Shown here: positions 1-64,000 of the stretch, one piece after another
How the letters are laid out: the number at the start of each line of letters is the position of its first letter
Numbering within the stretch: position 1 is the stretch's first letter
Origin: an uncultured Chloroflexia bacterium
GTDB taxonomy: Bacteria; Chloroflexota; Limnocylindria; Limnocylindrales; CSP1-4
Assembly (NCBI GenBank): GCA_963711105.1
Contig: CAVQCV010000005.1
Coordinates: 833,092-897,091 of the forward strand
Length of the DNA: 64,000 nt
Direction of reading: 5' to 3'
Made by a program: the position numbers and the translations under genes
The notes under the pieces: model-generated
What the model saw: the letters and a program-made list of their open reading frames with translations, nothing else
Database searches by the model: none
What the model was told of the DNA's origin: nothing

Positions 1-284
1 TGGTTCATGGGCTTGTTGAAGCGAAGAACGAGCGGCGCGTCGACGGCGAGTTTATCGGCGACGGGATCGGGGGCGACGGTGGGAGCGGCAGGGTCGTACG
101 GGCGAGGGGCCCGAGCGTCGATCTCCTTGGTCGGCAGGCCGAGCAGCAGCCCGGTCACGACCAGGGCGACAGCCGCCGCGGTCACGGCGAGCTGGGTGAT
201 CTTCGAGCGGCGGCCCACAAAGCGGCCGCCCAGCTCGAGGCCGGCGATCAGAACCGCGAGGACTGCGGCAGCGAACTGTCGCAT
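1..284 (-). CDS. 5' end (N-terminal ~94 aa) of a paralogous secreted Ig-like/CAP-like protein gene; the gene body runs off the left edge of the window
   Basis: The repeat copy places the same start codon at 284..282 (minus strand) and the same N-terminal TM/signal-anchor sequence as gene 453..2090. The reading frame stays open to pos 1. Confidence 0.55.
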   Translation of the reverse strand, partial: MRQFAAAVLAVLIAGLELGGRFVGRRSKITQLAVTAAAVALVVTGLLLGLPTKEIDARAPRPYDPAAPTVAPDPVADKLAVDAPLVLRFNKPMN

Positions 285-391
285 GTGTCAGTCTCCCGTC
301 ATCGATGCGCGCATGGGGCTGTGGTGGGTCACCCCGGGCGGCAGGTTACCACCACCTTCGGAAACCAGGCAAACGGGCCGGGTATGGCGCG
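1..391. repeat. Copy 1 of a perfect 391-bp direct repeat (second copy at 1807..2197); it may extend left beyond the window
   Basis: Base-by-base comparison of 1..391 with 1807..2197 shows identity across the whole stretch. The two sequences diverge after pos 391 and after pos 2197. ORFs 7..423 and 1693..2319 translate to the same peptide (MGLLKRRTSGASTASLSATG...). Confidence 0.9.
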
Positions 392-452
392 GATTGGCCG
401 GGAGTTGGCCTCGGCACGGGTGACGGCTGGGCTCGCGTCCCGCGAGTTCGCG

Positions 453-2090
453 TCAGCCGTAGAAGTCGATCGTCAGGCGGACACGCCCGCTGCTGACCCA
501 GACGCCGATGCCGGCACGATGGAAGTAGGGGTTCATGACGTTGAGGTAGTGGCCGAACTCGCACTGGCCGCTCTTACAGCGGTACTCGTTCTGGAAGAAG
601 ATCTCCGAGTCGATCATTCCGGACGATGTCGCGGACGGCGGCCGGGTGATGTTCTCGCCCCACGAGCCGCCCGGGTAGCCGGCCGAGGCCATTCGGCTGT
701 GCGGCGTCCCGACGAGGTAATGGGTCAGGACGTTGCGGTCGGCCATCAGCTTCGAGTACGGCCGGGCGACCTTGTTGGAGATACCGGCGTCAAGGCGGAT
801 CGGGTCCTGGGCCGGCAGGACATGGTGCGTGACTGAACTGCAGGTACCGCCGCGCGTCACCCAGCCGCCGGTCCGGGTGCAGTTGATCAGGCCCAGCATG
901 TACACCTCGGCGGCGTGCCACGGCGCCGATGTGGACGCCACATTGTTGTTCCAGGGAGTGATGTACCGGACCGTCGCCTTCACGACCTTGAAGGTGCCGG
1001 TGACGGTCTTGCCGATGCGCTGGCCGCCCTTGGAGCGGGCCGTCGAAGCGACCTTCATGGTGACGGTGCTGCCCACGGCGAACTTGGAGCTCGGATCGAG
1101 CACCAGGACTGTGTCGTTCTCGGCCCAGCCGACGGAGCCGCGAACGCGCTTGCCGTTGACGTAGACGCCGAAGGCTGCCGCGGTCGAGGCTCGATCCATC
1201 GGGGTGCTGAAGCGGACGCTGATGACCTGGTTGGGGTCGGCGGTGGTGTGGCCGTCGAGAGGCCGGAAGCGGGTGACCTGGGGCGCTTCCATGGTCGTGA
1301 TGGACAACGGCTCGACCGGCAGCAGGGCCACGCCCGAGGCGTCGGTGGCGTTGTTGGAGTCGAAGCTGATGGTGTAGGTGGTGCCGCCGTCAAGGCCGTC
1401 CTGCGGGGTGAAGGTGAAGACCTGGGAGGACACGTCGGTCGGGTCGTCGCCGGTGATGGTGCCGGTCACGGGCGGGCTGAAGGACAGCCGGGCCTGGACG
1501 GTGGCGAGCTTGACCGGCCGGGTGAAGGTCAGAACGAAGCCCGAAGAGGGCGAGACCTGGCCCGATACGGTCAGGCTGGCGGTGATCTTGCCCGAAGTCA
1601 GCTCGCCTGTGGCAAAGCGGGTCGAGACGGACTCGTCGATGACCATGCCCGATTGATCCATGGCCGTCTGGGCGATGCCGAGCGAATAGTCCGTGAAGGG
1701 CTCCCAGTACGTGGCGGGGGTGATCGAGAGGGTCTCGGCGGTGGAGTCCCAGACCAGCCGCACGCTCGTGGCCGGGCTGATGGACAGGGCGTCTGCCACG
1801 CTGCCCTGGTTCATGGGCTTGTTGAAGCGAAGAACGAGCGGCGCGTCGACGGCGAGTTTATCGGCGACGGGATCGGGGGCGACGGTGGGAGCGGCAGGGT
1901 CGTACGGGCGAGGGGCCCGAGCGTCGATCTCCTTGGTCGGCAGGCCGAGCAGCAGCCCGGTCACGACCAGGGCGACAGCCGCCGCGGTCACGGCGAGCTG
2001 GGTGATCTTCGAGCGGCGGCCCACAAAGCGGCCGCCCAGCTCGAGGCCGGCGATCAGAACCGCGAGGACTGCGGCAGCGAACTGTCGCAT
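453..2090 (-). CDS. Secreted or membrane-anchored protein with tandem bacterial Ig-like (SbsA/Big_5-type) repeats and a C-terminal CAP/SCP-like domain (tentative)
   Basis: 545-aa ORF. The N-terminal hydrophobic anchor is AVLAVLIAGLELGG...VALVVTGLLLGL. Repeated S/T-rich beta-rich segments follow (LVLRFNKPM, ISFDSNNATDASG, VISVRFSTPMDRAS), typical of SbsA-Ig-like domains. The C-terminal region contains GHYLNVMNPYFHRAGIGVWV, which resembles the CAP motif GHYTQVVW. Confidence 0.6.
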   Translation of the reverse strand: MRQFAAAVLAVLIAGLELGGRFVGRRSKITQLAVTAAAVALVVTGLLLGLPTKEIDARAPRPYDPAAPTVAPDPVADKLAVDAPLVLRFNKPMNQGSVADALSISPATSVRLVWDSTAETLSITPATYWEPFTDYSLGIAQTAMDQSGMVIDESVSTRFATGELTSGKITASLTVSGQVSPSSGFVLTFTRPVKLATVQARLSFSPPVTGTITGDDPTDVSSQVFTFTPQDGLDGGTTYTISFDSNNATDASGVALLPVEPLSITTMEAPQVTRFRPLDGHTTADPNQVISVRFSTPMDRASTAAAFGVYVNGKRVRGSVGWAENDTVLVLDPSSKFAVGSTVTMKVASTARSKGGQRIGKTVTGTFKVVKATVRYITPWNNNVASTSAPWHAAEVYMLGLINCTRTGGWVTRGGTCSSVTHHVLPAQDPIRLDAGISNKVARPYSKLMADRNVLTHYLVGTPHSRMASAGYPGGSWGENITRPPSATSSGMIDSEIFFQNEYRCKSGQCEFGHYLNVMNPYFHRAGIGVWVSSGRVRLTIDFYG

Positions 2091-2197
2091 GTGTCAGTCT
2101 CCCGTCATCGATGCGCGCATGGGGCTGTGGTGGGTCACCCCGGGCGGCAGGTTACCACCACCTTCGGAAACCAGGCAAACGGGCCGGGTATGGCGCG
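1807..2197. repeat. Copy 2 of the 391-bp direct repeat; it covers the 5' 284 nt of CDS 453..2090 plus ~107 bp of its upstream region
   Basis: Identical to 1..391. It contains the start codon (2090..2088, minus strand) and the signal-anchor coding part of the downstream gene. Confidence 0.9.
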
Positions 2198-2267
2198 CGT
2201 GCGCTTTCCTGCACTTTCATGAACCTCCGGCCGCTTCGCGGCCGGGCACCGGCGTGCCTTTGGACCG

Positions 2268-3713
2268 TCAGCCAACTGGCTTGCCGGGCCATCTGGCCAA
2301 AGCCCCGGCGGCCATGTAGCGGCCGTACGCTCCCGTCACCAGACCCTTCAACTCCAGCATCGTCAACACGCTCAGGACTGTGGCGCTGGGCAGGCGGACG
2401 AGGGCGGCCAGTTCGTCGGCCGTCGCCGGACCCTCCTTGAGCCGCTCGGCGACGCTGCGCTCCACGGGGCCCAGAGCGGCCAGAACGCCGGCAGGACCCG
2501 CTCCCCGAGCTGACGACTCCGGCCGCGATCCGCGGACCGGCGCCTCGTCCTTCGCGACGCCCGCGAGTTCCAGGTCCTCGAGGAGCTCCGGTATGCCGGC
2601 CACGAGTCGCGCTTCGCCGGCGAAGCTGCGCAGGAACAGATGACAACCCTCGCTGGCTGCCGAATCCATTGGGCCGGGCACCAGGAAGCAAGCCCTGCCC
2701 TGCTCCAGGGCCCAGCCGGCCGTGATCAGGGCCCCGCTTCTCCGCCCGGCTTCGACCACGACGGTCGCGTCCGACAGGCCGCTCACAACCCTGTTGCGGC
2801 GCGGGAAGGTGCCACGCGTAGCCGGCGTATCCGGCGGCAGTTCCGCGACCACCGCCCCGCCCGCCGCCACGATCTCGTCGGCGAGCCGCTCGTGCGCACG
2901 GGGAAACAAATGAGCGTGGCCGCCGCCGAGGACTGCGACGGTGGGTCGGCCCTCGGCGACTACGGCGGCGTGGGCGACCCCGTCGATGCCGACGGCCAGG
3001 CCCGAGACGACCACCGCGCCCGCCTGAGCAAGGGCCGAGCCGATCCAGCAGGCGATCTTGCGCCCTCGGTCGGTCGGCGAGCGCGTGCCGACCACCGCGA
3101 CGGCCGAGGGCGCCGATAGAGACGCAACGTCGCCGCGCACGAACAGCAGTGGTGGCGGCATGTCCACCTGCCTCAGCCGCTCCGGGTACTCGCCATCGTC
3201 GAGGGTCACGACCTGCAAGCCGTGCGCCCTGACCGACCTCAGGATGGTCTCGGCACCCGCGACGTGGTCGGCGAGCCGACGCGCCAGCTCGGCGCTCATC
3301 GCCAAGTCCTCATCGTTCTGCGGCGCCCGGATGTCGTCTCGCCCACGCCCGGCGGCCAATTCCGCAGCGGGCCCGAGCGCATGTCCGATCTGCCGTTCCG
3401 CTGCCCAGCCGCCGGCTGCGGCAAGCACTCCCCTCGCGGTTCCGAAGGCACCGAGCAACCGCGCGAACGTCACCGGCCCGAGCCCCGGGGCGGTGAGAAG
3501 GATTACCCAGGCCTCCCGCTCGGGATCTCGGGAGTCGAGCGATCGAACGACAGGCGGTCGCGCCGGCCCGGGCATGCACGCCTCAGCCCCTGCCGCCGGC
3601 GCTGCCTCCGGCGGGCGCGCCACCGGGTCCAACGCGTCGAAGTCCCCCTCTGCCACGCGCTTCGGGGCCGCCCGGAGGTCGCGCATCGGGCCGAGGCTCT
3701 GAACGCCGAGCAT
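2268..3713 (-). CDS. dprA: DNA processing protein DprA (Smf); the start codon may be internal
   Basis: Conserved DprA motifs are present: TAPGLGPVTFARLLGAFG, VVGTRSPTDRGRKIA, VVSGLAVGIDGVAHAAVVA, TVAVLGGGHAHLFPRAH, and a C-terminal winged-helix. The gene lies immediately downstream of the ComM-like gene, a conserved synteny. Confidence 0.85.
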   Translation of the reverse strand: MLGVQSLGPMRDLRAAPKRVAEGDFDALDPVARPPEAAPAAGAEACMPGPARPPVVRSLDSRDPEREAWVILLTAPGLGPVTFARLLGAFGTARGVLAAAGGWAAERQIGHALGPAAELAAGRGRDDIRAPQNDEDLAMSAELARRLADHVAGAETILRSVRAHGLQVVTLDDGEYPERLRQVDMPPPLLFVRGDVASLSAPSAVAVVGTRSPTDRGRKIACWIGSALAQAGAVVVSGLAVGIDGVAHAAVVAEGRPTVAVLGGGHAHLFPRAHERLADEIVAAGGAVVAELPPDTPATRGTFPRRNRVVSGLSDATVVVEAGRRSGALITAGWALEQGRACFLVPGPMDSAASEGCHLFLRSFAGEARLVAGIPELLEDLELAGVAKDEAPVRGSRPESSARGAGPAGVLAALGPVERSVAERLKEGPATADELAALVRLPSATVLSVLTMLELKGLVTGAYGRYMAAGALARWPGKPVG

Positions 3714-3716
3714 CGT

Positions 3717-5342
3717 TCACCCCACCGCCGCGACGCCCGGCCTCGACTGGCCCGGCGTGCGAAACCTGGCCGCCTCGTCCAGGTGGCCGCAATCCACGGC
3801 CTCCGAACCGGCAAGATCGGCGATGGTCCGGGCCACCCGCAGCAGGCGCTCGATTCCCCGAGCCGACCAGCCTTCGAGGTCTGCGAGTCGGACGGCGCGG
3901 CCCTGGGCCGCGTTCGAGAGCCCGCAAGCCGATCGCAGCGCCCTCCCGGCCAGCCGGGCGTTGAGGCAACCGCGACTCTCCTGCTGGACCGCGCGGGCGG
4001 CGGCGACCCGAGCCGCTACCTCGGCGGTGCCCTCAGGCGCGGCCCGGCCCACGTACTCCTCCGGGCGGACCCGCGGCATGTGAACCCACAGGTCGATCCT
4101 GTCGCGAAGCGGGCCCGACACTCGCCCGGCGTAGCGATCCACTACGGCCTGCTGACATCTGCACCGGCCGTCGCCCTCGCCCGCGTGGCCGCACGGGCAC
4201 GGGTTCATGGCCGCGACCAGCTGAAACCGCGCCGGGAACACCTCGGCCCGACCGACTCTCGCTATCGCGACCTGACCGTCCTCGAGCGGCTGGCGCAGCG
4301 CTTCCAGGGTCGCCCGATCGAATTCCGGCAGCTCGTCCAGGAAGAGGACGCCGTCATTCGCGCGCGTGACCTCGCCCGGTGAGACTTGGGGCCCGCCTCC
4401 GACCATGGCCGCGTACGAGATCGTGTGATGAGGCGCCCGAAACGGCCGCCCCGTGACCAGGCCCCTGACCGGCGTCGCCGAGCAGACCGAAGCGATAATC
4501 GTGGCGACGTGGGCCTCCTGGTCGTTCAGAGGCGGCAGCAGCCCGGGAATGGTCCGGGCCAGCAGCGTCTTGCCGCTGCCGGGCGGCCCAATCATCAGCA
4601 GGCCGTGCCCGCCGGCGAGCGCGATTTCCAGGGCCCGGCGCGCCTCCAGCTGGCCACGCACTTCCGATAGGTCCGGGAACAGCGGGAAGCCGCGCACCGA
4701 TCCCGGCGCGGATCCCAGCGCGGAGCCCTCGCCGGACGTGGTTCCGTCCGGGGCCGGGCCACAGGCGCGTGTCTCGTCGAGCGCCACGCCCAGGGCCAGT
4801 TCTACCCTGGGCGGGGCGGAGCGCGACCGGCCCGCCCGCCTTTCGCGGAGCATGCCTGCCGCCTCGGCCAGCGTGGAAGCCGCAACGACCGCGATCCCGG
4901 CCGCCAGAGAAGCTTCGGTTTCGCCGTCCGCCGGCACAACCACCCGGCCGACTCCCCTCCGGCCCAGCGCGGCGACCATGGGCAGCAGTCCCGGCACGGG
5001 CCGCAGCTCGCCGCCCAGTGACAGCTCCCCGAGGACCGCCCATCGCCCTGTTGCCTTCAGCTGCTCCGACCCGACCAGGATCCCGAGCGCGATGGCCAGA
5101 TCGAGAGAAGCGCCGCCCTTGCGCAGGTCCGCCGGGGCCAGGTTCACGGTGATGCGCCGCGGCGGGTAGTCGTAGCCGCTGTTGCGGATCGCACCCCGAA
5201 CTCGCTCGCGGGCCTCCTGGAGGGCTGTATCCGCCAGCCCGACAATCGTGAAGCCGGGCAGGCCTGGGGCGACGTCCACCTCGACCCGGACGATCCGTCC
5301 GTCGAGGCCGTGAAGGGTAGCCGACAGCAATGAAGCGAGCAC
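3717..5342 (-). CDS. comM: YifB/ComM-family Mg-chelatase-like AAA+ ATPase
   Basis: The N-terminal Lon-like domain begins IVRVEVDVAPGLPGFTIVGLADTALQEARERVRGAIRNSGYDYP. A Walker A motif MIGPPGSGKTLLART is present. The signature NPCPCGHAG...RCRC and C-terminal RIDLWVHMPRV also match. Confidence 0.88.
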   Translation of the reverse strand: MLASLLSATLHGLDGRIVRVEVDVAPGLPGFTIVGLADTALQEARERVRGAIRNSGYDYPPRRITVNLAPADLRKGGASLDLAIALGILVGSEQLKATGRWAVLGELSLGGELRPVPGLLPMVAALGRRGVGRVVVPADGETEASLAAGIAVVAASTLAEAAGMLRERRAGRSRSAPPRVELALGVALDETRACGPAPDGTTSGEGSALGSAPGSVRGFPLFPDLSEVRGQLEARRALEIALAGGHGLLMIGPPGSGKTLLARTIPGLLPPLNDQEAHVATIIASVCSATPVRGLVTGRPFRAPHHTISYAAMVGGGPQVSPGEVTRANDGVLFLDELPEFDRATLEALRQPLEDGQVAIARVGRAEVFPARFQLVAAMNPCPCGHAGEGDGRCRCQQAVVDRYAGRVSGPLRDRIDLWVHMPRVRPEEYVGRAAPEGTAEVAARVAAARAVQQESRGCLNARLAGRALRSACGLSNAAQGRAVRLADLEGWSARGIERLLRVARTIADLAGSEAVDCGHLDEAARFRTPGQSRPGVAAVG

Positions 5343-5450
5343 GAGTTGACGCTACGACTGGACGCTTATGCGCCGCTTATCTGGCGATCTACTCGCCCCG
5401 GCGAACCTGGCGGTCCCAGGCACGGCCGCCCCACCGCGACCGGCCGGCCG

Positions 5451-6641
5451 CTACTTCTTGCCGGCTCCGGCCATTTCCTTGTCCATCGCCTTCACGAAGT
5501 CCATGACGTTGCGGCCGAGGGCCGAGTCCGCCTTCGTGTACATGAACGGAGCGCCGCTGTTGAGCGCGCCGATCGCGCCGCGGTATTCGTTCACGATCTG
5601 GTAGTCGATACGGCGCTTCAGAGCGCTCTCGGCGTTCTTGACGTTGATGCCGGTGAACGCGTTCGAGCGATTGAGTATCAGCTTGATCTTGTCGTCCGAG
5701 AAACCGAGATGGCCGATCGTCTCGAGCAGCAGCCGCACGTTCTTCAGACAGGGCAGGTCGGCGGTCATTACCACGAAGACCGTCTCGGCGACGTCCATCA
5801 GCCGCAGATTGACCTCGTCCAGCCGCTTGTCGACGTCCACGATGATGTAGTCGTACTCGTGGGCGAGGTGGGTGATGATCTCGGGCAGGTGGTCCGCGGT
5901 CACCAGTTCGGCCGTCTCCGGCGAAGGCGGGGCAAGCAGCAGATCGATGCCCGACTCGTGCTTGACCACGATCTGGCGGATCAGGTCCAGGTCGAACCCG
6001 GGCGTCCCGATCAGATCGATGATGCTCATCTTGTCCATGCCCAGATCCAGGAAGACCCGGTGGTCGCCGAACTGGAGATTGCCATCGATCAGGCAAACCC
6101 GGCGCCCGAGCTCCTTGTGAAGGGCGATGGCGCTGTTGATGGCGATCGTGGTCGTACCCACGCCACCCTTTGCGCCGTAGAACATGACGACCTTGGACGG
6201 CTCGCGCCGACGGCCGGTCGGGCCCGCAACCGGACGCGCCGCCGGTGGCTGGGCGACGTCCGCGGGCGCATACCGCGACAGCAGGCTGCGCATCCGGGCC
6301 ATCAGTTCGGCGGGATGGAAAGGCTTGATCAGATAGTCGTCTGCGCCCGATCGGAGCGCCTTGCCTCGGTCCGAAGCTTCGTTCTCCGCCAGAAGCAGGA
6401 TGACGGGGGTGTGGGTCGACGGTCCGTCCTCCAGTCGCAGCCGGCTGACGATGGTGAACCCGTCGACGTTCGGAAGGCTGGCCGCGATCAGGACCAGAGC
6501 CGGCCGCTCGGCATGAGCGACACGCAACGCCTCGGCGCCGTCGCCGACGGCGGTGGGCTCATAGCCGGCCTGCGTCAGTGCGTTGCTGAGAGCGCGCTGA
6601 ACTGTTGGGTCGGCATCGACTACTAGGATCCTGACGGCCAT
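5451..6641 (-). CDS. Response-regulator receiver domain fused to a ParA/MinD-type ATPase (CpaE/TadZ-like), paralog 1
   Basis: The N-terminal REC domain reads VRILVVDADPTVQRALSNAL...PVILLLAEN...GADDYLIKPF. It is followed by a deviant Walker A FYGAKGGVGTTTIAINSA and a MinD-like core LIDGNLQFGD, DYIIVDV. Confidence 0.8.
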   Translation of the reverse strand: MAVRILVVDADPTVQRALSNALTQAGYEPTAVGDGAEALRVAHAERPALVLIAASLPNVDGFTIVSRLRLEDGPSTHTPVILLLAENEASDRGKALRSGADDYLIKPFHPAELMARMRSLLSRYAPADVAQPPAARPVAGPTGRRREPSKVVMFYGAKGGVGTTTIAINSAIALHKELGRRVCLIDGNLQFGDHRVFLDLGMDKMSIIDLIGTPGFDLDLIRQIVVKHESGIDLLLAPPSPETAELVTADHLPEIITHLAHEYDYIIVDVDKRLDEVNLRLMDVAETVFVVMTADLPCLKNVRLLLETIGHLGFSDDKIKLILNRSNAFTGINVKNAESALKRRIDYQIVNEYRGAIGALNSGAPFMYTKADSALGRNVMDFVKAMDKEMAGAGKK

Positions 6642-6860
6642 CGGCTCACCTGGCTGTTACGGACGCACCCGCGAAAATACGCCACCCCGGCACGCAGTAC
6701 GTCCAGGGACCGCGCGCCATCACTGCCGGATGGCGGACGCTGTTCAAAGGACGGTTGATTATAGGGGGCAGCCCGGACGATCAGTCCAGCCCCCTAACGA
6801 GCGGGCCCGTTCGAGCCGGGCCCATCTCCCCCGCGTTCGGTGTCGATTCGGGACGGCGAC

Positions 6861-7781
6861 TCAGCGCTTCGGTTCCGAGGCGCCGGCATCCATGCCCTTG
6901 CCGACCATCGAACCGAGAGGGCCCAGGAGCTGCGTGAACTCCAGCGGGATCACGAACTTGGTCGCCGGACCGCTGCCGAGCGCCTTGAGGGCGTCCAGGT
7001 ACTGCAGGGCCATGGTCTTCTGATCGATGTTCTTGGCGGCGCCGAAGATCGTGTTGAGCGCCTCGCTGAAGCCCTGGGCTCGAAGGATTGCGGCCTGCCG
7101 GTCGCCTTCAGCGCGAAGGATGGCCGATTGCTTGTCACCCTCGGCCACGTTGATCGTGGCCTGGCGCGTGCCTTCCGACTCGGTGATGACCGCGCGCCGG
7201 GTTCGCTCTGCCGACAGCTGGCGGTTCATCGCCTCCTGTACCGCGGGCGGGGGCAGGATCTCGCGGATCTCGACGGTCATCACCTTACCGCCCCAGCGTT
7301 CGGTGACCTCGTCGAGCTTGATTCGCAGGGCCTCGTTGATGCGCTCGCGCTGAGACAGGACGTCATCGAGCACGATGTCGCCGATAACCGAACGGAGGGA
7401 CGTCGCGGCCACACCCTGGAGGGCGCCGGCGAAATTGAGGACGTTGACCTGGCTCATAAGCGGGTCAACGATCTTCCAGTAGATCAGGAAGTCGACGCCC
7501 AGCGGCGCGTTGTCCTTGGTGATGGCGGTCTGGCGCGGCACTTCGATGAACTGCTCGCGCAGATCGACGATGGCGCCCCTGTCCGCAACGGGGACGAGGA
7601 CATGGAACCCAGGCCTTCGAACCTTCCCGTTGTCGGTGCGGCCCCACCGATAGACGACCATCATGGCCCACTGGGGGACGATGCGGATGTACGCCGCCCC
7701 GATCGCGAGGACCACCAGTACGAAGATGATTATCCCGATGATGATCGCTGTCGTCGCTCCGTCCATTGCCTGGACCTCCAT
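6861..7781 (-). CDS. SPFH/band-7 (stomatin/prohibitin-like) membrane protein
   Basis: An N-terminal TM is followed by the SPFH core VVYRWGRTDNGKVRRPGFHVLVPVADRGAIVDLREQ...TKDNAPLGVDFLIYWKIVDP. A C-terminal region rich in A/E/R/Q follows. Confidence 0.85.
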   Translation of the reverse strand: MEVQAMDGATTAIIIGIIIFVLVVLAIGAAYIRIVPQWAMMVVYRWGRTDNGKVRRPGFHVLVPVADRGAIVDLREQFIEVPRQTAITKDNAPLGVDFLIYWKIVDPLMSQVNVLNFAGALQGVAATSLRSVIGDIVLDDVLSQRERINEALRIKLDEVTERWGGKVMTVEIREILPPPAVQEAMNRQLSAERTRRAVITESEGTRQATINVAEGDKQSAILRAEGDRQAAILRAQGFSEALNTIFGAAKNIDQKTMALQYLDALKALGSGPATKFVIPLEFTQLLGPLGSMVGKGMDAGASEPKR

Positions 7782-7842
7782 CTGTGGCCGCCGGCTGGCG
7801 GACGTCTCCGGCCCGGGTGGCCGATTGCTGCCTGTGCTCTAG

Positions 7843-8361
7843 CTACTGCTTGCTCAATTCGATCACTCGCACCACCGTGATGATGCCGCCCCAGGCCGCA
7901 ACCTTCTCTTCGAGTTGCTCCCGGATCTTCTCTCCCAGCCAGATCTGCTTTCGGATGACGTCCCCGGACGTCATCTCGGCGACCAGGGATCGCGCCATCT
8001 GCGAGGCAACGTCGACCACGGCGCCCCGGAAGTCAAGGACCCGGACCTGGCTCAGCAGCGGATCGACGATCTTCCAGTGGATCTCCAGGTCCGCCGCCAC
8101 TGCCTCCCGGTCGGACGTCAGGAGGGTCTGCGGACCGATGCGGCCGACCTGCTCACGCAGGTCGACGATGACGCCCCGATCCGCGACCGGCACGACCAAC
8201 CGGAGGCCGGGCATCCGGACTAACTCGGGACCGGTGCGGCCCCAGCGATAGACCACCATGCAGCCCCAGGCCGGAACTCGGCGGACCGCCATCGCGAACC
8301 AGGCCGCGAAGATGATGCCGCCGGCGACGAGGATCAGGAGGATGGCCCCGACCGACTCCAC
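7843..8361 (-). CDS. Short SPFH/band-7 domain protein (172 aa, no C-terminal coiled-coil)
   Basis: An N-terminal TM is followed by VVYRWGRTGPELVRMPGLRLVVPVADRGVIVDLREQ...DLEIHWKIVDP. It is paralogous to 6861..7781 and lies 4 nt downstream of the NfeD-like gene. Confidence 0.8.
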   Translation of the reverse strand: MESVGAILLILVAGGIIFAAWFAMAVRRVPAWGCMVVYRWGRTGPELVRMPGLRLVVPVADRGVIVDLREQVGRIGPQTLLTSDREAVAADLEIHWKIVDPLLSQVRVLDFRGAVVDVASQMARSLVAEMTSGDVIRKQIWLGEKIREQLEEKVAAWGGIITVVRVIELSKQ

Positions 8362-8365
8362 GGTC

Positions 8366-9949
8366 CTACTCCGGCTCGACTATGAGGGTCAGGCCTTCTA
8401 TGGCTATGACCCTGACCCGAGCTCCTCGAGCCGCCGTGCCGCCGTCGGCCACGCGGGCCGACCACGACTCTCGGGACACGTAGACCGTACCGAGGGGCGC
8501 CAGGTCCTTTTCGACCTCGCCGATCATGCCCATCACGTCGGTCGCTCCGACGAGCCCCTGGCCCACGGGGATCGGTTGACGGCGCATCAGCAGGAGCGTC
8601 CTGACGAGGACCAGCCCGTAGCCCGCGGCCGTGCCGGCCATCACCGCGATGACCGGCCAGGCGACTTCGGCCGCCGGCAGATATGGACCCGGCGAGCCGT
8701 AGAAGGCGACTGCGCCGACGACGAAGCTGGCGATGCCACCGATCGTCAGCAACCCATGGCTGGGCACGGCCGGCTCCAGGATCAACATCACGACGCCCAG
8801 GATTACCAGCGCCACCCCCAGGACGTTGAGTGGCAGGCTGCCCGAGCCGTAGAAGGACAGGACCAGGGCCAAGGCCCCGACCAGGCCCATCAGCAAGGTG
8901 GGATGGAAGAACTCGATTGCCACGAGCAGGATGCCGATCACGAGCAGGATGAAGGCGATGTTCGGATCGTCCAGACCGTGCAGGATCGCCTGGATTGGAT
9001 CCTCGCCGATTGTCACGATCGTGGCGCCGCTGGTGTGGACCGTGACCTGCGCGCCGTTGATCGTCACGACCTGGCCGTCGGCCTGGGCCAGGACCTCGTC
9101 CAGGCTGTTGGCGATGCCGTTGATGCCGTGTGCCGCCAGGGCCTCCTGGGCCGTGTAGGACTGCGCGTTCGAGACGGTACTGGCCGCCCAGTCGACCGCC
9201 AGCGGATGACGCTCCTCGGCGATACTCTTGATCGTTGCGACCGCATCGTTGAGGACCTTATCGGCTTCCGTCTGGCCGTACGTGGCGGCGATATCTCCTC
9301 CGCCGGCCGCGACCGGCGACGCTGCGCCGATGTTCGTGCTTTCGGCCATGTAGGCCAGGTTGGCGGAAAGGGTTATGAACGTACCCGCGCTGGCCGCCTT
9401 GGCGCCGGAGGGTCCAACCCAGACGATCGTCGGGATGCTCGCGTGCAGCGAGGTCACGATGTCCATCATCGAGCTCTCGGCGCCACCGAGAGTATCGAGC
9501 TGGATGATCACGGCAGCCGCGCCGTCGTCCTCGGCTCGTCGGACGCCGGCCGCGATGTAGCCCGCCATGACGTCGTCAACGACACCGTTGGTCGGCAGGA
9601 CCACGACCTCCCGCGCGGGCGGCGAACCTGACGCCGGGGAGGGTGCGGCCGTCATCGGCGGCGGCACGATTGCGCTGTCCGGGCCGCCACTTCTGATCTG
9701 ACCCACCCCCACCAGCAAGCCGATTCCCAACGCCAGCGTCGCTGCCACCCGAGATGCGCCCCAGGCCGCTCGCCGGACCTGCCCGGGCGTTCCAACCCAA
9801 CCGGACAACCGGGCCAGGTGGCCGTCGCGCCCTTTGTCGGACTGGACGGTCCAGGGCAGAGAGGTCATCTCGTCGGGGAGCGGCGGCGTCCTGCTGCTTC
9901 GGGCGAAACGGCGCAGCCGCTCGTCGAGTTCGAAGTCCGTCTCGTTCAT
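8366..9949 (-). CDS. Fusion protein: anti-sigma-factor-like N-terminal domain, one TM, NfeD-family (ClpP-class) membrane serine protease domain, multi-TM segment and C-terminal OB-fold
   Basis: The start ATG overlaps the stop of ECF sigma gene 9946..10551 (ATGA), indicating translational coupling. The N-terminus MNETDFELDERLRRFARS resembles that of anti-sigma 60942..62342 (MTDRTDFELDQDLVRRLRS). The NfeD/ClpP-like region includes VVVLPTNGVVDDVMAGYIAAGVRRA...AVIIQLDTLGG...SAGTFI. Four or five TM helices follow, then an NfeD C-terminal beta-domain (GTVYVSRESWSARV). Confidence 0.75.
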   Translation of the reverse strand: MNETDFELDERLRRFARSSRTPPLPDEMTSLPWTVQSDKGRDGHLARLSGWVGTPGQVRRAAWGASRVAATLALGIGLLVGVGQIRSGGPDSAIVPPPMTAAPSPASGSPPAREVVVLPTNGVVDDVMAGYIAAGVRRAEDDGAAAVIIQLDTLGGAESSMMDIVTSLHASIPTIVWVGPSGAKAASAGTFITLSANLAYMAESTNIGAASPVAAGGGDIAATYGQTEADKVLNDAVATIKSIAEERHPLAVDWAASTVSNAQSYTAQEALAAHGINGIANSLDEVLAQADGQVVTINGAQVTVHTSGATIVTIGEDPIQAILHGLDDPNIAFILLVIGILLVAIEFFHPTLLMGLVGALALVLSFYGSGSLPLNVLGVALVILGVVMLILEPAVPSHGLLTIGGIASFVVGAVAFYGSPGPYLPAAEVAWPVIAVMAGTAAGYGLVLVRTLLLMRRQPIPVGQGLVGATDVMGMIGEVEKDLAPLGTVYVSRESWSARVADGGTAARGARVRVIAIEGLTLIVEPE

Positions 9950-10551
9950 GGCAGTGCCCCTTCCGCCGGCCCGATACGCCGGCGCAACGCCTGCAGGGCG
10001 GCATGGTGGCGCGATTTGACCGTGCCGATGGGAATGCGAAGCCGGTCGGCGATCTCGGCCAGGGACAGCTCGCCCCAGTACCGCAGGACCACGACCATTC
10101 GGAGTTCGTTGCTGAGGCTCCCGAGCGCGCGTCCGACGGCGTCGCGGGCCAGCGAGGCCTTGAACGGGTCGCCGCCCTCGAGGTCCACGTCGTCCACGTC
10201 CACGGTGCGGTGGCGCGACCGCTTGTGGAGCCGGGTTCGGCAGACGTTGACGAGTATCTGGTTGAACCAGGAGTGGAACTTCTCCCGTTCTCTCAGTTTC
10301 GCCCAGGCGCGCCAGGCGCGAACCGATGCTTCCTGCACGGCATCCTGAGCCTCGGCGGAGTCGGCCAGCAAATAGCCGGCCAGGCGGTAGGCGCCCGGCA
10401 ATTCGGCCGCCAGAAACTCCGCGAACACCGAGTCCACGGCCGTTTCACGGGCGGCGGCGCCGTGAACGGAGGCCCGTAACATCTCGCGATTCAGATATGC
10501 GTCTTCGACGAACACGCCACTCTCGCTGGGCGGACCGACTCGGCCACTCAT
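9946..10551 (-). CDS. ECF-type RNA polymerase sigma-70 factor
   Basis: Region 2 (AQDAVQEASVRAWRAW...FHSWFNQILVNVCRTRL) and region 4 (LRYWGELSLAEIADRLRIPIGTVKSRHHAAL) are both recognisable. Confidence 0.88.
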   Translation of the reverse strand: MSGRVGPPSESGVFVEDAYLNREMLRASVHGAAARETAVDSVFAEFLAAELPGAYRLAGYLLADSAEAQDAVQEASVRAWRAWAKLREREKFHSWFNQILVNVCRTRLHKRSRHRTVDVDDVDLEGGDPFKASLARDAVGRALGSLSNELRMVVVLRYWGELSLAEIADRLRIPIGTVKSRHHAALQALRRRIGPAEGALP

Positions 10552-11159
10552 CGGTGAGACTCCGGCGCCGGGCTCGAGGTTCGGCCGAGGAGAGCGTCGA
10601 GAACAAGCTGGCTCCAGGTTTCCATTCGATCGTAGACCTCGTTCGCCGAAGCGACGGTCTCGAACGACCCCGCCAGCTTGTGCGTCTCGCGAACCGAGAC
10701 CTGGCGCCCACCGGCGTCCGCGAGGTAGACCACGCCCAGGTGGTGCCGGCCCACCTCCACCTCATCGTCGTTGAGCAAGCCGAGGAATTCGAACTCGGGC
10801 ATGAAGTCGGCCACGATCTCCTCGCGCCACTCGCGCCGAAGGCACGTCTCGACCGTGTCGTCGCCGGGGTTCATGTGGCCGCCGATGCCGATGGTGTAGT
10901 GATCGTGGAGCCGCGCATCGCCACCTGCCCTGGTCCGCCTCATCAAGAAGAGCCGCTCCTCCTGCCGCAGAACCATATACGGGATGATCTGCTTGATCGA
11001 GTCGTCCATTTCGGCCGCCGGTCGCGGATAGAACGAGCCCAGGGCTATCCGGCCGAGAACGGCCCCGGTTGCGCTCGTAAGCACGCCCCGCCAGGCCAGC
11101 CCGTCCATCAGGACGCTGCGCGGCACGGCCCAGACCAACTCCTCCCCCTGCTGGGTCAT
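10548..11159 (-). CDS. NUDIX-family hydrolase (putative)
   Basis: A Nudix-box-like segment GGHMNPGDDTVETCLRREWREEIV is present. The fold context is IIPYMVLRQEERLFLMRRT. The gene overlaps the downstream sigma gene by 4 nt. Confidence 0.55.
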   Translation of the reverse strand: MTQQGEELVWAVPRSVLMDGLAWRGVLTSATGAVLGRIALGSFYPRPAAEMDDSIKQIIPYMVLRQEERLFLMRRTRAGGDARLHDHYTIGIGGHMNPGDDTVETCLRREWREEIVADFMPEFEFLGLLNDDEVEVGRHHLGVVYLADAGGRQVSVRETHKLAGSFETVASANEVYDRMETWSQLVLDALLGRTSSPAPESHR

Positions 11160-12049
11160 CGGCTATCCGGCTCCGCCAGCCGTCCTTTGGCCGATTCGAA
11201 GCGCCGGCGCAGGGCGTCGGCGTCGGGTCCGCCTTTGCGCTCGAGTTCGGCGATCCACTCGTCGATCTCGTCCTGCACGTCGCGCAATCTGTCCGCGATC
11301 GCGGCGGCGTTCGTGGCCGCTATGCCGGCACCCATGGAAGCCTCGCCCCTCGCGAGGCGCGTCATGCTCGCCCAGCCCGTGGCGGCAAGGGCTCTCACGG
11401 CGTCCCAGTCGGCCTTCTCGATCTCATGGGGGCCGCCGGCCACCGCTTCGACTATCGCCGCCGAAACCAGCAGCGGCATGTGGCTGATCGCCGCAACGGC
11501 GCGGTCGTGGGCCGCGGCGGTCATCTGGACCTGGACGGCTCCGCACGCCTCGATCAGCTCTCGAACTCGCTCCGCGTCGCCCAGACGAGCGAATTCCCCT
11601 GGCACGGTGACCCAGGGCCGGCCGGCGAACAAGTCCGGCAGCGCGGCGGCGTAACCGCTCACTTCGCGCCCGGCCATTGGATGGCCGCCGATGAAGGGCA
11701 GCCTGGCCGCGTCGGCCCTGGCTACGATGCGAGCCTTGGCGCTGGCCCCATCGGTCACGGTAGCGTCGTCCGGCAACGCGCCACGCAACGAACCCCCGAT
11801 CTCGTCGATCAGATCCAGGCACGTCATCGGAGGCGCCGTCAGCACGACCAGCTCGCTGTTGCGCAGGGCCGCCTCCAAAGTGGGCGCCGCGACATCTACG
11901 ACGCCGTCCGACACGGCCTGCGCTACGGGGCCCGCACTGCGGCTCCAGGCGGTCACATGCCACTCCCCCGCCTGTCCAGGCACGCGCAGGGCGCGGGCGA
12001 TCGAACCGCCGATCAGCCCGAAACCGACAATCGAAACTCGCACCCGAAC
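11156..12049 (-). CDS. tyrA: Prephenate dehydrogenase (TyrA family); a GTG start around 12049 is likely, and the ORF's upstream extension is probably untranslated
   Basis: The Rossmann motif VSIVGFGLIGGSIARAL is present. The catalytic region reads FIGGHPMAGREVSG...ISHMPLLVSAAIV. The upstream 80 aa of the ORF are low-complexity. Confidence 0.75.
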   Translation of the reverse strand, partial: VRVRVSIVGFGLIGGSIARALRVPGQAGEWHVTAWSRSAGPVAQAVSDGVVDVAAPTLEAALRNSELVVLTAPPMTCLDLIDEIGGSLRGALPDDATVTDGASAKARIVARADAARLPFIGGHPMAGREVSGYAAALPDLFAGRPWVTVPGEFARLGDAERVRELIEACGAVQVQMTAAAHDRAVAAISHMPLLVSAAIVEAVAGGPHEIEKADWDAVRALAATGWASMTRLARGEASMGAGIAATNAAAIADRLRDVQDEIDEWIAELERKGGPDADALRRRFESAKGRLAEPDSR

Positions 12050-12229
12050 ATTATGAGGCGGCGGCCGCGCCTCAGTGCCCGTCCGGGGGGCCCCTCTGGG
12101 GCCTACTGCAATACCCGTACGAATGAGTGCGCGCGGCGGAAGAAGCTGATTAGAATGCTTGTGGTTGCCGGATTCTCCGGCCTGTAGCCTGTTTCGGTGC
12201 TCGCTGCCACGTAGAAGGGTCGCCAAAAG

Positions 12230-12925
12230 ATGCTCGAGTCGTATGGCGAGACCAGACCGATCCGGGTCCTCCTCGTGGACGACCACCAGCTCCTGACAGG
12301 CGCTTTGTCACAGATGCTCGGTCGCGAGGCGGACATCGTGGTGACAGGGGTCGCCGGTAGCGTCGCCGAAGCCAAGGCCATGTGCCGCGAACGCCTGGAC
12401 GTCGTTCTGATGGACTACCGCCTGCCCGACGGCACGGGAGCCGAAGCCACCCGGGCGATCAAGGCACGCTGGCCGGCCGCGCGAGTCGTCATGCTCACCG
12501 CGCTGACGGACGATGAGACCGTCCTGGAATCGATCCAGGCGGGCGCAGACGGTTACCTCACCAAGGACCGCGCCATAGACGAGGTCGTGAACGCCGTCCG
12601 GGCCGCATACGCCGGTGAAACGCTGCTGCCCCGCTCAGTCATCGTCGGCATCGCCCAGCGCGTCGCTGCAGCTCGCGAACGCGGCACGGAACGTCGCCAG
12701 ATCGAACCGCTCACCCCTCGTGAGCTGGAAGTGCTCAAGGCCCTCACCGAAGGCCTGGCCACGCCGGAGATCTGCGAGCGGCTCTACATCGCCCCGAACA
12801 CGCTCCGGACCCACGTCCAGAACATCATGGGCAAGTTGCGAGTGCACTCGAAGCTGGAGGCGGTCGCCTTCGCGCTCCGCAACCGGCTGGTCGAACCGCC
12901 GAAATCGGACGACGGCCTGTTCTAG
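12230..12925 (+). CDS. NarL/LuxR-family two-component response regulator, orphan (no adjacent histidine kinase)
   Basis: The REC domain reads IRVLLVDDHQLLTGAL...DVVLMDYRLPDGTG...VVMLTALTD. A LuxR-type helix-turn-helix LTPRELEVLKALTEGLATPEICERLYIAPNTLRTHVQNIMGKLRV follows. Confidence 0.88.
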   Translation: MLESYGETRPIRVLLVDDHQLLTGALSQMLGREADIVVTGVAGSVAEAKAMCRERLDVVLMDYRLPDGTGAEATRAIKARWPAARVVMLTALTDDETVLESIQAGADGYLTKDRAIDEVVNAVRAAYAGETLLPRSVIVGIAQRVAAARERGTERRQIEPLTPRELEVLKALTEGLATPEICERLYIAPNTLRTHVQNIMGKLRVHSKLEAVAFALRNRLVEPPKSDDGLF

Positions 12926-13042
12926 AGGAGACCCTCGCACGGCAATTCTCGCGACCGGCGCGCTGTCGCGGCCGTAGACCCCGGCGTCACCTCCAGGACA
13001 TGTCCCCATGGGCGGTTTACCTGGTGAGCGCGGCGGCCTCTG

Positions 13043-15433
<2,391 letters not shown>

Positions 15434-15639
15434 CTCGTCTCCATCCGTTGGGCGAGCCGCCTCAAGGACCAAGTTACCGCGGCTGGGCGTCCAGCGCTTC
15501 TCGGTTCCCGCTCGGTTCGGTCACGGATCGCCAGGCATTACGGCGCCCGCCGCCCCGCCGCACACCGACGTAATCGTCTACCGCGGCGGGCCTCGTCCTC
15601 GAACCGCGCTGCTCCGGCTCACGGACCTGGAGGGCTGTC

Positions 15640-15879
15640 CTAGGAGGATCGTCGCCTGCGCTGGCCGAGTCTGCGATCGCCCTCACGACGCTCCGCGCTG
15701 GCCGCGGCGAACTCGAGAACCAACTGGCGCCGGTCGAACATGCGCCGTTCGCCGGCCCGCCGCTCGTTCTGCAACTGCGCTCCGCAGCGGGGGCAGCGAC
15801 GCTCTTCGGCGAACAGCTGGTCCATCGGCGCAGTGGCCCACAGCGCTCGTCCGCAGGAGTAGCAGGCTAGTCGTGGCAT
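15640..15879 (-). CDS. Small zinc-ribbon protein (C-x2-C ... C-x2-C)
   Basis: The sequence MPRLACYSCGRALWATAPMDQLFAEERRCPRCGAQL is followed by an R/E-rich tail. The long upstream extension of the ORF is probably untranslated. Confidence 0.4.
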   Translation of the reverse strand: MPRLACYSCGRALWATAPMDQLFAEERRCPRCGAQLQNERRAGERRMFDRRQLVLEFAAASAERREGDRRLGQRRRRSS

Positions 15880-16107
15880 GGTCGAAATGTAGGCTCGCCG
15901 GCCCGACTTCGGAATGCCCGATTCCGGGAGGCCGAACGTGTGCTTATCAAATACGGATTTCTGACGATGCCCCGGCGCGCGATTCGGGCCAGCATTTGAA
16001 GGTCGCCAGCAATGGCGCGATGACGATCGCTTGGGCAAGTGATCGTGTCGGCGGGTCGCTTCGCTCCCCCCGGAGCGACCCGCTCAGAACCCCTCTCGCC
16101 CCATCCT

Positions 16108-16227
16108 GCCGATCGCTTCCTCCTCCTCCAGCGATCGGCTGTCTCAAAGAAGACGATCGCTCGCGATCGGCTGTCTCAAAGAAGACGATCGCTCGCGATC
16201 GGCTGCGCGGAAAGGGACGATCGCCCT
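16108..16227. repeat. Cluster of four consecutive hairpin (palindromic) repeats sharing a GCGATCG/CGATCGC stem; two units are exact 32-bp tandem copies
   Basis: The first hairpin is gccgatcgc[ttcctcctcctcca]gcgatcggc. Two exact units gcgatcggctgtctcaaagaagacgatcgctc follow. A fourth unit with a diverged loop is gcgatcggctgcgcggaaagggacgatcgccc. Further (a)cgatcg(c) motifs occur at 16023..16050. Confidence 0.85.
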
Positions 16228-16235
16228 GAATCAGA

Positions 16236-16259
16236 GAGCCGCCCCTTTCGGCGCGGCTC
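16236..16259 (-). terminator. GC-rich hairpin 22 nt downstream of the trpB2 stop (possible intrinsic terminator; weak U-tract)
   Basis: The sequence gagccgc-cccctttcggc-gcggctc forms a 7-bp perfect stem. Confidence 0.35.
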
Positions 16260-16280
16260 TCCTCGTTGGTGCGCCGGAAG

Positions 16281-17636
16281 CTAGGCCTCGACGGCCTCCA
16301 GGGCGTGCTTGACCTCTTCGGCCGGGTACTCGTAGTCCTCGAGCTGGCCGGACAGGTATCGCTGGTACGAGGTCATGTCGAAGTAGCCGTGGCCTGACAG
16401 GTTGAAGAGGATGACCTTCTTCTCGCCGGATTCCTTGGCCTTGAGAGCCTCGTCGATCGCGGCACGGATGGCGTGCGTGGATTCAGGAGCCGGGATGAGG
16501 CCTTCGGACCGGGCGAACTGGATGCCGGCCTCGAAGCAGGGCCGCTGATGGACGCTCCGAGCCTCGATGAAGCCTTCATGCTTGAGCAGGCTGACCTGCG
16601 GGGACATGCCGTGGTAGCGCAACCCGCCGGCGTGGATCGGCTCCGGGATGAAGTCGTGGCCGAGCGTGTACATCTTGACCATCGGCGCCATCTTGGCGGT
16701 GTCCCCGTAGTCGTAGGCGTAGCGGCCGCGGGTCATGCTGGGAGCCGCCTCGGGCTCGACGGCGATGATCTGGTATTTCCGACCTCCGCGGAAGGTCCGG
16801 CCGAGCCAGGGGAAGCTGATGCCGGCGAAGTTGGAGCCACCGCCCGCGCAGGCGATGATGGTGTCCGGCTCTTCGCCCGCCATCTCCATCTGCTGGATCG
16901 ATTCCAGGCCGATGATGGTCTGGTGGAGCATGACGTGGTTGAGGACGGAGCCCAGCGAGTAGTGAGTGTCGTCTCGCGTCACCGTGTCCTCGACGGCTTC
17001 GCTGATGGCGATGCCGAGCGAACCGGTGCTGTCTGGATGCTCGGCCAGGATGGCGCGTCCCGCCGCCGTCTCCATGCTCGGGCTCGGCACGACGCTGGCG
17101 CCGTAGGTCTCCATCATCAGGGCCCGGTATGGCTTCTGGTCGTAGCTCGCCCGGACCATGTAGACCTTGACCTCGATGCCGAACATCGCGCCGGCGTAGG
17201 CCAGAGCGCTGCCCCACTGTCCGGCTCCGGTCTCGGTGGCGATGCGCTTGATGCCCTCTTCCTTGTTGTAGAAGGCCTGCGGGATCGCGGTATTGGGCTT
17301 GTGGCTGCCCGCCGGGCTGACGCCCTCGTTCTTGTAGTAGATGTGGGCGGGAGTATCGAGCAGTTTCTCGAGGCGGAGGGCACGGACCAGGGGGCTGGGT
17401 CGGTACTGCTTGTAGAGGTTTCGGACCGGATCCGGGATCTCGATCTCGCGCTCGGTCGAGACCTCCTGCATGATCAGCGCCATCGGGAAGAGCGGCGCGA
17501 GATCGGCGGGCCCAAGGGGCTGGTGCGTGCCGGGGTGGAGCGGCGGCGACTGCGGGACGGGCAGATCCGCCGAGATGTTGTACCAGGCTCGAGGGATCTT
17601 CTCCTCGTCCAACATGAACCGAGTGCGCTCGACCAT
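16281..17636 (-). CDS. trpB: Tryptophan synthase beta chain-like protein, TrpB2 family
   Basis: At 451 aa it has the long TrpB2 form. The PLP lysine region reads YYKNEGVSPAGSHKPNTAI. The GGGSN loop (IACAGGGSNFAGI) and HGMSPQVS are also present. Confidence 0.88.
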   Translation of the reverse strand: MVERTRFMLDEEKIPRAWYNISADLPVPQSPPLHPGTHQPLGPADLAPLFPMALIMQEVSTEREIEIPDPVRNLYKQYRPSPLVRALRLEKLLDTPAHIYYKNEGVSPAGSHKPNTAIPQAFYNKEEGIKRIATETGAGQWGSALAYAGAMFGIEVKVYMVRASYDQKPYRALMMETYGASVVPSPSMETAAGRAILAEHPDSTGSLGIAISEAVEDTVTRDDTHYSLGSVLNHVMLHQTIIGLESIQQMEMAGEEPDTIIACAGGGSNFAGISFPWLGRTFRGGRKYQIIAVEPEAAPSMTRGRYAYDYGDTAKMAPMVKMYTLGHDFIPEPIHAGGLRYHGMSPQVSLLKHEGFIEARSVHQRPCFEAGIQFARSEGLIPAPESTHAIRAAIDEALKAKESGEKKVILFNLSGHGYFDMTSYQRYLSGQLEDYEYPAEEVKHALEAVEA

Positions 17637-17854
17637 CCGACTCCTCCCGCCGCGAAACGGCGCCTCCTGGGGTTGATCCCCCTCCCGCTCCTGCCGGGGC
17701 GGTCGGGCGCTAGCCTACGGCTTCGCGTGGGCCGCGTGCAAGCCGAACCAGCCGCGTGCCCGAGAGCCGTCGGCCGGCGGTTGCGACGACCCCGTGGCTG
17801 AGACTCCGCTGACGCCTTCGTCCGCGCTCCGAGGCCTCCGAGGAGGCGTCCCCG

Positions 17855-18526
17855 TCAGGCGGCCGGCGTCCCCAGCCCCGCCGAGGCAAGCGGCTCGTAA
17901 TGCGTAGGCCCGTGCCCCAGGTTGCTCTTGTACAGGACCAGCTCGCCGGCCTGCCAGCTCAACTCGACGTCCCCCGCGACCTCGATGAGCCGCCTGGCTC
18001 GATCCGCAGCCCCGGTGACTCCGTCGGTCCGAGCAAGGGTCAAGTGAGCGGTGAAGGGCCGATCGTCCGACGACCACCCGAGCGGCCGAAGCTCGGCGTC
18101 CACCAGCCGCTCCAGGGCGGCCAGCTCGCCTGCGCCCTCGTTGATGCCGATCCAGAGGACCCGGGGCCGGTACCGGTCGGGAAAGGCGCCGCCGCCGCAC
18201 AACGAGACCCGGAACGGCTCCGCGTGCGCGGCCACCGCCCGGATCGCCCGCTCGAGGTCCGGCCGGCGCTCGTCCGGAGTCGCCCCCAGGAAGCGGAGGG
18301 TGATGTGCAGATTGTCCACGTGCACCCAGCGCGGCTGGCCGGGCATGCGGTGGTCGACGGGACCCCCGGCGACCTGCTCCATCAGCCCGGCGACGCCCGC
18401 CTTGACCTCGTCAGAAACAGGCACGGCGATGAACAGGCGGCTGGTTCCAGGCGGATCGTCCGCCGGCCTCGAGTACGGGCGCGGCCCCCTGGCCGGCCTT
18501 CGGGCCCCGTAATCGTGGTCGGTCAT
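17855..18526 (-). CDS. thpR: RNA 2',3'-cyclic phosphodiesterase (ThpR/LigT, 2H phosphoesterase)
   Basis: Two H-x-T-x motifs are present: HITLRFLG and HLTLART. Confidence 0.8.
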   Translation of the reverse strand: MTDHDYGARRPARGPRPYSRPADDPPGTSRLFIAVPVSDEVKAGVAGLMEQVAGGPVDHRMPGQPRWVHVDNLHITLRFLGATPDERRPDLERAIRAVAAHAEPFRVSLCGGGAFPDRYRPRVLWIGINEGAGELAALERLVDAELRPLGWSSDDRPFTAHLTLARTDGVTGAADRARRLIEVAGDVELSWQAGELVLYKSNLGHGPTHYEPLASAGLGTPAA

Positions 18527-19047
18527 GCCCCCGCGCGCTCCTCGGCCACGAAGACCTCGCGGTCGTGGACGAGAACCTCACGGGCTCTGTCCAGGTTGCG
18601 CCAGCCTACGATCTCGACGTCCTTGTCCTCGAGCAGCTTGTAGGTCTGGAAGAAGTTCTCGATCTCGCGCAAGCGGTGCGGCGAAACGTCGGCCAGGTTG
18701 CCGTAGTGGGCGTAGGACGGGTCGGCGATCGCGACGCACAGGACCTTGAAGTCAAAGCCCTTTTCGTCGCTCATTTCCAGACCGCCGACCGGCCGAGCCC
18801 AAACGCGGCAACCCGGGAAGGTTCCCTCGCCGATGAGCAGCAGGGCGTCCGTATGGTCGCCGTCATCGGCGCGTGTCGCCTCGATGAAGCCGTAGTCGAA
18901 GTTGTAGTAGACGGCCGAGGACAGCACCCGATCGAGCCGGATCACACCGGCCTTCTCGTCGAACTCGTACTTGTTCCGGCTGCCGCGCGGAATCTCGACG
19001 ACGATCTCCACGACTTCCGGGAACTCGGCGGGGCGATTCATGGGCAC
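18523..19047 (-). CDS. ppa: Inorganic pyrophosphatase (family I)
   Basis: The sequence VVEIPRGSRNKYEFDEKAGVIRLDRVL...YNFDYGFI...DGDHTDALLL matches family I PPase. Confidence 0.9.
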   Translation of the reverse strand: MPMNRPAEFPEVVEIVVEIPRGSRNKYEFDEKAGVIRLDRVLSSAVYYNFDYGFIEATRADDGDHTDALLLIGEGTFPGCRVWARPVGGLEMSDEKGFDFKVLCVAIADPSYAHYGNLADVSPHRLREIENFFQTYKLLEDKDVEIVGWRNLDRAREVLVHDREVFVAEERAGA

Positions 19048-19083
19048 AGACTAGCGCCTCTCCCCTTTGCCGGCAGCCCGGCC

Positions 19084-20328
19084 TCAATCGTTGTAGAGGC
19101 GCTCCTCGATCAGCTTCTCCTGCACCGTCCGGCCGTTCGGGTCGAAGCAGGAGTACTCGAAGTGTTTCTCGAACTCCAGGTCCACGTTGTCCTGCCCGGC
19201 CCGGTTCTTCTCGATGCTAAGGACAACCCACTCGCGGAATTGCTGGGCCTGGTACGGGTTGAACTCGATGTTGACCTTGGCGACGATGTGGTACTTCTCG
19301 TTGATGATCAGGATGATGTCGGCCTCGTAGTTGATGGCCGACGAGCCCCGCAGGTGGTGGTTGCGGAGGCGCTGAGCCTTGAGGCCCTCCTTGTCCGCTG
19401 CCACGATCGAAATCATCGCCACCTGTTCCGACAGGGCGATGTCCTTGAGCCCGTTGACCACGAACGTGACCTTCTCGGACTCCGTAGTCGGCTCCGGGTA
19501 CATCGGCACCTTCTGCAGGTAGTCGACAACCACCATCAACCGCTTGTCGCCAGACAGGGCACGGTGCTGCTGCACCAGCTTGCGGATGTTCTCGACGGTG
19601 CTTGCGGTCTGAGAGCCGCGCATCAGGTACAGGCTCTGGCCGTAGCGAGCGATCCGGTCCAGGCTGGGGCGGAGCTTCTGGTTGGCGGTCAGGCCGCCGC
19701 CGCCCGCGCCTTCAGCCATCCACGAGGCCATGATTTCCTTGCGGACGTCCTGGAGCTTGACTGCGCCGGTCTTGGCGGGTAGATGGGCGAGCGCCGACTC
19801 GAGCGCCACCAGGCGGTTGACCAGGTACTGCTCTTCGTGCTCGAAGCAGATGTAGAGAACGTTCGCCTGGCCGCTGGAGGCCACGTTGCGGGACATCTGC
19901 AGGGCCATCGTCGTCTTGCCGGTGCCTTGAGCGCCGCCGATCAGAAGCAACTCACCGGCCCGCAGGCCGCCGCCGATGGTCTTGTCGAGCATGCCGAAGC
20001 CAAGGGGAATCGGCTGGTACTCCCCGTATCGGCCGTTGGCCATGTTGTCGTTGAGGTCGACGAGCACGTCCAGCGCCGAACGCGGCACCAGGCTGCCGTT
20101 GGGTGTGTCAAGTCGCCACGTCCGCTGCGGACGAGCGTCCTGCTCGGGCCGATCGGTCGCCGTCAAGTGAGCCTCCAGCCAGTTGTCGCCGCCTGCCTGG
20201 CGGCTTCTGCCTTCCCGCCCGCACTCGTCGGCGTTTGCCGGCGCCGCCGATCGCGGTTGCCCCGCTCCGCTGGTCGGAGCGGTGAACCTAGAGCTTGAGG
20301 CCCGCGGCCTCATCCCAAAATCGCGCAA
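19084..20328 (-). CDS. DnaB-helicase C-terminal-domain (RecA-fold) ATPase lacking a DnaB N-terminal domain; the true start is probably downstream of 20328 (e.g. ATG at 20043)
   Basis: The RecA-like core begins GFGMLDKTIGGGLRAGELLLIGGAQGTGKTTMALQM. It continues VVVDYLQKV, LKDIALSEQVAMISIVAADKEG, NYEADIILIINEKY, LSIEKNRAGQ. The ORF's 5' end overlaps M20 peptidase gene 20288..21691 by 41 nt. Confidence 0.6.
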   Translation of the reverse strand: MRDFGMRPRASSSRFTAPTSGAGQPRSAAPANADECGREGRSRQAGGDNWLEAHLTATDRPEQDARPQRTWRLDTPNGSLVPRSALDVLVDLNDNMANGRYGEYQPIPLGFGMLDKTIGGGLRAGELLLIGGAQGTGKTTMALQMSRNVASSGQANVLYICFEHEEQYLVNRLVALESALAHLPAKTGAVKLQDVRKEIMASWMAEGAGGGGLTANQKLRPSLDRIARYGQSLYLMRGSQTASTVENIRKLVQQHRALSGDKRLMVVVDYLQKVPMYPEPTTESEKVTFVVNGLKDIALSEQVAMISIVAADKEGLKAQRLRNHHLRGSSAINYEADIILIINEKYHIVAKVNIEFNPYQAQQFREWVVLSIEKNRAGQDNVDLEFEKHFEYSCFDPNGRTVQEKLIEERLYND

Positions 20329-21691
20329 TGGTCCTAATCCCGGTCTCGAAGTTGGACATCCACATCCACTCGTTGGGGGCGTGGAAGTTGCCGTCCGCCG
20401 GCGCGAAGCCGAGCAGGACGACCTGCAGGCCCAGGATCGTCTCGAAGCTGGCGCATACCGGCACCGATCCGCCCTCGCGGATGTACAGCGGCGCGGCGCC
20501 GAACGTCGCCTCGATGGCCCTCGCGGCGGCGCGAGTGGGCGGATAGTCGATCGGCGTCAAGCTGGGCCGCCCGTCGCCGAGCCGCTTGATGTCGTAGCGG
20601 ATCGATTTCGGCGCGACCTCGGCGATGTAGGCCGAGACCAGCTCGAAGATGCGCTCCGGGTCCTGGTTGGACACCAGCCGGCAGCTGATCTTGGCGTGCG
20701 CGTGGGCAGGGATGATGGTCTTGGCGCCCTCGCCCTCGAAGCCGCCCCAGATGCCGTTGACGTCGAGCGTCGGCCGGGCCCCCAGCTGCTCCAGGATGGT
20801 GAAGCCGCCCTCGCCCATGAACGCCGGGACGCCGATGCCCTTGCGGTACGCCTCCTGATCGAACGGCAGATCCGCCAGGGACTGCCGGTCGAGTTCGCTC
20901 AACTCGACGACGTCGTCGTAGAAGCCCGGCACCTGGATGCGGCCGTCGGGCGACTTGAGGGCCGAGACGATGTGGCAGAGGGCGTTGATCGGGTTGTCCA
21001 CCGCACCGCCGTACACGCCCGAGTGAAGGTCGATGTGGCTCCCGAACACGTCGAGCTGGATGTACATCAGCCCGCGCAGGGCGACCGTGAGGGCCGGCAC
21101 GTTGCCCTCGAAGAAGCTGGTGTCGGAGATGACCGCGAAGTCGGCCGCCAGACGCTCCTTGTTCGCCGTGAGCCAGCCGTCGAGGTGGACCGAGCTCGAT
21201 TCCTCTTCACCCTCGATCACGAACTTGAGGTTCACCGGCAGCGACTTGCGGGTGGCCAGGAGAGCCTCTACGGCCCGCGTGTGCATCGCGACGTGGCACT
21301 TGCAGTCGGACGAGCCGCGGGCCAGCATCTTGCCGTCCTTGACCACCGGCACGAAGGGTGGCGAATCCCACAGCTCCTCGGGGTCGGCCGGCTGGACGTC
21401 GTAGTGGGCGTATACCAGGACGGTGGGCTTGCCGTCGGCATGGAGCCAGTCCGCGTAAACGACGGGGTGGCCGCCCGTCTCGCTGACTTCGACGTGCTCC
21501 AGGCCCGCCTTCGTCAGATCCGCGGCGATGAACTCGGCCGCCGCCCGGCAGTCCGGGGCGTGGGCCGGAATGCCGGAGATGCTTGGAATCCGCAGCAGTT
21601 CCTTGTATCTGTCCAGGCGCCGGTCCGCGGAGTTGTCCAGGAATCGCTCGAAAGCGTCGTCGTGGACTGAACCAGTCGCTGCGTCGGCCAT
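20288..21691 (-). CDS. M20-family metallopeptidase/dipeptidase
   Basis: Metal-binding motifs AHYDVQPAD, GSSDCKC and EGEEESSS are present. A dimerisation domain and a C-terminal HAPNEW follow. Confidence 0.85.
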   Translation of the reverse strand: MADAATGSVHDDAFERFLDNSADRRLDRYKELLRIPSISGIPAHAPDCRAAAEFIAADLTKAGLEHVEVSETGGHPVVYADWLHADGKPTVLVYAHYDVQPADPEELWDSPPFVPVVKDGKMLARGSSDCKCHVAMHTRAVEALLATRKSLPVNLKFVIEGEEESSSVHLDGWLTANKERLAADFAVISDTSFFEGNVPALTVALRGLMYIQLDVFGSHIDLHSGVYGGAVDNPINALCHIVSALKSPDGRIQVPGFYDDVVELSELDRQSLADLPFDQEAYRKGIGVPAFMGEGGFTILEQLGARPTLDVNGIWGGFEGEGAKTIIPAHAHAKISCRLVSNQDPERIFELVSAYIAEVAPKSIRYDIKRLGDGRPSLTPIDYPPTRAAARAIEATFGAAPLYIREGGSVPVCASFETILGLQVVLLGFAPADGNFHAPNEWMWMSNFETGIRTIARFWDEAAGLKL

Positions 21692-21838
21692 TGGGGGCTC
21701 TCCCTCTGCAGAGGTGGCGGCTCGATCCGGTTACGGGCTACTCGGATTCTACCCGGCCCGGTTCGAGGCTCGATTCCGGCAAGAATCAGACCGGGCGGCA
21801 TCGCTGCCGCCCGGTTGTTGCGATCGTCCGATCCGGCC

Positions 21839-23788
21839 TCAGGATGGGCTCGGGTTGGGGCTGGGAGTCGTCGTGGGTGAGGGGCCGCTCGATCCGGCCG
21901 AGCCGGCATTGGCCGGCGCTGGGGTCCACGGCCTGGGAGCGATCCCGTGGAGGTTCTCCTTGGGCGGCAGGTCCGAGAAGATCTTCTCGAACTCTTCCGT
22001 CTCGACCGTCTCCTCGGCGATGAGCTTGTCGGCCAGAGCCAGGAGGCGATCCTGGTTCTCGGTCAACACCATCGTGGCCCGCTTGTAGCCGTTCTCCATG
22101 AACGCCCGGACTTCTTCGTCGATCATTCTCGCCACGTCGTCCGAGTAGTTGCGCTGCTCGCCGATCTCGCGACCCAGGAAGACCATCTCGTCGCGCTTGC
22201 CGAAGGCGAGCGGCCCGAGCTTGTCGCTCATGCCCCACTCCGTGACCATCCGGCGCGCCAGATCCGTGGCCTTCTCGATGTCGTTGCTGGCACCGGTCGT
22301 GGTGTCGCCGAAGATCAGCTTCTCGGCCGCGTTGCCGCCGAGAAGGCCGGCGATCTTGTCCTCGAACTCGGTCTTTGACTGCAAGTAGCGATCCTCGACG
22401 GGCAGGGCCATGGTGTAGCCCAGAGCCATACCGCGGCTGATGATCGTGACCTTGCTGACCGGGTCGCACTTGGGCAGGATCCGCTGCACGACCGCGTGGC
22501 CGCCTTCATGGATGGCGATGATCCGCTTCTCGGCGTCCGAGATGATGCGGCTCCTGCGCTCCGGTCCGGCGACGATGCGCTCGATCGATTCGGTGAAGTC
22601 GGTCATGCCGATCGACTTTCGATTGCGCCGCGCCGCCAGGATGGCGGCCTCGTTGACTAGGTTGGCCAGGTCGGCGCCCGAGAAGCCGGGCGTCTGGCGG
22701 GCCAGGTTCTCGACGTCGACGGACTTGTCCAGCGGCTTGCCCTTGGTGTGCACCTTGAGGATGGCCACGCGTCCGCGGAGGTCCGGTCGGTCGAGGATGA
22801 CCTGCCGGTCGAAACGGCCCGGTCGAAGCAGCGCCGGGTCCAGGACGTCGGGCCGGTTGGTGGCGGCGACGACGATCACGTTGGTGTTCGTGTCGAAGCC
22901 GTCCATCTCGACAAGGATCTGATTGAGGGTTTGCTCGCGCTCGTCGTGAGAGCCGCCCAGGCCGGCGCCGCGCTGGCGCCCGACGGCATCGATCTCGTCC
23001 ACGAACACGATGCAGGGCGAGTTGCGCTTGGCCTGATCGAACAGGTCACGAACGCGGCTGGCACCGACGCCCACGAACATCTCGACGAACTCGGAGCCCG
23101 AGATCGAGAAGAACGGCACTCCGGCCTCACCGGCCACGGCCCGCGCGAGCAGGGTCTTGCCGGTTCCCGGAGGTCCGACGAGCAGCACGCCGCGCGGGAT
23201 GCGCGCGCCCAGGCTGTTGAACTTCTCCGGATATTTCAGGAACTCGACGACTTCCTGCAAGTCCGTTTTGGCTTCGTCGACCCCGGCGACATCGGCGAAT
23301 GTGACAACCGTCTTGTTGCCCAGGAACATCCGGGCCCGGCTCTTGCCGAAGCTCATGGCCTGATTGTTGGTGCCCTGCGCCTGGCGCATGAAGAAGACGA
23401 TGAAGAGCACGATTACGAAGATCGGCAGCATCGTCGTGATCAGGATGGCGATCCAGCCGGTATCCGCCGGCTTCTTGACCGAATACGACGGCCACTGGCT
23501 GGGATCGGACTTGCCGGCGTCCTTGAGCCAGGACTCGATCGTTGCCCACTCGCCCACCAGGGGCGCGTCAGACTCGACCGTGTACGTGTCGTTGTTTCTC
23601 GTCGTGACTGTAAGCGTCGTGTCGTCGCGAACGATCTTGGTCACGTTGCCCGATGTCACGTCCTGCTGGAAGTAGGAGTAATCCTTGGACCCCGGGCTGG
23701 TCGGCTGGATCAGGATGTAGAGCAGGACGACGGTGGCAGCAACGAGAACGAACATGACGATCCCGTTGCGCAGAAAACCTCTGTTCAC
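21839..23788 (-). CDS. ftsH: ATP-dependent zinc metalloprotease FtsH
   Basis: Two N-terminal TM helices flank a periplasmic loop. The AAA module has [33 protein letters not shown] and the SRH. The protease motif is HEGGHAV. A C-terminal P/S-rich tail follows. Confidence 0.95.
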
Positions 23789-24034
23789 AGGCTATGGAGC
23801 CTCCGGATGGTGGAGCGGCCGGGTCGTGCCGGTCGGTTGAGGCAGTATACGCCCCGGAACTTGACCGCCCTTTCGGGCGGCCCGGACGGGCGGCTGGCCG
23901 CCTGACCGGTCGCAGGCCATGCGACGAGGCCGGTACGACGGTGACTCGCGACCCGCCTCGAACGTTCGCCAGAGACGTGATTGAACCCGTCTTGTCGCGC
24001 CGCGCGGACCGATCCACGCACCCGCCGAGGATGC

Positions 24035-24058
24035 AACGACCCGGGCGGCGGAGCCCGG
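24035..24058 (-). terminator. Perfect 9-bp stem hairpin 18 nt downstream of the tRNA 3' end
   Basis: The sequence gacccgggc-ggcgga-gcccgggtc lies between the tRNA and the ftsH upstream region. Confidence 0.35.
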
Positions 24059-24075
24059 GTCGTGGATCGAGACGA

Positions 24076-24150
24076 TGGTAGCGGAGACTGGATTTGAACC
24101 AGTGACCAAGGGCTTATGAGTCCCCTGCTCTACCACTGAGCTACTCCGCC
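24076..24150 (-). tRNA. tRNA-Met (anticodon CAU); tRNA-Ile2(LAU) cannot be excluded from sequence alone
   Basis: The minus-strand sequence is GGCGGAGTAGCTCAGTGGTAGAGCAGGGGACTCATAAGCCCTTGGTCACTGGTTCAAATCCAGTCTCCGCTACCA. It has a 7-bp acceptor stem, a GTTCAAATC T-loop, a CTCATAA anticodon loop and an encoded CCA. Confidence 0.85.
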
Positions 24151-24309
24151 GTGGCGCGGCGGTAGTGTAGCGGATGATCGCCAGGCCGGTCGAGGTCGCG
24201 TCGTGCCGTCGCTCGCCCGGCCATCACCCGACGCGACCTCTCAATTCGCGGACGGCGTCGCGACGTGGCCACCGTTCGAGGAGCGGCTTCGAGGCTCCGG
24301 TCAGGTCCG

Positions 24310-24765
24310 TCAGTTTGACCCGAAGAGCACCTTGAGCCAGGCGTCGAGCGGGCTTTCTGGCACCTGCGAATGCTCGGCCGTGATCCCCATCGAGCCCGGC
24401 GCGTCTGACGGCAGCGGCGACGCGCCTTCGTCGACGGCGAACGGTATCTCTCCCGGCTGGCCGAGCAGATAGCCGCGAGCGGTCGAGTCGGTGAACCCGG
24501 GCTTCTGAATCAGGTCCAGCTCGTCCTGGAGACCCTGGATTTCGCGCACGACACTGGCGTTGCGGGCCCGCAGCGCGTCGGCCTGGTCGGCTGCCGTGGC
24601 GGCGTCCCCCACCTGCTTGGCAAAGACGCCGATGAGCCACAGACAGACAAGCGCCGCGAAGATGGCCGCCAGCCGGCCGCGGGTGAGTCCGAGGGAAGGC
24701 CGAGCGACGATCGAGGCCTTCGCCTCCTGCTCCGCGGTGGGGTCTATCTCATTGCGTCGCATTTC
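24310..24765 (-). CDS. FtsB/DivIC-like septum formation initiator family protein (start probably the internal Met at 24765)
   Basis: A single TM (LAAIFAALVCLWLIGVF) is followed by a coiled coil (ADALRARNASVVREIQGLQDELDL) and the conserved DSTARGYLLGQPGEIPF. Confidence 0.7.
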   Translation of the reverse strand, partial: EMRRNEIDPTAEQEAKASIVARPSLGLTRGRLAAIFAALVCLWLIGVFAKQVGDAATAADQADALRARNASVVREIQGLQDELDLIQKPGFTDSTARGYLLGQPGEIPFAVDEGASPLPSDAPGSMGITAEHSQVPESPLDAWLKVLFGSN

Positions 24766-24871
24766 AGAGATCGTAGCTGTGCGCAGCTGACATGTCAAAC
24801 GACTTTCACTCTTGAAACGTGCTGCTAGACTGTCCGCACCAATAGCACGTCCGTTCGGTTTGAGGTCGGTC

Positions 24872-27187
24872 ATGCGCTACTACGAACCAGCCGGCGTGGA
24901 CAGGGTGCTGGGCCGGATGCTCGATGATCCATCGCTCGCCGGGAGCGTCGTTCACCAGGCCCTGATTCCGGCTCGAGAAGCCGACTTCGTGCCCATGCCG
25001 GAATGGCTGGACCCCGGCATCGTGGCCGGTCTGGCCAGCCGCGGTATCGCCCGCCTGTACAGCCACCAGGCCGAGGCCCTCGAAGAGGTGCGGGCCGGCG
25101 AGGACGTGGTGGTCGTGACGCCCACCGCCTCGGGCAAGACGCTGTGCTACCTGCTGCCCACCCTCCAGGCGCTGGCGGAGGACCCTACCGCCCGGGCACT
25201 GTACCTGTTCCCCACCAAGGCCCTCGGGCAGGACCAGGTCGCGGAGCTGGGCGAGATGAGCCGCGCCTCCGGACTCCAGATAAACGCCTCCACGTACGAC
25301 GGCGATACGCCGAATCCGATCCGCTCCGCCATCCGATCGGCCGGGCAGGTGGTGGTCACGAACCCGGACATGCTCCACTCGGCCATCCTGCCTCACCACA
25401 CCAAGTGGTTCCAGCTGTTCGAGCAACTCCAGGTCATCGTCATCGACGAGCTGCACACCTATCGGGGCCTGTTCGGCAGCCACGTCGCCAACGTGCTCCG
25501 GCGGTTGCTGCGGATCTGCGCCCATTACGGATCGCATCCCGTGATCGTGTGCTGCTCGGCCACGATCGGAAACCCGGCCGAACTGGCGGCCGCGCTGACC
25601 GGGCGCCAACCCCGACTCATCGACCGCAACGGGGCACCGTCGGGCGAGCGGAACCTGCTGCTGGTCAGGCCGCCTCTTCTTGATCCGGCCACGGGCGCTC
25701 GAGGCTCGGCGTTGACGCTCGCGACCCGCTGGGCCCTGCCGTTCCTGCGGGCCGGTCGCCAGACACTCGTCTTCGGCAAGAGCCGGGTCGGCGTCGAGCT
25801 GATGCTCACCACCCTGCGCGAGTCTCTCCGCCTCGGATATGGGCCCCGAACCCAGATACGCGGCTATCGCGGCGGATATTTGCCGACTGAGCGCCGGGCC
25901 GTCGAGCAGGGCCTGCGGAGCGGCGAGATTCTGGGCGTCGTCAGCACCAACGCCCTGGAGCTGGGCGTGGACATCGGCCAGCTGGACGTGGCCATCCTGG
26001 CCGGCTATCCGGGCTCCATCGCGGCCACCTGGCAGCAAATCGGGCGGGCCGGCCGCCGCCAGAGTTCGAGCGTGGCCGTCCTGATTGCGGGCGGGGGGCC
26101 GGTGGACCGGTACGTGATCGAGCACCCGGAGTTCCTGCTCGAGTCGCCGCCCGAGGAGGCGCGCCTGGACCCGGACAACCTCCACATCCTGCTGGCCCAC
26201 CTCAAGGCCGCCGTCTTCGAGATGCCGTTCGAGCCGGGCGAGCGGTTCGGGCCGGCCGAGGCCGCTCCCCTGCTGGCGTTCCTCGCCGAAGAGGGCCTGG
26301 TGCGCCATGCCGCCGACGATCGCTGGTACTGGTCCAACGAGAACTTCCCGGCCTCGTCCGTGTCGCTCCGCGCGGCCGCCCGGGAGAACGTTGTGATCAT
26401 CGACACGACACCGGCGCGCCCGCGAGTGATCGGCGAGATAGACATTTTCGCGGCCCAGACCCTGGTCCACGAGGACGCCATCTACATCCACGAGTCCACT
26501 CAGTACCACGTGGACAAGCTCGACTGGGACGAGCGCAAGGCCTACGTGAACAGAGTGGACGTGGACCACTACACCTACGCGGACCGGGCGGTCACCCTGA
26601 AGCCCCTCGAGGAATTCGACGCCGCACCGGCGGTGGGCGGGACGCGCAGCCACGGCGAGGTGATGGTTTCGAGCCTGGTCAGCATGTTCAAGAAGCTCAA
26701 GTTCGGAACGGACGAGAACCTGGGCTGGGGTCCGGTCCACCTGCCCGAGCTGGAACTGCAGACCACGGCCTACTGGCTCACGGCCGGGGCGGCCGTGGAG
26801 GGCTGGCGCCGGGCCGATCTGGACGTCGCCCTGATAGGCGTGGGCCGGGCGATGCAGGCGGTTGCGGCCGTGCTCCTGATGGTCGATCCACGCGACCTCG
26901 GCCTTGTGAGCCAGGTCCGTTCGCCCCACAGCCAGGCCCCGACGATCTACCTGTACGAGTCCGTGCCGGGTGGCGTCGGCCTGTCCGAGCGGCTGTTCGA
27001 ACGCCACGCGGAATTGCTTGCGGGCGCGGCGGAGCTCATCGGCGGCTGCGAATGCGAAAGCGGCTGCCCCGCGTGCACCGGGCCTCGACTCGAGCCGGAC
27101 GTGGACGCCAAGGATCTGGCGGTGCGCCTGCTGCGCGTACTGGCGGAACCGGAGAGCGCTCCCGCCAGGCCCGGAGCCGCCGCATGA
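24872..27187 (+). CDS. mrfA: DEAD/DEAH-box helicase with C-terminal DUF1998 Zn-binding domain (MrfA-like)
   Basis: Helicase motifs VVVVTPTASGKTLCYLLP, DELH, SAT and QIGRAGRR are present. The C-terminal GGCECESGCPACTG four-Cys cluster is typical of DUF1998. The likely start is ATG 24872, preceded by gaggtcgg. Confidence 0.8.
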   Translation: MRYYEPAGVDRVLGRMLDDPSLAGSVVHQALIPAREADFVPMPEWLDPGIVAGLASRGIARLYSHQAEALEEVRAGEDVVVVTPTASGKTLCYLLPTLQALAEDPTARALYLFPTKALGQDQVAELGEMSRASGLQINASTYDGDTPNPIRSAIRSAGQVVVTNPDMLHSAILPHHTKWFQLFEQLQVIVIDELHTYRGLFGSHVANVLRRLLRICAHYGSHPVIVCCSATIGNPAELAAALTGRQPRLIDRNGAPSGERNLLLVRPPLLDPATGARGSALTLATRWALPFLRAGRQTLVFGKSRVGVELMLTTLRESLRLGYGPRTQIRGYRGGYLPTERRAVEQGLRSGEILGVVSTNALELGVDIGQLDVAILAGYPGSIAATWQQIGRAGRRQSSSVAVLIAGGGPVDRYVIEHPEFLLESPPEEARLDPDNLHILLAHLKAAVFEMPFEPGERFGPAEAAPLLAFLAEEGLVRHAADDRWYWSNENFPASSVSLRAAARENVVIIDTTPARPRVIGEIDIFAAQTLVHEDAIYIHESTQYHVDKLDWDERKAYVNRVDVDHYTYADRAVTLKPLEEFDAAPAVGGTRSHGEVMVSSLVSMFKKLKFGTDENLGWGPVHLPELELQTTAYWLTAGAAVEGWRRADLDVALIGVGRAMQAVAAVLLMVDPRDLGLVSQVRSPHSQAPTIYLYESVPGGVGLSERLFERHAELLAGAAELIGGCECESGCPACTGPRLEPDVDAKDLAVRLLRVLAEPESAPARPGAAA

Positions 27188-28512
27188 GCCTCGATCAGGC
27201 CCGGCTGCGGCGGCGCCTGGACGACCTGCGCCGCGAACGGACCGTCGCCTTCGCTCGGGCCGAGCTGGCCGGCGAATCGGACCCGGAGATACGGCGTCTC
27301 ATCGCGTCCGTGGTCGCCGCGGCCGATGTCGCACCGCCCCGTCCGGTCTGGCGGGATACGCCGCCCGCGGATCCGGAGTCGATGGCCCGACGCCTGGCCG
27401 AAGGGCTGGACGCGGACGCCGTCGAGACGCCCCGCGGCTGGTACGTCAGGCGCGAGCTTCGGCCCGTCTACCTTCCGATCGACCGGGAGCGACTGGCCGG
27501 CCTGCCCGGCATGGCGCCCGCGGGCGCTCCCCTGCTCTGCCTGGATACCGAAACGACCGGCCTCGGCAGCGCGGCCGGAACGGTGGCCTTCCTGATCGGG
27601 CTGGCCCGCTGGGACGGCGACCGGCTGCGGCTCTTCCAGCTCCTGCTGCCGGACCACTCCGAAGAAGGCGCTCTCATGGATGCCCTGGCCGCCGAGACGC
27701 CACCGAACGCCTGGCTGGTCACGTACAACGGCCGAACGTTCGACTGGCCGCTGCTGGACACGCGCTTCCGGATGAACCGTAGCCGGCCGCCCGCCCTGGA
27801 CGGTCACCTGGACCTGCTGCCGCTCGTGCGCCGGCTCTTCCGACACCGCCTCCCTGACGCTCGTCTCCAGACAGTTGAGAAGCATTTGCTACGGCGCCAC
27901 CGGGCCCCGGACATCCCCGCTTCGGAGATCCCGGCGGTCTACTACTCGTTTCTGCGCGGCGGCCCGGTCGGGCCCATCCGTGTCGTGGCCCGCCACAACG
28001 CCGAGGACGTGGTGACCCTGGGCCGCCTCCTCGCCCATCTCGAACGCGGCTACGGTGAAGGAGAGGTACGCCGCTGGGCCCACAAGGGCGATCTCGTGAG
28101 GCTGGCCCGGCTCTTCCGCCACGAGGGCCGGGTCGACGAGGCGGTCGAGTGCCTGGAGCTGGCCGGCGCGCACGTCGACGGCGGCGATCCGGATGGGGCC
28201 CTGGCCACGGTCGAGCTGGCGCGGCTGCTGCGACGAGAAGGCCGAACGGCGGAGGCCGGCGTGGCCTGGAGTCGCCTCGTGACGGCGCCCGGGCCGCTTG
28301 CGGCGCTCGGCTGGATCGAGTTGGCCAAGGAGCGCGAGCACCGGGAGCGCAACCTCGAAGCGGCCTGGGAGGCGACAGACCAGGCGCTCATGGCTCTGTA
28401 TCGGAGCCGCGGCAACGGCAATGCCATGCTCCGCCGCTCACTGGAGCAGGACGTTGGCGTCCGCAGAACACGTCTGGCGCGACGGCTGGAACGAGCCAGG
28501 GCCGCCGGCTAG
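27184..28512 (+). CDS. mrfB: DnaQ-like (DEDD) 3'-5' exonuclease with C-terminal TPR-like region (MrfB-like)
   Basis: The start ATG overlaps the mrfA-like stop (ATGA). The Exo I motif is LLCLDTETTGL. YNGRTFDWPLL and a downstream H-x4-D follow. The C-terminus is helical-repeat. Confidence 0.7.
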   Translation: MSLDQARLRRRLDDLRRERTVAFARAELAGESDPEIRRLIASVVAAADVAPPRPVWRDTPPADPESMARRLAEGLDADAVETPRGWYVRRELRPVYLPIDRERLAGLPGMAPAGAPLLCLDTETTGLGSAAGTVAFLIGLARWDGDRLRLFQLLLPDHSEEGALMDALAAETPPNAWLVTYNGRTFDWPLLDTRFRMNRSRPPALDGHLDLLPLVRRLFRHRLPDARLQTVEKHLLRRHRAPDIPASEIPAVYYSFLRGGPVGPIRVVARHNAEDVVTLGRLLAHLERGYGEGEVRRWAHKGDLVRLARLFRHEGRVDEAVECLELAGAHVDGGDPDGALATVELARLLRREGRTAEAGVAWSRLVTAPGPLAALGWIELAKEREHRERNLEAAWEATDQALMALYRSRGNGNAMLRRSLEQDVGVRRTRLARRLERARAAG

Positions 28513-29474
28513 GGCCGGGCGACGAGTTCCTGGCCACCGGCGGACGCCTTTCGCAATCGGGCCGCGACCTGAGCTCTCGTGGGCACTCCCGCGAGGCCCC
28601 GGTCCTCGACTACGCAGGAGGCGGCGCCCGCGGCGAAACGAAGCGCCCGCGCTGTGGCCAGCTCCCCGGTGAGCGACCACGCGGCGATGAGCCCGGCCAG
28701 GAACGTGTCGCCGGCCCCGGTCGGGTCGGCCACGCCGTGCGCGGCCGGCACCGCCCGGTAGCGCCGGGCCACGTCGCCGCGGAAAGCCGTTCCGCCGTTC
28801 TCCCCCGCGGTCAAGATCAGCGTTGCCGCCGGCGCCAGGCCGCGCAGCACCCCCAGTTCCGCGTCGCGCGGCAGGTCGTCGACGCTCGCGCACAAGACAT
28901 CGGCGCGACGCAGCAGCGCCGAAGGCGCCGGTGCCACAGGCCAGACCCAGCCGTCGTCGCGGAACTCGCGCAGCATGCCCTGCCAGCCCACGGCGGTCAG
29001 CGCGGCGATTCCATCCCCGTCGGCGCTCCCGGGCACCGCCGCCCACTCCTGCCCTACTTCGCCGGCCACCGGCACGAGGAGCCAAACACGCGCGCCGCGC
29101 CACTCGTGGGGCAGGGCCGACGCGGCCACCGCGTCGCTTCTGGAAAGCCAGCGCTGCCGGCGATGCCCGTCTCGCTCGACGTTTTCGAACACCGGGCCGT
29201 TCTCCAGTGGGGCCAGCCGCAGCAGAACGCCCGCCTCGCGCAGGAGGTCCAGCTCCGCCGCCCCGGCCGCCTCGGAATCGACTCCGAGCAGGCAGCCGAC
29301 ACGCAACCCCAGCCGGCCCAGGGCCAGGGAGCAGTAGGCCGCGGAGCCTCCGAGCCGCCAGCCGCGGGGGTCGTCGGGCGCGACATCTCGGGAGGCCGCG
29401 CCAACCGCCACGACGTCCGGCCCTCCGTCCGGACCGGAACGGGCCTCGTCGTATACTCGAACAGCTTCCGACAT
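28509..29474 (-). CDS. PfkB-family carbohydrate/ribokinase-like kinase
   Basis: The N-terminal motif is VVAVGAASRDV. The C-terminal PfkB signature is DPTGAGDTFLAGLIAAW. Confidence 0.8.
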   Translation of the reverse strand: MSEAVRVYDEARSGPDGGPDVVAVGAASRDVAPDDPRGWRLGGSAAYCSLALGRLGLRVGCLLGVDSEAAGAAELDLLREAGVLLRLAPLENGPVFENVERDGHRRQRWLSRSDAVAASALPHEWRGARVWLLVPVAGEVGQEWAAVPGSADGDGIAALTAVGWQGMLREFRDDGWVWPVAPAPSALLRRADVLCASVDDLPRDAELGVLRGLAPAATLILTAGENGGTAFRGDVARRYRAVPAAHGVADPTGAGDTFLAGLIAAWSLTGELATARALRFAAGAASCVVEDRGLAGVPTRAQVAARLRKASAGGQELVARP

Positions 29475-29497
29475 TCGCTTCTTCCTGGAGATGATCC

Positions 29498-29842
29498 GTG
29501 TTCTTCTACGAGCTTCGCGAGGGCGACGACGCCATCTTCTCCGACCTGCTCCTGACCCGTGAAGAGGAGATGGACGCGGATGAGTTCTTCGAGGTCGTCC
29601 AGTCGATCCGCCACCGAATCCAGGACTCCTACGAGGAGGAAACGCTGATCGAGGCCATCGCCGACGTGTTGGAGCGCGAGTACGAGTTCATCCCGATCCT
29701 GGACGATCGCCTTTCGGCATCCGTGAACGTATCCAAGAACGAAGACGACAACTACCTGGCGGACCTCGATACCGAAAACGAAGACGGCCCCGACTACCGC
29801 GGCGTCTTCGTAGACCTGCCGGGCGACCCCCGACCGCACTGA
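29498..29842 (+). CDS. Small, strongly acidic hypothetical protein (114 aa, GTG start)
   Basis: The ORF is rich in D/E (EEEMDADEFFEVV, NEDDNYLADLDTENEDGPDY), has no TM and no recognisable motif. It sits in the divergent gap between pfkB and ychF. Confidence 0.45.
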   Translation: MFFYELREGDDAIFSDLLLTREEEMDADEFFEVVQSIRHRIQDSYEEETLIEAIADVLEREYEFIPILDDRLSASVNVSKNEDDNYLADLDTENEDGPDYRGVFVDLPGDPRPH

Positions 29843-29895
29843 CGGCCCGACGGTCGGCGCGCCGCCGGCCTTGCCGTCCGCACCCCGCCCCCGGG

Positions 29896-30999
29896 TTACT
29901 TGCTGAAGAGGATTTCCATGACGTCGCCGTCGTGGACGAGGTACGTCTTGCCTTCCGAGCGCAGTTTGCCGTGCTTTCGGGCCTCCGCGTTCGAGCGCAA
30001 CTCCAGCAGATCCTCGTAGGGCACGACCTCGGCGCGGATGAAACCGCGAGCCAGGTCCGTGTGAATCGCGCCGGCCGCGTCCACCGCGGACGAACCGTCC
30101 GGGATCGGCCAGGCTCTGACTTCGTCCGGCCCGGCGGTCAGGAACGAGATCAGACCCAGGAGCTTGTAGCTGAGCTTGATGACCCGGTCCAGGCTCGACT
30201 CGGCCAGGCCAAGTTCGTCCATGAAGACGGCCGCCTCTTCGGGTTCGAGCTCGCCCAGCTCCATCTCGATCTTCGCCGACAGCGCATCCACCAGAGTGTG
30301 TCCGTGCTTGTACCGGTCCGCGACGGAAGCGACGATCTCGGCTTCTCGCGGCAGGTCCCCCTCGCCGACGTTGAGCAGGACCAGCACCGGCTTCTGAGTC
30401 AGGAACCGGAAACCGCGGATGACCTTCTCCTCTTCCGGGTCGATGTCCAGGTCGCGCAACGGAGTTCCGTCCGTGAGGGGCCCGTGGAGCCTCTCGAGAA
30501 GCGCGAGTTCCCTGTCGTTGGCATCGCGCTCGGCCGGCGTGCCGTGGTGGCCGCTCTGCTTGAGGCGCTCGATCCGCTTCTCCATGACCGAAAGATCGGC
30601 CAGCGTGAACTCCAGGTCCAAACGTTCGACATCTCGCCAGGCGTCGACCGATCCGTCCGGGTGCGGCACGGCGGCGTCCTCGAAGGCGCGCACAACGTGC
30701 AACAGGGCGTCGGCCTCACGAAGCTTGGCCAGCTGGTCGGGCGGCAACTCCTCGGTGCCGGAGCGACCTTCGGCCGCGACCGGTGGCGCGGGCATGTCGA
30801 AGTAGGTCACGTCGGCCTGGACGATCTTCTTGGGCTTGAAGATCTCGGCCAGCCTGTCGAGCCGCTCGTCGGGCACCTTGACCGTGCCCACGTGCAACTC
30901 CATGCCGCCGTAGCCGCCGGTCTGGACGTGGCCCCGGGTGAGGGTGTTGAAGACTGTCGTCTTGCCTGAACCGGCCAGCCCGACGATGGCGATCCGCAT
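29896..30999 (-). CDS. ychF: Ribosome-binding ATPase YchF (Obg-family GTPase fold with TGS domain)
   Basis: The G1 motif IVGLAGSGKTTVFNTLT is followed by a coiled-coil insertion. A C-terminal TGS domain (GFIRAEVV...GDVMEILF) is present. Confidence 0.88.
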   Translation of the reverse strand: MRIAIVGLAGSGKTTVFNTLTRGHVQTGGYGGMELHVGTVKVPDERLDRLAEIFKPKKIVQADVTYFDMPAPPVAAEGRSGTEELPPDQLAKLREADALLHVVRAFEDAAVPHPDGSVDAWRDVERLDLEFTLADLSVMEKRIERLKQSGHHGTPAERDANDRELALLERLHGPLTDGTPLRDLDIDPEEEKVIRGFRFLTQKPVLVLLNVGEGDLPREAEIVASVADRYKHGHTLVDALSAKIEMELGELEPEEAAVFMDELGLAESSLDRVIKLSYKLLGLISFLTAGPDEVRAWPIPDGSSAVDAAGAIHTDLARGFIRAEVVPYEDLLELRSNAEARKHGKLRSEGKTYLVHDGDVMEILFSK

Positions 31000-31117
31000 C
31001 CGCTACTGCTCTCCTCAGTGACGTTGAGGCACCAATGCTAGTCGCTCGACCGACCGATCGGTCCGCGGGGACGGGTTGGCCACCGGCAACCGTTTCGCCG
31101 GTACCCGACCCTCCGGC

Positions 31118-32152
31118 TCAGTATCCGGCCGCCGCATCCACTACGTGCGCGAGCGGGGCGCCCTGGCGGTACAGGCGCAGGTTGTCGCAGAACACGTCGA
31201 GCGTCCGGCCCAGAACGGCCTCGCTCCACCAGCTCGTGTGCGGCGTGACGATGCAGTTGGGGTAGCGGTAGAGCGGCGAGGTCTCCGAGAGGGGCTCGTT
31301 GCGGAGCGCGTCCAGGACCGCCCCGCCGATTGGCCCGTCGCGCAAGCTCCGGGCCAGCGCTCGCTCATCGACGAGGCCGCCGCGGGCGACGTTGATCAGC
31401 CAGCTGCCCGGCTTCGCTTCGCACAGGATCTCTTCGGTCACGACGCCGTCCGTTTCGGCGGTCAGGGGCAGGCCCAGCACGACGAAGTCCGATCGAGCGA
31501 AGAGCGCCGGCAGGGCCTCGAGGCCGCCGATGACCTCTACTCCGGCAGGCGTGTCCGAAGCACCCGCCCGGCGCCGGATGGCCAGCAGCTTCGGACCGAA
31601 CGGCGCGGCCAGCCGGGCGACCTCACGGTTGATCCCGCCGAGACCGGCCAGACCGACGGTCATGTCTCCCAATTCGTCGGCGATCATCGGCTGCCACGTC
31701 CGTTCCCGTTGCAGCTCCAGCAGCTGCGGCAGCCGCCGGCACACGGCCAGCATCATCGTCATCACGTACTCGCCGATGGGCCGATCGAAGACCCCGCGGC
31801 CGTTGGTGATCGTCGCGCCCCGCAGCAGGACGACCGGGGACAGGACCGATTCCACGCCGACGGAGACGGAGTGGATCCAGCGCAGCTTCGGCAGGCGTCC
31901 GACCAGCCTGTCCAGCCCGTCCCCGCCGAGCGACCAGCCCCGCAGCAGAACCTCCACCTCGTCGAGCGGCTCGTCCGCGAAACCCTCGGCCGAAACGGGG
32001 ATCAGGCGGGATCCGGGCGCCGCGGCCAGGATCTGGTCGCGCATGGAGGCGAACACGTCGCGGCCCGTCAGGACCGGGCTGATGGCGATGGCCCGAGGGG
32101 AGCCTCCGGGACCGTGACCCGGCCCGGCCACCGCCGGCCTCTGCTCGTTCAT
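31118..32152 (-). CDS. D-isomer-specific 2-hydroxyacid dehydrogenase family protein
   Basis: The NAD-binding site is VGLAGLGGINREVARL. The catalytic residues are in VARGGLVD...TPHTSWWS. Confidence 0.8.
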   Translation of the reverse strand: MNEQRPAVAGPGHGPGGSPRAIAISPVLTGRDVFASMRDQILAAAPGSRLIPVSAEGFADEPLDEVEVLLRGWSLGGDGLDRLVGRLPKLRWIHSVSVGVESVLSPVVLLRGATITNGRGVFDRPIGEYVMTMMLAVCRRLPQLLELQRERTWQPMIADELGDMTVGLAGLGGINREVARLAAPFGPKLLAIRRRAGASDTPAGVEVIGGLEALPALFARSDFVVLGLPLTAETDGVVTEEILCEAKPGSWLINVARGGLVDERALARSLRDGPIGGAVLDALRNEPLSETSPLYRYPNCIVTPHTSWWSEAVLGRTLDVFCDNLRLYRQGAPLAHVVDAAAGY

Positions 32153-32244
32153 CCTGCTCCTCCTGGGCCCGGCTACCCGCGGGCGGCCGAACCGGCTCCT
32201 GCGGCCGATCGGGCTCGCGCGCCCGAGCCGTCCGCCGAATCATC

Positions 32245-33534
32245 TCAGGGTTGGGGGGCCGGCATCACTCGATCCAGCCACAAATCCGGGCTCGATATCT
32301 CGTCGGGGCGCGGCAGCGTCTCAGGTCCCTCCCACAGCTTCGTCAGCGCAGCCGGCCCTCGGGCGCGGGCAACTGCGGCCACGAACGCTTCGCCCTGCTT
32401 GTACTGCTCCATCTTCAGGTCCAGGCCCGTGATCCGCATCACGGCGCGATCGGCGCCGGATCGCTGCTCCCGCCGGGCGTGGAAGCGCTCGCTGATCGTC
32501 TCGACGTCGTATACCAGGCCCGCTCCCACCTCGGTCATGACGTAGTCGCCGAACCCTTCGAGCAGGCTCATGATGGCCTGGATCTCCCGGAAATCACGGC
32601 GCTGGTCCTCGCTCATGAGCCCCTCCATCCAGTGCTCGCCGCGGCCCGAGCCCCGCAACGAGGCGCCGATGCGGGACAGGACGTCGCGGCTCAGGAGAGC
32701 CGAACCGTGCGAGAGGGATTCGAGCTGGCGCTCGATTTTGCCCGCCAGGTAAGGCCGCAGCCACAGATGCGCTTCGAACTCGAAGGCGTGGGTCGTCTCG
32801 TGGAGGGCGATCCAGGTCCGGAACGGGTTGAGCGGCACCCCCAGGTTCGCGGCCACGAGGCGGATGTTCTCGTCGACGAACATGAGGGAACCCGGCTCCG
32901 ACTCGGCCGAGAGAATGGCCAGGTCGTACTGGCCCAGGACGCGCCGGCCCAGGAAGCCGAGCAGGTAGGCGAACTGGCGCGTCGTCGCCGCCCGGTTGAG
33001 TATCGCCACCGAGGCCCGCATGAACCCCGCGCCCGGCGGGACGACCTCGTCGAGGAGCTCGCCTTCGATCTTGCCCATGAGCCGGGCGAAGGTCGACACG
33101 TTGGCGTGGACCCACTCCGACCGGGACACGACCGCGGACCGCTCCACGATGCCCGGCAGTTCGCAACTCAATGCCTCGCCGAGAGCCGGCACGACCTCCC
33201 GCATAGCCGCGGCGTAGACGGGCTCGACGGCACGCAGTTCGTCCGGAGGGAGCGTGCCGGGCGAGTTGCGGACCCGATCCGCGGCCATGCGCTCGGTGGC
33301 CCGCCAGTCCACGAGGCCGCGGCGCGCCGAACGCTCCAGGCGACGCGTGGCGACGGTCGCGGCGGCTCCGACGGCGGCACCGAGGAGCAGCCCCGCCTGG
33401 AGAAACGCGTCGCTCCGCCAGCTCCGGCGCGGCCCGTTACCCCGACGCTCTGAGCCACTCTCTTGCGGGGCGCCGGCGGACGTGCGCCGGTGATCTCCCG
33501 CAGGGTCGCCGCCCCGGCCCGGCCGGCCGGTCAT
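32245..33534 (-). CDS. Zincin-like metallopeptidase (PF10103/DUF2342 family putative hydrolase); start assigned to the ATG abutting the murI stop
   Basis: An HExxH motif occurs in WIALHETTHAFEFEAHLW. Family-typical YLLGFLGRRVLGQYD, FVDENIRLV and a C-terminal helical domain are present. The long R/G-rich N-terminal part of the ORF is likely untranslated. Confidence 0.65.
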   Translation of the reverse strand: MTGRPGRGGDPAGDHRRTSAGAPQESGSERRGNGPRRSWRSDAFLQAGLLLGAAVGAAATVATRRLERSARRGLVDWRATERMAADRVRNSPGTLPPDELRAVEPVYAAAMREVVPALGEALSCELPGIVERSAVVSRSEWVHANVSTFARLMGKIEGELLDEVVPPGAGFMRASVAILNRAATTRQFAYLLGFLGRRVLGQYDLAILSAESEPGSLMFVDENIRLVAANLGVPLNPFRTWIALHETTHAFEFEAHLWLRPYLAGKIERQLESLSHGSALLSRDVLSRIGASLRGSGRGEHWMEGLMSEDQRRDFREIQAIMSLLEGFGDYVMTEVGAGLVYDVETISERFHARREQRSGADRAVMRITGLDLKMEQYKQGEAFVAAVARARGPAALTKLWEGPETLPRPDEISSPDLWLDRVMPAPQP

Positions 33535-34487
33535 GGCCGCTCGACCCGGCCCGCCTCGGCCGCCTTCGGCGGCGATACCGCCGCGAGACCGATGCCTTCG
33601 ATCTCCGGGAACTCCTGCCCGAACATCCGCTCGGCGACGGTCCGGAACGCAGTCACGTCGCCCGTGGTCATCTGGCGGTGAGTGGCCGTCAGCAAGCCCT
33701 CTTCCGGCGGCTCGTGGCCGGCCATGCCCGCGTCCGCGGCGGTGCCGCGGCTCGTGCCCGGCGCTTCCAGCCCGTTGACGGACAGCAGTTCCGCGAGAGA
33801 CGAGGCCGTGGCCGTGGCCGAGTCGACGATGGCCACAGAGTCGCCGACGCACTGGCGGAGCGCGCCCGCGAGCAGCGGATAGTGGGTACACCCGAGCAGC
33901 AGAGTGTCGATTCGGGCCGACGGCGGCAGCGGGAAGATGAACTCGCCGTCCGCGTCCCGCTCCCCGAGCAGAGGTCCGACGGCCTCGCGAATGGCCGCTT
34001 CAACCTCAGGCCCCGCAACCCGACCGGCCTCGACCAGAGGCACCAGGGACGGCGTGGCGTGCTCGTACACCTCGACGGCCGGGTTTTCGTCCTTGATGGC
34101 ATTGAAGTAGGCGCGGGATCTGACCGTTGCCGGAGTGGCGATCACGCCGACTCGCCGCGTCCGGGTGGCCAGCGCGGCCGCGGCAGCTCCCGGCCGAACC
34201 ACGCCCAGAACCGGCAGGTCGTAGCGGCGACGAAAGTCCCCCAACGCGACGGACGTGGAGGTGTTGCAGGCCACCACGAGCGCTTTCACGTCGCGCGCCA
34301 CCAATGTGTCCAGGCACTGGATGCTGAAGCGCCGGACCTCATCGTCCGTCCGGGTGCCGTACGGTGCGCGGGCATTGTCGCCCAGGTAGATGGTCGATTC
34401 AGCCGGCAGCCGGCGCAAGATCTCGCGCAGGACCGTCAGGCCGCCGACACCGGAGTCGAAAACGCCTATAGGTCGAGAGTCGGACAC
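33531..34487 (-). CDS. murI: Glutamate racemase
   Basis: The sequence IGVFDSGVGGLTVLREI...YLGDNARAPYG...LVVACNTST...LLGCTHYPLL matches MurI. Confidence 0.9.
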   Translation of the reverse strand: MSDSRPIGVFDSGVGGLTVLREILRRLPAESTIYLGDNARAPYGTRTDDEVRRFSIQCLDTLVARDVKALVVACNTSTSVALGDFRRRYDLPVLGVVRPGAAAAALATRTRRVGVIATPATVRSRAYFNAIKDENPAVEVYEHATPSLVPLVEAGRVAGPEVEAAIREAVGPLLGERDADGEFIFPLPPSARIDTLLLGCTHYPLLAGALRQCVGDSVAIVDSATATASSLAELLSVNGLEAPGTSRGTAADAGMAGHEPPEEGLLTATHRQMTTGDVTAFRTVAERMFGQEFPEIEGIGLAAVSPPKAAEAGRVERP

Positions 34488-34491
34488 CTGA

Positions 34492-35634
34492 TCAGTGTCT
34501 CACCGCTGCCCCCGCCGCGCGTCCGGCGAGGACGCTCGCCACACGGCGCACGTCTCGGCTGACAGCCGCCTCAGGGCTGGCGATGACGAAAGGCATCCCT
34601 TCGTTGTTGGCCTGGATCACGAGGCGGCCGTCGGACACGACCTCGAAGTCAGGTTTGCGCCCCAGGGCCCGCACCAGATCGTCGCGGCCGATGCCGCCGG
34701 TGGAGTCGGCCCGGTTGACCAGGTAGTGGACCTTCTCGGCGGTGTAGCCGATCGAGGCGAACGCGTCGCCGACGGCGATGCAGTTGTGGATCGTGGTCCA
34801 GTCGTAGGTCACCACCGACAGGATCACATCACAGGCATCGAGGAAAGCGAGGGTCATCTCGGATAGCGACGTAGGCGTGTCGATCACGACGGCCTGATAC
34901 AGCCGGCGCAGGATGCTGAGGGTCTTCTCGACGTCACGGGGCGTGACCATCTCCGCCATCTCGACACGCGGCGGGGCCAGAAGAATGTCGATGCCGGATG
35001 GGTCGCGCCACATGACTTCCCGCAGGTCCAATTCCTGGACGCGGTCGGTCGGCAGGTCCAGGATCGACGGTACGTCGCCTGGGACCTTGAGCAGGGCTCG
35101 CAGGTCGCCGTACTGGAGACTGCCGTCGATGAGGGCCGTCGCCACCCCGAGCTGCCCCAGCGACACGGCCAGGTTGAAGGCCAGTGTGGTCTTGCCTACG
35201 CCGCCCTTGGGCGAGAAGACCGAGATCACCCGGCACTGGCCTGCGGCACGGGCCTGACGGTCGGCCATCACGTGAGCGAGCGTGTTGACCAGCTCGAACC
35301 CGCTGAACGGCAGGGTCAGAACCGCGTCGATGCCGCGGGCGGGGTCCCGGGCCAGCGGATGCTGCGGCACGGTGAGGACCACGACAGGAATGTCGAGCCC
35401 CGAATCGCGCAGCTTCTCGATCAGTTGCGGGCCCTTGAGCTTACCCTGAAGCAGCAGGTCGATCAGGACGACATCCGGCCGGAGCTGCTGGGCGGCCTCG
35501 ACCACCTTCGAGCCGTCGGTGAAGACATCCAGCAGCTTCACCTGAGATTGGATGCTCAACAGGTTGCGGACATGCTGGCTCACCTGTGGAACGTCTTCCA
35601 CGACGAGCAGTCGGATTGAGGTGGTGTTAGCCAC
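34492..35634 (-). CDS. Response-regulator receiver domain fused to a ParA/MinD-type ATPase (CpaE/TadZ-like), paralog 2
   Basis: The REC domain reads IRLLVVEDVPQVSQHVRNLL...DVVLIDLLLQG...VVVLTVPQ. The deviant Walker A is FSPKGGVGKTTLAFNLAVS, followed by LIDGSLQYGD. The architecture is the same as 5451..6641. Confidence 0.8.
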   Translation of the reverse strand: MANTTSIRLLVVEDVPQVSQHVRNLLSIQSQVKLLDVFTDGSKVVEAAQQLRPDVVLIDLLLQGKLKGPQLIEKLRDSGLDIPVVVLTVPQHPLARDPARGIDAVLTLPFSGFELVNTLAHVMADRQARAAGQCRVISVFSPKGGVGKTTLAFNLAVSLGQLGVATALIDGSLQYGDLRALLKVPGDVPSILDLPTDRVQELDLREVMWRDPSGIDILLAPPRVEMAEMVTPRDVEKTLSILRRLYQAVVIDTPTSLSEMTLAFLDACDVILSVVTYDWTTIHNCIAVGDAFASIGYTAEKVHYLVNRADSTGGIGRDDLVRALGRKPDFEVVSDGRLVIQANNEGMPFVIASPEAAVSRDVRRVASVLAGRAAGAAVRH

Positions 35635-35642
35635 GAAAACGA

Positions 35643-36473
35643 CTATAGCAAGGAAGGGGAGCGAGTCCTCCCCCGCCTACGCGCTACGAGGATGGCCCGT
35701 TCGTCATGGTTGACCAACGGCCTCAGATCGTATGAGCCGGCCACGATCTCGACCATGAGGCCGGCCGATTCCGCCATTTCGGCCAGATCGTCCGGGCGGA
35801 TCAACCTCAGGCTGTCCCGCCGGATCCAGCGCCGGCACGGCTCGCCTGGCTGGCCCTCGTCGTAGATGGCCGTCAAATCGACCGTGTCGAGGGTCGGTTC
35901 GTACTGAGCGGTAGCCATCTTGGCGACGGTGAGTCCCGTTTCCGGATCGATCCGAACATACTCGAGCCCGAGCCGGCCGTCGTAGCGAGCCAGCTCGTCG
36001 GCCGAAGGCAGCCAGACGTCCACGACTGCCACGCCCCCGGGACCGAGATGCCTGGCCATGGTCTTGAACGCCGCCCTCTGGGCTTTGCGGTCGTCGAGCA
36101 GAAGAAGCGAGTTCAGGGCAATGATCGCCAGCCTGTACTCGCCCGCCCCGGGCAGCTCCAAACCGACCAGGTCCGCTTCGACCGGCTTGAGCCTGACGGC
36201 GGCGCCGCGGCCGGGCGAACCTGAGGTCGCCGCGGCATGCTCGCGAAGCCTGGCCAGCGCTGCCGGATCGATATCGACGGCGGTAACGTCGTAGCCGGCC
36301 TCCGCCAGCGGGACAGCGACCCGGCCCGAACCGGCCATCAACTCCAGGACCGGCCCGCCGGTTCTTGCGGCCAGGGCCAGGTACAGGTCCAGGTCACCGG
36401 GGTCCTCCATCACGTCGACGTCATAGAGGCGCGCCAGCGCCGCAGCGGCGCTCAGGGATTCGGCAGCGGTCAT
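35643..36473 (-). CDS. Class I SAM-dependent methyltransferase
   Basis: SAM-binding motif I is VLELMAGSGRVAVPLAEAGYDVTAVDID. Motif II is LAIIALNSL. Confidence 0.75.
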   Translation of the reverse strand: MTAAESLSAAAALARLYDVDVMEDPGDLDLYLALAARTGGPVLELMAGSGRVAVPLAEAGYDVTAVDIDPAALARLREHAAATSGSPGRGAAVRLKPVEADLVGLELPGAGEYRLAIIALNSLLLLDDRKAQRAAFKTMARHLGPGGVAVVDVWLPSADELARYDGRLGLEYVRIDPETGLTVAKMATAQYEPTLDTVDLTAIYDEGQPGEPCRRWIRRDSLRLIRPDDLAEMAESAGLMVEIVAGSYDLRPLVNHDERAILVARRRGRTRSPSLL

Positions 36474-36543
36474 CGGCGTCAGCGTAGCGCCGGCGCGGCA
36501 CCGCCGTGAGCCCGAACCTGCGCCGAAACCACGGCCGGAGGGG

Positions 36544-36918
36544 TCATCGCTCGGCACTCAGGGTCAGCTCGGCCAGGATGACGAGCGCCACGGCGAACAC
36601 GACGATGGGCAGGCTCAACACTCCCTGCACCCGGAGCGCCACCAGGACGGCCACGAGCATGCCCACCCAGGCCCCCCGGCGCATGGCCCGGGCCCAGTCG
36701 CCGCGGAACGCGATCCGGCGGTGCCGGGCGAAAACGGCCAGCCAGAAGAGCGGCACCGAACTGAGCCCGCAGGCGGCGCCGATGGCCCCGGCGCCGAGAA
36801 GCGCATTCGTCGGGCTGTCCTGGGGATAGGTCGTCGTCAGCAATCGCACCACCCCGAGCCAGGCGGCGGCAGCAAGCAACACGAAGAAGTAGTTGACGCT
36901 CCGATCCCGAATCTCCAC
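36544..36918 (-). CDS. Small integral membrane protein (3-4 TM), hypothetical
   Basis: 124-aa ORF with hydrophobic segments FFVLLAAAAWLGVV, GAGAIGAACGL, VGMLVAVLVAL and IVVFAVALVILA. Confidence 0.5.
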   Translation of the reverse strand: MEIRDRSVNYFFVLLAAAAWLGVVRLLTTTYPQDSPTNALLGAGAIGAACGLSSVPLFWLAVFARHRRIAFRGDWARAMRRGAWVGMLVAVLVALRVQGVLSLPIVVFAVALVILAELTLSAER

Positions 36919-36927
36919 GCCGACAGT

Positions 36928-37776
36928 CTAGGGCCGGCGGCGGCTCGCGAGGCCGAGAGCGCGCGGCAGCTCGACGATTCGATCGATGACGAAGTCAGGC
37001 CGCTCCTGCCCGGTCGCGGGCGCAACGGGGAGCGTCGTGCCGGCCGGGCGCAATCGAACCCAGCCCGCTCGCCAGCCAACGCCGCGCGCCCCGCCGACGT
37101 CGGCGCCGAGATCGTCGCCGACGTGCAGGCAACGCGGCCCGGACGTGACGGCCAGAGCCCTGGCGGCGGCGCGGAATATCTCCGGCTGCGGCTTGATCGA
37201 CCCCACGCGTTGGGAGACCACTATCGCCGACAGGCTGGACGCCCAGCCGGCGGCCTCGGCGTAGCGTTCGATGGCCTCGGCGATCGGCCAGTTCGAGAGG
37301 ATCGCCACCTCATACCGAGCGGCGAGCCGCTCCAGCAGCGGCGCGATTTCAAGCGGAACGGGCGTGAGACGGACGAAGGCGTCGCAGTAGGCGTCGACCA
37401 GGCGCGCGACTTCGCTCTCCCCGGCCCGCGCCAGGGCGGCGCCGTCGTCCCAGCGTTCGCCCTGGGCCGGCCCTGCCAGACCGCGGAGCCGGGCGACGAC
37501 CCGGGCGATCCGGACCCAAATATCCGCCTCGCGACCCTCGGGCACGTCTTCATCGAGCTGCCGTTGCCGCTCCTCCGTCCAGACGCGCTCGAACGCGACG
37601 GCCTCGACATGCCACTTCCTCTTGGCGATTTCCGCCACCGCGGCTACCACGTCCCGGCCCGACCCGGCCGGGAACGGAACCAGGGTGTTGCCGAAGTCGA
37701 GCGTGATCGCCTGGATCGTCTGGCCCAGTTCGAAGACGCCCGGCCGGACGTCGTCCTCTTCGTTGCGCCTCATTGC
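36928..37776 (-). CDS. HAD-superfamily hydrolase
   Basis: Motif I is ITLDFGNTL. ILSNW, SIKPQPEIF and HVGDDLGADVGGARGVG (motif IV) follow. The start is probably the internal Met at 37776. Confidence 0.75.
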   Translation of the reverse strand, partial: AMRRNEEDDVRPGVFELGQTIQAITLDFGNTLVPFPAGSGRDVVAAVAEIAKRKWHVEAVAFERVWTEERQRQLDEDVPEGREADIWVRIARVVARLRGLAGPAQGERWDDGAALARAGESEVARLVDAYCDAFVRLTPVPLEIAPLLERLAARYEVAILSNWPIAEAIERYAEAAGWASSLSAIVVSQRVGSIKPQPEIFRAAARALAVTSGPRCLHVGDDLGADVGGARGVGWRAGWVRLRPAGTTLPVAPATGQERPDFVIDRIVELPRALGLASRRRP

Positions 37777-37783
37777 CGGGACC

Positions 37784-40700
37784 TCACTTCGCCAGGCTGG
37801 CAGGGCAGATGTCGCGAAAAGCACAGTATCCGCAGGCGAGGTACTCCGGCGTGGCCTGGAAGTTGAGGGCTCGAATCCCGGCGGCCGCGCGGCGTATGGA
37901 CTCCCTGGCCTTGTCCAGGCGTTTCGCGTCCACTTCCACGCGGCCCACGAGACCGGACTCGAGGAACCACAGCTGGAGAGCGTCGGGGAGCCGCCCCGTT
38001 TCGGCCTGATAAGCCATCGCGTAGATCTGGAGCTGCAGCGAGTCCCGGGCTCGCTCTTTGGCCCGGGCCGGATCGCGCACGTCGCTCGACTTGTAGTCGG
38101 TGATCGTTACCCGCTCCGGGTGGAGGCCGAGCGTGGGCGCCGTCACGTCCGGACCGTTGTCCGCGCCGGCCGCGTCCGGACCTGCCCCGTTCTGGGTCGC
38201 CGCAGCCAGCTCGGCCTCCTCCGGGCTGAGCGGCTCGATGTCGACCCGATCCATCCGGCCTCGGACCCGGTCGCCGTCCAGCAGGAAGCTGAACTCCCGT
38301 TCCACGTATGCCGGGGCCACGACCCCGGGTCGAAGCTGCTCCTCGCGGAAACGGTGCAACGCCGCGCGCCCCGCCGCGAGGCGCGCCTCCTCGTGCTCGC
38401 GTGTCAGAAAGCCCTCGTTGGACCAGGCTCGGTCCAGGGCAGCGTCGATCTCCTCATCGGACATCACGTAACCCTTGGCCTGGCGCCTGTGGAACTCCTG
38501 CACGACCTGGTGCAGGGCCGACCCGTAGACGATGGAATGGTGGGGCGCGATGGGCACTCGAAGGACGTGGACGTACTTGTACTTGAGCGGGCAGGTCAGG
38601 TAGTCGTCGACCTGATAGAAGCTCAGGGTCAACGGGCCCTCGACGGGCGCTCGGCCCGGCGGCACGGCGGCAACGCCGGCCTCGAATGAAGCCAGGCGCT
38701 CCAGGGGCGAGCGGACGGCATCCGCCGTCGGGACCGAGGCCGCCGGGGTCGCCGGCAGATCCAGCGCTTCGAGCACGAATTGGGATACCCGCCGGGAGCG
38801 GCGGCCTCCGTAGTCCGAGGCATGGGCCAGGAAGAGTTCGTCGCGGGCCCGCGTCATGCCCACGTAGAACAGCCGCCGTTCCTCTTCGAGATGCGCGTCG
38901 CCTTCCGGCAGCGTCTCGTTGACCAGCTCGGCGGGCATGCCGAGAGGCTCGCGCCGTGTCCTGGCCGGGAAGCGGCCGTCCACCAACCCGACCATGAACA
39001 CGACGGGAAACTCGAGCCCCTTGGCCTTGTGGACGGTGAGCACGGCGACGGCGTCGGCGTCCGGGTCGATTTCGGCCGTGGCCGGGTCGTCGCCGGCGTC
39101 GATGAGCGTCTGCAGATGCCGGGCGACGAATACCATACGGTCGTCCGGCAACAGGTCCGACTGGGCGCGGACGATATCGAAGAATTGGGCGATGTTCTGC
39201 AGCGCCTCCTCGGCGGCCACGGATTCCGTCGAAGCCAGACGGGACAGCAGGCCGCTCCGGCGCAGGAACTGGTAGAGCACCTCGCCGGAAGGCCGCTCAT
39301 GAGCCATTTCCGAGAAGGTCCGGACGTCCCCCACCAGCCGCTCGAGGGCAATGCGGGTGGCCGCGGAGATCCGGAGCAGGCCGGGCTGCCTGGTGAGCTC
39401 TTCCGCCACCTCCCAGAGCGAGCGGTTTCTACGCCGGGCCGAGTTGACGATCGCGGTCAGATCCTCGCCCCCGAGCCCATACACCTCGGACGCCGCCAGG
39501 GCGTACACGTTCACGCTGGACGAGAGGTCCGCGATCGCGCGCATGAAGGCGAGCAGCAGCCTGATCTCGGGCCGAGCGTACAACCCCGACGTCCCCGAGA
39601 AGCGCCAAGGCACCGAAGCCAGGTTCAAGCTGCGCAGGATGGGGTCGGCGTCGCCGTTGGCCCGCACCAGAACCGCGAAGTCGCGCGGCCGGGCGCCCCC
39701 GGCGATCCGGCCCGCAATCTCCCGGGCCACCCAGTCGGCTTCCTCCGAGCCCGTGGCGAAGACCATGTGCCTGACGGGCCGCTCCCCGCCCCGCCGCTCC
39801 GCCACCAGTCGCTTGTCGATGCCGTTGCGGACCTCCAGGCGGTCCGGGTCGTTGAAGCGGATCAGGCGGTAGCTCGAATCGAGAATCGGGGTCCGAGAAC
39901 GGTAATTGCGCCGCAGCACGATCTGACGGCTGCGAGGGTGGCGGCGCCGGAACTCCAGGATGTTGCTGACTGCGGCGCCGCGAAACTTGTAGATGGACTG
40001 GTCGTCGTCGCCCACGACCATGACGTTGCCGTGGCCCGCCGCCAGCAGCTCGACCAGCTCGGACTGGGCCCGGTTGGTGTCCTGGAATTCATCGACCAGG
40101 ATGTACTTGAACCGTCGCTGCAGTTCGAAGCGCGCCGATGCGGACTCCCGAAGCAGCCGCAAGGCCAGCCCCACCTGGTCGCCGAAATCGAGGAAACCGG
40201 CCGCCCGGAGCAGCTTCTGGTAGCGGGCGTAGGCGTTCGCCAGCTCGCCTTCCCGCCTGGCCCGTTGGGCCACCGCCTGGACCTCTCCGGGCGCCGTGCC
40301 GCCCGGATCCAAACCGGCCTTCGCGACCAGAGCCGCGGCCAGGTCCACGTAGGCCGCCGGACCGACGTCCTCGTCTTTGCAGCGGCTGAAGAGCGTGGCC
40401 AGGGCGTTCAGGAAGCGCGTCGGGTCGCCCAGCGGCCGGTATTCGTCGAGTTCGAACTCGAACAGCCGCTCGCGCAGGAAGATCACGACCTCCGGTCGGG
40501 TCAGGACGCGGGCGTCCGTGGGCAGGCCAAGCTCCAGGGCGAACTCGCGGACGATACGGTCGCCGAAGGCATGGAATGTCGCTACGGTCGCGTCCGAATA
40601 GCCATAAGGGACGAGCTGGTCAACCCGGACCTGCATCTCCTCCGCCGCCTTGTCGGTGAAGGTCAGGCCAAGTATTTCGGCGGGCCGGGCGCGCCGAGTG

Positions 40701-40945
40701 GCGATCAGCCAGGCGATGCGGCGGGTGATTACCTGCGTCTTCCCGGTGCCGGCCCCTGCGACCACGAGCAGAGGGCCTTCGTCGTGACAGACGGCCTTGC
40801 GCTGGTCGGAGTTGAGGCCGCCCAGCAGCGCCTCCAACCCGGCCGGCTGGTCATCGACGCGCTGCTCCTCTTCGCCCGCCCACACGGGGATCTGTTCGAG
40901 CCGACCAGGCTCGTGTTCGCGGCCGCGATGAGTGGGTGTCACCAC
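37784..40945 (-). CDS. UvrD/PcrA-type superfamily-1 DNA helicase fused to a C-terminal PD-(D/E)xK (RecB/Cas4-like) nuclease domain with a Cys cluster
   Basis: Helicase motifs LLVVAGAGTGKTQV, ILVDEFQDTN, VMVVGDDDQSIYKFRGA, NYRS and VLTVHKAKGLEFPVV...VGMTRAR are present. The C-terminal nuclease reads RMDRVD...TITDYKSS...QLQIYA and ends CGYCAFRDICP. Confidence 0.85.
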   Translation of the reverse strand: MVTPTHRGREHEPGRLEQIPVWAGEEEQRVDDQPAGLEALLGGLNSDQRKAVCHDEGPLLVVAGAGTGKTQVITRRIAWLIATRRARPAEILGLTFTDKAAEEMQVRVDQLVPYGYSDATVATFHAFGDRIVREFALELGLPTDARVLTRPEVVIFLRERLFEFELDEYRPLGDPTRFLNALATLFSRCKDEDVGPAAYVDLAAALVAKAGLDPGGTAPGEVQAVAQRARREGELANAYARYQKLLRAAGFLDFGDQVGLALRLLRESASARFELQRRFKYILVDEFQDTNRAQSELVELLAAGHGNVMVVGDDDQSIYKFRGAAVSNILEFRRRHPRSRQIVLRRNYRSRTPILDSSYRLIRFNDPDRLEVRNGIDKRLVAERRGGERPVRHMVFATGSEEADWVAREIAGRIAGGARPRDFAVLVRANGDADPILRSLNLASVPWRFSGTSGLYARPEIRLLLAFMRAIADLSSSVNVYALAASEVYGLGGEDLTAIVNSARRRNRSLWEVAEELTRQPGLLRISAATRIALERLVGDVRTFSEMAHERPSGEVLYQFLRRSGLLSRLASTESVAAEEALQNIAQFFDIVRAQSDLLPDDRMVFVARHLQTLIDAGDDPATAEIDPDADAVAVLTVHKAKGLEFPVVFMVGLVDGRFPARTRREPLGMPAELVNETLPEGDAHLEEERRLFYVGMTRARDELFLAHASDYGGRRSRRVSQFVLEALDLPATPAASVPTADAVRSPLERLASFEAGVAAVPPGRAPVEGPLTLSFYQVDDYLTCPLKYKYVHVLRVPIAPHHSIVYGSALHQVVQEFHRRQAKGYVMSDEEIDAALDRAWSNEGFLTREHEEARLAAGRAALHRFREEQLRPGVVAPAYVEREFSFLLDGDRVRGRMDRVDIEPLSPEEAELAAATQNGAGPDAAGADNGPDVTAPTLGLHPERVTITDYKSSDVRDPARAKERARDSLQLQIYAMAYQAETGRLPDALQLWFLESGLVGRVEVDAKRLDKARESIRRAAAGIRALNFQATPEYLACGYCAFRDICPASLAK

Positions 40946-40998
40946 ACTAGCTTCACCATCGCGGTGACAACTTGGCTGTCACGCGATGGCCGCGGCGA

Positions 40999-41859
40999 TC
41001 AGGACTTCGTCGAAGTTGCCGCGTCGATGGCTCCCGCCGGAGACGCGTCGACTGCTCCCGCTGGAGACGCGTCGGCATCCTGCTCGACGGACTGGGTTCG
41101 CGACGGCCGAGCCGCCTTCGGTGCCGCGGCCGGCTTCGGCCCGGTCGGCGGCTTGGGCGCAACAGGAGGATTGGGCGCCGCGACGACCTTCTGGACCGAC
41201 GCCTCCCTGGGCAGAACGGCCTCCTTCGGCATGAGGACCTCAGGGGCGGCCTCGGCCACCTCCGAGGCTGCGCGAGCCGGCACGTTCTTGGTACGCCCTG
41301 ACGCGCGCGTCCCGACTCGGCGCTCCGCCGTCGGCGCCGCTGTGCCCCCTGCGCCCTGGGAGACGGCGATCTCCACCGCCCGGGCCTCCTCGGAACTCAC
41401 CGTGGATTCGGCTTCCCCGCCGAACACCGCCTTGGCGTACAGACGCGTCCCGGTGCGAGAGTGAAGGCTGGTGATGACGGAGCCATCGTTGTTGGCGTCG
41501 AGCATGGCCAGCGCAAAGCTTTGATTGCCGCCGGTGTCATCGAACGGATTGAACCGAACCAGGCCCAAGCGAGCGAAGTGCAGCCTGGCGCCCGACTCCA
41601 GGATCGCCGTCCGGACCTGAACTTCATCAAGGTCCCGCGCGACGCGAACGACGGTCTCGAGGTGCGCGTCCAGCACCCCCTCCAGGCTCGCCCCGTCGAC
41701 GCCCTGCGTCAGAGCGTCAAGGCGGGCGCTGATGAGCGCGATACGCCGGGACTGGATGAAGAGCATGCCGATGATCAGCAGCAAGACGACGCAGCCGACG
41801 AAGATCGCCAGCCCCACGACGCCCAGATGCGTGGACACGAAGTTGTTGAGTTGCGTCAC
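40999..41859 (-). CDS. DUF4446-family membrane protein (GTG start with a strong upstream GGAGG)
   Basis: The Shine-Dalgarno gaggaggtagga precedes GTG 41859. The N-terminal TM is VVGLAIFVGCVVLLLIIGMLFI. The conserved RFNPFDDTGGNQSFALAMLD...GSVITSLHSR follows. The C-terminal tail is P/A-rich. Confidence 0.65.
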   Translation of the reverse strand: MTQLNNFVSTHLGVVGLAIFVGCVVLLLIIGMLFIQSRRIALISARLDALTQGVDGASLEGVLDAHLETVVRVARDLDEVQVRTAILESGARLHFARLGLVRFNPFDDTGGNQSFALAMLDANNDGSVITSLHSRTGTRLYAKAVFGGEAESTVSSEEARAVEIAVSQGAGGTAAPTAERRVGTRASGRTKNVPARAASEVAEAAPEVLMPKEAVLPREASVQKVVAAPNPPVAPKPPTGPKPAAAPKAARPSRTQSVEQDADASPAGAVDASPAGAIDAATSTKS

Positions 41860-41993
41860 TCCTACCTCCTCGACTCGCGGCGAGTCTAGCAGCGCCGGGA
41901 TGAAGTGGCTCGCCGGGCGGTACCGTTGGGCGCGCGACCGGGATGCTATGCTCCGTGGCGCATCGAAATGAGAATCGGAGGCCCCTCGAAGAC

Positions 41994-42365
41994 ATGGCCA
42001 AGCGCACCCGCGGCACGAACCGACCCGGTCAGCGGCACGCATCCCATCCCCGGCACCAGTCGCGACCCGTCGGCCGCCCGGACACCGGGCTCTCATCCGC
42101 CGAAGAGGCGCGCGCGGCCGAACTCGAGCAGGAAATCGTGGCTCGGGATCGGGCCGCCCAATCGACCGTCGGGGGCCGAGGGCGTGAAGAATCGTCCAGG
42201 TCGAGGCTCCGCTCCGGCAGCCCCCTGGCCGTTCGCGCCGCCGAAGAATACGGCTACGTCAGCCGTGACGTCGGCCGGATCATCCGGATCGGTGGTTCGA
42301 TGATCGCGATCATGGCTCTCTTCTACGTCCTGGTAGACGTGGCTAAGGTCATCAAGATCTCCTGA
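41994..42365 (+). CDS. Small basic protein with C-terminal TM helix (tail-anchored), hypothetical
   Basis: The N-terminus MAKRTRGTNRPGQRH is basic, the middle is charged, and the C-terminus RIIRIGGSMIAIMALFYVLVDVAKVI is hydrophobic. It is divergent from the DUF4446 gene and upstream of rarA. Confidence 0.4.
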   Translation: MAKRTRGTNRPGQRHASHPRHQSRPVGRPDTGLSSAEEARAAELEQEIVARDRAAQSTVGGRGREESSRSRLRSGSPLAVRAAEEYGYVSRDVGRIIRIGGSMIAIMALFYVLVDVAKVIKIS

Positions 42366-42453
42366 CGGCTTCGAGCCCCCGGCCCGGTCGCGCCGAGGGG
42401 TCAACGCCCGATCCGGGCCAGCCACGGGCGCTGCGGGCGAGTAGCATCCGGCC

Positions 42454-43959
42454 ATGCCAACTCGCCGCTCCGGCCGCGCCGATTCGTCCGATCAGCAACC
42501 AGTTTTCACTCCGCCCCCTGAAGCCCAGCCGCTGGCTGCCCGCATGCGCCCGCGGACGATCGACGAAGTGGTCGGTCACGAGGCGCTCATCGGGGAACGC
42601 GGCGCACTGCGGCGCGCGGTGGAGAAGGGCCGTCTCGGGTCGATATTGCTGTGGGGACCCCCGGGGAGTGGCAAGACGAGCCTCGCCCGAGTCCTGGCCG
42701 ACTCGGTCGGTGCGCACCTGGTGTCGCTGTCGGCGGTCATGAGCGGCGTGGCCGAGGTTCGCACGGTAGTCGCCGAGTCTCGGGATCGCCTCGCCTTTCG
42801 CGGCGTCCAGACCGTGCTGTTCATCGACGAGATCCACCGCTTCAACAAAGCCCAGCAAGACGCCCTGCTGCCTCACGTCGAGGACGGGACGGTCACTCTG
42901 TTGGGCGCGACGACGGAGAACCCCTATTTCGAGGTCAACTCCGCCCTCCTATCGCGCCTGCGCGTATTCCGCCTGGAACCGCTGACCGACGAACAGATCT
43001 CCACCGTCGTCCGGCGCGCGCTCGAGGACAAGGAGCGCGGTCTGGCCGGCGCCATGGGACCCGAGGGCGGCATCGACCTGGCCCAGGGGGCCTTCGATCA
43101 CCTGGTCAGCATCTCCGCCGGCGACGCCAGGCAGGCCCTCAACGTGCTCGAAAGCGCCTTGTCGATAGCCGAGGCGGACGGAATCCGCGACGCCGACGGC
43201 CGCGTCGCGCCGAGATTGGCCGACATCGAGGCCGCGGCCCAGCAGCGCGTACTTGCCTACGACCGTGCCGGCGACGGCCACTTCGACACGGTAAGTGCCT
43301 ACATCAAGAGCATCCGCGGCAACGACCCGGATGCAGCTCTCTACTGGCTCGCGGCCATGATCGCTGCCGGCGAAGACCCGCGTTTCATTGCCCGCCGGCT
43401 GATCATCTCGGCCTCGGAGGATGTGGGCCTGGCCGACCCCCGGGCGCTCGAGGTTGCGGTCGCGGCCGCCCAGGCGCTCGATTGGGTCGGCCTGCCGGAG
43501 GCCCAGTACGCCCTGGCCGAGGCGACCGCCTACCTTGCCGCGACCCGCAAGAGCAATGCCGCAGGCCGGGCCTATTTCGCCGCCATGGACGACGTGCTGG
43601 CCCACGGATCCCTGCCCGTCCCGGCCCATCTGCGGTCGAGCGGGCCGGGCCGCCGAGCGTACCGCTATCCGCACGACTTCGACGGCGCCGACGTGGCCCA
43701 GCAGTATCTGCCCGAGGCCCTGACCGGGAAACGCTATTTCTTCCCCGGAATCGAGGGCACCGAGGCCCGCATACGCGAGCGCCTGGACGGCCTGCTCGAA
43801 GCCCGTCGCTCTCCGCCGGCTCGCAAGCGCAAGCAGCCGGGCGAGCCGGCCGGAAATCCCATGACGGCCGCAGGCGGGGCGATGAAGGTCCGGCGCGAGA
43901 GCATGAAGCAACTCGCCCAGAGCCAGCGCCGCGACGCCGGCGAATCCGCCGGCGATTGA
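42454..43959 (+). CDS. rarA: Replication-associated recombination protein A (RarA/MgsA, WRNIP1-like AAA+ ATPase)
   Basis: The Walker A is LLWGPPGSGKTSLARVLA. Walker B is VLFIDEIHRFNK. GATTENPYFEVNSALLSRLRVFRL matches the RarA lid. A C-terminal MgsA helical domain is present. Confidence 0.9.
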   Translation: MPTRRSGRADSSDQQPVFTPPPEAQPLAARMRPRTIDEVVGHEALIGERGALRRAVEKGRLGSILLWGPPGSGKTSLARVLADSVGAHLVSLSAVMSGVAEVRTVVAESRDRLAFRGVQTVLFIDEIHRFNKAQQDALLPHVEDGTVTLLGATTENPYFEVNSALLSRLRVFRLEPLTDEQISTVVRRALEDKERGLAGAMGPEGGIDLAQGAFDHLVSISAGDARQALNVLESALSIAEADGIRDADGRVAPRLADIEAAAQQRVLAYDRAGDGHFDTVSAYIKSIRGNDPDAALYWLAAMIAAGEDPRFIARRLIISASEDVGLADPRALEVAVAAAQALDWVGLPEAQYALAEATAYLAATRKSNAAGRAYFAAMDDVLAHGSLPVPAHLRSSGPGRRAYRYPHDFDGADVAQQYLPEALTGKRYFFPGIEGTEARIRERLDGLLEARRSPPARKRKQPGEPAGNPMTAAGGAMKVRRESMKQLAQSQRRDAGESAGD

Positions 43960-44291
43960 TCCAGAGCGCGCTCCGCGCAGGACGGCCTCCCCCGCCCCGC
44001 CGTCCGGCCTCCCCCGCCCGGCCGGTCCGGGCTCCCTCAAATGAGTGATTGAAGTTGCGGCGCGTTGGAGCAGAGTGCGTGAGCACAGCTTGTGTGGTCG
44101 GGCGCTCCCAGCCTGTGGCAACGAGGGCCCTGCGGATCCCGGGTGTTATCCCGGAACCAGGACCCAGGCACCCAGGGTGCAAGGAAACTGAAACGGCCTG
44201 ACTGGCGCCGCCGGTACGGATTTCTCGCCGCCCGACCGAATACTTCACAGCGTCCGGTCCTTGCTCGGAAGTCCATCAAGCGGGGAGCGCC

Positions 44292-44702
44292 ATGTCTCGT
44301 GCGCATGCAGTCGCGCCGGCGATCGGCGTAGAGGCACCGTACCGAGGGTCCGCCCACAGAGTTGCGGCCGCCGCCCCGAGATGTTCCGGCCGCCGTGAGC
44401 GGCAGGACACGTCGTACGTTGAGCGGGCCCTTCTCTTGTGGCCACGCCTGGACAGAGCTCGCATCAGCAGATACGCGGACAATCCGACCCGTATCGCCGA
44501 GTTGGTGTCAAGGCGCACGTCCCAGCCTTACGACGTAATCCTGGCCATGCTCACCCGCCAGACCGACAGGCTCGTCGCGTCTCCGGCCCCGTCGGCCGGC
44601 TTCGATACCGGCCACCGCGACCCTCGACGTCGGGTCGGCCTGCGTATCGTCCACAGCGACTCGGGCGCGAACGTGGAGTTCCAGGACCTGCTTCCGGCCT
44701 GA
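44292..44702 (+). CDS. Hypothetical ORF (136 aa) in an otherwise non-coding 0.9-kb stretch; coding status uncertain
   Basis: No recognisable motif. The composition is moderately protein-like (YVERALLLWPRLDRARISRYADNPTRIAELVSRRTSQPYDVILAMLTRQTD). No RBS is obvious. Confidence 0.25.
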   Translation: MSRAHAVAPAIGVEAPYRGSAHRVAAAAPRCSGRRERQDTSYVERALLLWPRLDRARISRYADNPTRIAELVSRRTSQPYDVILAMLTRQTDRLVASPAPSAGFDTGHRDPRRRVGLRIVHSDSGANVEFQDLLPA

Positions 44703-44875
44703 CGGACCGTTTCACGACTCCGTCCGCGCCGGACAGCAACGAACCGGACCGCCGGAACCTGCAACGGGACTGTCTTGTGGGTGGAGCCGTGTGGTTCGCC
44801 GGCGATCCGGTTCTGCATTGGAGGCGTCGGACGGACGCCGCGGGTCTGGAGAGCCCGGCCGCCGATCGCGGTGCC

Positions 44876-45289
44876 TCATGGCTCCAGGTCGAGCGCTCTC
44901 ACGTGGCGAGGCCGGAAGATCGCTATGGGGCGGCGATCGAAGGCGGCGATCCGGGTGATGCCGAGCCGCTCGGCCGTCGCCACGAGGACCGCGTCGGCCA
45001 GGCGCGGCCGGTACTCCGAAGCCTCACGCAGTAGCTCGGAGGCGCGGACCAGATCCGCCTGAGTAGGCGCGACGACCCGCACTGCTCCGCTGCCGATCGA
45101 CTCGAGTAGAGCCAGCGTGGCCTTCAGCCCCAGCTCGCGCTGTAGCAGCAGATCGACCTCGCCCAGCGTCAAAGCGCCGATCATCAGCGGTTCGTCGACG
45201 CGGCCGAACCAGGCCAGGGCGGCGCGGTGGTTGAGGTCGGACTGGTCCGCGGCCGCCAGGACCGCGCTGCCGTCCAGGAGGATGGCCAT
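44876..45289 (-). CDS. vapC: PIN-domain toxin (VapC family)
   Basis: The PIN acidic residues lie in ILLDGSAVLAAAD...LGEVD...DAVLVATAERLGITRIAAFDR. Confidence 0.75.
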   Translation of the reverse strand: MAILLDGSAVLAAADQSDLNHRAALAWFGRVDEPLMIGALTLGEVDLLLQRELGLKATLALLESIGSGAVRVVAPTQADLVRASELLREASEYRPRLADAVLVATAERLGITRIAAFDRRPIAIFRPRHVRALDLEP

Positions 45290-45292
45290 CGA

Positions 45293-45544
45293 TCAGGACC
45301 CCTCCGTCCTCGGACGCTGGCCGGCTTCGCGCCGGGCAATGATCCGCCCGTCGAGCGACAGCCGCCCGTGGTCGCTCCGGCCCACGGCCAGGAACTGCAG
45401 GTCCGGCAACGTGTCGTGCGCCTCCAGGTACGACTCGATGGCCGCCCCGATGACGGACGTCTTCGTGATCCCGCTGCGCGCGGCGAATCGGTCCAACTTC
45501 TCGAGCAGGTCGGCGTCGATCAGGAGCGTTGTGCGTTTCTGCAT
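45293..45544 (-). CDS. vapB: Ribbon-helix-helix antitoxin (VapB/CopG-like)
   Basis: 83-aa ORF ending 3 nt upstream of the toxin start. The RHH-like N-terminus is RTTLLIDADLLEKLDRFAARSGITKTSVIGAAIESYL. Confidence 0.65.
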   Translation of the reverse strand: MQKRTTLLIDADLLEKLDRFAARSGITKTSVIGAAIESYLEAHDTLPDLQFLAVGRSDHGRLSLDGRIIARREAGQRPRTEGS

Positions 45545-45630
45545 ATGTGGTCCTATATATCACAGTGGCGCCGCGACGACGACGCACGTAGGATGCCGGT
45601 CATTCCCGCGACCTGTATTGAGGAGCACCC

Positions 45631-46797
45631 GTGAACCGCTTCGAGCCGAACCTGCGCATCCCCGGACCCACGTCGCTTCCGGATGCCGTCCGCGAGGCGG
45701 GCGCCCGCCAGATGGTCAACCATCGGGGTCCTGAGTTTGCGATCCTCCAGAACAGCATCATCGCCCGACTCAAGACGTTCTATAAGACCGAGAACGATGT
45801 CCTGATCGTCACCGCCGCCGGCACCGGTGGCCTCGAGTCGGCGATCGTCAGCTTCCTGTCCCCCGGCGACAAGGTCCTGGGCATCACCATCGGCGCGTTC
45901 GGCGACCGCTTCGCCAAGATCGCCACGGCCTACGGCGCGGACGTCACCAAGCTCGCGTTCGACTGGGGCCAGGCCGCCGACCCGGCCAGGGTCACCGAGG
46001 CCCTCAAGGCGGGCGGCCCGTGGAAAGCCGTTCTGATGACGCAGAACGAAACCTCCACGGCCGTCACCAACCCGATCGCCGGGCTGGCCGCCGCCGTCAA
46101 GGCAGCGGCTCCGGACGCGCTCGTCATCGTCGACGCCATCAGCGGTCTGGGCGCGGTTCCGTTCGAGACGGATGACTGGGGCCTGGACGTCGTCGTAAGC
46201 GGATCACAGAAGGCCTGGATGGTCGCTCCGGGGCTGTCTTTCGTGGCCGTCTCACCGCGCGCATGGGAAGCAGCGGCTACCGCCAGGATGCCCAAGTTCT
46301 ACTTCGACCTGGCCGCCCACAAGACGAGCGCCGAAACCGGCCAGACGCCCTGGACTCCCGCCGTGGCGGTGATGTTCCAGCTCGACGTCGCCCTCCAGCT
46401 GATGGAGCAGGAAGGCATCGAGGCCATCTGGAAGCGCCATGAAGCGGTCGGCGCGGCGGTCAGGGCCGGCCTCACTACGCTCGGCTTCAAGCTGTTGGCT
46501 GACCCTGCCTTCGCCTCCAACACCGTTACCGGCGCGTGGATCCCCGAGGATCTGGACTGGAAGACCTTCAACGGCAAGCTGCGCAAGTACGGCCTCGTGG
46601 TGGCCGGGGGTCAGGGCAACCTGAAGGGCAAGATCTTCCGCATCGGGCATCTCGGCCACGTCACGGTCCCGAACATCATCAACGCCATGGCCGTCCTCGA
46701 GCAGACGCTCCTGGAGTTGGGACGGCCGGTCGTCCCGGGTGAGGCTGTGAAGGCCGCCCAGGTTGCCGCCCTCAAGGCCCTCGGCCTGGTCAAGTAG
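45631..46797 (+). CDS. serC: Class V aminotransferase (serine-glyoxylate/phosphoserine aminotransferase type); its position upstream of serA suggests phosphoserine aminotransferase
   Basis: The PLP lysine motif is VVSGSQKAWMVAPGLSF. The N-terminal NHRGPEF and C-terminal FRIGHLG are family-typical. Confidence 0.75.
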   Translation: MNRFEPNLRIPGPTSLPDAVREAGARQMVNHRGPEFAILQNSIIARLKTFYKTENDVLIVTAAGTGGLESAIVSFLSPGDKVLGITIGAFGDRFAKIATAYGADVTKLAFDWGQAADPARVTEALKAGGPWKAVLMTQNETSTAVTNPIAGLAAAVKAAAPDALVIVDAISGLGAVPFETDDWGLDVVVSGSQKAWMVAPGLSFVAVSPRAWEAAATARMPKFYFDLAAHKTSAETGQTPWTPAVAVMFQLDVALQLMEQEGIEAIWKRHEAVGAAVRAGLTTLGFKLLADPAFASNTVTGAWIPEDLDWKTFNGKLRKYGLVVAGGQGNLKGKIFRIGHLGHVTVPNIINAMAVLEQTLLELGRPVVPGEAVKAAQVAALKALGLVK

Positions 46798-46806
46798 GAG
46801 CCCGAC

Positions 46807-48396
46807 ATGAAGATCCTCGTTGCCGAGCCCCTGGCCAAGCAGGGCCTCGAGATCCTCCGCGCACCCGGCCATGAAGTGGACGAGAAGATCGGCCTGAGCC
46901 CGCAGGAGCTGGCCGACATCATCGGCGACTACGACGCCCTTCTCGTCCGCAGCCAGGTCAAGGTCACGGCCGACGTCCTGGCTCGGGCCAGCCGCATGGT
47001 CGTCATCGGCCGGGCCGGCGTCGGCGTGGACAACGTCGACCTGGAGGCCGCCACCAAGGCCGGAATCGTCGTCGTTAACGCCCCGACCGGGAACACCGTC
47101 TCGGCGGCCGAGCAGACGATCACCCTCATGCTCGCCCTCGCCCACAGGACCGCCGCCGCCGACGCCTCGATGCGCCGCGGTGAATGGAAGCGCAGCAGCT
47201 TCACCGGTGTCGAACTGCGCGGCCGCACGCTCGGCATCATCGGCCTGGGCAAGATCGGCATGGCCGTTGCGGATCGCGCCCGCGGCCTGGAGATGAACGT
47301 CATCGGCTACGACCCGTTCGTGACCGCCGAGCAAGCCGCACTCCACGCCGTAACCCTCGCGGAAGTTGACAAGATCATCGAGACGGCCGACGTCATCACG
47401 GTCCACGTGCCCCTCAACAAGGCCACCCGGGGCATCATCAATGCCGACAACATCGACAAGCTCAAGCCCGGCGTAATGCTGGTCAATGTCGCCCGCGGCG
47501 GCGTGTACGACGAGGCCGTCGTGGCTCAGGCGCTCAAGGACGGCAAAGTGGCCGGGGCCGCCATCGACGTCTACGAGACCGAGCCGCCAGCGGCCGACAA
47601 CCCGCTCCTGTCCGCGCCGAACACCGTTCTCACGCCGCACCTGGGCGCACTCACGGCCGAAGCTCAGCTTCGGGTGGCGGAAGAGGCCTGCGAGCAGGTC
47701 GTCGACGTCCTGGCCGGCCGCAGCGCCCGCTACGCCGTCAACGCACCGCTGCTGACCCCGGAAACGGCTCGCGCCATCGCCCCGTTCCTGGGGCTGACCG
47801 AGATGCTCGGCCGTATCGGTGCCCAGTTCTTCCGCGGCCCGGTGAAGACCCTGACGATAGATGTGGCCGGCGAACTGGCCAGCCACGACGCCTCGCAACT
47901 CACGGCCGCGGCGCTGCGGGGACTCCTCGATACCGCCACCTCGGAACGGGTCAACCTGATCAACGCCGCATTCCTGGCCAGGAACCGAGGTCTGGCCGTC
48001 AGCGAGCGCAAGACCTCCGACGCGGGGACGTTCGCGTCGCTGGTCACGCTGACGCTCGAAGGCGACACCGGCACGGCCGTTCTGGCCGGGACCGTCGCCA
48101 ACGGCGAACCCCGCCTGACCCGCATCGACGACTATTGGGTCGACATGACCCCGACGCCGCTGATGCTGGTCACCCGCCACCAGGACAAGCCGGGCACCAT
48201 GGGCCACATCGGCCTGATGCTGGGCGAGGCCGACGTCAACATCAGCGCCATGACGCTGGCCCGCCGGGGGCTGCGCCAGGACGCGCTCATGCTGCTCGCC
48301 GTCGACGAGGAGGTCCCCGACACCGTCGCGGCCGCGATCCGGAATCACCCCGCCGTCCTGGACGTCTGGGCGATCCGGACCGTCTCCGACCATTGA
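46807..48396 (+). CDS. serA: D-3-phosphoglycerate dehydrogenase (long form with ASB and ACT domains)
   Basis: The NAD site is GIIGLGKIGMAVADRA. Catalytic residues lie in VARGGVYDE...TPHLGALT. C-terminal ASB and ACT domains are present. Confidence 0.92.
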   Translation: MKILVAEPLAKQGLEILRAPGHEVDEKIGLSPQELADIIGDYDALLVRSQVKVTADVLARASRMVVIGRAGVGVDNVDLEAATKAGIVVVNAPTGNTVSAAEQTITLMLALAHRTAAADASMRRGEWKRSSFTGVELRGRTLGIIGLGKIGMAVADRARGLEMNVIGYDPFVTAEQAALHAVTLAEVDKIIETADVITVHVPLNKATRGIINADNIDKLKPGVMLVNVARGGVYDEAVVAQALKDGKVAGAAIDVYETEPPAADNPLLSAPNTVLTPHLGALTAEAQLRVAEEACEQVVDVLAGRSARYAVNAPLLTPETARAIAPFLGLTEMLGRIGAQFFRGPVKTLTIDVAGELASHDASQLTAAALRGLLDTATSERVNLINAAFLARNRGLAVSERKTSDAGTFASLVTLTLEGDTGTAVLAGTVANGEPRLTRIDDYWVDMTPTPLMLVTRHQDKPGTMGHIGLMLGEADVNISAMTLARRGLRQDALMLLAVDEEVPDTVAAAIRNHPAVLDVWAIRTVSDH

Positions 48397-49256
48397 ACTC
48401 TCCTCTGCGGGATGCGGAGCGGTCCCAAGCCGGGGCAACTCCGGCCTCTGGGACCGCTCCGCTCATTCCACCGGCCCTGGACGCGGTTCTCGTCTTGCTT
48501 CGACACGGTGAAACCGAGTTCATCGTCCAGCACCGCTTCCAGGGCCAGATGGAGGCGCCCCTCAGCGAGCGAGGCAGAAGGCAGGCCCACCTGGCCGGGG
48601 TTCGTCTGGCCGCCCCTCACGCGTCGCCACCGCTGCCGATGCCCGACAGCCCACCGTTCGCCATCGTCCACTCCCCGCTCGAACGGGCGGCGGACACGGC
48701 CCGTGCGGTCGAGGCGGCGATGGCCGTGGCCGGGCGCCCGACCCCCCTACTCCGCCCCGACCCGGGCTTCGCCGAAATCGGTCAGGGCGAATGGGAGGGC
48801 CTGGCCGATACCGAGATCAACCGCCGGTTCGGCGACACCCTGGCCGCCTGGCGGCGCTGGCCGGAGAAGAGCCACGCTCCCGGCGGTGAGTCTCTGGCCG
48901 ACGTTCGGACGCGAGTCGAGGCCTCTCTCAGCGTGCTACTGCACGCCATGGCCGACGGCTCGGCGCCCGGCACCATGGACCGCCACCAGGTTCTGGGCTA
49001 CGCCGGCACGGGCCCGCGCGACCCGCGCTGGTCGCTGATCGTCGGCCACGGTGGCGTATTCCGCGTCGTCGTATGCGCGCTGCTCGATCTGGGGCCCGAG
49101 CACTTCTGGAACTTCGACTTCGGCCTGGCGGCAATCTCGGTGATTGAGATCCGGGCCGGGCGGGCGGTGCTACGCTCGGCCAACCTCGACGGTCACCTCC
49201 AGGGGGACGTCGACCAGGCGGAAGCCTCGGACAGGAGTAAGTCGGGAGCTACCTGA
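48393..49256 (+). CDS. Histidine phosphatase superfamily protein (phosphoglycerate mutase-like); non-ATG start (TTG ~48393 or a later GTG/TTG)
   Basis: The RHG motif is VLVLLRHGETEF. SPLERAADTA and IVGHGGVFRVV follow. The in-frame upstream ATG at 48135 lies inside serA, so the start must be a non-ATG codon after the serA stop. Confidence 0.7.
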   Translation: MNSPLRDAERSQAGATPASGTAPLIPPALDAVLVLLRHGETEFIVQHRFQGQMEAPLSERGRRQAHLAGVRLAAPHASPPLPMPDSPPFAIVHSPLERAADTARAVEAAMAVAGRPTPLLRPDPGFAEIGQGEWEGLADTEINRRFGDTLAAWRRWPEKSHAPGGESLADVRTRVEASLSVLLHAMADGSAPGTMDRHQVLGYAGTGPRDPRWSLIVGHGGVFRVVVCALLDLGPEHFWNFDFGLAAISVIEIRAGRAVLRSANLDGHLQGDVDQAEASDRSKSGAT

Positions 49257-51702
49257 GGCGGCCGTCGGTCCGGGGTCGCCTCGCGGCCTTCCGCCGGGAC
49301 GGATTCGGCCGCCGGCCGGGCAACCGAAGCAACAACCGGATCAGCGCCGACCTGACGGCCCGTTTCGCCCCCGCGAGGGCCACCAGGCCGTCCGGCGTAG
49401 GCTCGCGCCGTCCGTAGACCACCTCGACGTGGGCCATCGCGACTTCGGCCAGAGGCTCTCGCGCCTTCGGAACGATCTCGGCCAGCATGCCCGTGTACTC
49501 GAACACCGTCTGCGTCGGCGACGGGCTGTAGCCGAGGCGGGCGGCCAGCTTGACGATGCCGGTGTAGACGGCGGCCGGCGTTTCCGGCCGGCGCGGGCGC
49601 CTGGTCCACAATGCCGCGATGGCCAACAATCCGGCCAAGGAAATCAGACCCGGGACGATCAGCCCGGTCGGACCGCCATCGGTGTGGCCGGACCCACTCG
49701 GCGGAGTGGAAGGCTCGAACACGGTGCGGTGCGGGACACCTCCCGGGGAGCCGGCAGCGCCGCTGGACGACGGACCCGGAGTCGGCGTGGCGGCAACGGG
49801 CTGGCCGGCCGGCAGGTTCGTGGGCGCACCGATCGAGCCGCCGGTCGGATCGAACGGGATCCAGCCGTACCCCGGGAAGTAGACCTCGACCCAGGCGTGC
49901 CGCTGCTGGCCGGTCAGTTGCTCCTGGCGGCTGGCCTGATCGACATGACCCGCGAGGTAGCCCTCGACGTAGCGTGCCGGGAAGCCCTGCATTCGCATCA
50001 GCATCGTCATCGTCGTCGCGTACTGCTCGCAGAAACCGTGCTTGTACTTGGCGAAGCAGTCCGCGGTCGACAGGCCGGCGCACTTGTCCACGAGGTTGGT
50101 CAGGTTCGTGTCGTAGGTGAAGTGGCCCGGATCGCGCAGATAGGCCTGAATGGCGTCCGCGGCGTCGTATTCGTTGGCGAAGTACCCGGTCTTGGGGTCA
50201 ATGGCGTAGCCGCTCCCTCGACCCCAGGTCACGATTTCGGCCAGCAGCGCCTTGGCGTCCGCGCCGACGAGTCCCGTACCCTGCGTGTAGCGCGACAGCA
50301 ACTCCGGGTCGAAGTCCGTACCGGCGTGGCGAAGCCGCCACTGCGTCAAACCCAGGCCCTTCGGATCCAGGTCAGGAACCAGCGAGGTGATCGTGTACGT
50401 ATCCGCGGCGACCCCAAACCAGACCACATCCGTGGCCTCGGGCGTCGTGCCGACGAGAATCCGCGTCAGCCGCACGTTGGCCGAGGCCGGTTCACTGGCG
50501 ATGATGGCGTGCTTGAGCGAGTGGTCCTTGACGTAGACCGTGTACGTGAACTGGACCCGTCCCACCGCGTCGCCGACGTCGTCCAGGGTGCCGGCGTCGA
50601 TGGGGTCACCGGCGGCTATGTTCGTCGCCGGCGGACCCGGGCTGATCTCCCAGCTGATCTTGTGGAAGGAATCGTATGCCACCACGCGCCAGTGGGCGTT
50701 GGTTGGGCTGTCCGGGGCGGACAGCGTGACGACCACGTCGCTGGTGGCGTGGAAGGTCGAGCCTATCGTCTTGGAGGCCCCAAAGTCGGCCCCGCTCGGG
50801 ACGCGGCTCTGGCCGCCCGCCGGCAAGTAGTTGCTCACCCATGTGGCGAACTCGTTGAAATTGTCGCGAAGCCCGGGCCAGGCATCCGCCAGGGGCGCCG
50901 AACTGGCGACCGAGGTCAGGATCAGCGCGGCGGCAATCGCCAGCGACGCGAAGGCCATGCCGTTCTCGGAGCGCGGAGCCCGGAAGTCGCTGCCGCGCCA
51001 GATGCGGTGGCGCTGCAAGCCGGACCTTTCCTCGGCAGAGTGGACGCGGGCGAGGAGGGCAAGGGCAAGGCCGCTGAACAGCACCAGGGCCCAGAACTGG
51101 TCGTTGTAGGTCACGACCATGTTGGCCAGCAAGATCGCGGCCAGGAGAAGCACGGCGTTGATGGGCCGGTGGTATCCGAAGACGGCATAGGACGCGGATT
51201 GCGCCGTGCCCCAGACGAAGATGCCCAGGATCAGGCAGAAATGCCCCACCTGAGTCGTCGCGATCTGGCGTCTCCAGGTCAAGTCCAGATACGCCTGGGT
51301 CACCGAATCTGCCGTCGCGTTGAACCAACCCCACAGACCGGGCTTCGCTCCGGGCAGGACCGACCCGACGGCCTCGATCAGGACGATGGCTCCCACGGCC
51401 GCACCGAGGACTTGAGCTTGCCACGGCGCCAGAGGCAAGCGTGAGCTCAGGTAGCCCCAGGCCGCAGCTGCGAAGGCGACCCAGATCAGGAAAGAGGTCA
51501 GGTCGTCGCGGCCCAGGATCCAGCGCGCGTCGGCGATGGACCAGGCCATCGTTCCCGCGAGAACCAGAACGAGAACCACGCTCAGCCACCCCTCGTCCGG
51601 TCGAGCGCCGCCGACAAGACGTCCCAGGAGACTCGGTTCGGCGTGACTGTCATCCCGACCGGGCACGCGCCGGTCCCGCGACTCTGCGTATCGGGCCGTC
51701 AT
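49249..51702 (-). CDS. Transglutaminase-like membrane protein (TgpA family: N-terminal multi-TM DUF3488, transglutaminase core, C-terminal DUF4129)
   Basis: Six N-terminal TM helices are present. The TGase core reads CAGLSTADCFAKYKHGFCEQYATTMTMLMRMQGFPARYVEGY...GQQRHAWVEVYFPGYGWIPFDPT. The start is assigned to the ATG overlapping the DUF58 stop (ATGA). Confidence 0.85.
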   Translation of the reverse strand: MTARYAESRDRRVPGRDDSHAEPSLLGRLVGGARPDEGWLSVVLVLVLAGTMAWSIADARWILGRDDLTSFLIWVAFAAAAWGYLSSRLPLAPWQAQVLGAAVGAIVLIEAVGSVLPGAKPGLWGWFNATADSVTQAYLDLTWRRQIATTQVGHFCLILGIFVWGTAQSASYAVFGYHRPINAVLLLAAILLANMVVTYNDQFWALVLFSGLALALLARVHSAEERSGLQRHRIWRGSDFRAPRSENGMAFASLAIAAALILTSVASSAPLADAWPGLRDNFNEFATWVSNYLPAGGQSRVPSGADFGASKTIGSTFHATSDVVVTLSAPDSPTNAHWRVVAYDSFHKISWEISPGPPATNIAAGDPIDAGTLDDVGDAVGRVQFTYTVYVKDHSLKHAIIASEPASANVRLTRILVGTTPEATDVVWFGVAADTYTITSLVPDLDPKGLGLTQWRLRHAGTDFDPELLSRYTQGTGLVGADAKALLAEIVTWGRGSGYAIDPKTGYFANEYDAADAIQAYLRDPGHFTYDTNLTNLVDKCAGLSTADCFAKYKHGFCEQYATTMTMLMRMQGFPARYVEGYLAGHVDQASRQEQLTGQQRHAWVEVYFPGYGWIPFDPTGGSIGAPTNLPAGQPVAATPTPGPSSSGAAGSPGGVPHRTVFEPSTPPSGSGHTDGGPTGLIVPGLISLAGLLAIAALWTRRPRRPETPAAVYTGIVKLAARLGYSPSPTQTVFEYTGMLAEIVPKAREPLAEVAMAHVEVVYGRREPTPDGLVALAGAKRAVRSALIRLLLRLPGRRPNPSRRKAARRPRTDGRLR

Positions 51703-52904
51703 GACAGCACCACCGCCAGATCGTCGCCTGCCCGGATCACGCACGTCTTGAGCTGGTATTCCGCCAGGGCGAACCGAAGGGCACGGCGATCCTCCGACTC
51801 GGCCTCGGGGGGCCGCGGCCAGCGGTCGTAGCTGTCCGCGTCGAGGGTCACCACGACCGCCGATACGCCCCGGCCGCGCAGACCGGTGAGCGTCCGGACC
51901 CAGGCTCGGTCGGTCGAAGGGGTGACAACGACGGCGGTCATGCCGCGGCGCAGCTTGGGCAGACCCGTCAGCAGAACCTCCGCCAGGGGCGTCCGCCCGT
52001 CACCCGCAACCGCGGCCATGAGCTGCATGATCTTGAAACGCTGCCTGGCTCCACGGTCGGCCGGTATCTCTACGATCCGGTGGCCGCTGGTCGTCAGGCC
52101 GACGGCCCGGTTCTCGAGAATCGCGTCGTGGCCGATAGAGGCGGCCACGCGCAGCGATTGTTCGACAGTGGACTCGTCGTCAACGCCCCCCGCCACGGCC
52201 GCCTCCAGGTCCACGAACAACCATACGTCCGCGGTCTGCTCCAGGTCGAACTCCTTGACCTGGATCTCGCCGAGCCGCGCCGTGCTCCGCCAATGGATGC
52301 GGTTGAAGCTGTCGCCGGGCGCGTACGGTCGAACCGAAGTTGCCAGTGGCGTCGTCTGGAGCGTCCGTTCCGGGGCGGAATGCGAGCCCTCGAGATTCGC
52401 GTTCGGGAGCCGCCACCTCGGCAGTGGAACGACCTGCGGGAAGACGGTCACCACCGTCGGCCGGCCAACCGTTGCGGCGGCCTCGAAGAACCCGAACGGG
52501 TCGCCGGTCCGGACGACCATCGGCTCGATCCGGAAGGTTCCCCGCCGGGTCAACGGCACGATGGCGACCCACGAACGCTTGGCCCATGACCGCAGGCCCA
52601 TCGCCCGCCCGGGCAGAGCCACCGGCAAGTCCGTGGGGTTGTAGATCTCCAACCACGGCTTGGGCAGCGGGCTGGCGTTAGAGATGCTGTAGGTCGTGCG
52701 AAGGTCTTCGCCGACGTGGCCCTGACGGTGGTCCACACGGTAACCGGCCTCCAGATCCGCCAGTCCGAATCTGGTCAGGACGTAGCTGCCGCCCACCGCC
52801 AGCAGCCCCAAATAGACAACGTAGAAGAGCAGCGGCAGGCCGCTCGTGAACGCGGCCAGCAGCAGAACCACCGCCACGAGCAGGAGTTGCAGGCGCCTGA
52901 TCAT
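51699..52904 (-). CDS. DUF58-family protein (vWA-like fold, MoxR partner)
   Basis: An N-terminal TM pair is followed by SFNRIHWRSTARLGEIQVKEFDLEQTADVWLFVD and a C-terminal vWA-like region. Confidence 0.8.
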   Translation of the reverse strand: MIRRLQLLLVAVVLLLAAFTSGLPLLFYVVYLGLLAVGGSYVLTRFGLADLEAGYRVDHRQGHVGEDLRTTYSISNASPLPKPWLEIYNPTDLPVALPGRAMGLRSWAKRSWVAIVPLTRRGTFRIEPMVVRTGDPFGFFEAAATVGRPTVVTVFPQVVPLPRWRLPNANLEGSHSAPERTLQTTPLATSVRPYAPGDSFNRIHWRSTARLGEIQVKEFDLEQTADVWLFVDLEAAVAGGVDDESTVEQSLRVAASIGHDAILENRAVGLTTSGHRIVEIPADRGARQRFKIMQLMAAVAGDGRTPLAEVLLTGLPKLRRGMTAVVVTPSTDRAWVRTLTGLRGRGVSAVVVTLDADSYDRWPRPPEAESEDRRALRFALAEYQLKTCVIRAGDDLAVVLS

Positions 52905-52925
52905 GATGAACTTCCCTGGCCCCTA

Positions 52926-53960
52926 TCAGCGGGCCGGGCTGCCCGCGTCCCTGGCTGCGGCGCCCTTCCGGATATCCGAGGGCGACAGCGAACGCTCGCC
53001 GTGGCGGGCCGGCGCGGCCCCCACACGCGAGTCGACCGGCACCGATGCCAGTAATTCGTCAACAACCTGGCGCGGCTCGATGTCGTGCATCGAGGAACTC
53101 GTCTTGATGATCAGCCGGTGAGCGAGGCAGGACTCGGCGAGGGCCTTGATGTCGTCGGGAATGACGTAGTCTCGCCCGGCGAGTGCGGCATAGGCCTGGC
53201 CGGTGCGATACAGGGCCAGCGAGCCACGCGGCGAGGCGCCCAGATACACGTCCGGATGCGTTCGGGTGGCATTCACCAGCCGGACAATGTAGTCCGCCAC
53301 CCCGGGATCGACGTAGATGTCGCGCACGGCCAGTTGCAGCTCGCGCAGCTCCTCAACCGTCAGGACTTCCTGGAGCCCGTCGATCGGGTGCGTAACCTTC
53401 TGCTGGTCGAGGATGCTCAGCTCGTCGACGTGGCTCGGGTAGCCCAGCCGGATGCGCAACATGAACCTGTCCAGCTGAGCTTCGGGGAGCGCGAACGTGC
53501 CCTCGTACTCGATCGGGTTCTGGGTCGCGATCACGATGAACGGCTCGGGCATGGCGTAGGTCGTGCCGTCGATCGTGGCCTGATGCTCCTCCATGCACTC
53601 GAGCAGGGAGGACTGGGTCTTGGGTGTGGCACGGTTGATCTCGTCCGCCAGAACCACCTGGGCCATGATCGGGCCCGGCCGGAATTCGAACTCCCGGGTC
53701 TTCTGGTTGTAGATGGACAGGCCCGTGACGTCCGACGGCAGCAGGTCCGGCGTGAACTGGATTCGCCTGAACGAGCAGCCCAGACTCCTGGCAACGGCTT
53801 TGGCGAGCATCGTCTTGCCGGTGCCGGGGACGTCCTCGATCAGCAGGTGGCCACGGCACAGCAGCGCGACCAGAGTGAGCCGCACCTCCTGGCTCTTGCC
53901 GACGATTACGCGTTCGACGTTGGCGGCGACCTTCTCGCCGGTCGTTTGAATGCTCGTCAT
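52926..53960 (-). CDS. moxR: MoxR-family AAA+ ATPase
   Basis: The Walker A is [42 protein letters not shown] and the MoxR-specific [23 protein letters not shown] are present. Confidence 0.92.
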
Positions 53961-54286
53961 CTATCTCACTTCCGGGCTGGAGGACCGAGTCTGATCCGCG
54001 GCCTGGTCGACGGAGCGCGTCCCACCCTTCGCCCATCGCCGTCGGGGTCCCGACATACTACGCCGAGTCTGGACTTTGCTTTCGCTGCCTTCCCGCGTCG
54101 CCGCGTCCGGCGTACCGGCGATTCCGTCTCGCAGGCCGCATCGAACCGCGCCCAGGACATCATGGGACCTTCGGACCGGAGGCCGAGTACGAGCAGGGCG
54201 GCAGCGCGAGATTGCGTGTGGGCGTAACCTCGCCACGGGCAAAGCAGAGCATGCGCCCCGGCCCGCGCGCGAATACCGGAGCCCAG

Positions 54287-56368
54287 ATGCAAGAACTCGC
54301 CGACTCGTTCTGCGAACGGTGTGGTACACGCTACACCTTCAGTACGACCCAGAAGTCGCCCGTTCAGAAGGCACGCGTGCTGGCCCGTGGCCTGAAGCAC
54401 TTCGTGATGAACGACGGCTCGAGTCTCGACGAGTCGATACAGGCAGCCCGCATCGACACCGGCAGGCTGGAGACGGTTCGGGCCACCGAGCAGTTTCACA
54501 AGACCTTCAACTTCTGCATGATCTGTCGGCAGTACGCCTGCGATAAGTGCTGGAACGAGAACCAGGGCGCCTGCCTTTCGTGCGCGCCGCTGTGGAACCA
54601 GCCCGCCGTCGCCCCCGAGGACCAGCTTCCCACCCCCAGCTCCGTCGCGCGAGCCGGGCATCCAGGCCAGGAACTCGGGCGGAGCGCCCCCATCGCGGAT
54701 CTGCCCCCGGAGACGATCGAATGGCCGGCGGAGGACATGGACGTCGTCCAGCCTGCCGCAGCGGCCAAACAGGCGCCCGCTGTCTCATCCGCGCCGGTCG
54801 CCATCCAGCCCGATCAAGCCCCCGCTCGCGCTCCGCGGCAGACCCGGCCGGCTCAATCGGCCCGCCCCGCTCCCGCGCCCCCGGCCAAACAAGCTCAGAC
54901 CTCCCCGGCCAGTTCGATGCCGTCGCCGAGCGACGGGGCCCCCGTGCAGGACCTCCAGCCGGTCGAGCCGCAAGCGGAGACACCCGCCCTGCCCGCCGCG
55001 CCGACCTCGCGGGCCGCCCTGCCCGAGCCGCGCACGCCGTCGTGGGTCCTGGATCGAGAACGTGACGCCGCCACGGAAATGCGGGAGAAGTCCCAGGCTT
55101 GGATGGCAGCCGACGACGACTGGGCACTCTGGCCACTCGATCGGATCGAGACGCCCCCACCCGTGCCGGCGGCCGATCTGCCCGGTTCGCCGGCGTCAGG
55201 TGGTCCGGGTCCCACTGCAGGCCCGGCCCCACGCACCCGACAGACAGCGGCCTCCCGGGGAATTCAGGAGGCCACGCCCCTCGCCCAGGCACCGATTCCT
55301 CCGGCACCTGAACCGAAGGCCGTCGAGCGTCCCGCGGCGCGCAGGTCTCCGGTCTCGAGTCGACCAGAACCTGAGCGGGCGGCCCCGGCCGCGGGCGTGG
55401 AACCGGTCGAATCCGTGACACCGGCAGGTCCGGCTCCGGAGCTGCCCGCTGCCGCGGAGCAGTCGGGCTTCGACATCATCGGCTCCCTGCGGCAGCCCGC
55501 CGCGGTGCCACCGCCGGACGAGACGGAGCCGAAGGCTCGCCGCGCACCGGTCGTCGGTCGTCTCCTCGGACACCGCAACCGCGAGGCCCAGCCGCCGGCG
55601 CAGCTGGAGAGCCGGCCGCCTGCGCAGCCGGAGAGCCGGCCACGCCCCGAGCGCCGCGGAGGACGCGCCTCGCACGAGACCGGCGAGGTGTCCTGGCCGA
55701 GGCCGACCCGATGGGCGGATCGTCCCGTGGCCGAGCCCGAGTTCTCGGCCGAAGAAGCACAGCCGACTGCGCTCGACGCGCCGGTCGCGCCGCCGCTGCC
55801 GGCATCGCTCGAGGCCCAGGCTCAGGCGAATCCGCCCGCCGTCGCGACTCCGGTAGCGCACCCCGCGCCCAGCGCCCCGGCCGCGCCGAGCGCACCGGCC
55901 GCGCCGAGCGGGCCGGCCGCGCCGAGCCAGCCCGAGAAACCATTCAGGCAAGCCGCCCAGCCTCCCGCTGCCGAACCCGCAGACGCCATGCCGGCCGGCG
56001 AAGCCCAGGCCAGGCAGCCGGCGGCTCTCCAGCGGCCCGCCGGTCCCCCGCCCGGTGCCGAGCCCCGCGCCGCAGGGTTGCCCGAACATCCGGTCTGGCC
56101 ACCGGTCGGCGCCATATGGCCGCCGCAGGACCTCGAACCGTCGCCGCCGGCGCCACAACCGGCCCGTGCGGCCGTGCCCCCGGCCGCACTTACGGCCCGC
56201 CGCGGCGACCGTGGTGACCCAACGGAATCGCCGCTCGTCGCCGAACTGTGGGCCGAGTCCGCGCAGCAAGTGGTGGACCTGGGCGGTGTTCGTGTCTGCA
56301 ACAGCTGCGGCTTGCCTGTATCGACGCACGCCCGGTTCTGCCGGCGCTGCGGCTCGCGTCAGGACTGA
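54287..56368 (+). CDS. Zinc-ribbon-bookended protein with a ~550-aa Pro/Ala-rich low-complexity central region
   Basis: The N-terminus carries FCERCGTRYTF...CMICRQYACDKCWNENQGACLSCAP. The C-terminus carries VCNSCGLPVSTHARFCRRCGS. The middle is P/A/E/Q-rich and contains an 18-bp DNA tandem repeat x3 at ~55871..55929 (APAAPS units). Confidence 0.6.
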   Translation: MQELADSFCERCGTRYTFSTTQKSPVQKARVLARGLKHFVMNDGSSLDESIQAARIDTGRLETVRATEQFHKTFNFCMICRQYACDKCWNENQGACLSCAPLWNQPAVAPEDQLPTPSSVARAGHPGQELGRSAPIADLPPETIEWPAEDMDVVQPAAAAKQAPAVSSAPVAIQPDQAPARAPRQTRPAQSARPAPAPPAKQAQTSPASSMPSPSDGAPVQDLQPVEPQAETPALPAAPTSRAALPEPRTPSWVLDRERDAATEMREKSQAWMAADDDWALWPLDRIETPPPVPAADLPGSPASGGPGPTAGPAPRTRQTAASRGIQEATPLAQAPIPPAPEPKAVERPAARRSPVSSRPEPERAAPAAGVEPVESVTPAGPAPELPAAAEQSGFDIIGSLRQPAAVPPPDETEPKARRAPVVGRLLGHRNREAQPPAQLESRPPAQPESRPRPERRGGRASHETGEVSWPRPTRWADRPVAEPEFSAEEAQPTALDAPVAPPLPASLEAQAQANPPAVATPVAHPAPSAPAAPSAPAAPSGPAAPSQPEKPFRQAAQPPAAEPADAMPAGEAQARQPAALQRPAGPPPGAEPRAAGLPEHPVWPPVGAIWPPQDLEPSPPAPQPARAAVPPAALTARRGDRGDPTESPLVAELWAESAQQVVDLGGVRVCNSCGLPVSTHARFCRRCGSRQD

Positions 56369-56405
56369 CGCACCCGGTGTCGGCGGGCACCCAGGGTTTC
56401 CTGGA

Positions 56406-56648
56406 TCAGTAGTCCAGATCCTCGAACAATCCCGGCTGCAAATCCTCGCCGTGGACGGCGCCGTGCGGGCGGACGAGCGACCGGACCTGGGCTTTGCGAA
56501 CGAATCGCTTGTTGCCAAGCTTGATGCTGATCAGCTGGCCGGTGCGAGCCCAGCGGCCGATGGTGTCGGACTTGAAATGGACGTTGTGCGCAGCGAGCAA
56601 ATCAGCCGCCTCCGACAGGGTGATCCAGTCGGTCGGTGGCTTCGACAT
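56406..56648 (-). CDS. Excisionase/MerR-like helix-turn-helix DNA-binding protein (HTH_17-type)
   Basis: The sequence WITLSEAADLLAAHNVHFKSDTIGRWARTGQLISIKLGNKRFV fits an excisionase-type HTH. Confidence 0.6.
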   Translation of the reverse strand: MSKPPTDWITLSEAADLLAAHNVHFKSDTIGRWARTGQLISIKLGNKRFVRKAQVRSLVRPHGAVHGEDLQPGLFEDLDY

Positions 56649-56651
56649 CGC

Positions 56652-56987
56652 TCAGTTGCCGTCCGGGGTGGACGACGCGGCCGCCCCACCGGATGCAGGG
56701 CCGTCGGATGCCGCCCCACCCGAACCGGCTCCAGCCGAGGCGGCGCCGCCCGAGGCCTCAACCGCAGGACCCAATTCCTGCTCCCCCTTGTGGGACCCGC
56801 CGGAACGGCCCGATGACTTCTCCTTGCGGGCCCAGCCCGTGCCTTTGTAGTGGACGGTCGGCGGGGCGAAGACCTTCTTCATTGGGCTGCCGCAGGCCGG
56901 GCAAGCTGTCGGTCCGTCGCCGTGGACGGAGTGCATGACCTCCACCTTGTGGCCGCACGCGGTACAGACGTAGTCATACAGGGGCAT
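56652..56987 (-). CDS. fmdB: FmdB-family zinc-ribbon protein with Gly/Ser/Ala-rich C-terminal tail
   Basis: The N-terminus MPLYDYVCTACGHKVEVMHSVHGDGPTACPACGSPMKKVFAPP is the canonical FmdB motif. The tail is low-complexity (SGGAASAGAGSGGAASDG). Confidence 0.8.
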   Translation of the reverse strand: MPLYDYVCTACGHKVEVMHSVHGDGPTACPACGSPMKKVFAPPTVHYKGTGWARKEKSSGRSGGSHKGEQELGPAVEASGGAASAGAGSGGAASDGPASGGAAASSTPDGN

Positions 56988-56994
56988 CTTGCGT

Positions 56995-57714
56995 CTAGCT
57001 CCGGCCCATCCGCATGCCGCACTTGGGGCAGTAGAAGGCGCGCTCGTGCCCGCTGTTGAAGCCGCAGTGGGCACAGACGACGCCGTCCTGCGCCGTACCG
57101 TGGACCGGTCGATCGACCGAAACAACACCGAGCGCCTGAGGATCGCCGAGGATGTTGCCGAAGAGGCCGGTCAGGGCCCGGTCGGCGTTTCGTTCCGTGT
57201 CGCCTCGTACGCCCTTGCCGCCCCAGCCCACGACCGCCCGGACGATCATGTCGCCGGTCTGTTCGTCCCAGTGCGACACGACACCGCCGATGAGGGCGTT
57301 GTACTCCGGAATGCCAGACGTATCGATGTCGCCGTCCAGCAGACCGCCGACGAATGTCTCGAACGCCAGATCGATGGCGTCCGTGCCCTCGAGCACGAAC
57401 AGAGCGTGGCGCGTCGCGGGTACGCGCTTGCGATGGTAGGTAAGCCACTCCGCCGCGTCCGGCATGCGCGTGATGAACGGCGCCGCGTGGCTGAGCTCGA
57501 CCGGATAGGGCTCGACGAGTTCCGTCTCGCCCTTGGCCACGCCCTCGAGCATGCGCGCCAGTTTGACGACGGCCCCTGGCCCCGCCTTGACCCTGACGTT
57601 TTCGCTGCTCTTGGCCGAATAGGCCAGCTTCAGCGAGAAGTCCTTCGCCGTGACGTCATCGACGGGAGACGGCGAGTGGACCTGTGGTTTGTCTTTTCTT
57701 CCGAACAGCGGCAC
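56995..57714 (-). CDS. Hypothetical protein with C-terminal zinc ribbon
   Basis: 239-aa ORF with protein-like composition. The C-terminus is CAHCGFNSGHERAFYCPKCGM. A conserved-looking HWDEQTGDMIVRAVVGWGGKG is present. No family was recognised. Confidence 0.5.
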   Translation of the reverse strand: MPLFGRKDKPQVHSPSPVDDVTAKDFSLKLAYSAKSSENVRVKAGPGAVVKLARMLEGVAKGETELVEPYPVELSHAAPFITRMPDAAEWLTYHRKRVPATRHALFVLEGTDAIDLAFETFVGGLLDGDIDTSGIPEYNALIGGVVSHWDEQTGDMIVRAVVGWGGKGVRGDTERNADRALTGLFGNILGDPQALGVVSVDRPVHGTAQDGVVCAHCGFNSGHERAFYCPKCGMRMGRS

Positions 57715-57818
57715 TTCTGAGTCCTCGAGGGGTGCGGCCTATTGGCGCCTATCCTATCAGCGCCGGAGAGCCGCAGGACGCCGTCACGTACCTCAGGCCG
57801 GCAGGGCCTACGAGCACG

Positions 57819-60566
57819 TCAACGGCCCAGCCGCTGCGTCAGCCGGGAGACCAGCTCTTCAAGCTCCGCGGCCCTGGCCCTGGCGCCTTCCACGACGGCC
57901 GGCGGGGCCTTCGAGACGAACGACTCGTTAGCCAGGCGGGCGCGCGCGGCAGCGAGCATCGCCTCCGCTTCGGCCAGCTCACGCTCCAGGCGAGCGTGGT
58001 CGCGTTCGTCCTGGACCGCGTCGCGGGCCTCGGGGCGCACCAGCGCCTCGCACTCGCCCGAGATCACAGACAGGCCCCCGGCAACTCCCCCGCGAACCGC
58101 TGCGGCACTTTGCGCGCGGGTCAGGGGCCGGGCCCGGGATAGGCGCTCCACCGCCGGCCGGAGCGCCTCGTACGTGGCGGCCAGCGATTCGGGCACGAAC
58201 ACGTCCACCGGCAGCCAGGCGGCCGGCTCGATGCGAGCCTCGGACCGCGCGTTGCGAATGGCTCTTACAAGGTCGATGAGCGCGGCCACTTCGGTTTCGG
58301 CGGCGGCGTCGGCAGAGGATCCGGCCACGACCGGCCAATCCGCGACGATCAGCATCTCCGGGTCCGCCGCCATCTTGGGCAGCCGCTCCCAGATCTCCTC
58401 GGTCACGAACGGCATCGTCGGATGGAGCAGGCGCAGGTACGTATCGAGGACGTCGACGAGGGTCCACCACGTGGCCTCGCGAGCAGGCGACGGCAGCGAG
58501 TCGTCCGACAGCCGGACCTTCGCCAGTTCGACCGCCCAGTCGCAGTACTCGTTCCAGATGGCTTCGTACAGGATCTGACTGGCGTCGCCGAAGGCGTACT
58601 GGGCCATCGCTTCGTCCACGGACTTCGCAGTGGCGGCCGTGCGGGACAGAATCCACCGATCGGACGGACCGACGAGGTCGCGGTCCGGGAGTTGCCGAGG
58701 GGCGTCCGCGGCAATAGACGCCGGTCGCGCGCCCAGCACGAAGCGGGCCACGTTCCAGAGCTTGTTGGTGAAGTTGCGGGCGTTCTCGAGCTTCTCCGTG
58801 CCGAGCCTGGCGTCGTTGCCCGGCGCCGTGCCATTGACCAGTGCGAAGCGAAGCGCGTCGGCGCCCACCTCCTCGATGGTCGCGAGCGGATCGACCGTGT
58901 TGCCCTTCGTCTTGGACATCTTCTGACCGTACGGATCGCGGATCAGGCCGGACAGATAGACCGTGTGGAAGGGCGCCTGCCCCGTGAAGTGGATGCCCAG
59001 CATCATCATCCGGGCAACCCAGAAGAAGATGATGTCGTAGGCCGTCTCCATGACCGAGGTCGGGTAGAAGCGCTCGAAGTCCCGGGTCTTCTCCGGCCAG
59101 CCGAGCGTCGAGAACGGCCACAGGCCCGAGCTGAACCAGGTGTCGAAGATGTCCTCGTCCTGGCGCAGGTCGCCGACCGGGCGGCCGCAGACCTCGCAGG
59201 CGGACGGGCCGGCCGGATCGGCCGACACCGTCACGTGGCCGTCGGGGCAGTACCAGGCCGGGATTCGATGGCCCCACCAGAGCTGGCGGCTGACGTTCCA
59301 GTCGCGCATCTCCGTCATCCAGTGTTCCCAGACCTTGACGAAACGTTCCGGCAGGATCTGGGTCCGGCCCGTGCGCGTGGCCTTGAGCGCGGCCTCCGCC
59401 AGCGGCGCCACACGGACGAACCACTGGGTCTTGAGGCGCGGCTCGACGACATCGTCACTGCGCTGGCAGTGGCCGATCAGCGACACGTGCGGCTTGATCG
59501 ACTCCAGGTCGCCACGCTCCTGCAGCTCCTCCACTATCCGGCGGCGAGCTTCGTAGCGGTCCAGGCCGGCGAACTTGCCGCCGCTCTCGTTGATGCGCGC
59601 GGCGTCGTCCAGGACCGTGATCATCGGCAGGCCGTGGCGCTTGCCGGTCTCGTAGTCGTCGTTGTCGTGCGCCGGCGTGATCTTGACGGCGCCGGTTCCG
59701 AATGCCCGATCCACGACCGGATCGGCGATGATCGGCACGGGCCGATCCACGAACGGGATCATGGCCTTGCGGCCCACCAGCGCTGTGTAGCGCGGGTCCT
59801 CGGGGTTGACGGCCACGGCGGTGTCGCCCAGGAGCGTCTCCGGGCGGGTCGTCGCAACGGCGATCCAGACGTTCGGATCGGGCTTGCCCGTCCCGTCGTC
59901 GACCAGGTGGTAGCGCATCGTCCAGAGGCTGCCGTTCGTTTCGGTCGGGATCACCTCCAGGTCCGAAACGCTGGTCCGGCAGCCGGGGCACCAGTGGATC
60001 AGGGCTTCGGTGCGATACGCCAGGCCTTCGCGGTAGAGGCGCAGGAACGCCTCGCGCACGGCTCGCGCCGACACCTCGTCCATGGTGAAGCGGAGCCGGG
60101 TCATGTCCAGGGAGGCACCGACGCGACGCTGCTGGGACAGGATCGTGTTGCGGGTCTCCTCGACGAACTTCCACATCTCCTCGAGGTACCTATCGCGGCC
60201 CAGGGTGGCGCGGCTCTCACCCTTCTTGGCGAGCAGCTTGTCCAGCACGTACTGGGCGGCAATCGACGCATGGTCTAGTCCGGGCAGGAAGAGCGCGGGC
60301 CGGCCCTGCATTCGGGCGTGGCGGGTCATCAGGTCTTCGACCGTGGAGCGCTGGGCGTGGCCCAGGTGCAGCGAGCCGGTCACGTTGGGGGGCGGTTGGA
60401 TGATCGTGAAGGCCGGTTTCGACCAATCGGCGCGCGAGCCCTTGCCGTCCGGGTTGAAGACGTCGGCGGCCAGCCAGCGGTCGAAGATGGCGTGCTCTAC
60501 CTCGGCCGGCTTGTACGCCTTGGGCATCTCCGCTGCGTCCCGCTTCTCCGACACCGCTCGCTCCAT
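57819..60566 (-). CDS. valS: Valine--tRNA ligase
   Basis: The HIGH motif is PPPNVTGSLHLGHA and KMSKS is present. The editing and anticodon-binding domains are recognisable. The C-terminal coiled coil is ERELAEAEAMLAAARARL. The ORF's first ~65 codons look untranslated; the start is likely MERAVSEK (60566) or MPKAYKPAEVE (60527). Confidence 0.93.
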   Translation of the reverse strand: MERAVSEKRDAAEMPKAYKPAEVEHAIFDRWLAADVFNPDGKGSRADWSKPAFTIIQPPPNVTGSLHLGHAQRSTVEDLMTRHARMQGRPALFLPGLDHASIAAQYVLDKLLAKKGESRATLGRDRYLEEMWKFVEETRNTILSQQRRVGASLDMTRLRFTMDEVSARAVREAFLRLYREGLAYRTEALIHWCPGCRTSVSDLEVIPTETNGSLWTMRYHLVDDGTGKPDPNVWIAVATTRPETLLGDTAVAVNPEDPRYTALVGRKAMIPFVDRPVPIIADPVVDRAFGTGAVKITPAHDNDDYETGKRHGLPMITVLDDAARINESGGKFAGLDRYEARRRIVEELQERGDLESIKPHVSLIGHCQRSDDVVEPRLKTQWFVRVAPLAEAALKATRTGRTQILPERFVKVWEHWMTEMRDWNVSRQLWWGHRIPAWYCPDGHVTVSADPAGPSACEVCGRPVGDLRQDEDIFDTWFSSGLWPFSTLGWPEKTRDFERFYPTSVMETAYDIIFFWVARMMMLGIHFTGQAPFHTVYLSGLIRDPYGQKMSKTKGNTVDPLATIEEVGADALRFALVNGTAPGNDARLGTEKLENARNFTNKLWNVARFVLGARPASIAADAPRQLPDRDLVGPSDRWILSRTAATAKSVDEAMAQYAFGDASQILYEAIWNEYCDWAVELAKVRLSDDSLPSPAREATWWTLVDVLDTYLRLLHPTMPFVTEEIWERLPKMAADPEMLIVADWPVVAGSSADAAAETEVAALIDLVRAIRNARSEARIEPAAWLPVDVFVPESLAATYEALRPAVERLSRARPLTRAQSAAAVRGGVAGGLSVISGECEALVRPEARDAVQDERDHARLERELAEAEAMLAAARARLANESFVSKAPPAVVEGARARAAELEELVSRLTQRLGR

Positions 60567-60941
60567 CAATGATTCGACCCGCTCGCCCAGCGGACGAACG
60601 GGTCGTGGTACCACCTGCTGGTTCGGGAGCGTCCGGCTGCGCCGGGACGCTTTGGGCATTTGGTGCCCAAATGCCCGGAGGGACGCGCACATCGCGTGTC
60701 GGCCGGCTGGGCCGGCCCGGGCCTCCCCTTTTCGGCGCGCTATCGGGCGCCACCCGCACAACTCGCGAGCTACGTTCGCGCCGTTTCGACCGCGGGGCTT
60801 TCAGCCACTGACCCCGCTCTCTGCTGGCCGACCGGCGGCGCTACTCCTCTCGGTCGTCGCCGTGAGGCGGCGATCGTAGCACAGGGCCGCGAGGCGTCTC
60901 GCGGCCCTGTGAAGGTGCTGCCGTGGTCCAGAGCAGGACGT

Positions 60942-62342
60942 CTACTCCCCGGCCCCGTACTGACTATCGAAGAGGACTCCCCGCGGCATCAGGACGATCC
61001 CAAAGCCGCCATATGAGGCGCCGCCCGGGGCTCCCGCGGTCCATTCGATCGGCGTCCACACGGTGGCGTCGTATGAGATCCAGGCTTTGGCGCCGCCGTT
61101 CTTCACCGCAAGGAAGTACGTGCCGTTCGAGACGATCACGCCGTCGCCGTCATAGGTGGACGGGACCGTACCGAGAGGCGGGTACGCCTGTTCGATGGTC
61201 CAGGTGAGGCCGCCGTCGGTCGAGCGAGCCAGGCTGTCGACCGAGAGGATCACTATCGCGTCCCGCCCAAACTCGAGATAGTCCGCGGTGCCGGCGAAGT
61301 TGGAGTCGCTGTGCGTCCAGTTCCGGCCGTCATCCGAGAACCACAGCTGGCTGGTTACGGCCCTCGTTCCCGTCATTCCGCTGGGGATCGGCTCAGGGTA
61401 GGCGCTTCCGACCAGATAGAGGCGTCCGGCGTTCGCCTGGACGTGCGTTCTCGGAACATCGTCGGGCCCCAGGCAGGCGAGACCGGGCTCCATCGTCTCC
61501 TCGCCCCAGTGGACGCCGTCGGTCGAATACTCGACGTGGTAGCCGCAGCCGGTCGGCGAGCCCACGGTGAACGTGGTCGCGACAATCGCCGAGTCGGTAC
61601 CTGCGACCGAGACGATAGATCCGCTCAGATCGGCCACGCCGGCGTTCTGCCAGGTCGACCCGTCCGCGGTCGTCCAGGTCGACGCCGAACCGCCCGCGTC
61701 AACGGCAATGGCTATCAAGCCAACCGGCGCCGCGGCCACGTACACCGCGCCGGGCAAACCGGCAACCTTGGTCCAGCCTTCTCCCGTCGGCGAGATCCAG
61801 ACGCTGTCCGCCGGGCTGTACTGGCCGCCCGACACCGTCGAGCTGGTGGCGGCAAAGCCGCCCCTCCAGCTGATCACCTGCCCGACGCCGCCGGGAGCGC
61901 CAACCGAAGAGGCCCCCACGGAGGCCGGGCTCCAGGACAGACTGCTCCAGTTGGCTCCGAGGCCGGGGGTCGTCCAGTCGGGCTTCGGGCTGACGCCCGG
62001 TGTAGGCACGGGCACGGGCGACTGGGTCGGGCTCGGGGTCGGGCTCGAGGTCGGTGACTGAGACGAGGCGGTCTCCGGGTTCGCCGGCAGCCACCGGCCG
62101 GCCAGCGAAACGGCGACGACGATGGCCACGGAGGTGGCCGCCAACGAGCCGATCGTCCGCCAGGGGTGCCCGGCGAAAGGGTTGGCCAGGCCGCCCAGCC
62201 GCCGGCCGAGCCTGCGCCGGCTCGCGACCTCGACGGCGCGACGATAGATGGAGTCGGGCACCGGCACGGCCGGTGGGGCGCTGATCGACCGGAGCCGGCG
62301 CACCAGGTCCTGGTCGAGTTCGAAATCAGTTCGGTCCGTCAT
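60942..62342 (-). CDS. Membrane-anchored anti-sigma factor with extracytoplasmic BNR/Asp-box beta-propeller domain
   Basis: The start overlaps the sigma gene stop (ATGA). The N-terminus MTDRTDFELDQDLVRRLRS is followed by a single TM (IGSLAATSVAIVVAVSLAG) and a P/S/T linker. BNR repeats are STDGVHWG, SDDGRNWT and STDGGLTWT. Confidence 0.75.
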   Translation of the reverse strand: MTDRTDFELDQDLVRRLRSISAPPAVPVPDSIYRRAVEVASRRRLGRRLGGLANPFAGHPWRTIGSLAATSVAIVVAVSLAGRWLPANPETASSQSPTSSPTPSPTQSPVPVPTPGVSPKPDWTTPGLGANWSSLSWSPASVGASSVGAPGGVGQVISWRGGFAATSSTVSGGQYSPADSVWISPTGEGWTKVAGLPGAVYVAAAPVGLIAIAVDAGGSASTWTTADGSTWQNAGVADLSGSIVSVAGTDSAIVATTFTVGSPTGCGYHVEYSTDGVHWGEETMEPGLACLGPDDVPRTHVQANAGRLYLVGSAYPEPIPSGMTGTRAVTSQLWFSDDGRNWTHSDSNFAGTADYLEFGRDAIVILSVDSLARSTDGGLTWTIEQAYPPLGTVPSTYDGDGVIVSNGTYFLAVKNGGAKAWISYDATVWTPIEWTAGAPGGASYGGFGIVLMPRGVLFDSQYGAGE

Positions 62343-62917
62343 CGGGAGACCTCCCGGGTCGTGCTATCCAGCTCCGCTCGGAGCGACCTCATCGCGTAGT
62401 GGAGCCGCGACTTGACCGTGCCAAGCGGCAGGTTCATTCGATCGGCGATGTCTTCGAGCTGCAGGTCTCGCCAGAACCTCAGCGCCACCACCAACTGCTG
62501 GTCGGGCGGCAAGGTCCTGACGAGCCGGCCTACCTCGTCGCGGGCGAGGGCCTCGCGGAATGGGTCGCCGGCAGTGCGAACGGCCCTCGCGGCCCCCTCT
62601 TCGAGCTCCAGCTCGCGAACGCCGCGCCGGTGTCGCAATCGATCTCGACAGACGTTGACGACTATCCGGTCGAACCAGACGTCGAACCGGTCCGGATCGC
62701 GCAGCCTGGGCCAGGCCTGCCAGGCCTTCTCGAGAGCGTCCTGGACGGCGTCCTCGGCCTCCACTGAGTCGCGAAGCAGGTACCCCGCAAGCCGGTAAGC
62801 GTCCGCCACTTCCGAGCGGGTCAGGCGGACGAACTCGTCCGCGCCCCCTATCGCCCCGCCCCTGATGGCTACGTCGCCTGCCTCTCTTTCCTTCAATATC
62901 ACCCTCAGCTCCTCCAA
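62339..62917 (-). CDS. ECF-type RNA polymerase sigma-70 factor (paralog of 9946..10551)
   Basis: Region 2 is AEDAVQDALEKAWQAW...FDVWFDRIVVNVCRDRL. Region 4 is LRFWRDLQLEDIADRMNLPLGTVKSRLHYAM. Confidence 0.88.
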   Translation of the reverse strand: MEELRVILKEREAGDVAIRGGAIGGADEFVRLTRSEVADAYRLAGYLLRDSVEAEDAVQDALEKAWQAWPRLRDPDRFDVWFDRIVVNVCRDRLRHRRGVRELELEEGAARAVRTAGDPFREALARDEVGRLVRTLPPDQQLVVALRFWRDLQLEDIADRMNLPLGTVKSRLHYAMRSLRAELDSTTREVSR

Positions 62918-62991
62918 TCTTGTTCAGGCGACCATTCAAGACGGAGCCCCGAGCCAGAAGGTTCGATCTACACCCTTCAAGTGGCCGTCGC

Positions 62992-64000
62992 CTACTCGCC
63001 CGCACCCCAGTAGTACCCGTCCATGCTGTCGGTCCAGTAGCCCCGCGGCAGCAGGAAGTTCTCCTCCAGCGAGATGCCCACCCTGACGTGGGGCGGCAAC
63101 GGCTCGGCGAGCTTGGTCCAGGTCTGGCCATCGAACGAGGTCCAGGCCTGCCCGGCGAGCGTGCGGGCCAGGAATTGGTCCGTGTTCGAGAACAGCTCGC
63201 CCTTGCCTTTGAGCAGGTTCGTGGCGCCCTTGCCGAGCGGCCCCTCGGTGTCGTCCCTGGTCCAGATGGTCCCGTCGGTGGTCTTCAGCCAGAAGTCCCG
63301 GTACGGCAGAATCGCGCCCCGGCTCGCCACTTCGATTGCCCAGCGGTATTCGTGCCAGTCCGAAACGCTCTGCGAGATGTTGGGGATAGCCGCCGGAGTC
63401 CAGGACACCCCATCGGCAGACCAGTACGCCACGAGGCGGCCAGATCGGGCGCCATTGGCCGTGAGAAGGCCTACTGCCACGAACCTCTGCCCGATCCAGC
63501 GGGCGACCCAATCGTGGACGGTGCCGGCGGCGTTGGGCGTAACCTCCTGCCAGGTTTCGCCGGTAGCCGAGAACAGCAACGTGGTCGCGTCACACGGCGG
63601 CCCCTCCCCCACACTGCACGGACGCGCGTCACGTACGGGCGCGGCCACGTCGGGGGAAGTCCCGGCTGCCGTGAGAATCCCGATGGGGCTGCCCGCCGGA
63701 CCGTCGACGCCCAGGTTCGAGTTGTGAGACGGACTTTCGAAGAGCCGGCCGTTCAGCCCCGTCGTCTGAAGCCCCGTTGTCCAGTTCTGGCCGTCCTCAC
63801 TGACCCATACGGTCGAAAAGTCGTCGCTCAGGATCGTCAGGCCCACCGCGGACGGCACCGCCGGGGACCCCGGCGAACCCACAGCACGCCATGTCAGTCC
63901 ATCAGCCGACTCCCAGATGTACCCGCTCCGGGCGCCTGATTGCATGAACCCATAGATGACCCACCCGCCGCTCCAGTGGCTGAGGGTCCTGTTGTAGAAG
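62992..64000 (-). CDS. BNR/Asp-box repeat beta-propeller protein, 5'-truncated by the window end; paralog of the 60942..62342 ectodomain
   Basis: BNR repeats are SADGLTWR, SEDGQNWT, SADGVSWT, TTDGTIWT and SFDGQTWT. The shared C-terminal ending is ...YWGAGE. The reading frame is open to pos 64000. Confidence 0.65.
   Translation of the reverse strand, partial: FYNRTLSHWSGGWVIYGFMQSGARSGYIWESADGLTWRAVGSPGSPAVPSAVGLTILSDDFSTVWVSEDGQNWTTGLQTTGLNGRLFESPSHNSNLGVDGPAGSPIGILTAAGTSPDVAAPVRDARPCSVGEGPPCDATTLLFSATGETWQEVTPNAAGTVHDWVARWIGQRFVAVGLLTANGARSGRLVAYWSADGVSWTPAAIPNISQSVSDWHEYRWAIEVASRGAILPYRDFWLKTTDGTIWTRDDTEGPLGKGATNLLKGKGELFSNTDQFLARTLAGQAWTSFDGQTWTKLAEPLPPHVRVGISLEENFLLPRGYWTDSMDGYYWGAGE

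What the first reader, a model, noticed from the sequence alone, without database searches (positions are those of the whole stretch)
1..2197. Perfect 391-bp direct repeat marking a tandem duplication of a secreted Ig-like/CAP-like protein gene
Positions 1..391 and 1807..2197 are identical. The repeat spans the promoter-proximal region, the start codon and the first 94 codons (signal anchor) of gene 453..2090. It predicts a second, upstream paralog whose body lies off-window. 100% identity over 391 bp indicates a very recent duplication, ongoing gene conversion or an assembly collapse/expansion. The encoded product is itself unusual: a membrane anchor, several Ig-like beta domains and a C-terminal CAP/SCP-like domain.
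Basis: seen in the sequence. Interest (0 to 1): 0.55.

Follow-up and report, generated by a model that had tools for sequence, protein, structure and literature searches.

The report
Gene-converted tandem surface-protein paralogs
The 391-bp perfect repeat is the visible end of a roughly 1.2-kb block (promoter region, membrane anchor and three Ig-like domains) that gene conversion keeps identical between two old, adjacent surface-protein genes with different CAP-type end domains; this is a clear but ordinary example of a known evolutionary process.

Summary
Window 1-391 equals 1807-2197 exactly, and it is the only long repeat in the window. It is cut off by the window edge. The off-window paralog exists (P0002, on the same 1.35-Mb contig) and is identical to gene A (453-2090, minus strand) for exactly 374 residues, then only about 61% identical. 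The true repeat is therefore about 1.23 kb (inferred). The closest relative (L004) has a 1,236-bp perfect repeat with the same ends. The duplication is not recent. Between paralogs, C-terminal "head" dS is 0.5-0.9, while "stalk" dS is 0-0.09. Orthologous stalks differ between genomes (51 nt, dS 0.14), although the two copies within each genome are identical. The same pattern recurs in at least five Chloroflexota lineages, with three head clades (H1, H2, H3) paired differently. This is concerted evolution by gene conversion, limited to the leader, anchor and Ig stalk, and ending in the linker before the head. The predicted architecture is confirmed: helical anchor, three Big_5 Ig-like domains and a CAP/SCP fold. 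Single-copy variants match pop-out deletion between the repeats, or assembly collapse. The closest analogue is Leptospira ligA/ligB. It is a new member of a known kind and of modest interest.

The parts
1..391 (-). Repeat copy belonging to gene B. It is cut by the window edge and holds 107 bp of leader plus codons 1-94 of the off-window paralog.
   Evidence: Identical to 1807-2197. It translates to the first 94 residues of P0002.
1..284 (-). 5' end of gene B (H2-head paralog, equal to protein P0002, 543 aa). The rest of the gene lies left of the window.
   Evidence: tblastn gives 94/94 identical residues. P0002 lies on a contig of the same length, 1,347,117 bp, as the contig carrying gene A.
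285..391 (-). Leader of gene B inside the repeat. It holds a -35-like TTGCCT (367-372), an extended -10-like TGGTAACCT (343-351) and an RBS GGGAGA (292-297).
   Evidence: These motifs are conserved in all 14 leaders aligned. Promoter function is inferred, not shown.
392..452 (-). Unique spacer between the stop codon of gene A and the start of the repeat copy of gene B.
   Evidence: No similarity to 2198-2267.
453..968 (-). Head-coding part of gene A (codons 375-545 plus stop): linker and CAP/SCP-like domain of clade H1. This part is not homogenised.
   Evidence: About 61% amino-acid identity to the head of P0002. CAP fold. Head tree.
969..2090 (-). Stalk-coding part of gene A (codons 1-374): two N-terminal helices and three Big_5 Ig-like domains. 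This is the inferred full extent of the converted coding tract.
   Evidence: 374/374 residues are identical to P0002. Big_5 x3. Domain limits from the AF2 model. The L004 repeat ends at the same codon.
1807..2197 (-). It is the 5' 391 bp of an inferred repeat of about 1,229 bp (969-2197).
2091..2197 (-). Leader of gene A inside the repeat: -35-like TTGCCT (2173-2178), TGGTAACCT (2149-2157), RBS GGGAGA (2098-2103).
2198..2267 (-). Unique spacer between the dprA stop codon and the repeat.
2268..3713 (-). dprA, the conserved gene upstream of the pair (context only).
   Evidence: Pfam DNA_processg_A, 230 bits. Same synteny in L004, L005, L026, L027 and L028.

Best explanation
Two adjacent, same-strand paralogs (A = 453-2090; B starts at 284 and runs off the window) encode membrane-anchored extracellular proteins. 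Each has a helical N-terminal anchor, a stalk of three Big_5 Ig-like domains, a short linker and a C-terminal CAP/SCP-type head. The duplication is old and the two heads have diverged (clades H1 and H2). Recurrent non-reciprocal homologous recombination (gene conversion) between the tandem copies keeps about 1.2 kb identical: roughly 107 bp of leader with the promoter-like elements and RBS, plus codons 1-374. On the 5' side the tract ends where the unique flanks begin. On the 3' side it ends in the linker, where an indel and about 70% nucleotide identity stop heteroduplex extension and where selection keeps the two heads distinct. A by-product is that crossover between the direct repeats deletes one unit and leaves a single gene with the upstream region of A and the head of B. 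Shown: the repeat, the paralog, stalk identity with head divergence, the within-genome versus between-genome pattern, and the fold. Inferred: nucleotide identity beyond the 391 bp in this genome, the recombination mechanism, promoter function, extracellular location and the ligand-binding role of the heads.
For: (1) Window A and P0002 are identical for 374 residues and then diverge. L004 A/B share the same boundary and a perfect 1,236-bp repeat. (2) dS, stalk vs head, within a genome: L004 0.003 vs 0.52; L005 0 vs 0.63; L010 0.09 vs 0.92. (3) Orthologues WIN_A and L004_A differ at 51 stalk nucleotides (dS 0.14). Within the first 284 coding nucleotides there are 21 differences, 7 of them changing the amino acid, yet A equals B in each genome. 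The non-coding leader behaves the same way. (4) Heads group by type across lineages (A-type 76-83%, B-type 73-84%, A vs B 60-71%), while stalks group by genome (93-100% within, 64-90% between). NJ trees agree. (5) L010 is a mosaic: 901 bp perfect, then about 85% to codon 374, then about 65%. That implies several conversion events with different end points. (6) More pairs show the same signature: P0003/P0005 (stalk 100%, head 64%) and P0022/P0023/P0054. (7) dN/dS of heads is 0.08-0.23 between orthologues and 0.34-0.55 between paralogs, so both heads are functional and have diverged. (8) L007 equals L005 minus exactly one 1,846-bp unit, with 1 mismatch in 8,708 bp.
Against: DNA to the left of window position 1 could not be retrieved. 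For codons 95-374 of this genome only protein identity is shown, so synonymous differences there cannot be excluded. De Bruijn assemblers and polishers can force near-identical repeats to read as 100% identical, so 'perfect' may be overstated in some loci. L008 shows 98-100% identity with a frameshift. No read-level data are available. The trees are NJ without bootstrap. Gene conversion itself is inferred from pattern and not observed.
Confidence: 0.85

Rival explanations
1. A very recent whole-gene tandem duplication that has not yet had time to diverge.
For: 100% identity over the visible 391 bp.
Against: The 3' third of the two genes has dS 0.5-0.9 and about 62% amino-acid identity. The pair is present in L004, whose orthologue has already diverged (stalk dS 0.14). 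Head types are shared among lineages only about 65% identical.
Confidence: 0.02
2. An assembly or polishing artefact: a collapsed or expanded repeat, or two slightly different copies made identical by the software.
For: Short-read contigs break at the repeat edges (L026, L027, L029, L020-L023). Single-copy versions with otherwise identical flanks exist (L007). Graph assemblers traverse one collapsed node twice, which yields exact identity by construction.
Against: The two-gene arrangement with different heads recurs in at least six independent assemblies from different samples and pipelines, including a 1.35-Mb contig. Head types A and B are conserved by position. The graded mosaic in L010 cannot be produced by collapse. 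An artefact could inflate 98-99% to 100%, but it could not create the pattern.
Confidence: 0.05
3. Repeated domain shuffling: in each lineage a recent duplication was followed by replacement of one head through horizontal transfer or illegitimate recombination, rather than homogenisation of old paralogs.
For: Different lineages carry different head pairs: H1+H2, H3+H1 and probably H3+H2. The junction always lies in the same linker.
Against: Within each head clade the branching broadly follows the stalk and genome tree, which indicates vertical descent of heads. The mosaic in L010 shows stepwise homogenisation. The model needs many independent events with the same junction. Gene order is consistent with loss from an H3-H1-H2 array.
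Confidence: 0.07
4. Strong purifying selection alone keeps the stalks identical.
For: Many stalk residues are conserved across the family.
Against: Synonymous sites and the non-coding leader are also identical within genomes but diverged between genomes (stalk dS 0.14-0.41).
Confidence: 0.01

Closest known systems
Leptospira ligA / ligB (leptospiral immunoglobulin-like proteins)
   Same: These are paralogous surface proteins built of bacterial Ig-like domains. Identity starts upstream of the start codon (-266, including the -35/-10 elements) and extends far into the coding region (+1890, inside the 7th Ig-like domain). Beyond that point the 3' parts are unique (PMC7821625). The layout is the same: shared promoter and stalk, different distal part.
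   Different: Lig proteins use Big_2 domains and, from my own knowledge, a lipoprotein anchor. Here the domains are Big_5, with a helical membrane anchor and a CAP head. According to the review cited, ligA arose by duplication of ligB with loss of the C-terminal region, whereas here both copies keep a complete but divergent head. The organisms here are uncultured, presumably free-living Chloroflexota, not pathogens. This is an analogy, not homology.
Long-lasting concerted evolution of prokaryotic paralogs (Wang & Chen 2018, PMC6053082; classic example tufA/tufB, from my own knowledge)
   Same: Paralogs are more alike within a genome than orthologues are between genomes, and the pattern recurs across divergent lineages.
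   Different: Those cases mostly involve whole genes for core pathways or complexes. Here the conversion is partial and domain-bounded, it includes the promoter region, and it affects an uncharacterised surface protein.
Bacterial CAP/SCP (PF00188, YkwD-like) extracellular proteins, e.g. B. anthracis 4ifa, S. aureus SAV1118 (4h0a), Borrelia BB0689 (4d53), Enterococcus PrgA CAP domain (6z9k)
   Same: The C-terminal 155 residues adopt the CAP alpha-beta-alpha fold (Foldseek E 5e-6 to 2e-2; TM-score 0.79 normalised to BB0689).
   Different: Sequence similarity is marginal: Pfam CAP scores 13.1 bits for A and 24.5 bits for B. The combination with a three-domain Big_5 stalk and an N-terminal anchor did not appear among the solved structures retrieved. 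No biochemical function can be transferred.

Membership tests
Concerted evolution by interlocus gene conversion | Paralogs within a genome are more similar than orthologues between genomes | tested here: met
   Stalk identity is 93-100% within genomes and 64-90% between them. The stalk tree groups by genome.
Concerted evolution by interlocus gene conversion | Identity extends to synonymous and non-coding sites, which excludes selection alone | tested here: met
   Stalk dS is 0-0.09 within a genome and 0.14-0.41 between orthologues. Leaders are identical within genomes but differ between them.
Concerted evolution by interlocus gene conversion | Discrete tracts with sharp or mosaic boundaries next to old divergence | tested here: met
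   There is a sharp drop at codon 374 in the window lineage (protein level), L004 and L005. L010 has a 901-bp perfect tract, then about 85%, then about 65%.
Concerted evolution by interlocus gene conversion | Direct demonstration of conversion events or dependence on recombination proteins | not testable with these tools
   This needs reads, population data or genetics.
Recent tandem duplication | Uniform near-identity over the whole duplicated unit | tested here: not met
   Head dS is 0.52-0.92 and head identity is about 61-65%.
Big_5 bacterial Ig-like domain (PF13205) | Score above the Pfam gathering threshold | tested here: met
   109.4 bits against a cut-off of 23.6, in three stretches. 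The AF2 model has three beta-sandwich domains at about 70-161, 167-266 and 272-369.
CAP / SCP / PR-1 superfamily (PF00188) | Score above the Pfam gathering threshold | tested here: inconclusive
   Gene A scores 13.1 bits, below the 21.1 cut-off. Paralog B (P0002) scores 24.5, and P0043, P0047 and P0026 score 22.9-29.2, above the cut-off.
CAP / SCP / PR-1 superfamily (PF00188) | Alpha-beta-alpha sandwich fold | tested here: met
   The model has pLDDT 85 and pTM 0.82. The top 39 Foldseek PDB hits are all CAP proteins, the best at E 5.5e-6.
CAP / SCP / PR-1 superfamily (PF00188) | Conserved His/Glu metal-binding tetrad (as I recall the CAP motifs) | tested here: inconclusive
   W477-G478-E479-N480, E496, E502, H514-Y515 and N403..R406 are invariant in 39 sequences. 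No His precedes N403, and no structural superposition was done.
LigA/LigB-type paralog pair | Homology to Lig proteins (Big_2 repeats) | tested here: not met
   Pfam finds Big_5 (and Big_10 in relatives), not Big_2. The resemblance is in organisation only.

The most novel reading that the evidence does not exclude
The locus may be a modular 'one stalk, exchangeable heads' system. An ancestral array of three genes (heads H3-H1-H2) would share a recombination-proficient kilobase. Recombination across that kilobase would not only homogenise the stalks but also repeatedly delete and re-create head units. Populations of these soil and peat Chloroflexota would then vary in which CAP heads they display (H1+H2, H3+H1, H3+H2, or one head). 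That would amount to a slow, RecA-driven cassette repertoire in a free-living bacterium.
Probability: 0.15. Interest if true: 0.5.

Novelty: new member of a known kind. Interest (0 to 1): 0.3.

Why it matters
This is a clean, multi-lineage example of partial, domain-bounded concerted evolution in uncultured Chloroflexota. It shows that a perfect repeat need not mean a recent duplication. It explains why short-read assemblies of this locus break or collapse. It also defines an uncharacterised family of anchored proteins, each with three Ig-like domains and a CAP head, with three head types whose maintained divergence suggests distinct ligands. It does not reveal a new mechanism.

Tried and rejected
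- Exact-protein look-ups for window genes A, dprA and the response-regulator gene, and for P0002, found no indexed contig. The DNA left of the window therefore could not be read.
- The genome and metagenome scans did not contain the source genome.
- The leader was tested as a structured RNA. Rfam found nothing (isrK at E=0.68 is noise) and RNAalifold gave no covariation (term +0.19). This idea was rejected.
- The strict sigma-70 and terminator scan found nothing in 1-2400. The promoter proposal rests only on conserved motifs.
- A single-sequence PDB search with the head gave only chance hits to LuxR-type regulators. A profile search gave weak hits to LdtMt2 Ig-like domains (E 1.2e-3) and BB0689 (E 0.098). 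The fold search settled the question.
- A literature search for bacterial CAP/YkwD proteins returned unrelated 'cap domain' papers.
- GC and GC3 content gave no clear sign of biased conversion: GC3 was about equal in stalk and head.

Full report
**1. The observation.** Window 1-391 and 1807-2197 are identical, and identity ends at 392 vs 2198. A self-BLAST of the 64-kb window (GC 68.6%) shows this is the only long repeat. On the minus strand the repeat holds 107 bp of leader, the ATG and the first 94 codons of ORF 453-2090 (545 aa). The copy at 1-391 opens an identical reading frame (ATG = complement of 282-284) that runs off the left edge. Because the repeat begins at window position 1, its real length cannot be read from the window.

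**2. The missing paralog.** Exact look-ups of the window proteins in the gene-position index failed. The cluster look-up, however, shows that gene A's product (P0122) and P0002 (543 aa) each occur on one NCBI/ENA contig of 1,347,117 bp.
- P0002 starts with the 94 residues encoded at 284-3.
- It is identical to gene A for exactly 374 residues, and then only about 61% identical.
- P0002 is therefore gene B of this genome. The window edge is not a contig end.
- The repeat is inferred to be about 107 + 1,122 = 1,229 bp (969-2197 for the A copy).

The closest relative, L004 (ENA ERZ25039495 contig_59906; A is 97% identical), has this gene order: dprA, A (545 aa), B (543 aa), a 179-aa ORF, topA, xerC, femAB, Mur ligase. 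Its A and B share a perfect 1,236-bp repeat from -115 to codon 374, followed by 50-90% nucleotide identity per 50-column block (mostly 60-80%).

**3. The duplication is old and the stalk evolves in concert.** Tandem pairs with the same anatomy occur in several lineages.

| Locus or pair | Shared 5' block |
|---|---|
| L005 / L006 | 1,197 bp perfect, -74 to codon 374 |
| L010 / L019 | 901 bp perfect, then ~85% to codon 374, then ~65% |
| L008 | ~1.3 kb at 98-100%; B has a frameshift |
| P0003 / P0005 | stalk 100%, head 64%; L029 shows they are adjacent |

Nei-Gojobori dS within a genome:

| Genome | Stalk dS | Head dS |
|---|---|---|
| L004 | 0.003 | 0.52 |
| L005 | 0 | 0.63 |
| L010 | 0.09 | 0.92 |

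- The orthologues WIN_A and L004_A differ at 51 stalk nucleotides (dS 0.14) and have head dS 0.27.
- In the visible 391 bp, the window and L004 differ at 21 coding positions (7 amino acids), and the leader differs too. Yet A equals B in each genome.
- Identity at synonymous and non-coding sites within genomes, with divergence between genomes, excludes purifying selection alone and excludes a recent duplication. It is the signature of gene conversion.
- Head dN/dS is 0.08-0.23 between orthologues and 0.34-0.55 between paralogs, so both heads are functional and differentiated.

**4. Heads versus stalks.** Pairwise identities and NJ trees show that stalks group strictly by genome, whereas heads fall into three clades:
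- H1: WIN_A, L004_A, P0003, the B genes of L005, L008 and L010, and the single genes of L001, L012 and L009.
- H2: WIN_B (P0002), L004_B, P0005, P0006, P0039, P0043, P0047.
- H3: the A genes of L005, L008 and L010, plus P0030 and P0004.

Observed gene orders are:
- dprA-H1-H2-topA in the window, L004 and L026 + L029.
- dprA-H3-H1 in L005, L008 and L010.
- dprA-H3 followed by the start of a further copy in L027.
- H2-topA in L028.

All are compatible with an ancestral H3-H1-H2 array that lost one unit differently in each lineage. This is a hypothesis: the trees are NJ without bootstrap.

**5. Tract boundaries.**
- The 3' end lies at codon 374 in the window lineage (protein level), in L004 and in L005. 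Identity stops abruptly at '...ACGGT' and is followed by an indel-rich stretch.
- The full-length AF2 model (pLDDT 84.6) places helices at 2-23 and 28-49, a disordered segment at 50-62, Ig-like beta sandwiches at about 70-161, 167-266 and 272-369, a low-confidence linker at about 370-391, and the CAP domain at 392-544. The tract therefore ends at the junction between stalk and linker.
- The 5' end lies at -107 (window), -115 (L004), -74 (L005) and -76 (L010).

**6. Leader.**
- All leaders share a TTGCC element, then (18 nt in the window) TAACCT preceded by TGG, a GC-rich stretch of about 58 nt, and an invariant GGAGACTGACA just before the ATG (GGAGACTGACACATG in 12 of the 14 leaders).
- I read these as -35, extended -10 and RBS elements. 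If so, each gene has its own promoter, and in the window lineage the two promoters are identical. This is inferred. The strict consensus scan found nothing.
- No structured RNA is supported.
- The sequence 5' of the -10 element comes in an A-type and a B-type.

**7. Single-copy variants.**
- L007 is L005 minus exactly one 1,846-bp unit, with 1 mismatch in 8,708 bp. It has the upstream region of A and the head of B.
- L009 has the same hybrid make-up: A-type upstream with an H1 head. L028 has an H2-head gene directly after dprA and before topA.
- L001 and L012 are B-type at both ends.
- The hybrids are what crossover between the direct repeats would leave. They are equally what an assembler produces when it skips the loop.
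- Short-read contigs often end at the repeat edges (L026, L027, L029, L020-L023).
- Assemblers may also force near-identical copies to 100% identity, so 'perfect' should be read as at least about 98-99% until reads are checked.

**8. The protein.**
- Big_5 scores 109 bits.
- The head model (pLDDT 85, pTM 0.82) hits only CAP/PR-1/SCP structures in its top 39 Foldseek matches. These include GAPR-1, Na-ASP-2, B. anthracis 4ifa, BB0689, the PrgA CAP domain and SAV1118.
- Pfam CAP is sub-threshold for A (13.1 bits) and above threshold for B (24.5 bits).
- The hydrophobic segment at about 29-52 follows RRSK, which fits an N-in, C-out anchor with an extracellular stalk and head (topology inferred).
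- The function of bacterial CAP domains is not established. My best guess is a ligand- or metal-binding head held away from the membrane by the Ig stalk.

**9. Context and taxon.** The window order nfeD, band-7, response regulator/ParA-like, comM, dprA, A, B matches the relatives. Named relatives are Chloroflexota MAGs: Ca. Limnocylindrales, 'Chloroflexia' and Chloroflexota.

**10. Comparison and verdict.** The closest analogue is Leptospira ligA/ligB, where identity runs from -266 (including -35/-10) to +1890 inside an Ig-like domain and the 3' parts are unique (PMC7821625). [quoted passage not shown] The finding is real and well explained. It is a new member of a known kind, with modest interest.

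Noticed in passing
window 343-351 / 2149-2157, 367-372 / 2173-2178, 282-296 / 2088-2102 (minus strand): The leader has blocks conserved across lineages: TTGCCT, 18 nt, TAACCT (preceded by TGG), and GGAGACTGACA just before the ATG, invariant in all 14 leaders aligned (the full GGAGACTGACACATG in 12 of them). They look like a promoter and RBS. No RNA-structure covariation was found.
   Followed up: partly
L007 (whole), L005 4155-6000; also L009 and L028: Some loci have a single gene with the upstream region of A and the head of B. L007 equals L005 minus exactly one 1,846-bp unit. This is either a real pop-out deletion between the direct repeats or an assembly collapse.
   Followed up: partly
L026 end, L027 end, L029 start, L020-L023 starts: Short-read metagenome contigs repeatedly end at the edges of the repeat, either in the leader of the next copy or near codons 312-379. 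This locus is probably under-assembled or mis-assembled in many MAGs.
   Followed up: partly
heads of L004, L005, L008, L010, P0003-P0006 (residues ~378-545): There are three head clades (H1, H2, H3) paired differently in different lineages. Gene orders fit an ancestral H3-H1-H2 array with differential loss. No three-copy genome was found among the loci held.
   Followed up: partly
WIN_A vs L004_A; L005 vs L010 orthologues: Between orthologues, stalk dS is consistently lower than head dS (0.14 vs 0.27; 0.41 vs 0.64; 0.34 vs 0.83). This is unexplained. It could reflect codon constraints or an effect of conversion between two copies.
   Followed up: no
L004 6465-7004, L005 7793-8305: A conserved small ORF (170-179 aa, no Pfam hit, N-terminus MLKDVVIHLHNEQP...) lies between gene B and topA in some lineages. 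It is absent in L028 and L029, where topA follows gene B directly.
   Followed up: no
L008 1-5828 and 8077-9481: In L008 the region upstream of comM/dprA holds an N6_N4 methyltransferase and an AAA_25 gene that are not seen in the other loci. Gene B there is split by a frameshift (called as 397 aa). This may be a long-read error or a pseudogene.
   Followed up: no
window 24076-24150 (minus strand): tRNA-Met (CAT) is the only RNA gene that Rfam and ARAGORN detect in the 64-kb window.
   Followed up: no

What the first reader, a model, noticed from the sequence alone, without database searches (positions are those of the whole stretch)
6861..10551. ECF sigma factor translationally coupled to an anti-sigma::NfeD protease fusion, followed by two SPFH/band-7 genes
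NfeD-SPFH operons are classical. Here the NfeD protein carries an extra N-terminal cytoplasmic domain that looks like an anti-sigma factor. Its start overlaps the ECF sigma stop (ATGA at 9946..9949). Its N-terminal ~20 aa (MNETDFELDERLRRF) match the bona fide anti-sigma partner of the paralogous sigma at 60942..62342. A TM segment precedes the ClpP-like NfeD domain. Established biology links NfeD with cleavage of SPFH proteins. This arrangement suggests a signalling module in which regulated proteolysis involving SPFH scaffolds could release the ECF sigma. I do not know this architecture as described.
Basis: partly seen in the sequence, partly recalled or inferred. Interest (0 to 1): 0.75.

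Follow-up and report, generated by a model that had tools for sequence, protein, structure and literature searches.

The report
ECF sigma with NfeD-fused anti-sigma
A stress-type sigma factor gene is joined to a membrane protease (NfeD) that carries an extra sigma-holding tail, followed by its SPFH scaffold partners, which would link a poorly understood membrane complex directly to gene control; the link is inferred from comparing genomes and has not been shown experimentally.

Summary
The gene cluster is real. On the minus strand it reads NUDIX, ECF sigma (9946..10551), a 527-aa NfeD1b protein (8366..9949) whose ATG overlaps the sigma stop, a short SPFH gene and a full SPFH gene.

NfeD carries a 65-aa cytoplasmic tail and a TM helix where its relatives have a signal peptide. 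The tail is translated and under purifying selection (dN/dS 0.19). It matches no known anti-sigma family.

Comparative evidence still supports an anti-sigma role:
- All 56 orthologous loci with enough upstream DNA have the sigma gene directly upstream. In 54 of them it overlaps the NfeD start by 4 or 1 nt.
- None of 11 sister loci without the tail has a sigma gene, although NUDIX-NfeD-SPFH synteny is kept.
- An ECF-type promoter (GAACC-N15-GAGTC) came in with the sigma gene.
- Two other Chloroflexota lineages independently pair unrelated ECF sigmas with N-terminally extended NfeD1b. One extension is a canonical zf-HC2 anti-sigma domain.

The most likely reading is a self-contained, probably autoregulated ECF module in which NfeD/SPFH is both sensor and output. 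How sigma is released is not known. I found no description of this architecture in the literature. I rate it a new variant of a known kind, of moderate to high interest.

The parts
10558..10582 (-). ECF-type promoter-like motif GAACC-N15-GAGTC. It ends about 5 nt before the ATG at 10551 and lies inside the 3' end of the NUDIX ORF.
   Evidence: The same motif occurs exactly once, at the same position, in about 52 sigma-carrying loci. The -35 and -10 blocks are invariant and the spacer varies. It is absent from sigma-less loci L146-L162. The paralogous sigma has GAACC-N15-CCGTC. Promoter function was not tested.
9946..10551 (-). ECF sigma factor, 201 aa from ATG 10551 or 189 aa from GTG 10515.
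   Evidence: Pfam Sigma70_r2 and r4. The best NCBIfam model is TIGR02983 SigE-fam, below its cutoff. The closest solved structure is B. subtilis SigW 5WUQ, E 3e-15. It is 48% identical to the sigma at 62339..62917.
8366..9949 (-). Whole fusion gene (527 aa): tail, TM1, linker, NfeD1b protease, 5-TM domain and OB domain.
9842..9949 (-). Conserved cytoplasmic N-terminal motif (aa 1-36), D.E[ML][DE].RLRRFA..S.RTPPLP.E.AALPWTVQ. This is the putative sigma-binding (anti-sigma) segment.
   Evidence: L24, P25, L31, P32, W33, V35 and Q36 are invariant in 26 sequences. dN/dS is 0.185. AF2 predicts a helix at 6-18 and a short helix at 26-29 with low confidence. No Pfam or PDB match.
9692..9757 (-). TM1 (about aa 65-86), which replaces the signal peptide of unfused NfeD1b.
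   Evidence: AF2 helix 56-86. dN/dS 0.13. Unfused relatives begin with a short signal peptide or anchor instead.
8975..9610 (-). Extracytoplasmic ClpP-fold NfeD1b protease domain (aa 114-325). The predicted catalytic residues are S187 (9389..9391) and K231 (9257..9259).
   Evidence: PF25145. Match to PH1510 1510-N (2DEO, 3BPP) at E 9e-23, with S187 and K231 aligned to the residues I take to be the catalytic Ser97 and Lys138. That identification rests on my recollection plus counting along the alignment. Both residues are invariant.
8576..8974 (-). NfeD integral membrane domain with five TM helices (aa 326-458).
   Evidence: PF24961. AF2 helices 329-348, 353-369, 373-391, 400-417 and 426-457.
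8366..8575 (-). C-terminal OB-fold partner-binding domain (aa 459-527), predicted to be cytoplasmic.
   Evidence: PF01957. Match to PDB 3WWV, 'stomatin operon partner protein', E 3e-7.
7843..8361 (-). Short SPFH paralogue (172 aa): TM plus SPFH domain, with no coiled-coil tail.
   Evidence: PF01145. 46% identity to the long SPFH over 147 aa. Found only in the window and L131.
6861..7781 (-). Full-length stomatin-like SPFH protein (306 aa), the conserved NfeD partner.
   Evidence: PF01145 at E 2e-34. 76-89% identical in all orthologous loci and directly downstream of NfeD.
10548..11159 (-). NUDIX hydrolase gene, the ancestral upstream neighbour of nfeD (context only).
   Evidence: PF00293. It directly precedes nfeD in sigma-less relatives and precedes the sigma gene in the fusion family.
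60942..62964 (-). Paralogous module: promoter-like GAACC-N15-CCGTC (62940..62964), ECF sigma (62339..62917), and an overlapping single-pass putative anti-sigma (60942..62342).

Best explanation
This is a self-contained ECF sigma signalling module of the form [ECF-type promoter]-sigma-[cytoplasmic tail + TM]::NfeD1b-SPFH. It arose when a promoter, a sigma gene and the front half of an anti-sigma gene were inserted in frame at the 5' end of an existing nfeD-SPFH operon. The insertion replaced the NfeD signal peptide.

Shown by the sequences:
- The gene order and the start/stop overlap.
- The joint presence or absence of sigma gene, promoter motif and tail.
- Purifying selection on the tail.
- An intact Ser-Lys protease dyad.
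- A topology in which the tail is cytoplasmic, the protease domain extracytoplasmic and the OB domain cytoplasmic.

Inferred:
- The roughly 36-aa conserved tail (an amphipathic helix plus the PLP...LPWTVQ motif) binds the co-translated sigma and holds it inactive at the membrane. This would resemble a short, two-element (class II/CnrY-like) anti-sigma segment.
- The OB domain docks the protein to the SPFH assembly.
- A membrane or envelope signal sensed through the NfeD protease/SPFH complex releases sigma. The most likely route is cleavage in the variable Pro/Ala-rich linker after TM1 (by NfeD itself in trans, or by another site-1 protease), followed by intramembrane cleavage of TM1.
- Freed sigma transcribes from GAACC-N15-GAGTC and so makes more sigma, NfeD and SPFH. 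NfeD/SPFH would then be both the sensor and the main output, forming a homeostatic loop.
For: Co-occurrence. All 56 loci with the extended NfeD and at least 620 nt of upstream DNA have the sigma gene immediately upstream. None of 11 non-extended sister loci (47-55% identity, same NUDIX-NfeD-SPFH synteny) has one.

Coupling. The sigma stop overlaps the NfeD start by 4 nt in 51 of 56 loci and by 1 nt in 3 more.

The tail is real. It is full length in more than 120 clusters at 63-77% identity, has an invariant motif, and has dN/dS 0.185 against 0.145 for the protease domain and 0.31-0.39 for the variable linkers.

Topology. Unfused relatives have a plain signal peptide at this position, which puts the protease domain outside the cell and the tail inside.

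Promoter. GAACC-N15-GAGTC occurs once per sigma-carrying locus, with a variable spacer, and is absent from sigma-less loci. The paralogous sigma has the same -35 element and spacing.

Independent recurrences:
- P0156 in L163 is an ECF sigma overlapping by 4 nt a zf-HC2 (PF13490, 37 bits against a cutoff of 22.2; HxxxCxxC motif)::NfeD1b gene, followed by SPFH. Its closest NfeD relatives are unfused and have no sigma gene.
- Thermomicrobiales P0370/P0405/P0407 show an ECF sigma overlapping by 4 nt a 557-aa NfeD1b with a 135-aa helix-Pro-helix-TM extension, followed by SPFH.
- The three sigmas are at most 31% identical to one another.

Protease. The domain is homologous to PH1510, and the dyad residues align and are invariant.

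Literature:
- Short class II anti-sigmas bind sigma4 and sigma2 with only two helices (PMC7406223).
- Most putative anti-sigmas match no Pfam anti-sigma model and are recognised by +1 position, a TM helix and a conserved cytoplasmic part (PMC7826278).
- In B. subtilis, the flotillin genes floA and floT are under the ECF sigma W (PMC8581546).
Against: - The tail has no detectable similarity to any known anti-sigma family: no Pfam hit at E<=10, no PDB hit at E<=10, and a profile search of 5.8 billion proteins found only fragments of the same family.
- Similarity to the partners of the paralogous sigmas is marginal.
- The conserved part is only about 36 aa. AF2 models it with low confidence as one helix plus a short turn.
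- No sigma/tail complex could be predicted.
- The co-occurrence within the Limnocylindria family reflects one evolutionary event, not 56.
- The zf-HC2 fusion is a singleton on one 11.8-kb metagenome contig.
- Nothing here bears on the release mechanism or on whether the promoter motif is recognised by this sigma.
Confidence: 0.65

Rival explanations
1. The tail and TM1 are only a membrane anchor, or a relic of a former anti-sigma gene, and no longer bind sigma. The sigma factor sits upstream because nfeD-SPFH is its target operon, and it is controlled in some other way, for example by transcription alone or by an unlinked regulator.
For: No anti-sigma family hit. Weak similarity to the partners of the paralogous sigmas. 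Low-confidence AF2 model of the tail. Some ECF groups are known to lack anti-sigma factors (PMC7826278).
Against: A simple anchor would not keep an invariant 36-aa cytoplasmic motif with dN/dS 0.19, because a signal peptide does the anchoring in relatives. The tail and the sigma gene were gained together. The 4-nt overlap is conserved. Independent lineages fuse a canonical zf-HC2 anti-sigma domain at the same position.
Confidence: 0.13
2. The tail is an anti-sigma segment, but release does not involve proteolysis by NfeD. Instead, sigma binding is controlled by conformation or by the assembly state of NfeD with the SPFH oligomer, for example by competition between the SPFH cage and sigma, or by a stoichiometric checkpoint that matches sigma activity to unassembled NfeD.
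For: The tail, the OB partner-binding domain and the SPFH domain are all predicted to lie on the cytoplasmic face (PMC11222466, states that the NfeD cytosolic domain faces the cytoplasm). The protease domain is on the opposite side of the membrane from sigma. The operon output is NfeD and SPFH themselves, which fits a feedback on assembly.
Against: No evidence bears on this either way. The Ser-Lys dyad is strictly conserved, so protease activity matters for something. Most membrane anti-sigmas studied so far are removed by proteolysis (general knowledge: RseA, RsiW, RsiV).
Confidence: 0.2
3. Annotation artefact: the real NfeD start is an internal codon after TM1, and the upstream 65 codons are an untranslated open frame in GC-rich DNA.
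For: High-GC genomes have long spurious open frames. This frame stays open for 692 codons upstream.
Against: The amino-acid motif is conserved and dN/dS is 0.185. The ATG sits at the same place in 54 of 56 loci. Without TM1 the protease domain would have no export signal, whereas relatives have one.
Confidence: 0.01

Closest known systems
B. subtilis sigma W / RsiW and its regulon (yqeZ-floA, yuaF-floT NfeD-flotillin operons)
   Same: An ECF sigma of the envelope-stress type is linked to NfeD-SPFH operons (PMC8581546). SigW is the closest solved relative of the window sigma (5WUQ, E 3e-15). The anti-sigma is a single-pass membrane protein encoded at +1.
   Different: In B. subtilis the anti-sigma RsiW is a separate class I zinc-binding protein, and the NfeD-flotillin operons are distant regulon members. 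Here the anti-sigma-like segment is part of the NfeD polypeptide, and sigma, NfeD and SPFH form one operon.
Class II anti-sigma factors (CnrY of Cupriavidus metallidurans with CnrH)
   Same: A very short cytoplasmic N-terminal segment is followed by one TM. According to PMC7406223, two helices are enough to contact sigma4 and sigma2.
   Different: Sequence similarity to CnrY was not tested. The second element here (PLP...LPWTVQ) is not confidently helical. CnrY has only a small periplasmic part, not a protease plus a 5-TM domain.
PH1510 (STOPP, NfeD1b) / PH1511 stomatin of Pyrococcus horikoshii
   Same: The same three-part NfeD1b body: a ClpP-fold Ser-Lys protease (E 9e-23), a multi-TM domain and a C-terminal OB domain. 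It is also in an operon with a stomatin-type SPFH gene. From my own knowledge, the protease cleaves the C-terminal hydrophobic region of its stomatin partner.
   Different: PH1510 and nearly all of the 150 best NfeD1b representatives (420-490 aa) have only a signal peptide or anchor before the protease domain. They have no cytoplasmic tail and no adjacent sigma gene.
Anti-sigma factors removed by regulated intramembrane proteolysis (E. coli RseA with DegS/RseP; RsiW with PrsW/RasP) and self-cleaving ones (FecR, RsgI)
   Same: The topology is the same: sigma-binding N-terminus inside, one TM, and a sensing domain outside. This makes site-1 then site-2 cleavage the default expectation (my own knowledge of these systems).
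   Different: Here the extracytoplasmic domain is itself a ClpP-fold protease that continues into five more TM helices and a cytoplasmic domain. After a cut in the linker, the sensor would remain membrane-embedded. No cleavage site or site-2 protease was examined.
zf-HC2::NfeD1b (P0156, locus L163) and the Thermomicrobiales extended NfeD1b (P0370 family)
   Same: The architecture is identical: an ECF sigma overlapping by 4 nt an N-terminally extended NfeD1b, followed by SPFH.
   Different: The sigmas (at most 31% identity) and the extensions are unrelated to those of the window. P0156 has a canonical class I zinc-finger anti-sigma domain. These are public sequences annotated only as NfeD or 'membrane-bound serine protease'.

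Membership tests
ECF (group IV) sigma-70 factors | Only the sigma2 and sigma4 domains are present, in a protein of about 170-220 aa. | tested here: met
   Pfam Sigma70_r2 (49-113) and r4/r4_2 (137-190), with no r3 or r1. NCBIfam TIGR02937 sigma70-ECF scores 77.7 bits against a cutoff of 42.9.
ECF (group IV) sigma-70 factors | An autoregulatory promoter with an AAC-containing -35 element and a CGT/GTC-type -10 element upstream of its own gene. | tested here: inconclusive
   A conserved GAACC-N15-GAGTC motif sits at a fixed position in about 52 loci and is absent from sigma-less loci. The motif is present, but recognition by this sigma was not tested.
ECF (group IV) sigma-70 factors | Assignment to a defined ECF group (ECF Hub HMMs). 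| not testable with these tools
   Only NCBIfam was available. The best hit is TIGR02983 SigE-fam at 110.8 bits, below its cutoff of 141.55.
Class I anti-sigma domain (zf-HC2 / RskA / RsdA type ASD) | Sequence match to an ASD family model. | tested here: not met
   No Pfam family at E<=10 for residues 1-115. No PDB sequence at E<=10.
Class I anti-sigma domain (zf-HC2 / RskA / RsdA type ASD) | A four-helix domain of at least 50 aa (three-helix bundle plus helix 4). | tested here: not met
   Only about 36 residues are conserved. AF2 shows helices at 6-18 and 26-29, then disorder up to TM1.
Putative membrane anti-sigma factor (operational definition of PMC7826278) | Encoded at +1 of the ECF gene, has TM helices, and has a conserved cytoplasmic part. 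| tested here: met
   +1 position with a 4-nt overlap. TM1 at 65-86, preceded by a conserved cytoplasmic motif. Criteria quoted.
Putative membrane anti-sigma factor (operational definition of PMC7826278) | Binds and inhibits its cognate sigma. | not testable with these tools
There are too few independent sequence pairs for coevolution analysis.
Class II (CnrY-like) anti-sigma | A short two-helix cytoplasmic peptide before a single TM. | tested here: inconclusive
   Size and position fit. The first helix is predicted, and the second element is only a 4-residue helix at low pLDDT. Similarity to CnrY itself was not tested.
NfeD1b / STOPP membrane protease | A ClpP-fold N-terminal protease domain with a Ser-Lys dyad. 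| tested here: met
   PF25145. 2DEO and 3BPP at E about 1e-22, with S187 and K231 aligned to the PH1510 residues I take to be the catalytic Ser and Lys. Both are invariant in 26 sequences. Activity was not tested.
NfeD1b / STOPP membrane protease | A multi-TM NfeD membrane domain and a C-terminal OB-fold partner-binding domain. | tested here: met
   PF24961 and PF01957. 3WWV at E 3e-7. Five helices plus a beta domain in the AF2 model.
NfeD1b / STOPP membrane protease | An operon with an SPFH gene directly downstream. | tested here: met
   A Band_7 gene lies downstream in the window and in every related locus with sequence available.
SPFH / Band 7 (stomatin-like) | An SPFH domain after an N-terminal TM, with a C-terminal coiled-coil region for oligomerisation. 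| tested here: met
   The long protein (306 aa) has PF01145 at 34-204 plus a C-terminal Ala/Glu/Arg-rich region. The short protein (172 aa) has the SPFH domain only and lacks the tail, so it meets only the first part.

The most novel reading that the evidence does not exclude
NfeD1b/SPFH complexes act as membrane-stress sensors that bacteria have wired to transcription at least three separate times by fusing an anti-sigma segment to NfeD. In this family the ECF sigma would be tethered at, or even enclosed under, the cytoplasmic SPFH assembly by the NfeD tail. It would be released when the NfeD protease/SPFH complex engages its still unknown substrates. That would give the first direct transcriptional read-out of what NfeD-SPFH systems sense. 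A single N-terminal adenylate/guanylate-cyclase::NfeD1b fusion (P0343) hints that the same sensor may also feed other outputs.
Probability: 0.25. Interest if true: 0.8.

Novelty: new variant of a known kind. Interest (0 to 1): 0.65.

Why it matters
SPFH proteins and their NfeD partners are nearly universal in prokaryotes, yet a 2024 study still calls the function of NfeD unknown (PMC11222466).

ECF sigma/anti-sigma pairs are the standard way bacteria turn an envelope signal into transcription. A natural fusion of the two systems, stable across a whole class of Chloroflexota and re-invented in two other lineages, implies that the NfeD/SPFH complex perceives a signal worth reporting to the nucleoid.

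It also offers an experimental handle. The sigma-dependent promoter (GAACC-N15-GAGTC) can serve as a reporter to screen for the conditions, substrates or mutations (S187A, SPFH deletion) that activate NfeD.

For the ECF field it adds an anti-sigma whose sensor domain is a ClpP-fold protease with six TM helices in total. It also adds a short, family-specific sigma-binding segment that current domain models do not detect.

Tried and rejected
- Pfam and NCBIfam scans of the tail returned nothing, even at E<=10.
- A PDB sequence search with the tail returned nothing.
hhalign against the N-termini of 13 partners of paralogous sigmas gave probability 29%.
- A profile search with the tail in the 5.8-billion-protein database found only truncated or frameshifted members of the same family and no other architecture.
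No complex model exists.
- The sigma-70 promoter and intrinsic terminator scan of 5200..13000 found nothing.
- A loose ECF motif search over the whole window was not enriched: 23 matches against 19.6 expected, and 6 against 3.3.
- The GAACC...GTC match at 6852..6875, downstream of the SPFH gene, is not conserved in relatives and was dismissed as chance.
- The 36 nt between ATG 10551 and GTG 10515 showed no consensus RNA structure. Their conservation looks codon-like instead, so I withdrew my interim claim that codon 13 is the true start.
- A look-up of the window protein's own contig returned no record.
Those loci were used only for the N-termini of their partner proteins.

Full report
**What is in the window**

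On the minus strand there is a tight gene series:
- prephenate dehydrogenase (11156..12286)
- a NUDIX hydrolase (10548..11159)
- an ECF sigma factor (9946..10551)
- a 527-aa NfeD1b protein (8366..9949)
- a 172-aa SPFH protein (7843..8361)
- a 306-aa SPFH protein (6861..7781)

Pfam confirms Sigma70_r2 plus r4 in the sigma factor. In the 527-aa protein it finds NfeD1b_N (115-223), NfeD_membrane (330-442) and the NfeD C-terminal domain (472-526). Both SPFH genes carry Band_7. The sigma stop and the NfeD start share ATGA at 9946..9949.

Names given by NCBI to close homologues place the organism in Candidatus Limnocylindrales, Chloroflexota.

**The NfeD body is a standard NfeD1b**

Residues 136-308 match the Pyrococcus PH1510 protease domain (2DEO, 3BPP) at E about 1e-22. 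S187 and K231 align with the residues I take, from my own knowledge plus counting along the alignment, to be the catalytic Ser97 and Lys138. Residues 467-525 match the 'stomatin operon partner protein' OB domain 3WWV. Both putative catalytic residues are invariant in 26 homologues.

An AlphaFold model (mean pLDDT 65) shows the ClpP-like domain, five TM helices and a C-terminal beta domain.

**The extra N-terminus is real**

More than 120 clusters at 63-77% identity are all 526-539 aa long and align from residue 1. Residues 1-36 form a conserved motif, D.E[ML][DE].RLRRFA..S.RTPPLP.E.AALPWTVQ, with L24, P25, L31, P32, W33, V35 and Q36 invariant. A variable stretch of about 30 aa follows, and then a TM helix.

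Across 35 pairs of orthologous genes, dN/dS differs by region:

| Region | dN/dS |
|---|---|
| N-terminal motif (1-36) | 0.185 |
| TM1 | 0.13 |
| Protease domain | 0.145 |
| Two variable linkers | 0.31-0.39 |

An internal start is therefore excluded.

Unfused relatives begin with a short, classical signal peptide or anchor just before the protease domain. This puts the protease domain outside the cell. In the fusion, it puts the tail in the cytoplasm and, after 1+5 TM helices, the OB domain in the cytoplasm too.

**Is the tail an anti-sigma domain? Direct homology tests failed**

- There is no Pfam family even at E<=10 and no PDB sequence at E<=10.
- A profile search of 5.8 billion proteins found only fragments of the same family.
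- At family level that similarity is not significant by HMM (E 2.3) and reaches only 29% probability by hhalign.
- The 60942..62342 protein is itself only a putative anti-sigma with no recognised domain.
- AF2 models the tail alone as a helix at 6-18, a four-residue helix at 26-29, and disorder up to TM1.

**Comparative genomics gives the real support**

A metagenome scan returned 80 related loci.

- All 56 loci that have the extended NfeD and at least 620 nt of upstream DNA carry the sigma gene immediately upstream. The order is NUDIX-sigma-NfeD-SPFH.
- The sigma stop overlaps the NfeD start by 4 nt in 51 loci and by 1 nt in 3 more.
- The next-closest NfeD genes (47-55% identical) lack the tail. 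In all 11 such loci with at least 700 nt upstream there is no sigma gene, even with a sensitive HMM. Where the upstream gene is recognisable, NUDIX is followed directly by NfeD-SPFH.

The sigma gene and the tail were thus gained together, as one insertion into an older NUDIX-nfeD-SPFH arrangement.

**A promoter came with them**

GAACC-N15-GAGTC(A/T) occurs exactly once per sigma-carrying locus, ending about 5 nt before the first ATG of sigma. The two blocks are invariant and the 15-nt spacer varies freely. The motif is absent from the sigma-less loci. The window copy is at 10558..10582.

In the window lineage the motif lies inside the end of the NUDIX ORF. In other lineages it is intergenic, so NUDIX coding constraint does not explain it.

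The paralogous sigma at 62339..62917 (48% identical) has GAACC-N15-CCGTC 23 nt upstream of its start. The AAC-type -35 and GTC-type -10 elements are what ECF promoters look like. Autoregulation is the usual inference, but it is not tested here.

The motif's position would start transcription at or next to ATG 10551, which would make the mRNA leaderless. Alternatively, GTG 10515 is used, since the corresponding ATG is conserved in every relative. The 12 codons in between vary in a codon-like pattern and show no RNA structure. I leave the start open.

**The architecture recurs independently**

At 50% clustering, among 1.84 billion representatives, the Limnocylindria fusion family collapses to one full-length representative. 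Nearly all other top NfeD1b proteins are 420-490 aa with only a signal peptide. There are exceptions.

1. P0156 (573 aa) has a Pfam zf-HC2 anti-sigma domain (37 bits against a cutoff of 22.2, with HxxxCxxC), a TM helix, and then the full NfeD1b body. In its contig an ECF sigma overlaps it by 4 nt and an SPFH gene follows. Its closest NfeD relatives (61-67% identity) are unfused NfeD-Band_7 pairs without a sigma gene. P0156 is a singleton on one contig.
2. A Thermomicrobiales family (P0370, P0405, P0407; 557 aa; 11 sequences from several assemblies) has a 135-aa extension...LVDDLRALGRAAPARPEFLAELEARLL..., followed by a TM helix. It is again preceded by an ECF sigma with a 4-nt overlap and followed by Band_7.

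The three sigmas are at most 31% identical to one another, and the L163 sigma does not match the window sigma significantly. An ECF sigma plus an N-terminal cytoplasmic extension has therefore been joined to NfeD1b at least three times, once with a textbook anti-sigma domain.

The partners of the sigmas closest to the window's (L003-L008 and others) are also overlapping single-pass proteins. They have an acidic helix, a Pro-rich turn and a TM helix at 60-90, with very diverse C-terminal domains.

**Interpretation**

The field's operational criteria for a putative anti-sigma factor are a gene at +1, TM helices and a conserved cytoplasmic part, and most such proteins match no Pfam anti-sigma model (PMC7826278). 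The NfeD fusion qualifies on these criteria.

Its size and layout are closest to the short class II type. In CnrY, two helices alone contact sigma4 and sigma2 (PMC7406223). Membership of that class was not established.

I conclude, with about 0.65-0.7 confidence, that the tail sequesters the co-translated sigma at the membrane. I also conclude that the operon is an autoregulated ECF module whose main output is NfeD and SPFH themselves.

This parallels B. subtilis, where the flotillin genes floA and floT are controlled by the ECF sigma W (PMC8581546). SigW is also the closest solved relative of this sigma.

How sigma is released is unknown. Cleavage in the variable linker after TM1, followed by intramembrane proteolysis, is the default expectation. 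Control by the NfeD-SPFH assembly state is a live alternative, because the tail, the OB domain and the SPFH domain all face the cytoplasm.

**Novelty**

Full-text searches for NfeD with 'anti-sigma', NfeD with ECF, and SPFH with 'anti-sigma factor' and ECF found no description of such a fusion. The 2021 ECF reclassification does not mention it in its main text, and its supplements were not available.

All the parts are known kinds, and ECF anti-sigmas are known to carry very diverse sensor domains. I therefore rate this a new variant of a known kind. Its value lies in giving the enigmatic NfeD/SPFH system (PMC11222466) a genetic read-out.

Noticed in passing
window 7843..8361 (-); L131 about 1500..2084: There is an extra, truncated SPFH paralogue (TM plus SPFH domain, no coiled-coil tail) between nfeD and the full SPFH gene. 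It occurs only in this window and in one of about 60 related loci, and the two copies are only about 41% identical. A cap-less SPFH subunit might alter cage assembly.
   Followed up: partly
window 60942..62964 (-) and 62992..63945 (-): This is a second ECF module: promoter-like GAACC-N15-CCGTC, a sigma gene (TTG start) and an overlapping 466-aa single-pass partner. The partner's extracytoplasmic domain weakly resembles an F510_1955-family glycosylhydrolase (E 2e-6). It is 26% identical (E 1e-5) to the adjacent 317-aa ORF 62992..63945, and both end in ...GAGE.
   Followed up: partly
window 10513..10551 (-) and the equivalent region in about 50 loci: The first 12 codons of sigma (MSDP.GPP.ERGMF) are conserved in a codon-like pattern, even in loci where codon 1 is not a canonical start (ACG, TTC, GTA). 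The promoter position predicts a leaderless transcript. Start-codon usage in this family is unresolved.
   Followed up: partly
P0343 / locus L167 581..2638: This is a 685-aa protein with an N-terminal adenylate/guanylate cyclase domain (PF00211, 29.7 bits), then a TM helix and a full NfeD1b body. It would be another cytoplasmic signalling domain fused at the same position as the anti-sigma tails. It is a single sequence on a 2.8-kb contig, so a gene-call or assembly artefact is not excluded.
   Followed up: partly
window 10548..12286 (-); L001, L002, L147-L159: A 200-aa NUDIX hydrolase gene is the conserved upstream neighbour of nfeD-SPFH in both sigma-containing and sigma-less lineages. In the window it overlaps the prephenate dehydrogenase gene by 4 nt. 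The reason for a NUDIX-NfeD-SPFH association is unknown.
   Followed up: no
window 5451..6641 (-); L001 8803..10026: A response-regulator receiver fused to a ParA/CpaE-like ATPase (AAA_31) is conserved downstream of the SPFH gene in the window and in distant orthologous loci. The GAACC...GTC match in front of it (6852..6875) is not conserved.
   Followed up: partly
P0132 (127 aa), P0126 and P0129 (75 aa): Database 'proteins' that join sigma region 4 to the NfeD tail, or that stop after the tail, look like frameshifted gene calls in metagenome contigs. They do not look like genuine split or fused genes.
   Followed up: partly

What the first reader, a model, noticed from the sequence alone, without database searches (positions are those of the whole stretch)
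60942..64000. Paralogous ECF sigma/anti-sigma module whose anti-sigma ectodomain is a BNR beta-propeller, flanked by a second BNR paralog
Sigma 62339..62917 and sigma 9946..10551 are clear paralogs; region 2 and 4 sequences align residue by residue. Their coupled anti-sigma partners share the N-terminal sigma-binding segment but have entirely different extracytoplasmic parts. One carries the NfeD protease and OB-fold; the other carries a BNR/Asp-box propeller. A further BNR protein (62992..64000) with the same C-terminal ending lies just upstream of the second sigma. This is a clean case of sensor-domain swapping on a conserved sigma/anti-sigma chassis.
Basis: seen in the sequence. Interest (0 to 1): 0.55.

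Follow-up and report, generated by a model that had tools for sequence, protein, structure and literature searches.

The report
ECF sigma with propeller-type anti-sigma partner
This is an ordinary stress-signalling gene pair, an alternative sigma factor plus a membrane protein that probably holds it in check, from an uncultured Chloroflexota bacterium; the sensor part is an uncatalogued seven-bladed propeller, and sister copies of the pair carry other sensor domains.

Summary
Sigma2 (62339..62902/62917, minus strand) and sigma1 (9946..10551) are ECF sigma paralogs, 48% identical. Each is followed, with a 4-nt ATGA overlap, by a single-pass membrane protein. The two partners share only a short N-terminal motif (14/30 identities). 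Statistically this is borderline, but the motif is conserved in 27 related Limnocylindria loci.

The extracytoplasmic parts differ completely:
- One is an NfeD protease with a C-terminal OB domain.
- The other is a seven-bladed beta-propeller with six Asp-box-like motifs (AlphaFold pLDDT 88). It hits no Pfam family.

The upstream "BNR paralog" runs off the window. Its orthologs carry the same N-terminal motif and follow their own ECF sigma, so it is most likely the partner of a third, tandem module.

A strictly conserved ECF-type promoter (GAACCTT-N13-CCGTC, 62940..62964) sits in front of sigma2. This argues for autoregulation.

Across relatives, this sigma clade pairs with at least five or six ectodomain types. 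The same propeller also occurs behind an unrelated ECF sigma and as a lipoprotein. Domain shuffling is therefore supported.

Sigma binding by the N-terminal segment is inferred, not shown, and it matches no known anti-sigma domain. Overall this is a new member of a very common kind, of moderate to low interest. The NfeD fusion is the most unusual piece.

The parts
62940..62964 (-). ECF-type promoter candidate: -35 GAACCTT, 13-nt spacer, -10 CCGTC, about 35-50 nt upstream of the sigma2 start
   Evidence: It is the only match in the window. The same elements occur once in front of every sigma2/sigma3-clade sigma in 17 related loci, with unconserved flanks. There is a single off-target match in about 250 kb of loci, and none in the sigma1/NfeD loci.
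62339..62917 (-). ECF sigma factor sigma2. The ORF is listed from TTG 62917; the likely true start is GTG 62902, giving 187 aa.
   Evidence: Pfam Sigma70_r2 and Sigma70_r4 hit above threshold. The best NCBIfam model is TIGR02983, below its cutoff. It is 48% identical to sigma1 and 70-75% identical to orthologues in L002/L005. Conserved GGAGG plus GTG context supports the later start.
62160..62342 (-). Cytoplasmic N-terminal segment of the partner protein (residues 1-61): acidic patch, RRLRS, Pro-rich turn, second helix, basic juxtamembrane cluster. Putative sigma-binding module.
   Evidence: Motif shared with the NfeD fusion and conserved in orthologues. AlphaFold predicts helices 11-19 and 32-46 at low confidence. 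No Pfam or PDB anti-sigma match.
62088..62159 (-). Single transmembrane helix (about residues 62-85)
   Evidence: Kyte-Doolittle 19-mer scan.
61968..62087 (-). Pro/Ser/Thr-rich extracytoplasmic linker (about residues 86-125)
   Evidence: Read from the sequence. pLDDT below 50.
60942..61967 (-). Seven-bladed beta-propeller ectodomain with six Asp-box-like motifs (residues 184-190, 225-231, 273-279, 336-342, 375-381, 423-429). Ends ...YGAGE, followed by the stop codon.
   Evidence: AlphaFold model with an 81-sequence alignment: pLDDT 88.2, pTM 0.89, 27 strands in 7 groups. All Foldseek PDB hits are propellers, including sialidase 2sil, GH74, WDR5, kelch, sortilin and BAM-associated DUF6242; TM-score 0.35-0.53. 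The family profile hits the DUF6242 protein 9his_H at 2e-6 and sialidase B at 5e-5. Motifs.
62992..64000 (-). C-terminal 335 codons of a paralogous propeller membrane protein. The full-length database product P0012 is 467 aa. It is the probable partner of a third ECF sigma lying beyond the window end.
   Evidence: No stop codon up to base 64000. Full-length P0012 and orthologues P0013-P0016. In L072-L074, orthologue P0013 follows its own 182-aa ECF sigma with a 4-nt overlap and carries the EELERRLRAIG..PMP motif.
9946..10551 (-). Paralogous ECF sigma1 (201 aa). Its start overlaps the stop of an upstream NUDIX gene.
8366..9949 (-). Partner of sigma1: the same type of N-terminal motif and TM helix, fused to a complete NfeD1b (ClpP-like protease domain, membrane domain, C-terminal OB domain).
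   Evidence: Pfam NfeD1b_N, NfeD_membrane and NfeD all above cutoff. The same fusion follows the sigma1 orthologue in 15 other loci.
6861..8361 (-). Two SPFH/Band-7 genes (7843..8361 and 6861..7781) downstream of the NfeD fusion, the usual NfeD partners.
   Evidence: Pfam Band_7, 5e-18 and 2e-34.

Best explanation
Genes 62339..62917 and 60942..62342 form a canonical ECF signalling pair of an uncultured Limnocylindria (Chloroflexota) bacterium.

Sigma2 is translationally coupled to a single-pass membrane protein. Its roughly 60-residue cytoplasmic N-terminus (two short helices) is proposed to sequester the sigma at the membrane. This would work like short, class II-like anti-sigma factors (inferred).

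A Pro/Ser/Thr linker presents a seven-bladed Asp-box beta-propeller outside the cell as the input domain (the fold is shown; the ligand is unknown). It probably binds a glycan or envelope component rather than catalysing a reaction (inferred).

On signal, the sigma is released, by proteolysis or by conformational change (not determinable here). It then transcribes from the conserved GAACCTT-N13-CCGTC promoter in front of its own operon. That is positive autoregulation; the footprint is shown, its use by this sigma is inferred.

The pair belongs to a lineage-specific expansion:
- a tandem sister module, of which the window holds only the propeller partner at 62992..>64000;
- a more distant sister, sigma1 at 9946..10551, whose partner carries the same kind of N-terminal motif fused to an NfeD protease.

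The modules arose by duplication of the sigma/partner pair followed by exchange or fusion of the extracytoplasmic part.
For: - Sigma identity: Pfam r2 and r4 hits.
- Paralogy: 48% identity, E=1e-49.
- Coupling: 4-nt overlap in the window and in 26 of 27 related loci, with the remaining start directly abutting the sigma stop. It is also seen in L002, L005 and L072.
- N-terminal motif: conserved within each clade and shared between clades.
- TM helix at the same position, about residues 62-86, in both partners.
- The motif tracks sigma presence. Lipoprotein forms of the propeller have no adjacent sigma. A propeller with a different N-terminus follows a different ECF sigma.
- Propeller: pLDDT 88, pTM 0.89, seven blades, six Asp-box motifs. 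All Foldseek hits are propellers. The family profile hits DUF6242, sialidase and sortilin.
- Promoter footprint: one copy per sigma in 17 loci, with variable flanks.
- Literature: a +1 single-TM protein without a Pfam anti-sigma domain is the commonest ECF regulator pattern (PMC7826278). Two-helix class II anti-sigma factors such as CnrY bind sigma4 and sigma2 (PMC7406223).
Against: - No direct or in-silico test of sigma binding was possible.
- The N-terminal segment matches no Pfam or PDB anti-sigma domain, even at E<=10.
- Cross-clade similarity of the N-termini is short. It is not significant in an HMM-versus-ORFeome test: E=0.87 one way, nothing the other way.
- In the window alone, the promoter pattern is no rarer than chance (49 of 100 shuffles have a match). 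Its weight comes only from conservation.
- The authors of the ECF classification warn that such putative anti-sigma factors are not guaranteed to act as such.
Confidence: 0.7

Rival explanations
1. The +1 membrane protein is not an inhibitor of sigma2. It is simply a co-transcribed, sigma2-dependent surface protein. The conserved N-terminal motif serves another purpose, such as membrane targeting, turnover by the neighbouring ClpXP, or oligomerisation.
For: No known anti-sigma domain was detected. In orthologous loci clpP-clpX lie directly upstream of the sigma. PMC7826278 cautions that many +1 proteins are unverified.
Against: The motif and TM helix appear specifically when an ECF sigma is immediately upstream, and are replaced by a lipoprotein signal when none is. 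Motif variants co-diverge with sigma sub-clades. Translational coupling is maintained in all 27 loci (a 4-nt overlap in 26). The same N-terminal module is attached to unrelated ectodomains, which is hard to explain by an ectodomain-specific role.
Confidence: 0.15
2. The propeller proteins are membrane-anchored glycoside hydrolases. NCBI names one orthologue "sialidase family protein". On this view the sigma merely controls an enzyme gene.
For: NCBI's name for P0003. The top Foldseek hit is Salmonella sialidase 2sil, and GH74 xyloglucanases are among the hits. The family profile hits sialidase B at 5e-5. There is a weak NCBIfam hit to the F510_1955 glycosylhydrolase family, 27 bits against a cutoff of 175.
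Against: The matches cover only Asp-box blades, and TM-scores are 0.35-0.5. Invariant columns of the 16-sequence family alignment are almost all structural Asp-box residues (S, D, G, W). Only two near-invariant arginines occur, with no Arg triad and no Tyr/Glu pair. Only 6 of 73 relatives touch BNR_2. GH74 needs two propellers forming a cleft.
Confidence: 0.08
3. The N-terminal resemblance between the NfeD fusion and the propeller protein is chance or convergence (acidic helix followed by a Pro-rich turn). Only the sigmas are homologous, so there was no swapping on a shared chassis.
For: Only 14 identities over 30 residues. hhalign probability is 40%. The cross-clade HMM gives E=0.87 one way and no hit in the reverse direction. 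A database-wide profile search with the motif found nothing.
Against: Both segments sit at the very N-terminus of the +1 gene of homologous sigmas. Both have the same order of elements and a TM helix at the same residue number. Intermediate sub-clades (L029, L030, L031 and the sigma3 partners) carry the same E-x-x-L-R...P motif. The pairwise E-value and profile P-value of about 3e-4 are for unrestricted positions.
Confidence: 0.12

Closest known systems
Canonical ECF sigma / single-pass anti-sigma pairs (for example RpoE-RseA, SigW-RsiW, SigK-RskA) as catalogued in ECF classification 2.0 (PMC7826278)
   Same: Two-domain sigma (regions 2 and 4). The regulator is encoded at +1 and translationally coupled. 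It has one TM helix, a cytoplasmic N-terminus and a variable extracytoplasmic C-terminus. An autoregulatory GAAC...CGTC-type promoter is present.
   Different: The cytoplasmic segment is only about 60 aa. It matches no class I anti-sigma domain model (zf-HC2, RskA and others), and no binding data exist. The sigma scores below the cutoff of its best NCBIfam subfamily (TIGR02983).
[quoted passage not shown]
   Same: A short, two-helix cytoplasmic sigma-binding part followed by one TM helix. Two helices are predicted in the window protein at residues 11-19 and 32-46.
   Different: No sequence similarity was detected; the PDB profile search at E<=10 did not return CnrY. CnrY has a tiny periplasmic part and needs CnrX. 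Here a 340-aa propeller is attached directly.
Asp-box (BNR) beta-propellers: GH33 sialidases, GH74 xyloglucanases, sortilin Vps10 domain, DUF6242 BAM-associated lipoproteins of Bacteroidota (9his_H, 9hjm_H)
   Same: A beta-propeller with the S-x-D-x-G-x-x-W motif in the strand 3-4 hairpin of successive blades. The family profile and Foldseek both pick these families first.
   Different: No Pfam BNR, BNR_2, Sortilin or DUF6242 hit reaches threshold. TM-scores are only 0.35-0.53. There is no conserved catalytic set. It is a single seven-bladed domain on a membrane anchor.
NfeD1b / STOPP membrane proteases with SPFH partners (relevant to the paralogous module at 6861..10551)
   Same: All three NfeD Pfam domains are present, followed by two SPFH genes.
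   Different: It carries an extra roughly 110-residue N-terminus (motif, TM helix and linker). It is translationally coupled to an ECF sigma in 16 genomes. A full-text search found no paper linking NfeD with ECF/anti-sigma signalling.

Membership tests
ECF (group IV) sigma-70 factors | Regions sigma2 and sigma4 only; small size (about 170-220 aa) | tested here: met
   Pfam Sigma70_r2 (3e-14), Sigma70_r4 (2e-15) and Sigma70_ECF (1.6e-6), all above cutoffs. Length 187-192 aa. NCBIfam TIGR02937 sigma70-ECF scores 79 bits against a cutoff of 42.9.
TIGR02983 SigE-family (Streptomyces-type) ECF subfamily | Score at or above the curated cutoff of 141.55 bits | tested here: not met
   It is the best-scoring model but reaches only 110.7 bits (sigma2) and 110.8 bits (sigma1).
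ECF sigma / anti-sigma pair | Regulator gene adjacent to the sigma and co-transcribed | tested here: met
   4-nt ATGA overlap in the window. The +1 start overlaps by 4 nt in 26 of 27 related loci and abuts the sigma stop in the other.
ECF sigma / anti-sigma pair | Physical binding and inhibition of the sigma by the cytoplasmic domain | not testable with these tools
Class I anti-sigma domain (ASD; zf-HC2, RskA and similar) | Match to an ASD profile; about 100-aa four-helix cytoplasmic domain | tested here: not met
   No Pfam hit at E<=10 for five N-terminal segments. No PDB-sequence hit to any anti-sigma factor. The segment is about 60 aa, with two predicted helices.
ECF autoregulation | Conserved -35 GAAC / -10 CGTC-type promoter upstream of the sigma operon | tested here: met
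   GAACCTT-N13-CCGTC at 62940..62964. It is conserved in position and sequence in 17 loci with variable flanks. Use by this sigma was not tested.
BNR / Asp-box repeat proteins (Pfam PF02012, PF13088) | Profile match above the Pfam gathering score | tested here: not met
   No BNR hit for the window proteins at E<=1. Only 6 of 73 family members hit BNR_2, best 2.3e-7.
BNR / Asp-box repeat proteins | Repeated S-x-D-x-G-x-x-W motif on a beta-propeller fold | tested here: met
   Six motifs in the 466-aa protein and seven in the paralog. Seven-bladed model with pLDDT 88. All Foldseek hits are propellers, with probability 1.0.
GH33 sialidases | Conserved catalytic Arg triad, Tyr/Glu nucleophile pair and RIP motif | tested here: not met
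   Invariant and near-invariant columns of alignment A5 contain only two arginines (R307, R454) and no conserved Tyr/Glu pair. No R-[IL]-P motif is seen in the sequence.
NfeD1b (paralogous partner 8366..9949) | N-terminal ClpP-like domain, membrane domain and C-terminal OB domain | tested here: met
   PF25145 scores 55.5 bits (cutoff 40), PF24961 74 bits (cutoff 26) and PF01957 53.9 bits (cutoff 29.1).

The most novel reading that the evidence does not exclude
The roughly 45-60-residue N-terminal motif (acidic patch, RLRR[IF]A, P..[VL]P, second helix) may be an uncatalogued, class II-like anti-sigma module. It appears to be used widely in Limnocylindria and related high-GC lineages as a portable adaptor. 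In the sigma1 module it has been fused to a complete NfeD protease next to SPFH scaffold genes. On this reading, the state of an SPFH/NfeD membrane complex, or self-cleavage by the built-in protease, directly controls an ECF sigma. No such route has been described.
Probability: 0.25. Interest if true: 0.6.

Novelty: new member of a known kind. Interest (0 to 1): 0.33.

Why it matters
This gives a worked example, in an uncultured soil and peat lineage with no genetics, of how ECF signalling modules diversify. The sigma plus a short membrane adaptor are duplicated, and different extracytoplasmic domains are plugged in.

It also defines three concrete items:
- an unannotated Asp-box propeller family (thousands of distant relatives, almost none covered by Pfam);
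- a candidate promoter motif;
- a conserved sigma-NfeD fusion.

Annotation pipelines currently label these proteins "hypothetical" or, misleadingly, "sialidase". None of this changes the known logic of ECF signalling.

Tried and rejected
- **Database-wide motif search.** A profile search with the N-terminal motif alone (alignment A2) against 5.8 billion proteins returned nothing at E<=10. The motif is too short for that database size.
- **Sigma/anti-sigma model.** The interaction could not be modelled.
- **DNA beyond base 64000.** All routes failed. The exact-protein look-ups returned only a 1.8-kb Logan contig or nothing. Both metagenome scans added nothing new. The representative-genome scan did not contain this genome.
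- **Signals in 60500..64000.** No sigma-70-type promoter or intrinsic terminator was found. There was no Rfam element such as a T-box before valS; the only hit in the window is one tRNA at 24079..24150.
- **Promoter for sigma1.** No sigma2-type promoter was found in front of the sigma1 clade. The conserved words there are coding sequence of the upstream NUDIX gene.
- **Sialidase or glycosidase reading.** Rejected for lack of conserved catalytic residues.
- **Literature.** No paper links ECF/anti-sigma with NfeD or BNR. Three of the four listed "beta-propeller" hits were unrelated by title; the fourth, on Bacteroides polysaccharide-utilisation loci, was not opened.
Full report
**What is in the window**

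The window is 68.6% G+C. On the minus strand near its right end lie four genes:
- valS (ORF 57819..60761);
- a 466-aa ORF (60942..62342);
- a 192-aa ORF (62339..62917) whose stop overlaps the start of the 466-aa ORF by ATGA;
- an ORF ending at 62992.

Reading the last ORF's frame by hand shows no stop codon up to base 64000.

A second pair lies at 9946..10551 (201 aa) and 8366..9949 (527 aa), again with a 4-nt overlap.

**The sigmas**

Both small proteins hit Pfam Sigma70_r2 and Sigma70_r4 above threshold, and also the NCBIfam ECF superfamily model. Their best subfamily model, TIGR02983, scores about 111 bits against a cutoff of 141.55, so they are not members of it.

They align at 48% identity over 152 residues, E=1e-49. 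They are the only two ECF sigmas among all window ORFs.

Orthologue alignment and a conserved GGA(A)GGAG...GTG context suggest that sigma2 really starts at GTG 62902, giving 187 aa. That would explain why the 192-aa version is not on record.

**The partners' N-termini**

BLASTP of the two downstream proteins finds one meaningful segment: residues 3-32 versus 2-28, 14/30 identical, E=3e-4. Both proteins have their first hydrophobic helix at about residues 62-86.

I collected related loci by scanning one genome per species with a sigma alignment. This gave 27 Limnocylindria/Chloroflexota loci whose sigma is 46-75% identical to sigma2. In all 27, the next gene starts at the sigma stop (a 4-nt overlap in 26, a 1-nt gap in L016). 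Each opens with the same sequence of elements:
- an acidic patch;
- an (R)LRR[IF]A-like helix;
- a P..[VL]P turn;
- a second helix and a basic cluster;
- one TM helix.

The evidence for homology between the two clades' N-termini is mixed:
- Profile-profile comparison of the NfeD-type and propeller-type N-termini gives P=2.9e-4 over 29 columns, with probability 40%.
- A stricter test built an HMM from one clade, without the window's own protein, and searched all 571 window ORFs. It finds the other clade's N-terminus only at E=0.87 (rank 6, at the right position). The reverse search finds nothing.

The shared segment is therefore short, and on statistics alone it is borderline. What makes it credible is position, gene context and conservation. 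It hits no Pfam family and no solved anti-sigma factor, even at E<=10. AlphaFold predicts two short helices, 11-19 and 32-46, at low confidence.

**The ectodomains**

The 527-aa protein is a complete NfeD1b, with protease domain, membrane domain and C-terminal OB domain. It is followed by two SPFH genes.

The 466-aa protein has no Pfam hit. The evidence on its fold is as follows:
- It contains six S/T-x-D-G-x-x-W motifs.
- A first AlphaFold model with 12 sequences was mediocre (pLDDT 65).
- An exhaustive profile search supplied relatives. A model of residues 125-466 with 81 sequences then reached pLDDT 88.2 and pTM 0.89.
- That model has 27 strands that group into seven four-stranded blades. 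The N-terminal strand closes the last blade.
- All Foldseek PDB hits are beta-propellers: sialidase 2sil, GH74 xyloglucanases, WDR5, kelch, sortilin and BAM-associated DUF6242 proteins. TM-scores are only 0.35-0.53.
- The family profile hits the DUF6242 protein 9his_H (2e-6), sialidase B (5e-5) and sortilin (6e-4), each over two or three blades.
- Of 73 family members, only 6 touch Pfam BNR_2.

"BNR/Asp-box propeller" is thus right for fold and motif. However, the family is effectively uncatalogued.

The invariant columns are almost all structural Asp-box residues, and no sialidase-like catalytic set is conserved. I therefore favour a binding role over an enzymatic one.

**The flanking paralog**

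The window fragment is 26% identical to the propeller and aligns through all blades.

A homologue search returned the full-length product of the same genome, P0012 (467 aa). As annotated, it begins 20 residues before its TM helix. The search also returned four orthologues, 72-76% identical.

Two of the orthologues (P0013, P0016) extend 40 residues further. This extension carries MSRFEYEEELERRLRAIG..PMPGS, the same motif type.

On contigs L072-L074, P0013 follows its own 182-aa ECF sigma with a 4-nt overlap. That pair is followed by a second sigma, a 619-aa propeller partner, a 400-aa propeller protein and valS. L010 also has two sigmas in tandem.

The truncated N-terminus of orthologue P0015 is an assembly frameshift. 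The motif is encoded just upstream, split across two frames, and that contig also breaks valS and clpX into pieces.

The window's paralog is therefore most likely the partner of a third, tandem ECF module whose sigma lies beyond base 64000. I could not determine whether the motif is intact in this genome, because the source contig could not be fetched.

**Modularity**

Sigma sub-clades map cleanly onto partner types:
- The sigma1 clade (16 loci including the window) always has the NfeD fusion.
- The sigma2/sigma3 clade has single or tandem propellers, plus one 252-aa short form.
- Three outliers, 46-52% identical to sigma2, have a PD40 propeller, a genuine Pfam BNR_2 domain and an unknown 481-aa domain.

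Conversely, the same propeller family appears in other contexts:
- It follows a different ECF sigma (23% identical) with a different N-terminus in L004.
- It occurs as a lipoprotein with no sigma nearby in L003.
- Among 104 representatives it carries at least four kinds of anti-sigma-like N-termini, lipoboxes, or short N-terminal anchors.

**Promoter**

GAACCTTCTGGCTCGGGGCTCCGTC lies at 62964..62940 (minus strand), upstream of sigma2.

The pattern alone is not rare in one window. However, the same -35 GAACCTT and -10 (C)CGTC elements occur once in front of every sigma2/sigma3-clade sigma, with a 13-nt spacer. In front of sigma3 the -10 reads GTGTC. This holds in 17 loci, while the flanks vary. 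The pattern is essentially absent elsewhere and absent from all sigma1 loci.

This is the usual signature of ECF autoregulation. Sigma1 instead overlaps an upstream NUDIX gene and shows no such element.

In L002 and L005 the order is tig-clpP-clpX-sigma-partner-valS.

**Comparison with what is known**

The ECF classification paper states that the putative anti-sigma factor is typically at +1. It usually has one TM helix (82 groups), and in most cases it matches no Pfam anti-sigma domain. It also states that function is not guaranteed (PMC7826278).

Class II anti-sigma factors such as CnrY use just two helices to contact sigma4 and sigma2 (PMC7406223).

The present pair fits that common pattern. 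It is a new member rather than a new kind. Full-text searches found nothing linking ECF/anti-sigma with NfeD or BNR. The NfeD fusion, conserved in 16 genomes, is the least expected element.

**Verdict**

- Novelty is low to moderate.

Noticed in passing
window 6861..11159 (minus strand): Sigma1 sits in a long, overlapping gene string: NUDIX gene (10548..11159), sigma1, NfeD fusion and two SPFH genes. The sigma1 start overlaps the NUDIX stop. The sigma-NfeD fusion recurs in 15 other Limnocylindria loci. No paper linking NfeD to ECF signalling was found.
   Followed up: partly
window 62900..62917: The listed TTG start of sigma2 is probably wrong. Orthologues share GGA(A)GGAG-N8-GTG, which places the start at GTG 62902 (187 aa). 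The 192-aa version is not on record in the gene index.
   Followed up: partly
beyond window end (protein P0012): The database product of the flanking propeller gene starts at a Met that aligns with an internal Met (position 41) of its orthologues. It therefore lacks the N-terminal motif. This may be a start-codon call or a frameshift in the long contig. It could not be resolved.
   Followed up: partly
L075 5862..6036; L075 and L076 generally: These ENA long contigs show frameshift-like breaks: the motif is split across two frames, and valS and clpX are fragmented. Truncated gene calls from such assemblies should not be read as real domain loss.
   Followed up: partly
L006, L008, L009, L011, L013 (+1 genes of 800-863 aa): In several relatives the sigma2 partner carries two propellers in tandem. 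The C-terminal one is the orthologue of the window's propeller (38-43% identical). The N-terminal one is a divergent copy (about 25%).
   Followed up: partly
L002 3825..9506; L005 1703..7500: In orthologous loci the sigma2 module lies directly downstream of tig-clpP-clpX and upstream of valS. ClpXP degrades cleaved anti-sigma fragments in model systems (from my own knowledge), so the neighbourhood may or may not be meaningful.
   Followed up: no
one search hits P0046-P0048, P0054, P0057 and others: The propeller profile also matches giant proteins of 3,000-7,800 aa, with 10-25 matched stretches each. These are huge arrays of the same Asp-box blades. Their origin and function were not examined.
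   Followed up: no
window 24079..24150 (minus strand): The only Rfam match in the window at gathering threshold is a single tRNA gene.
   Followed up: no
window 60562..60941: The valS ORF as listed starts at TTG 60761, with an implausible basic, low-complexity N-terminus. The real start is probably near the MERAVSEKRD or MPKAYKP residues. That would leave a 300-400 nt untranslated gap after the propeller gene, with no Rfam element in it.
   Followed up: partly
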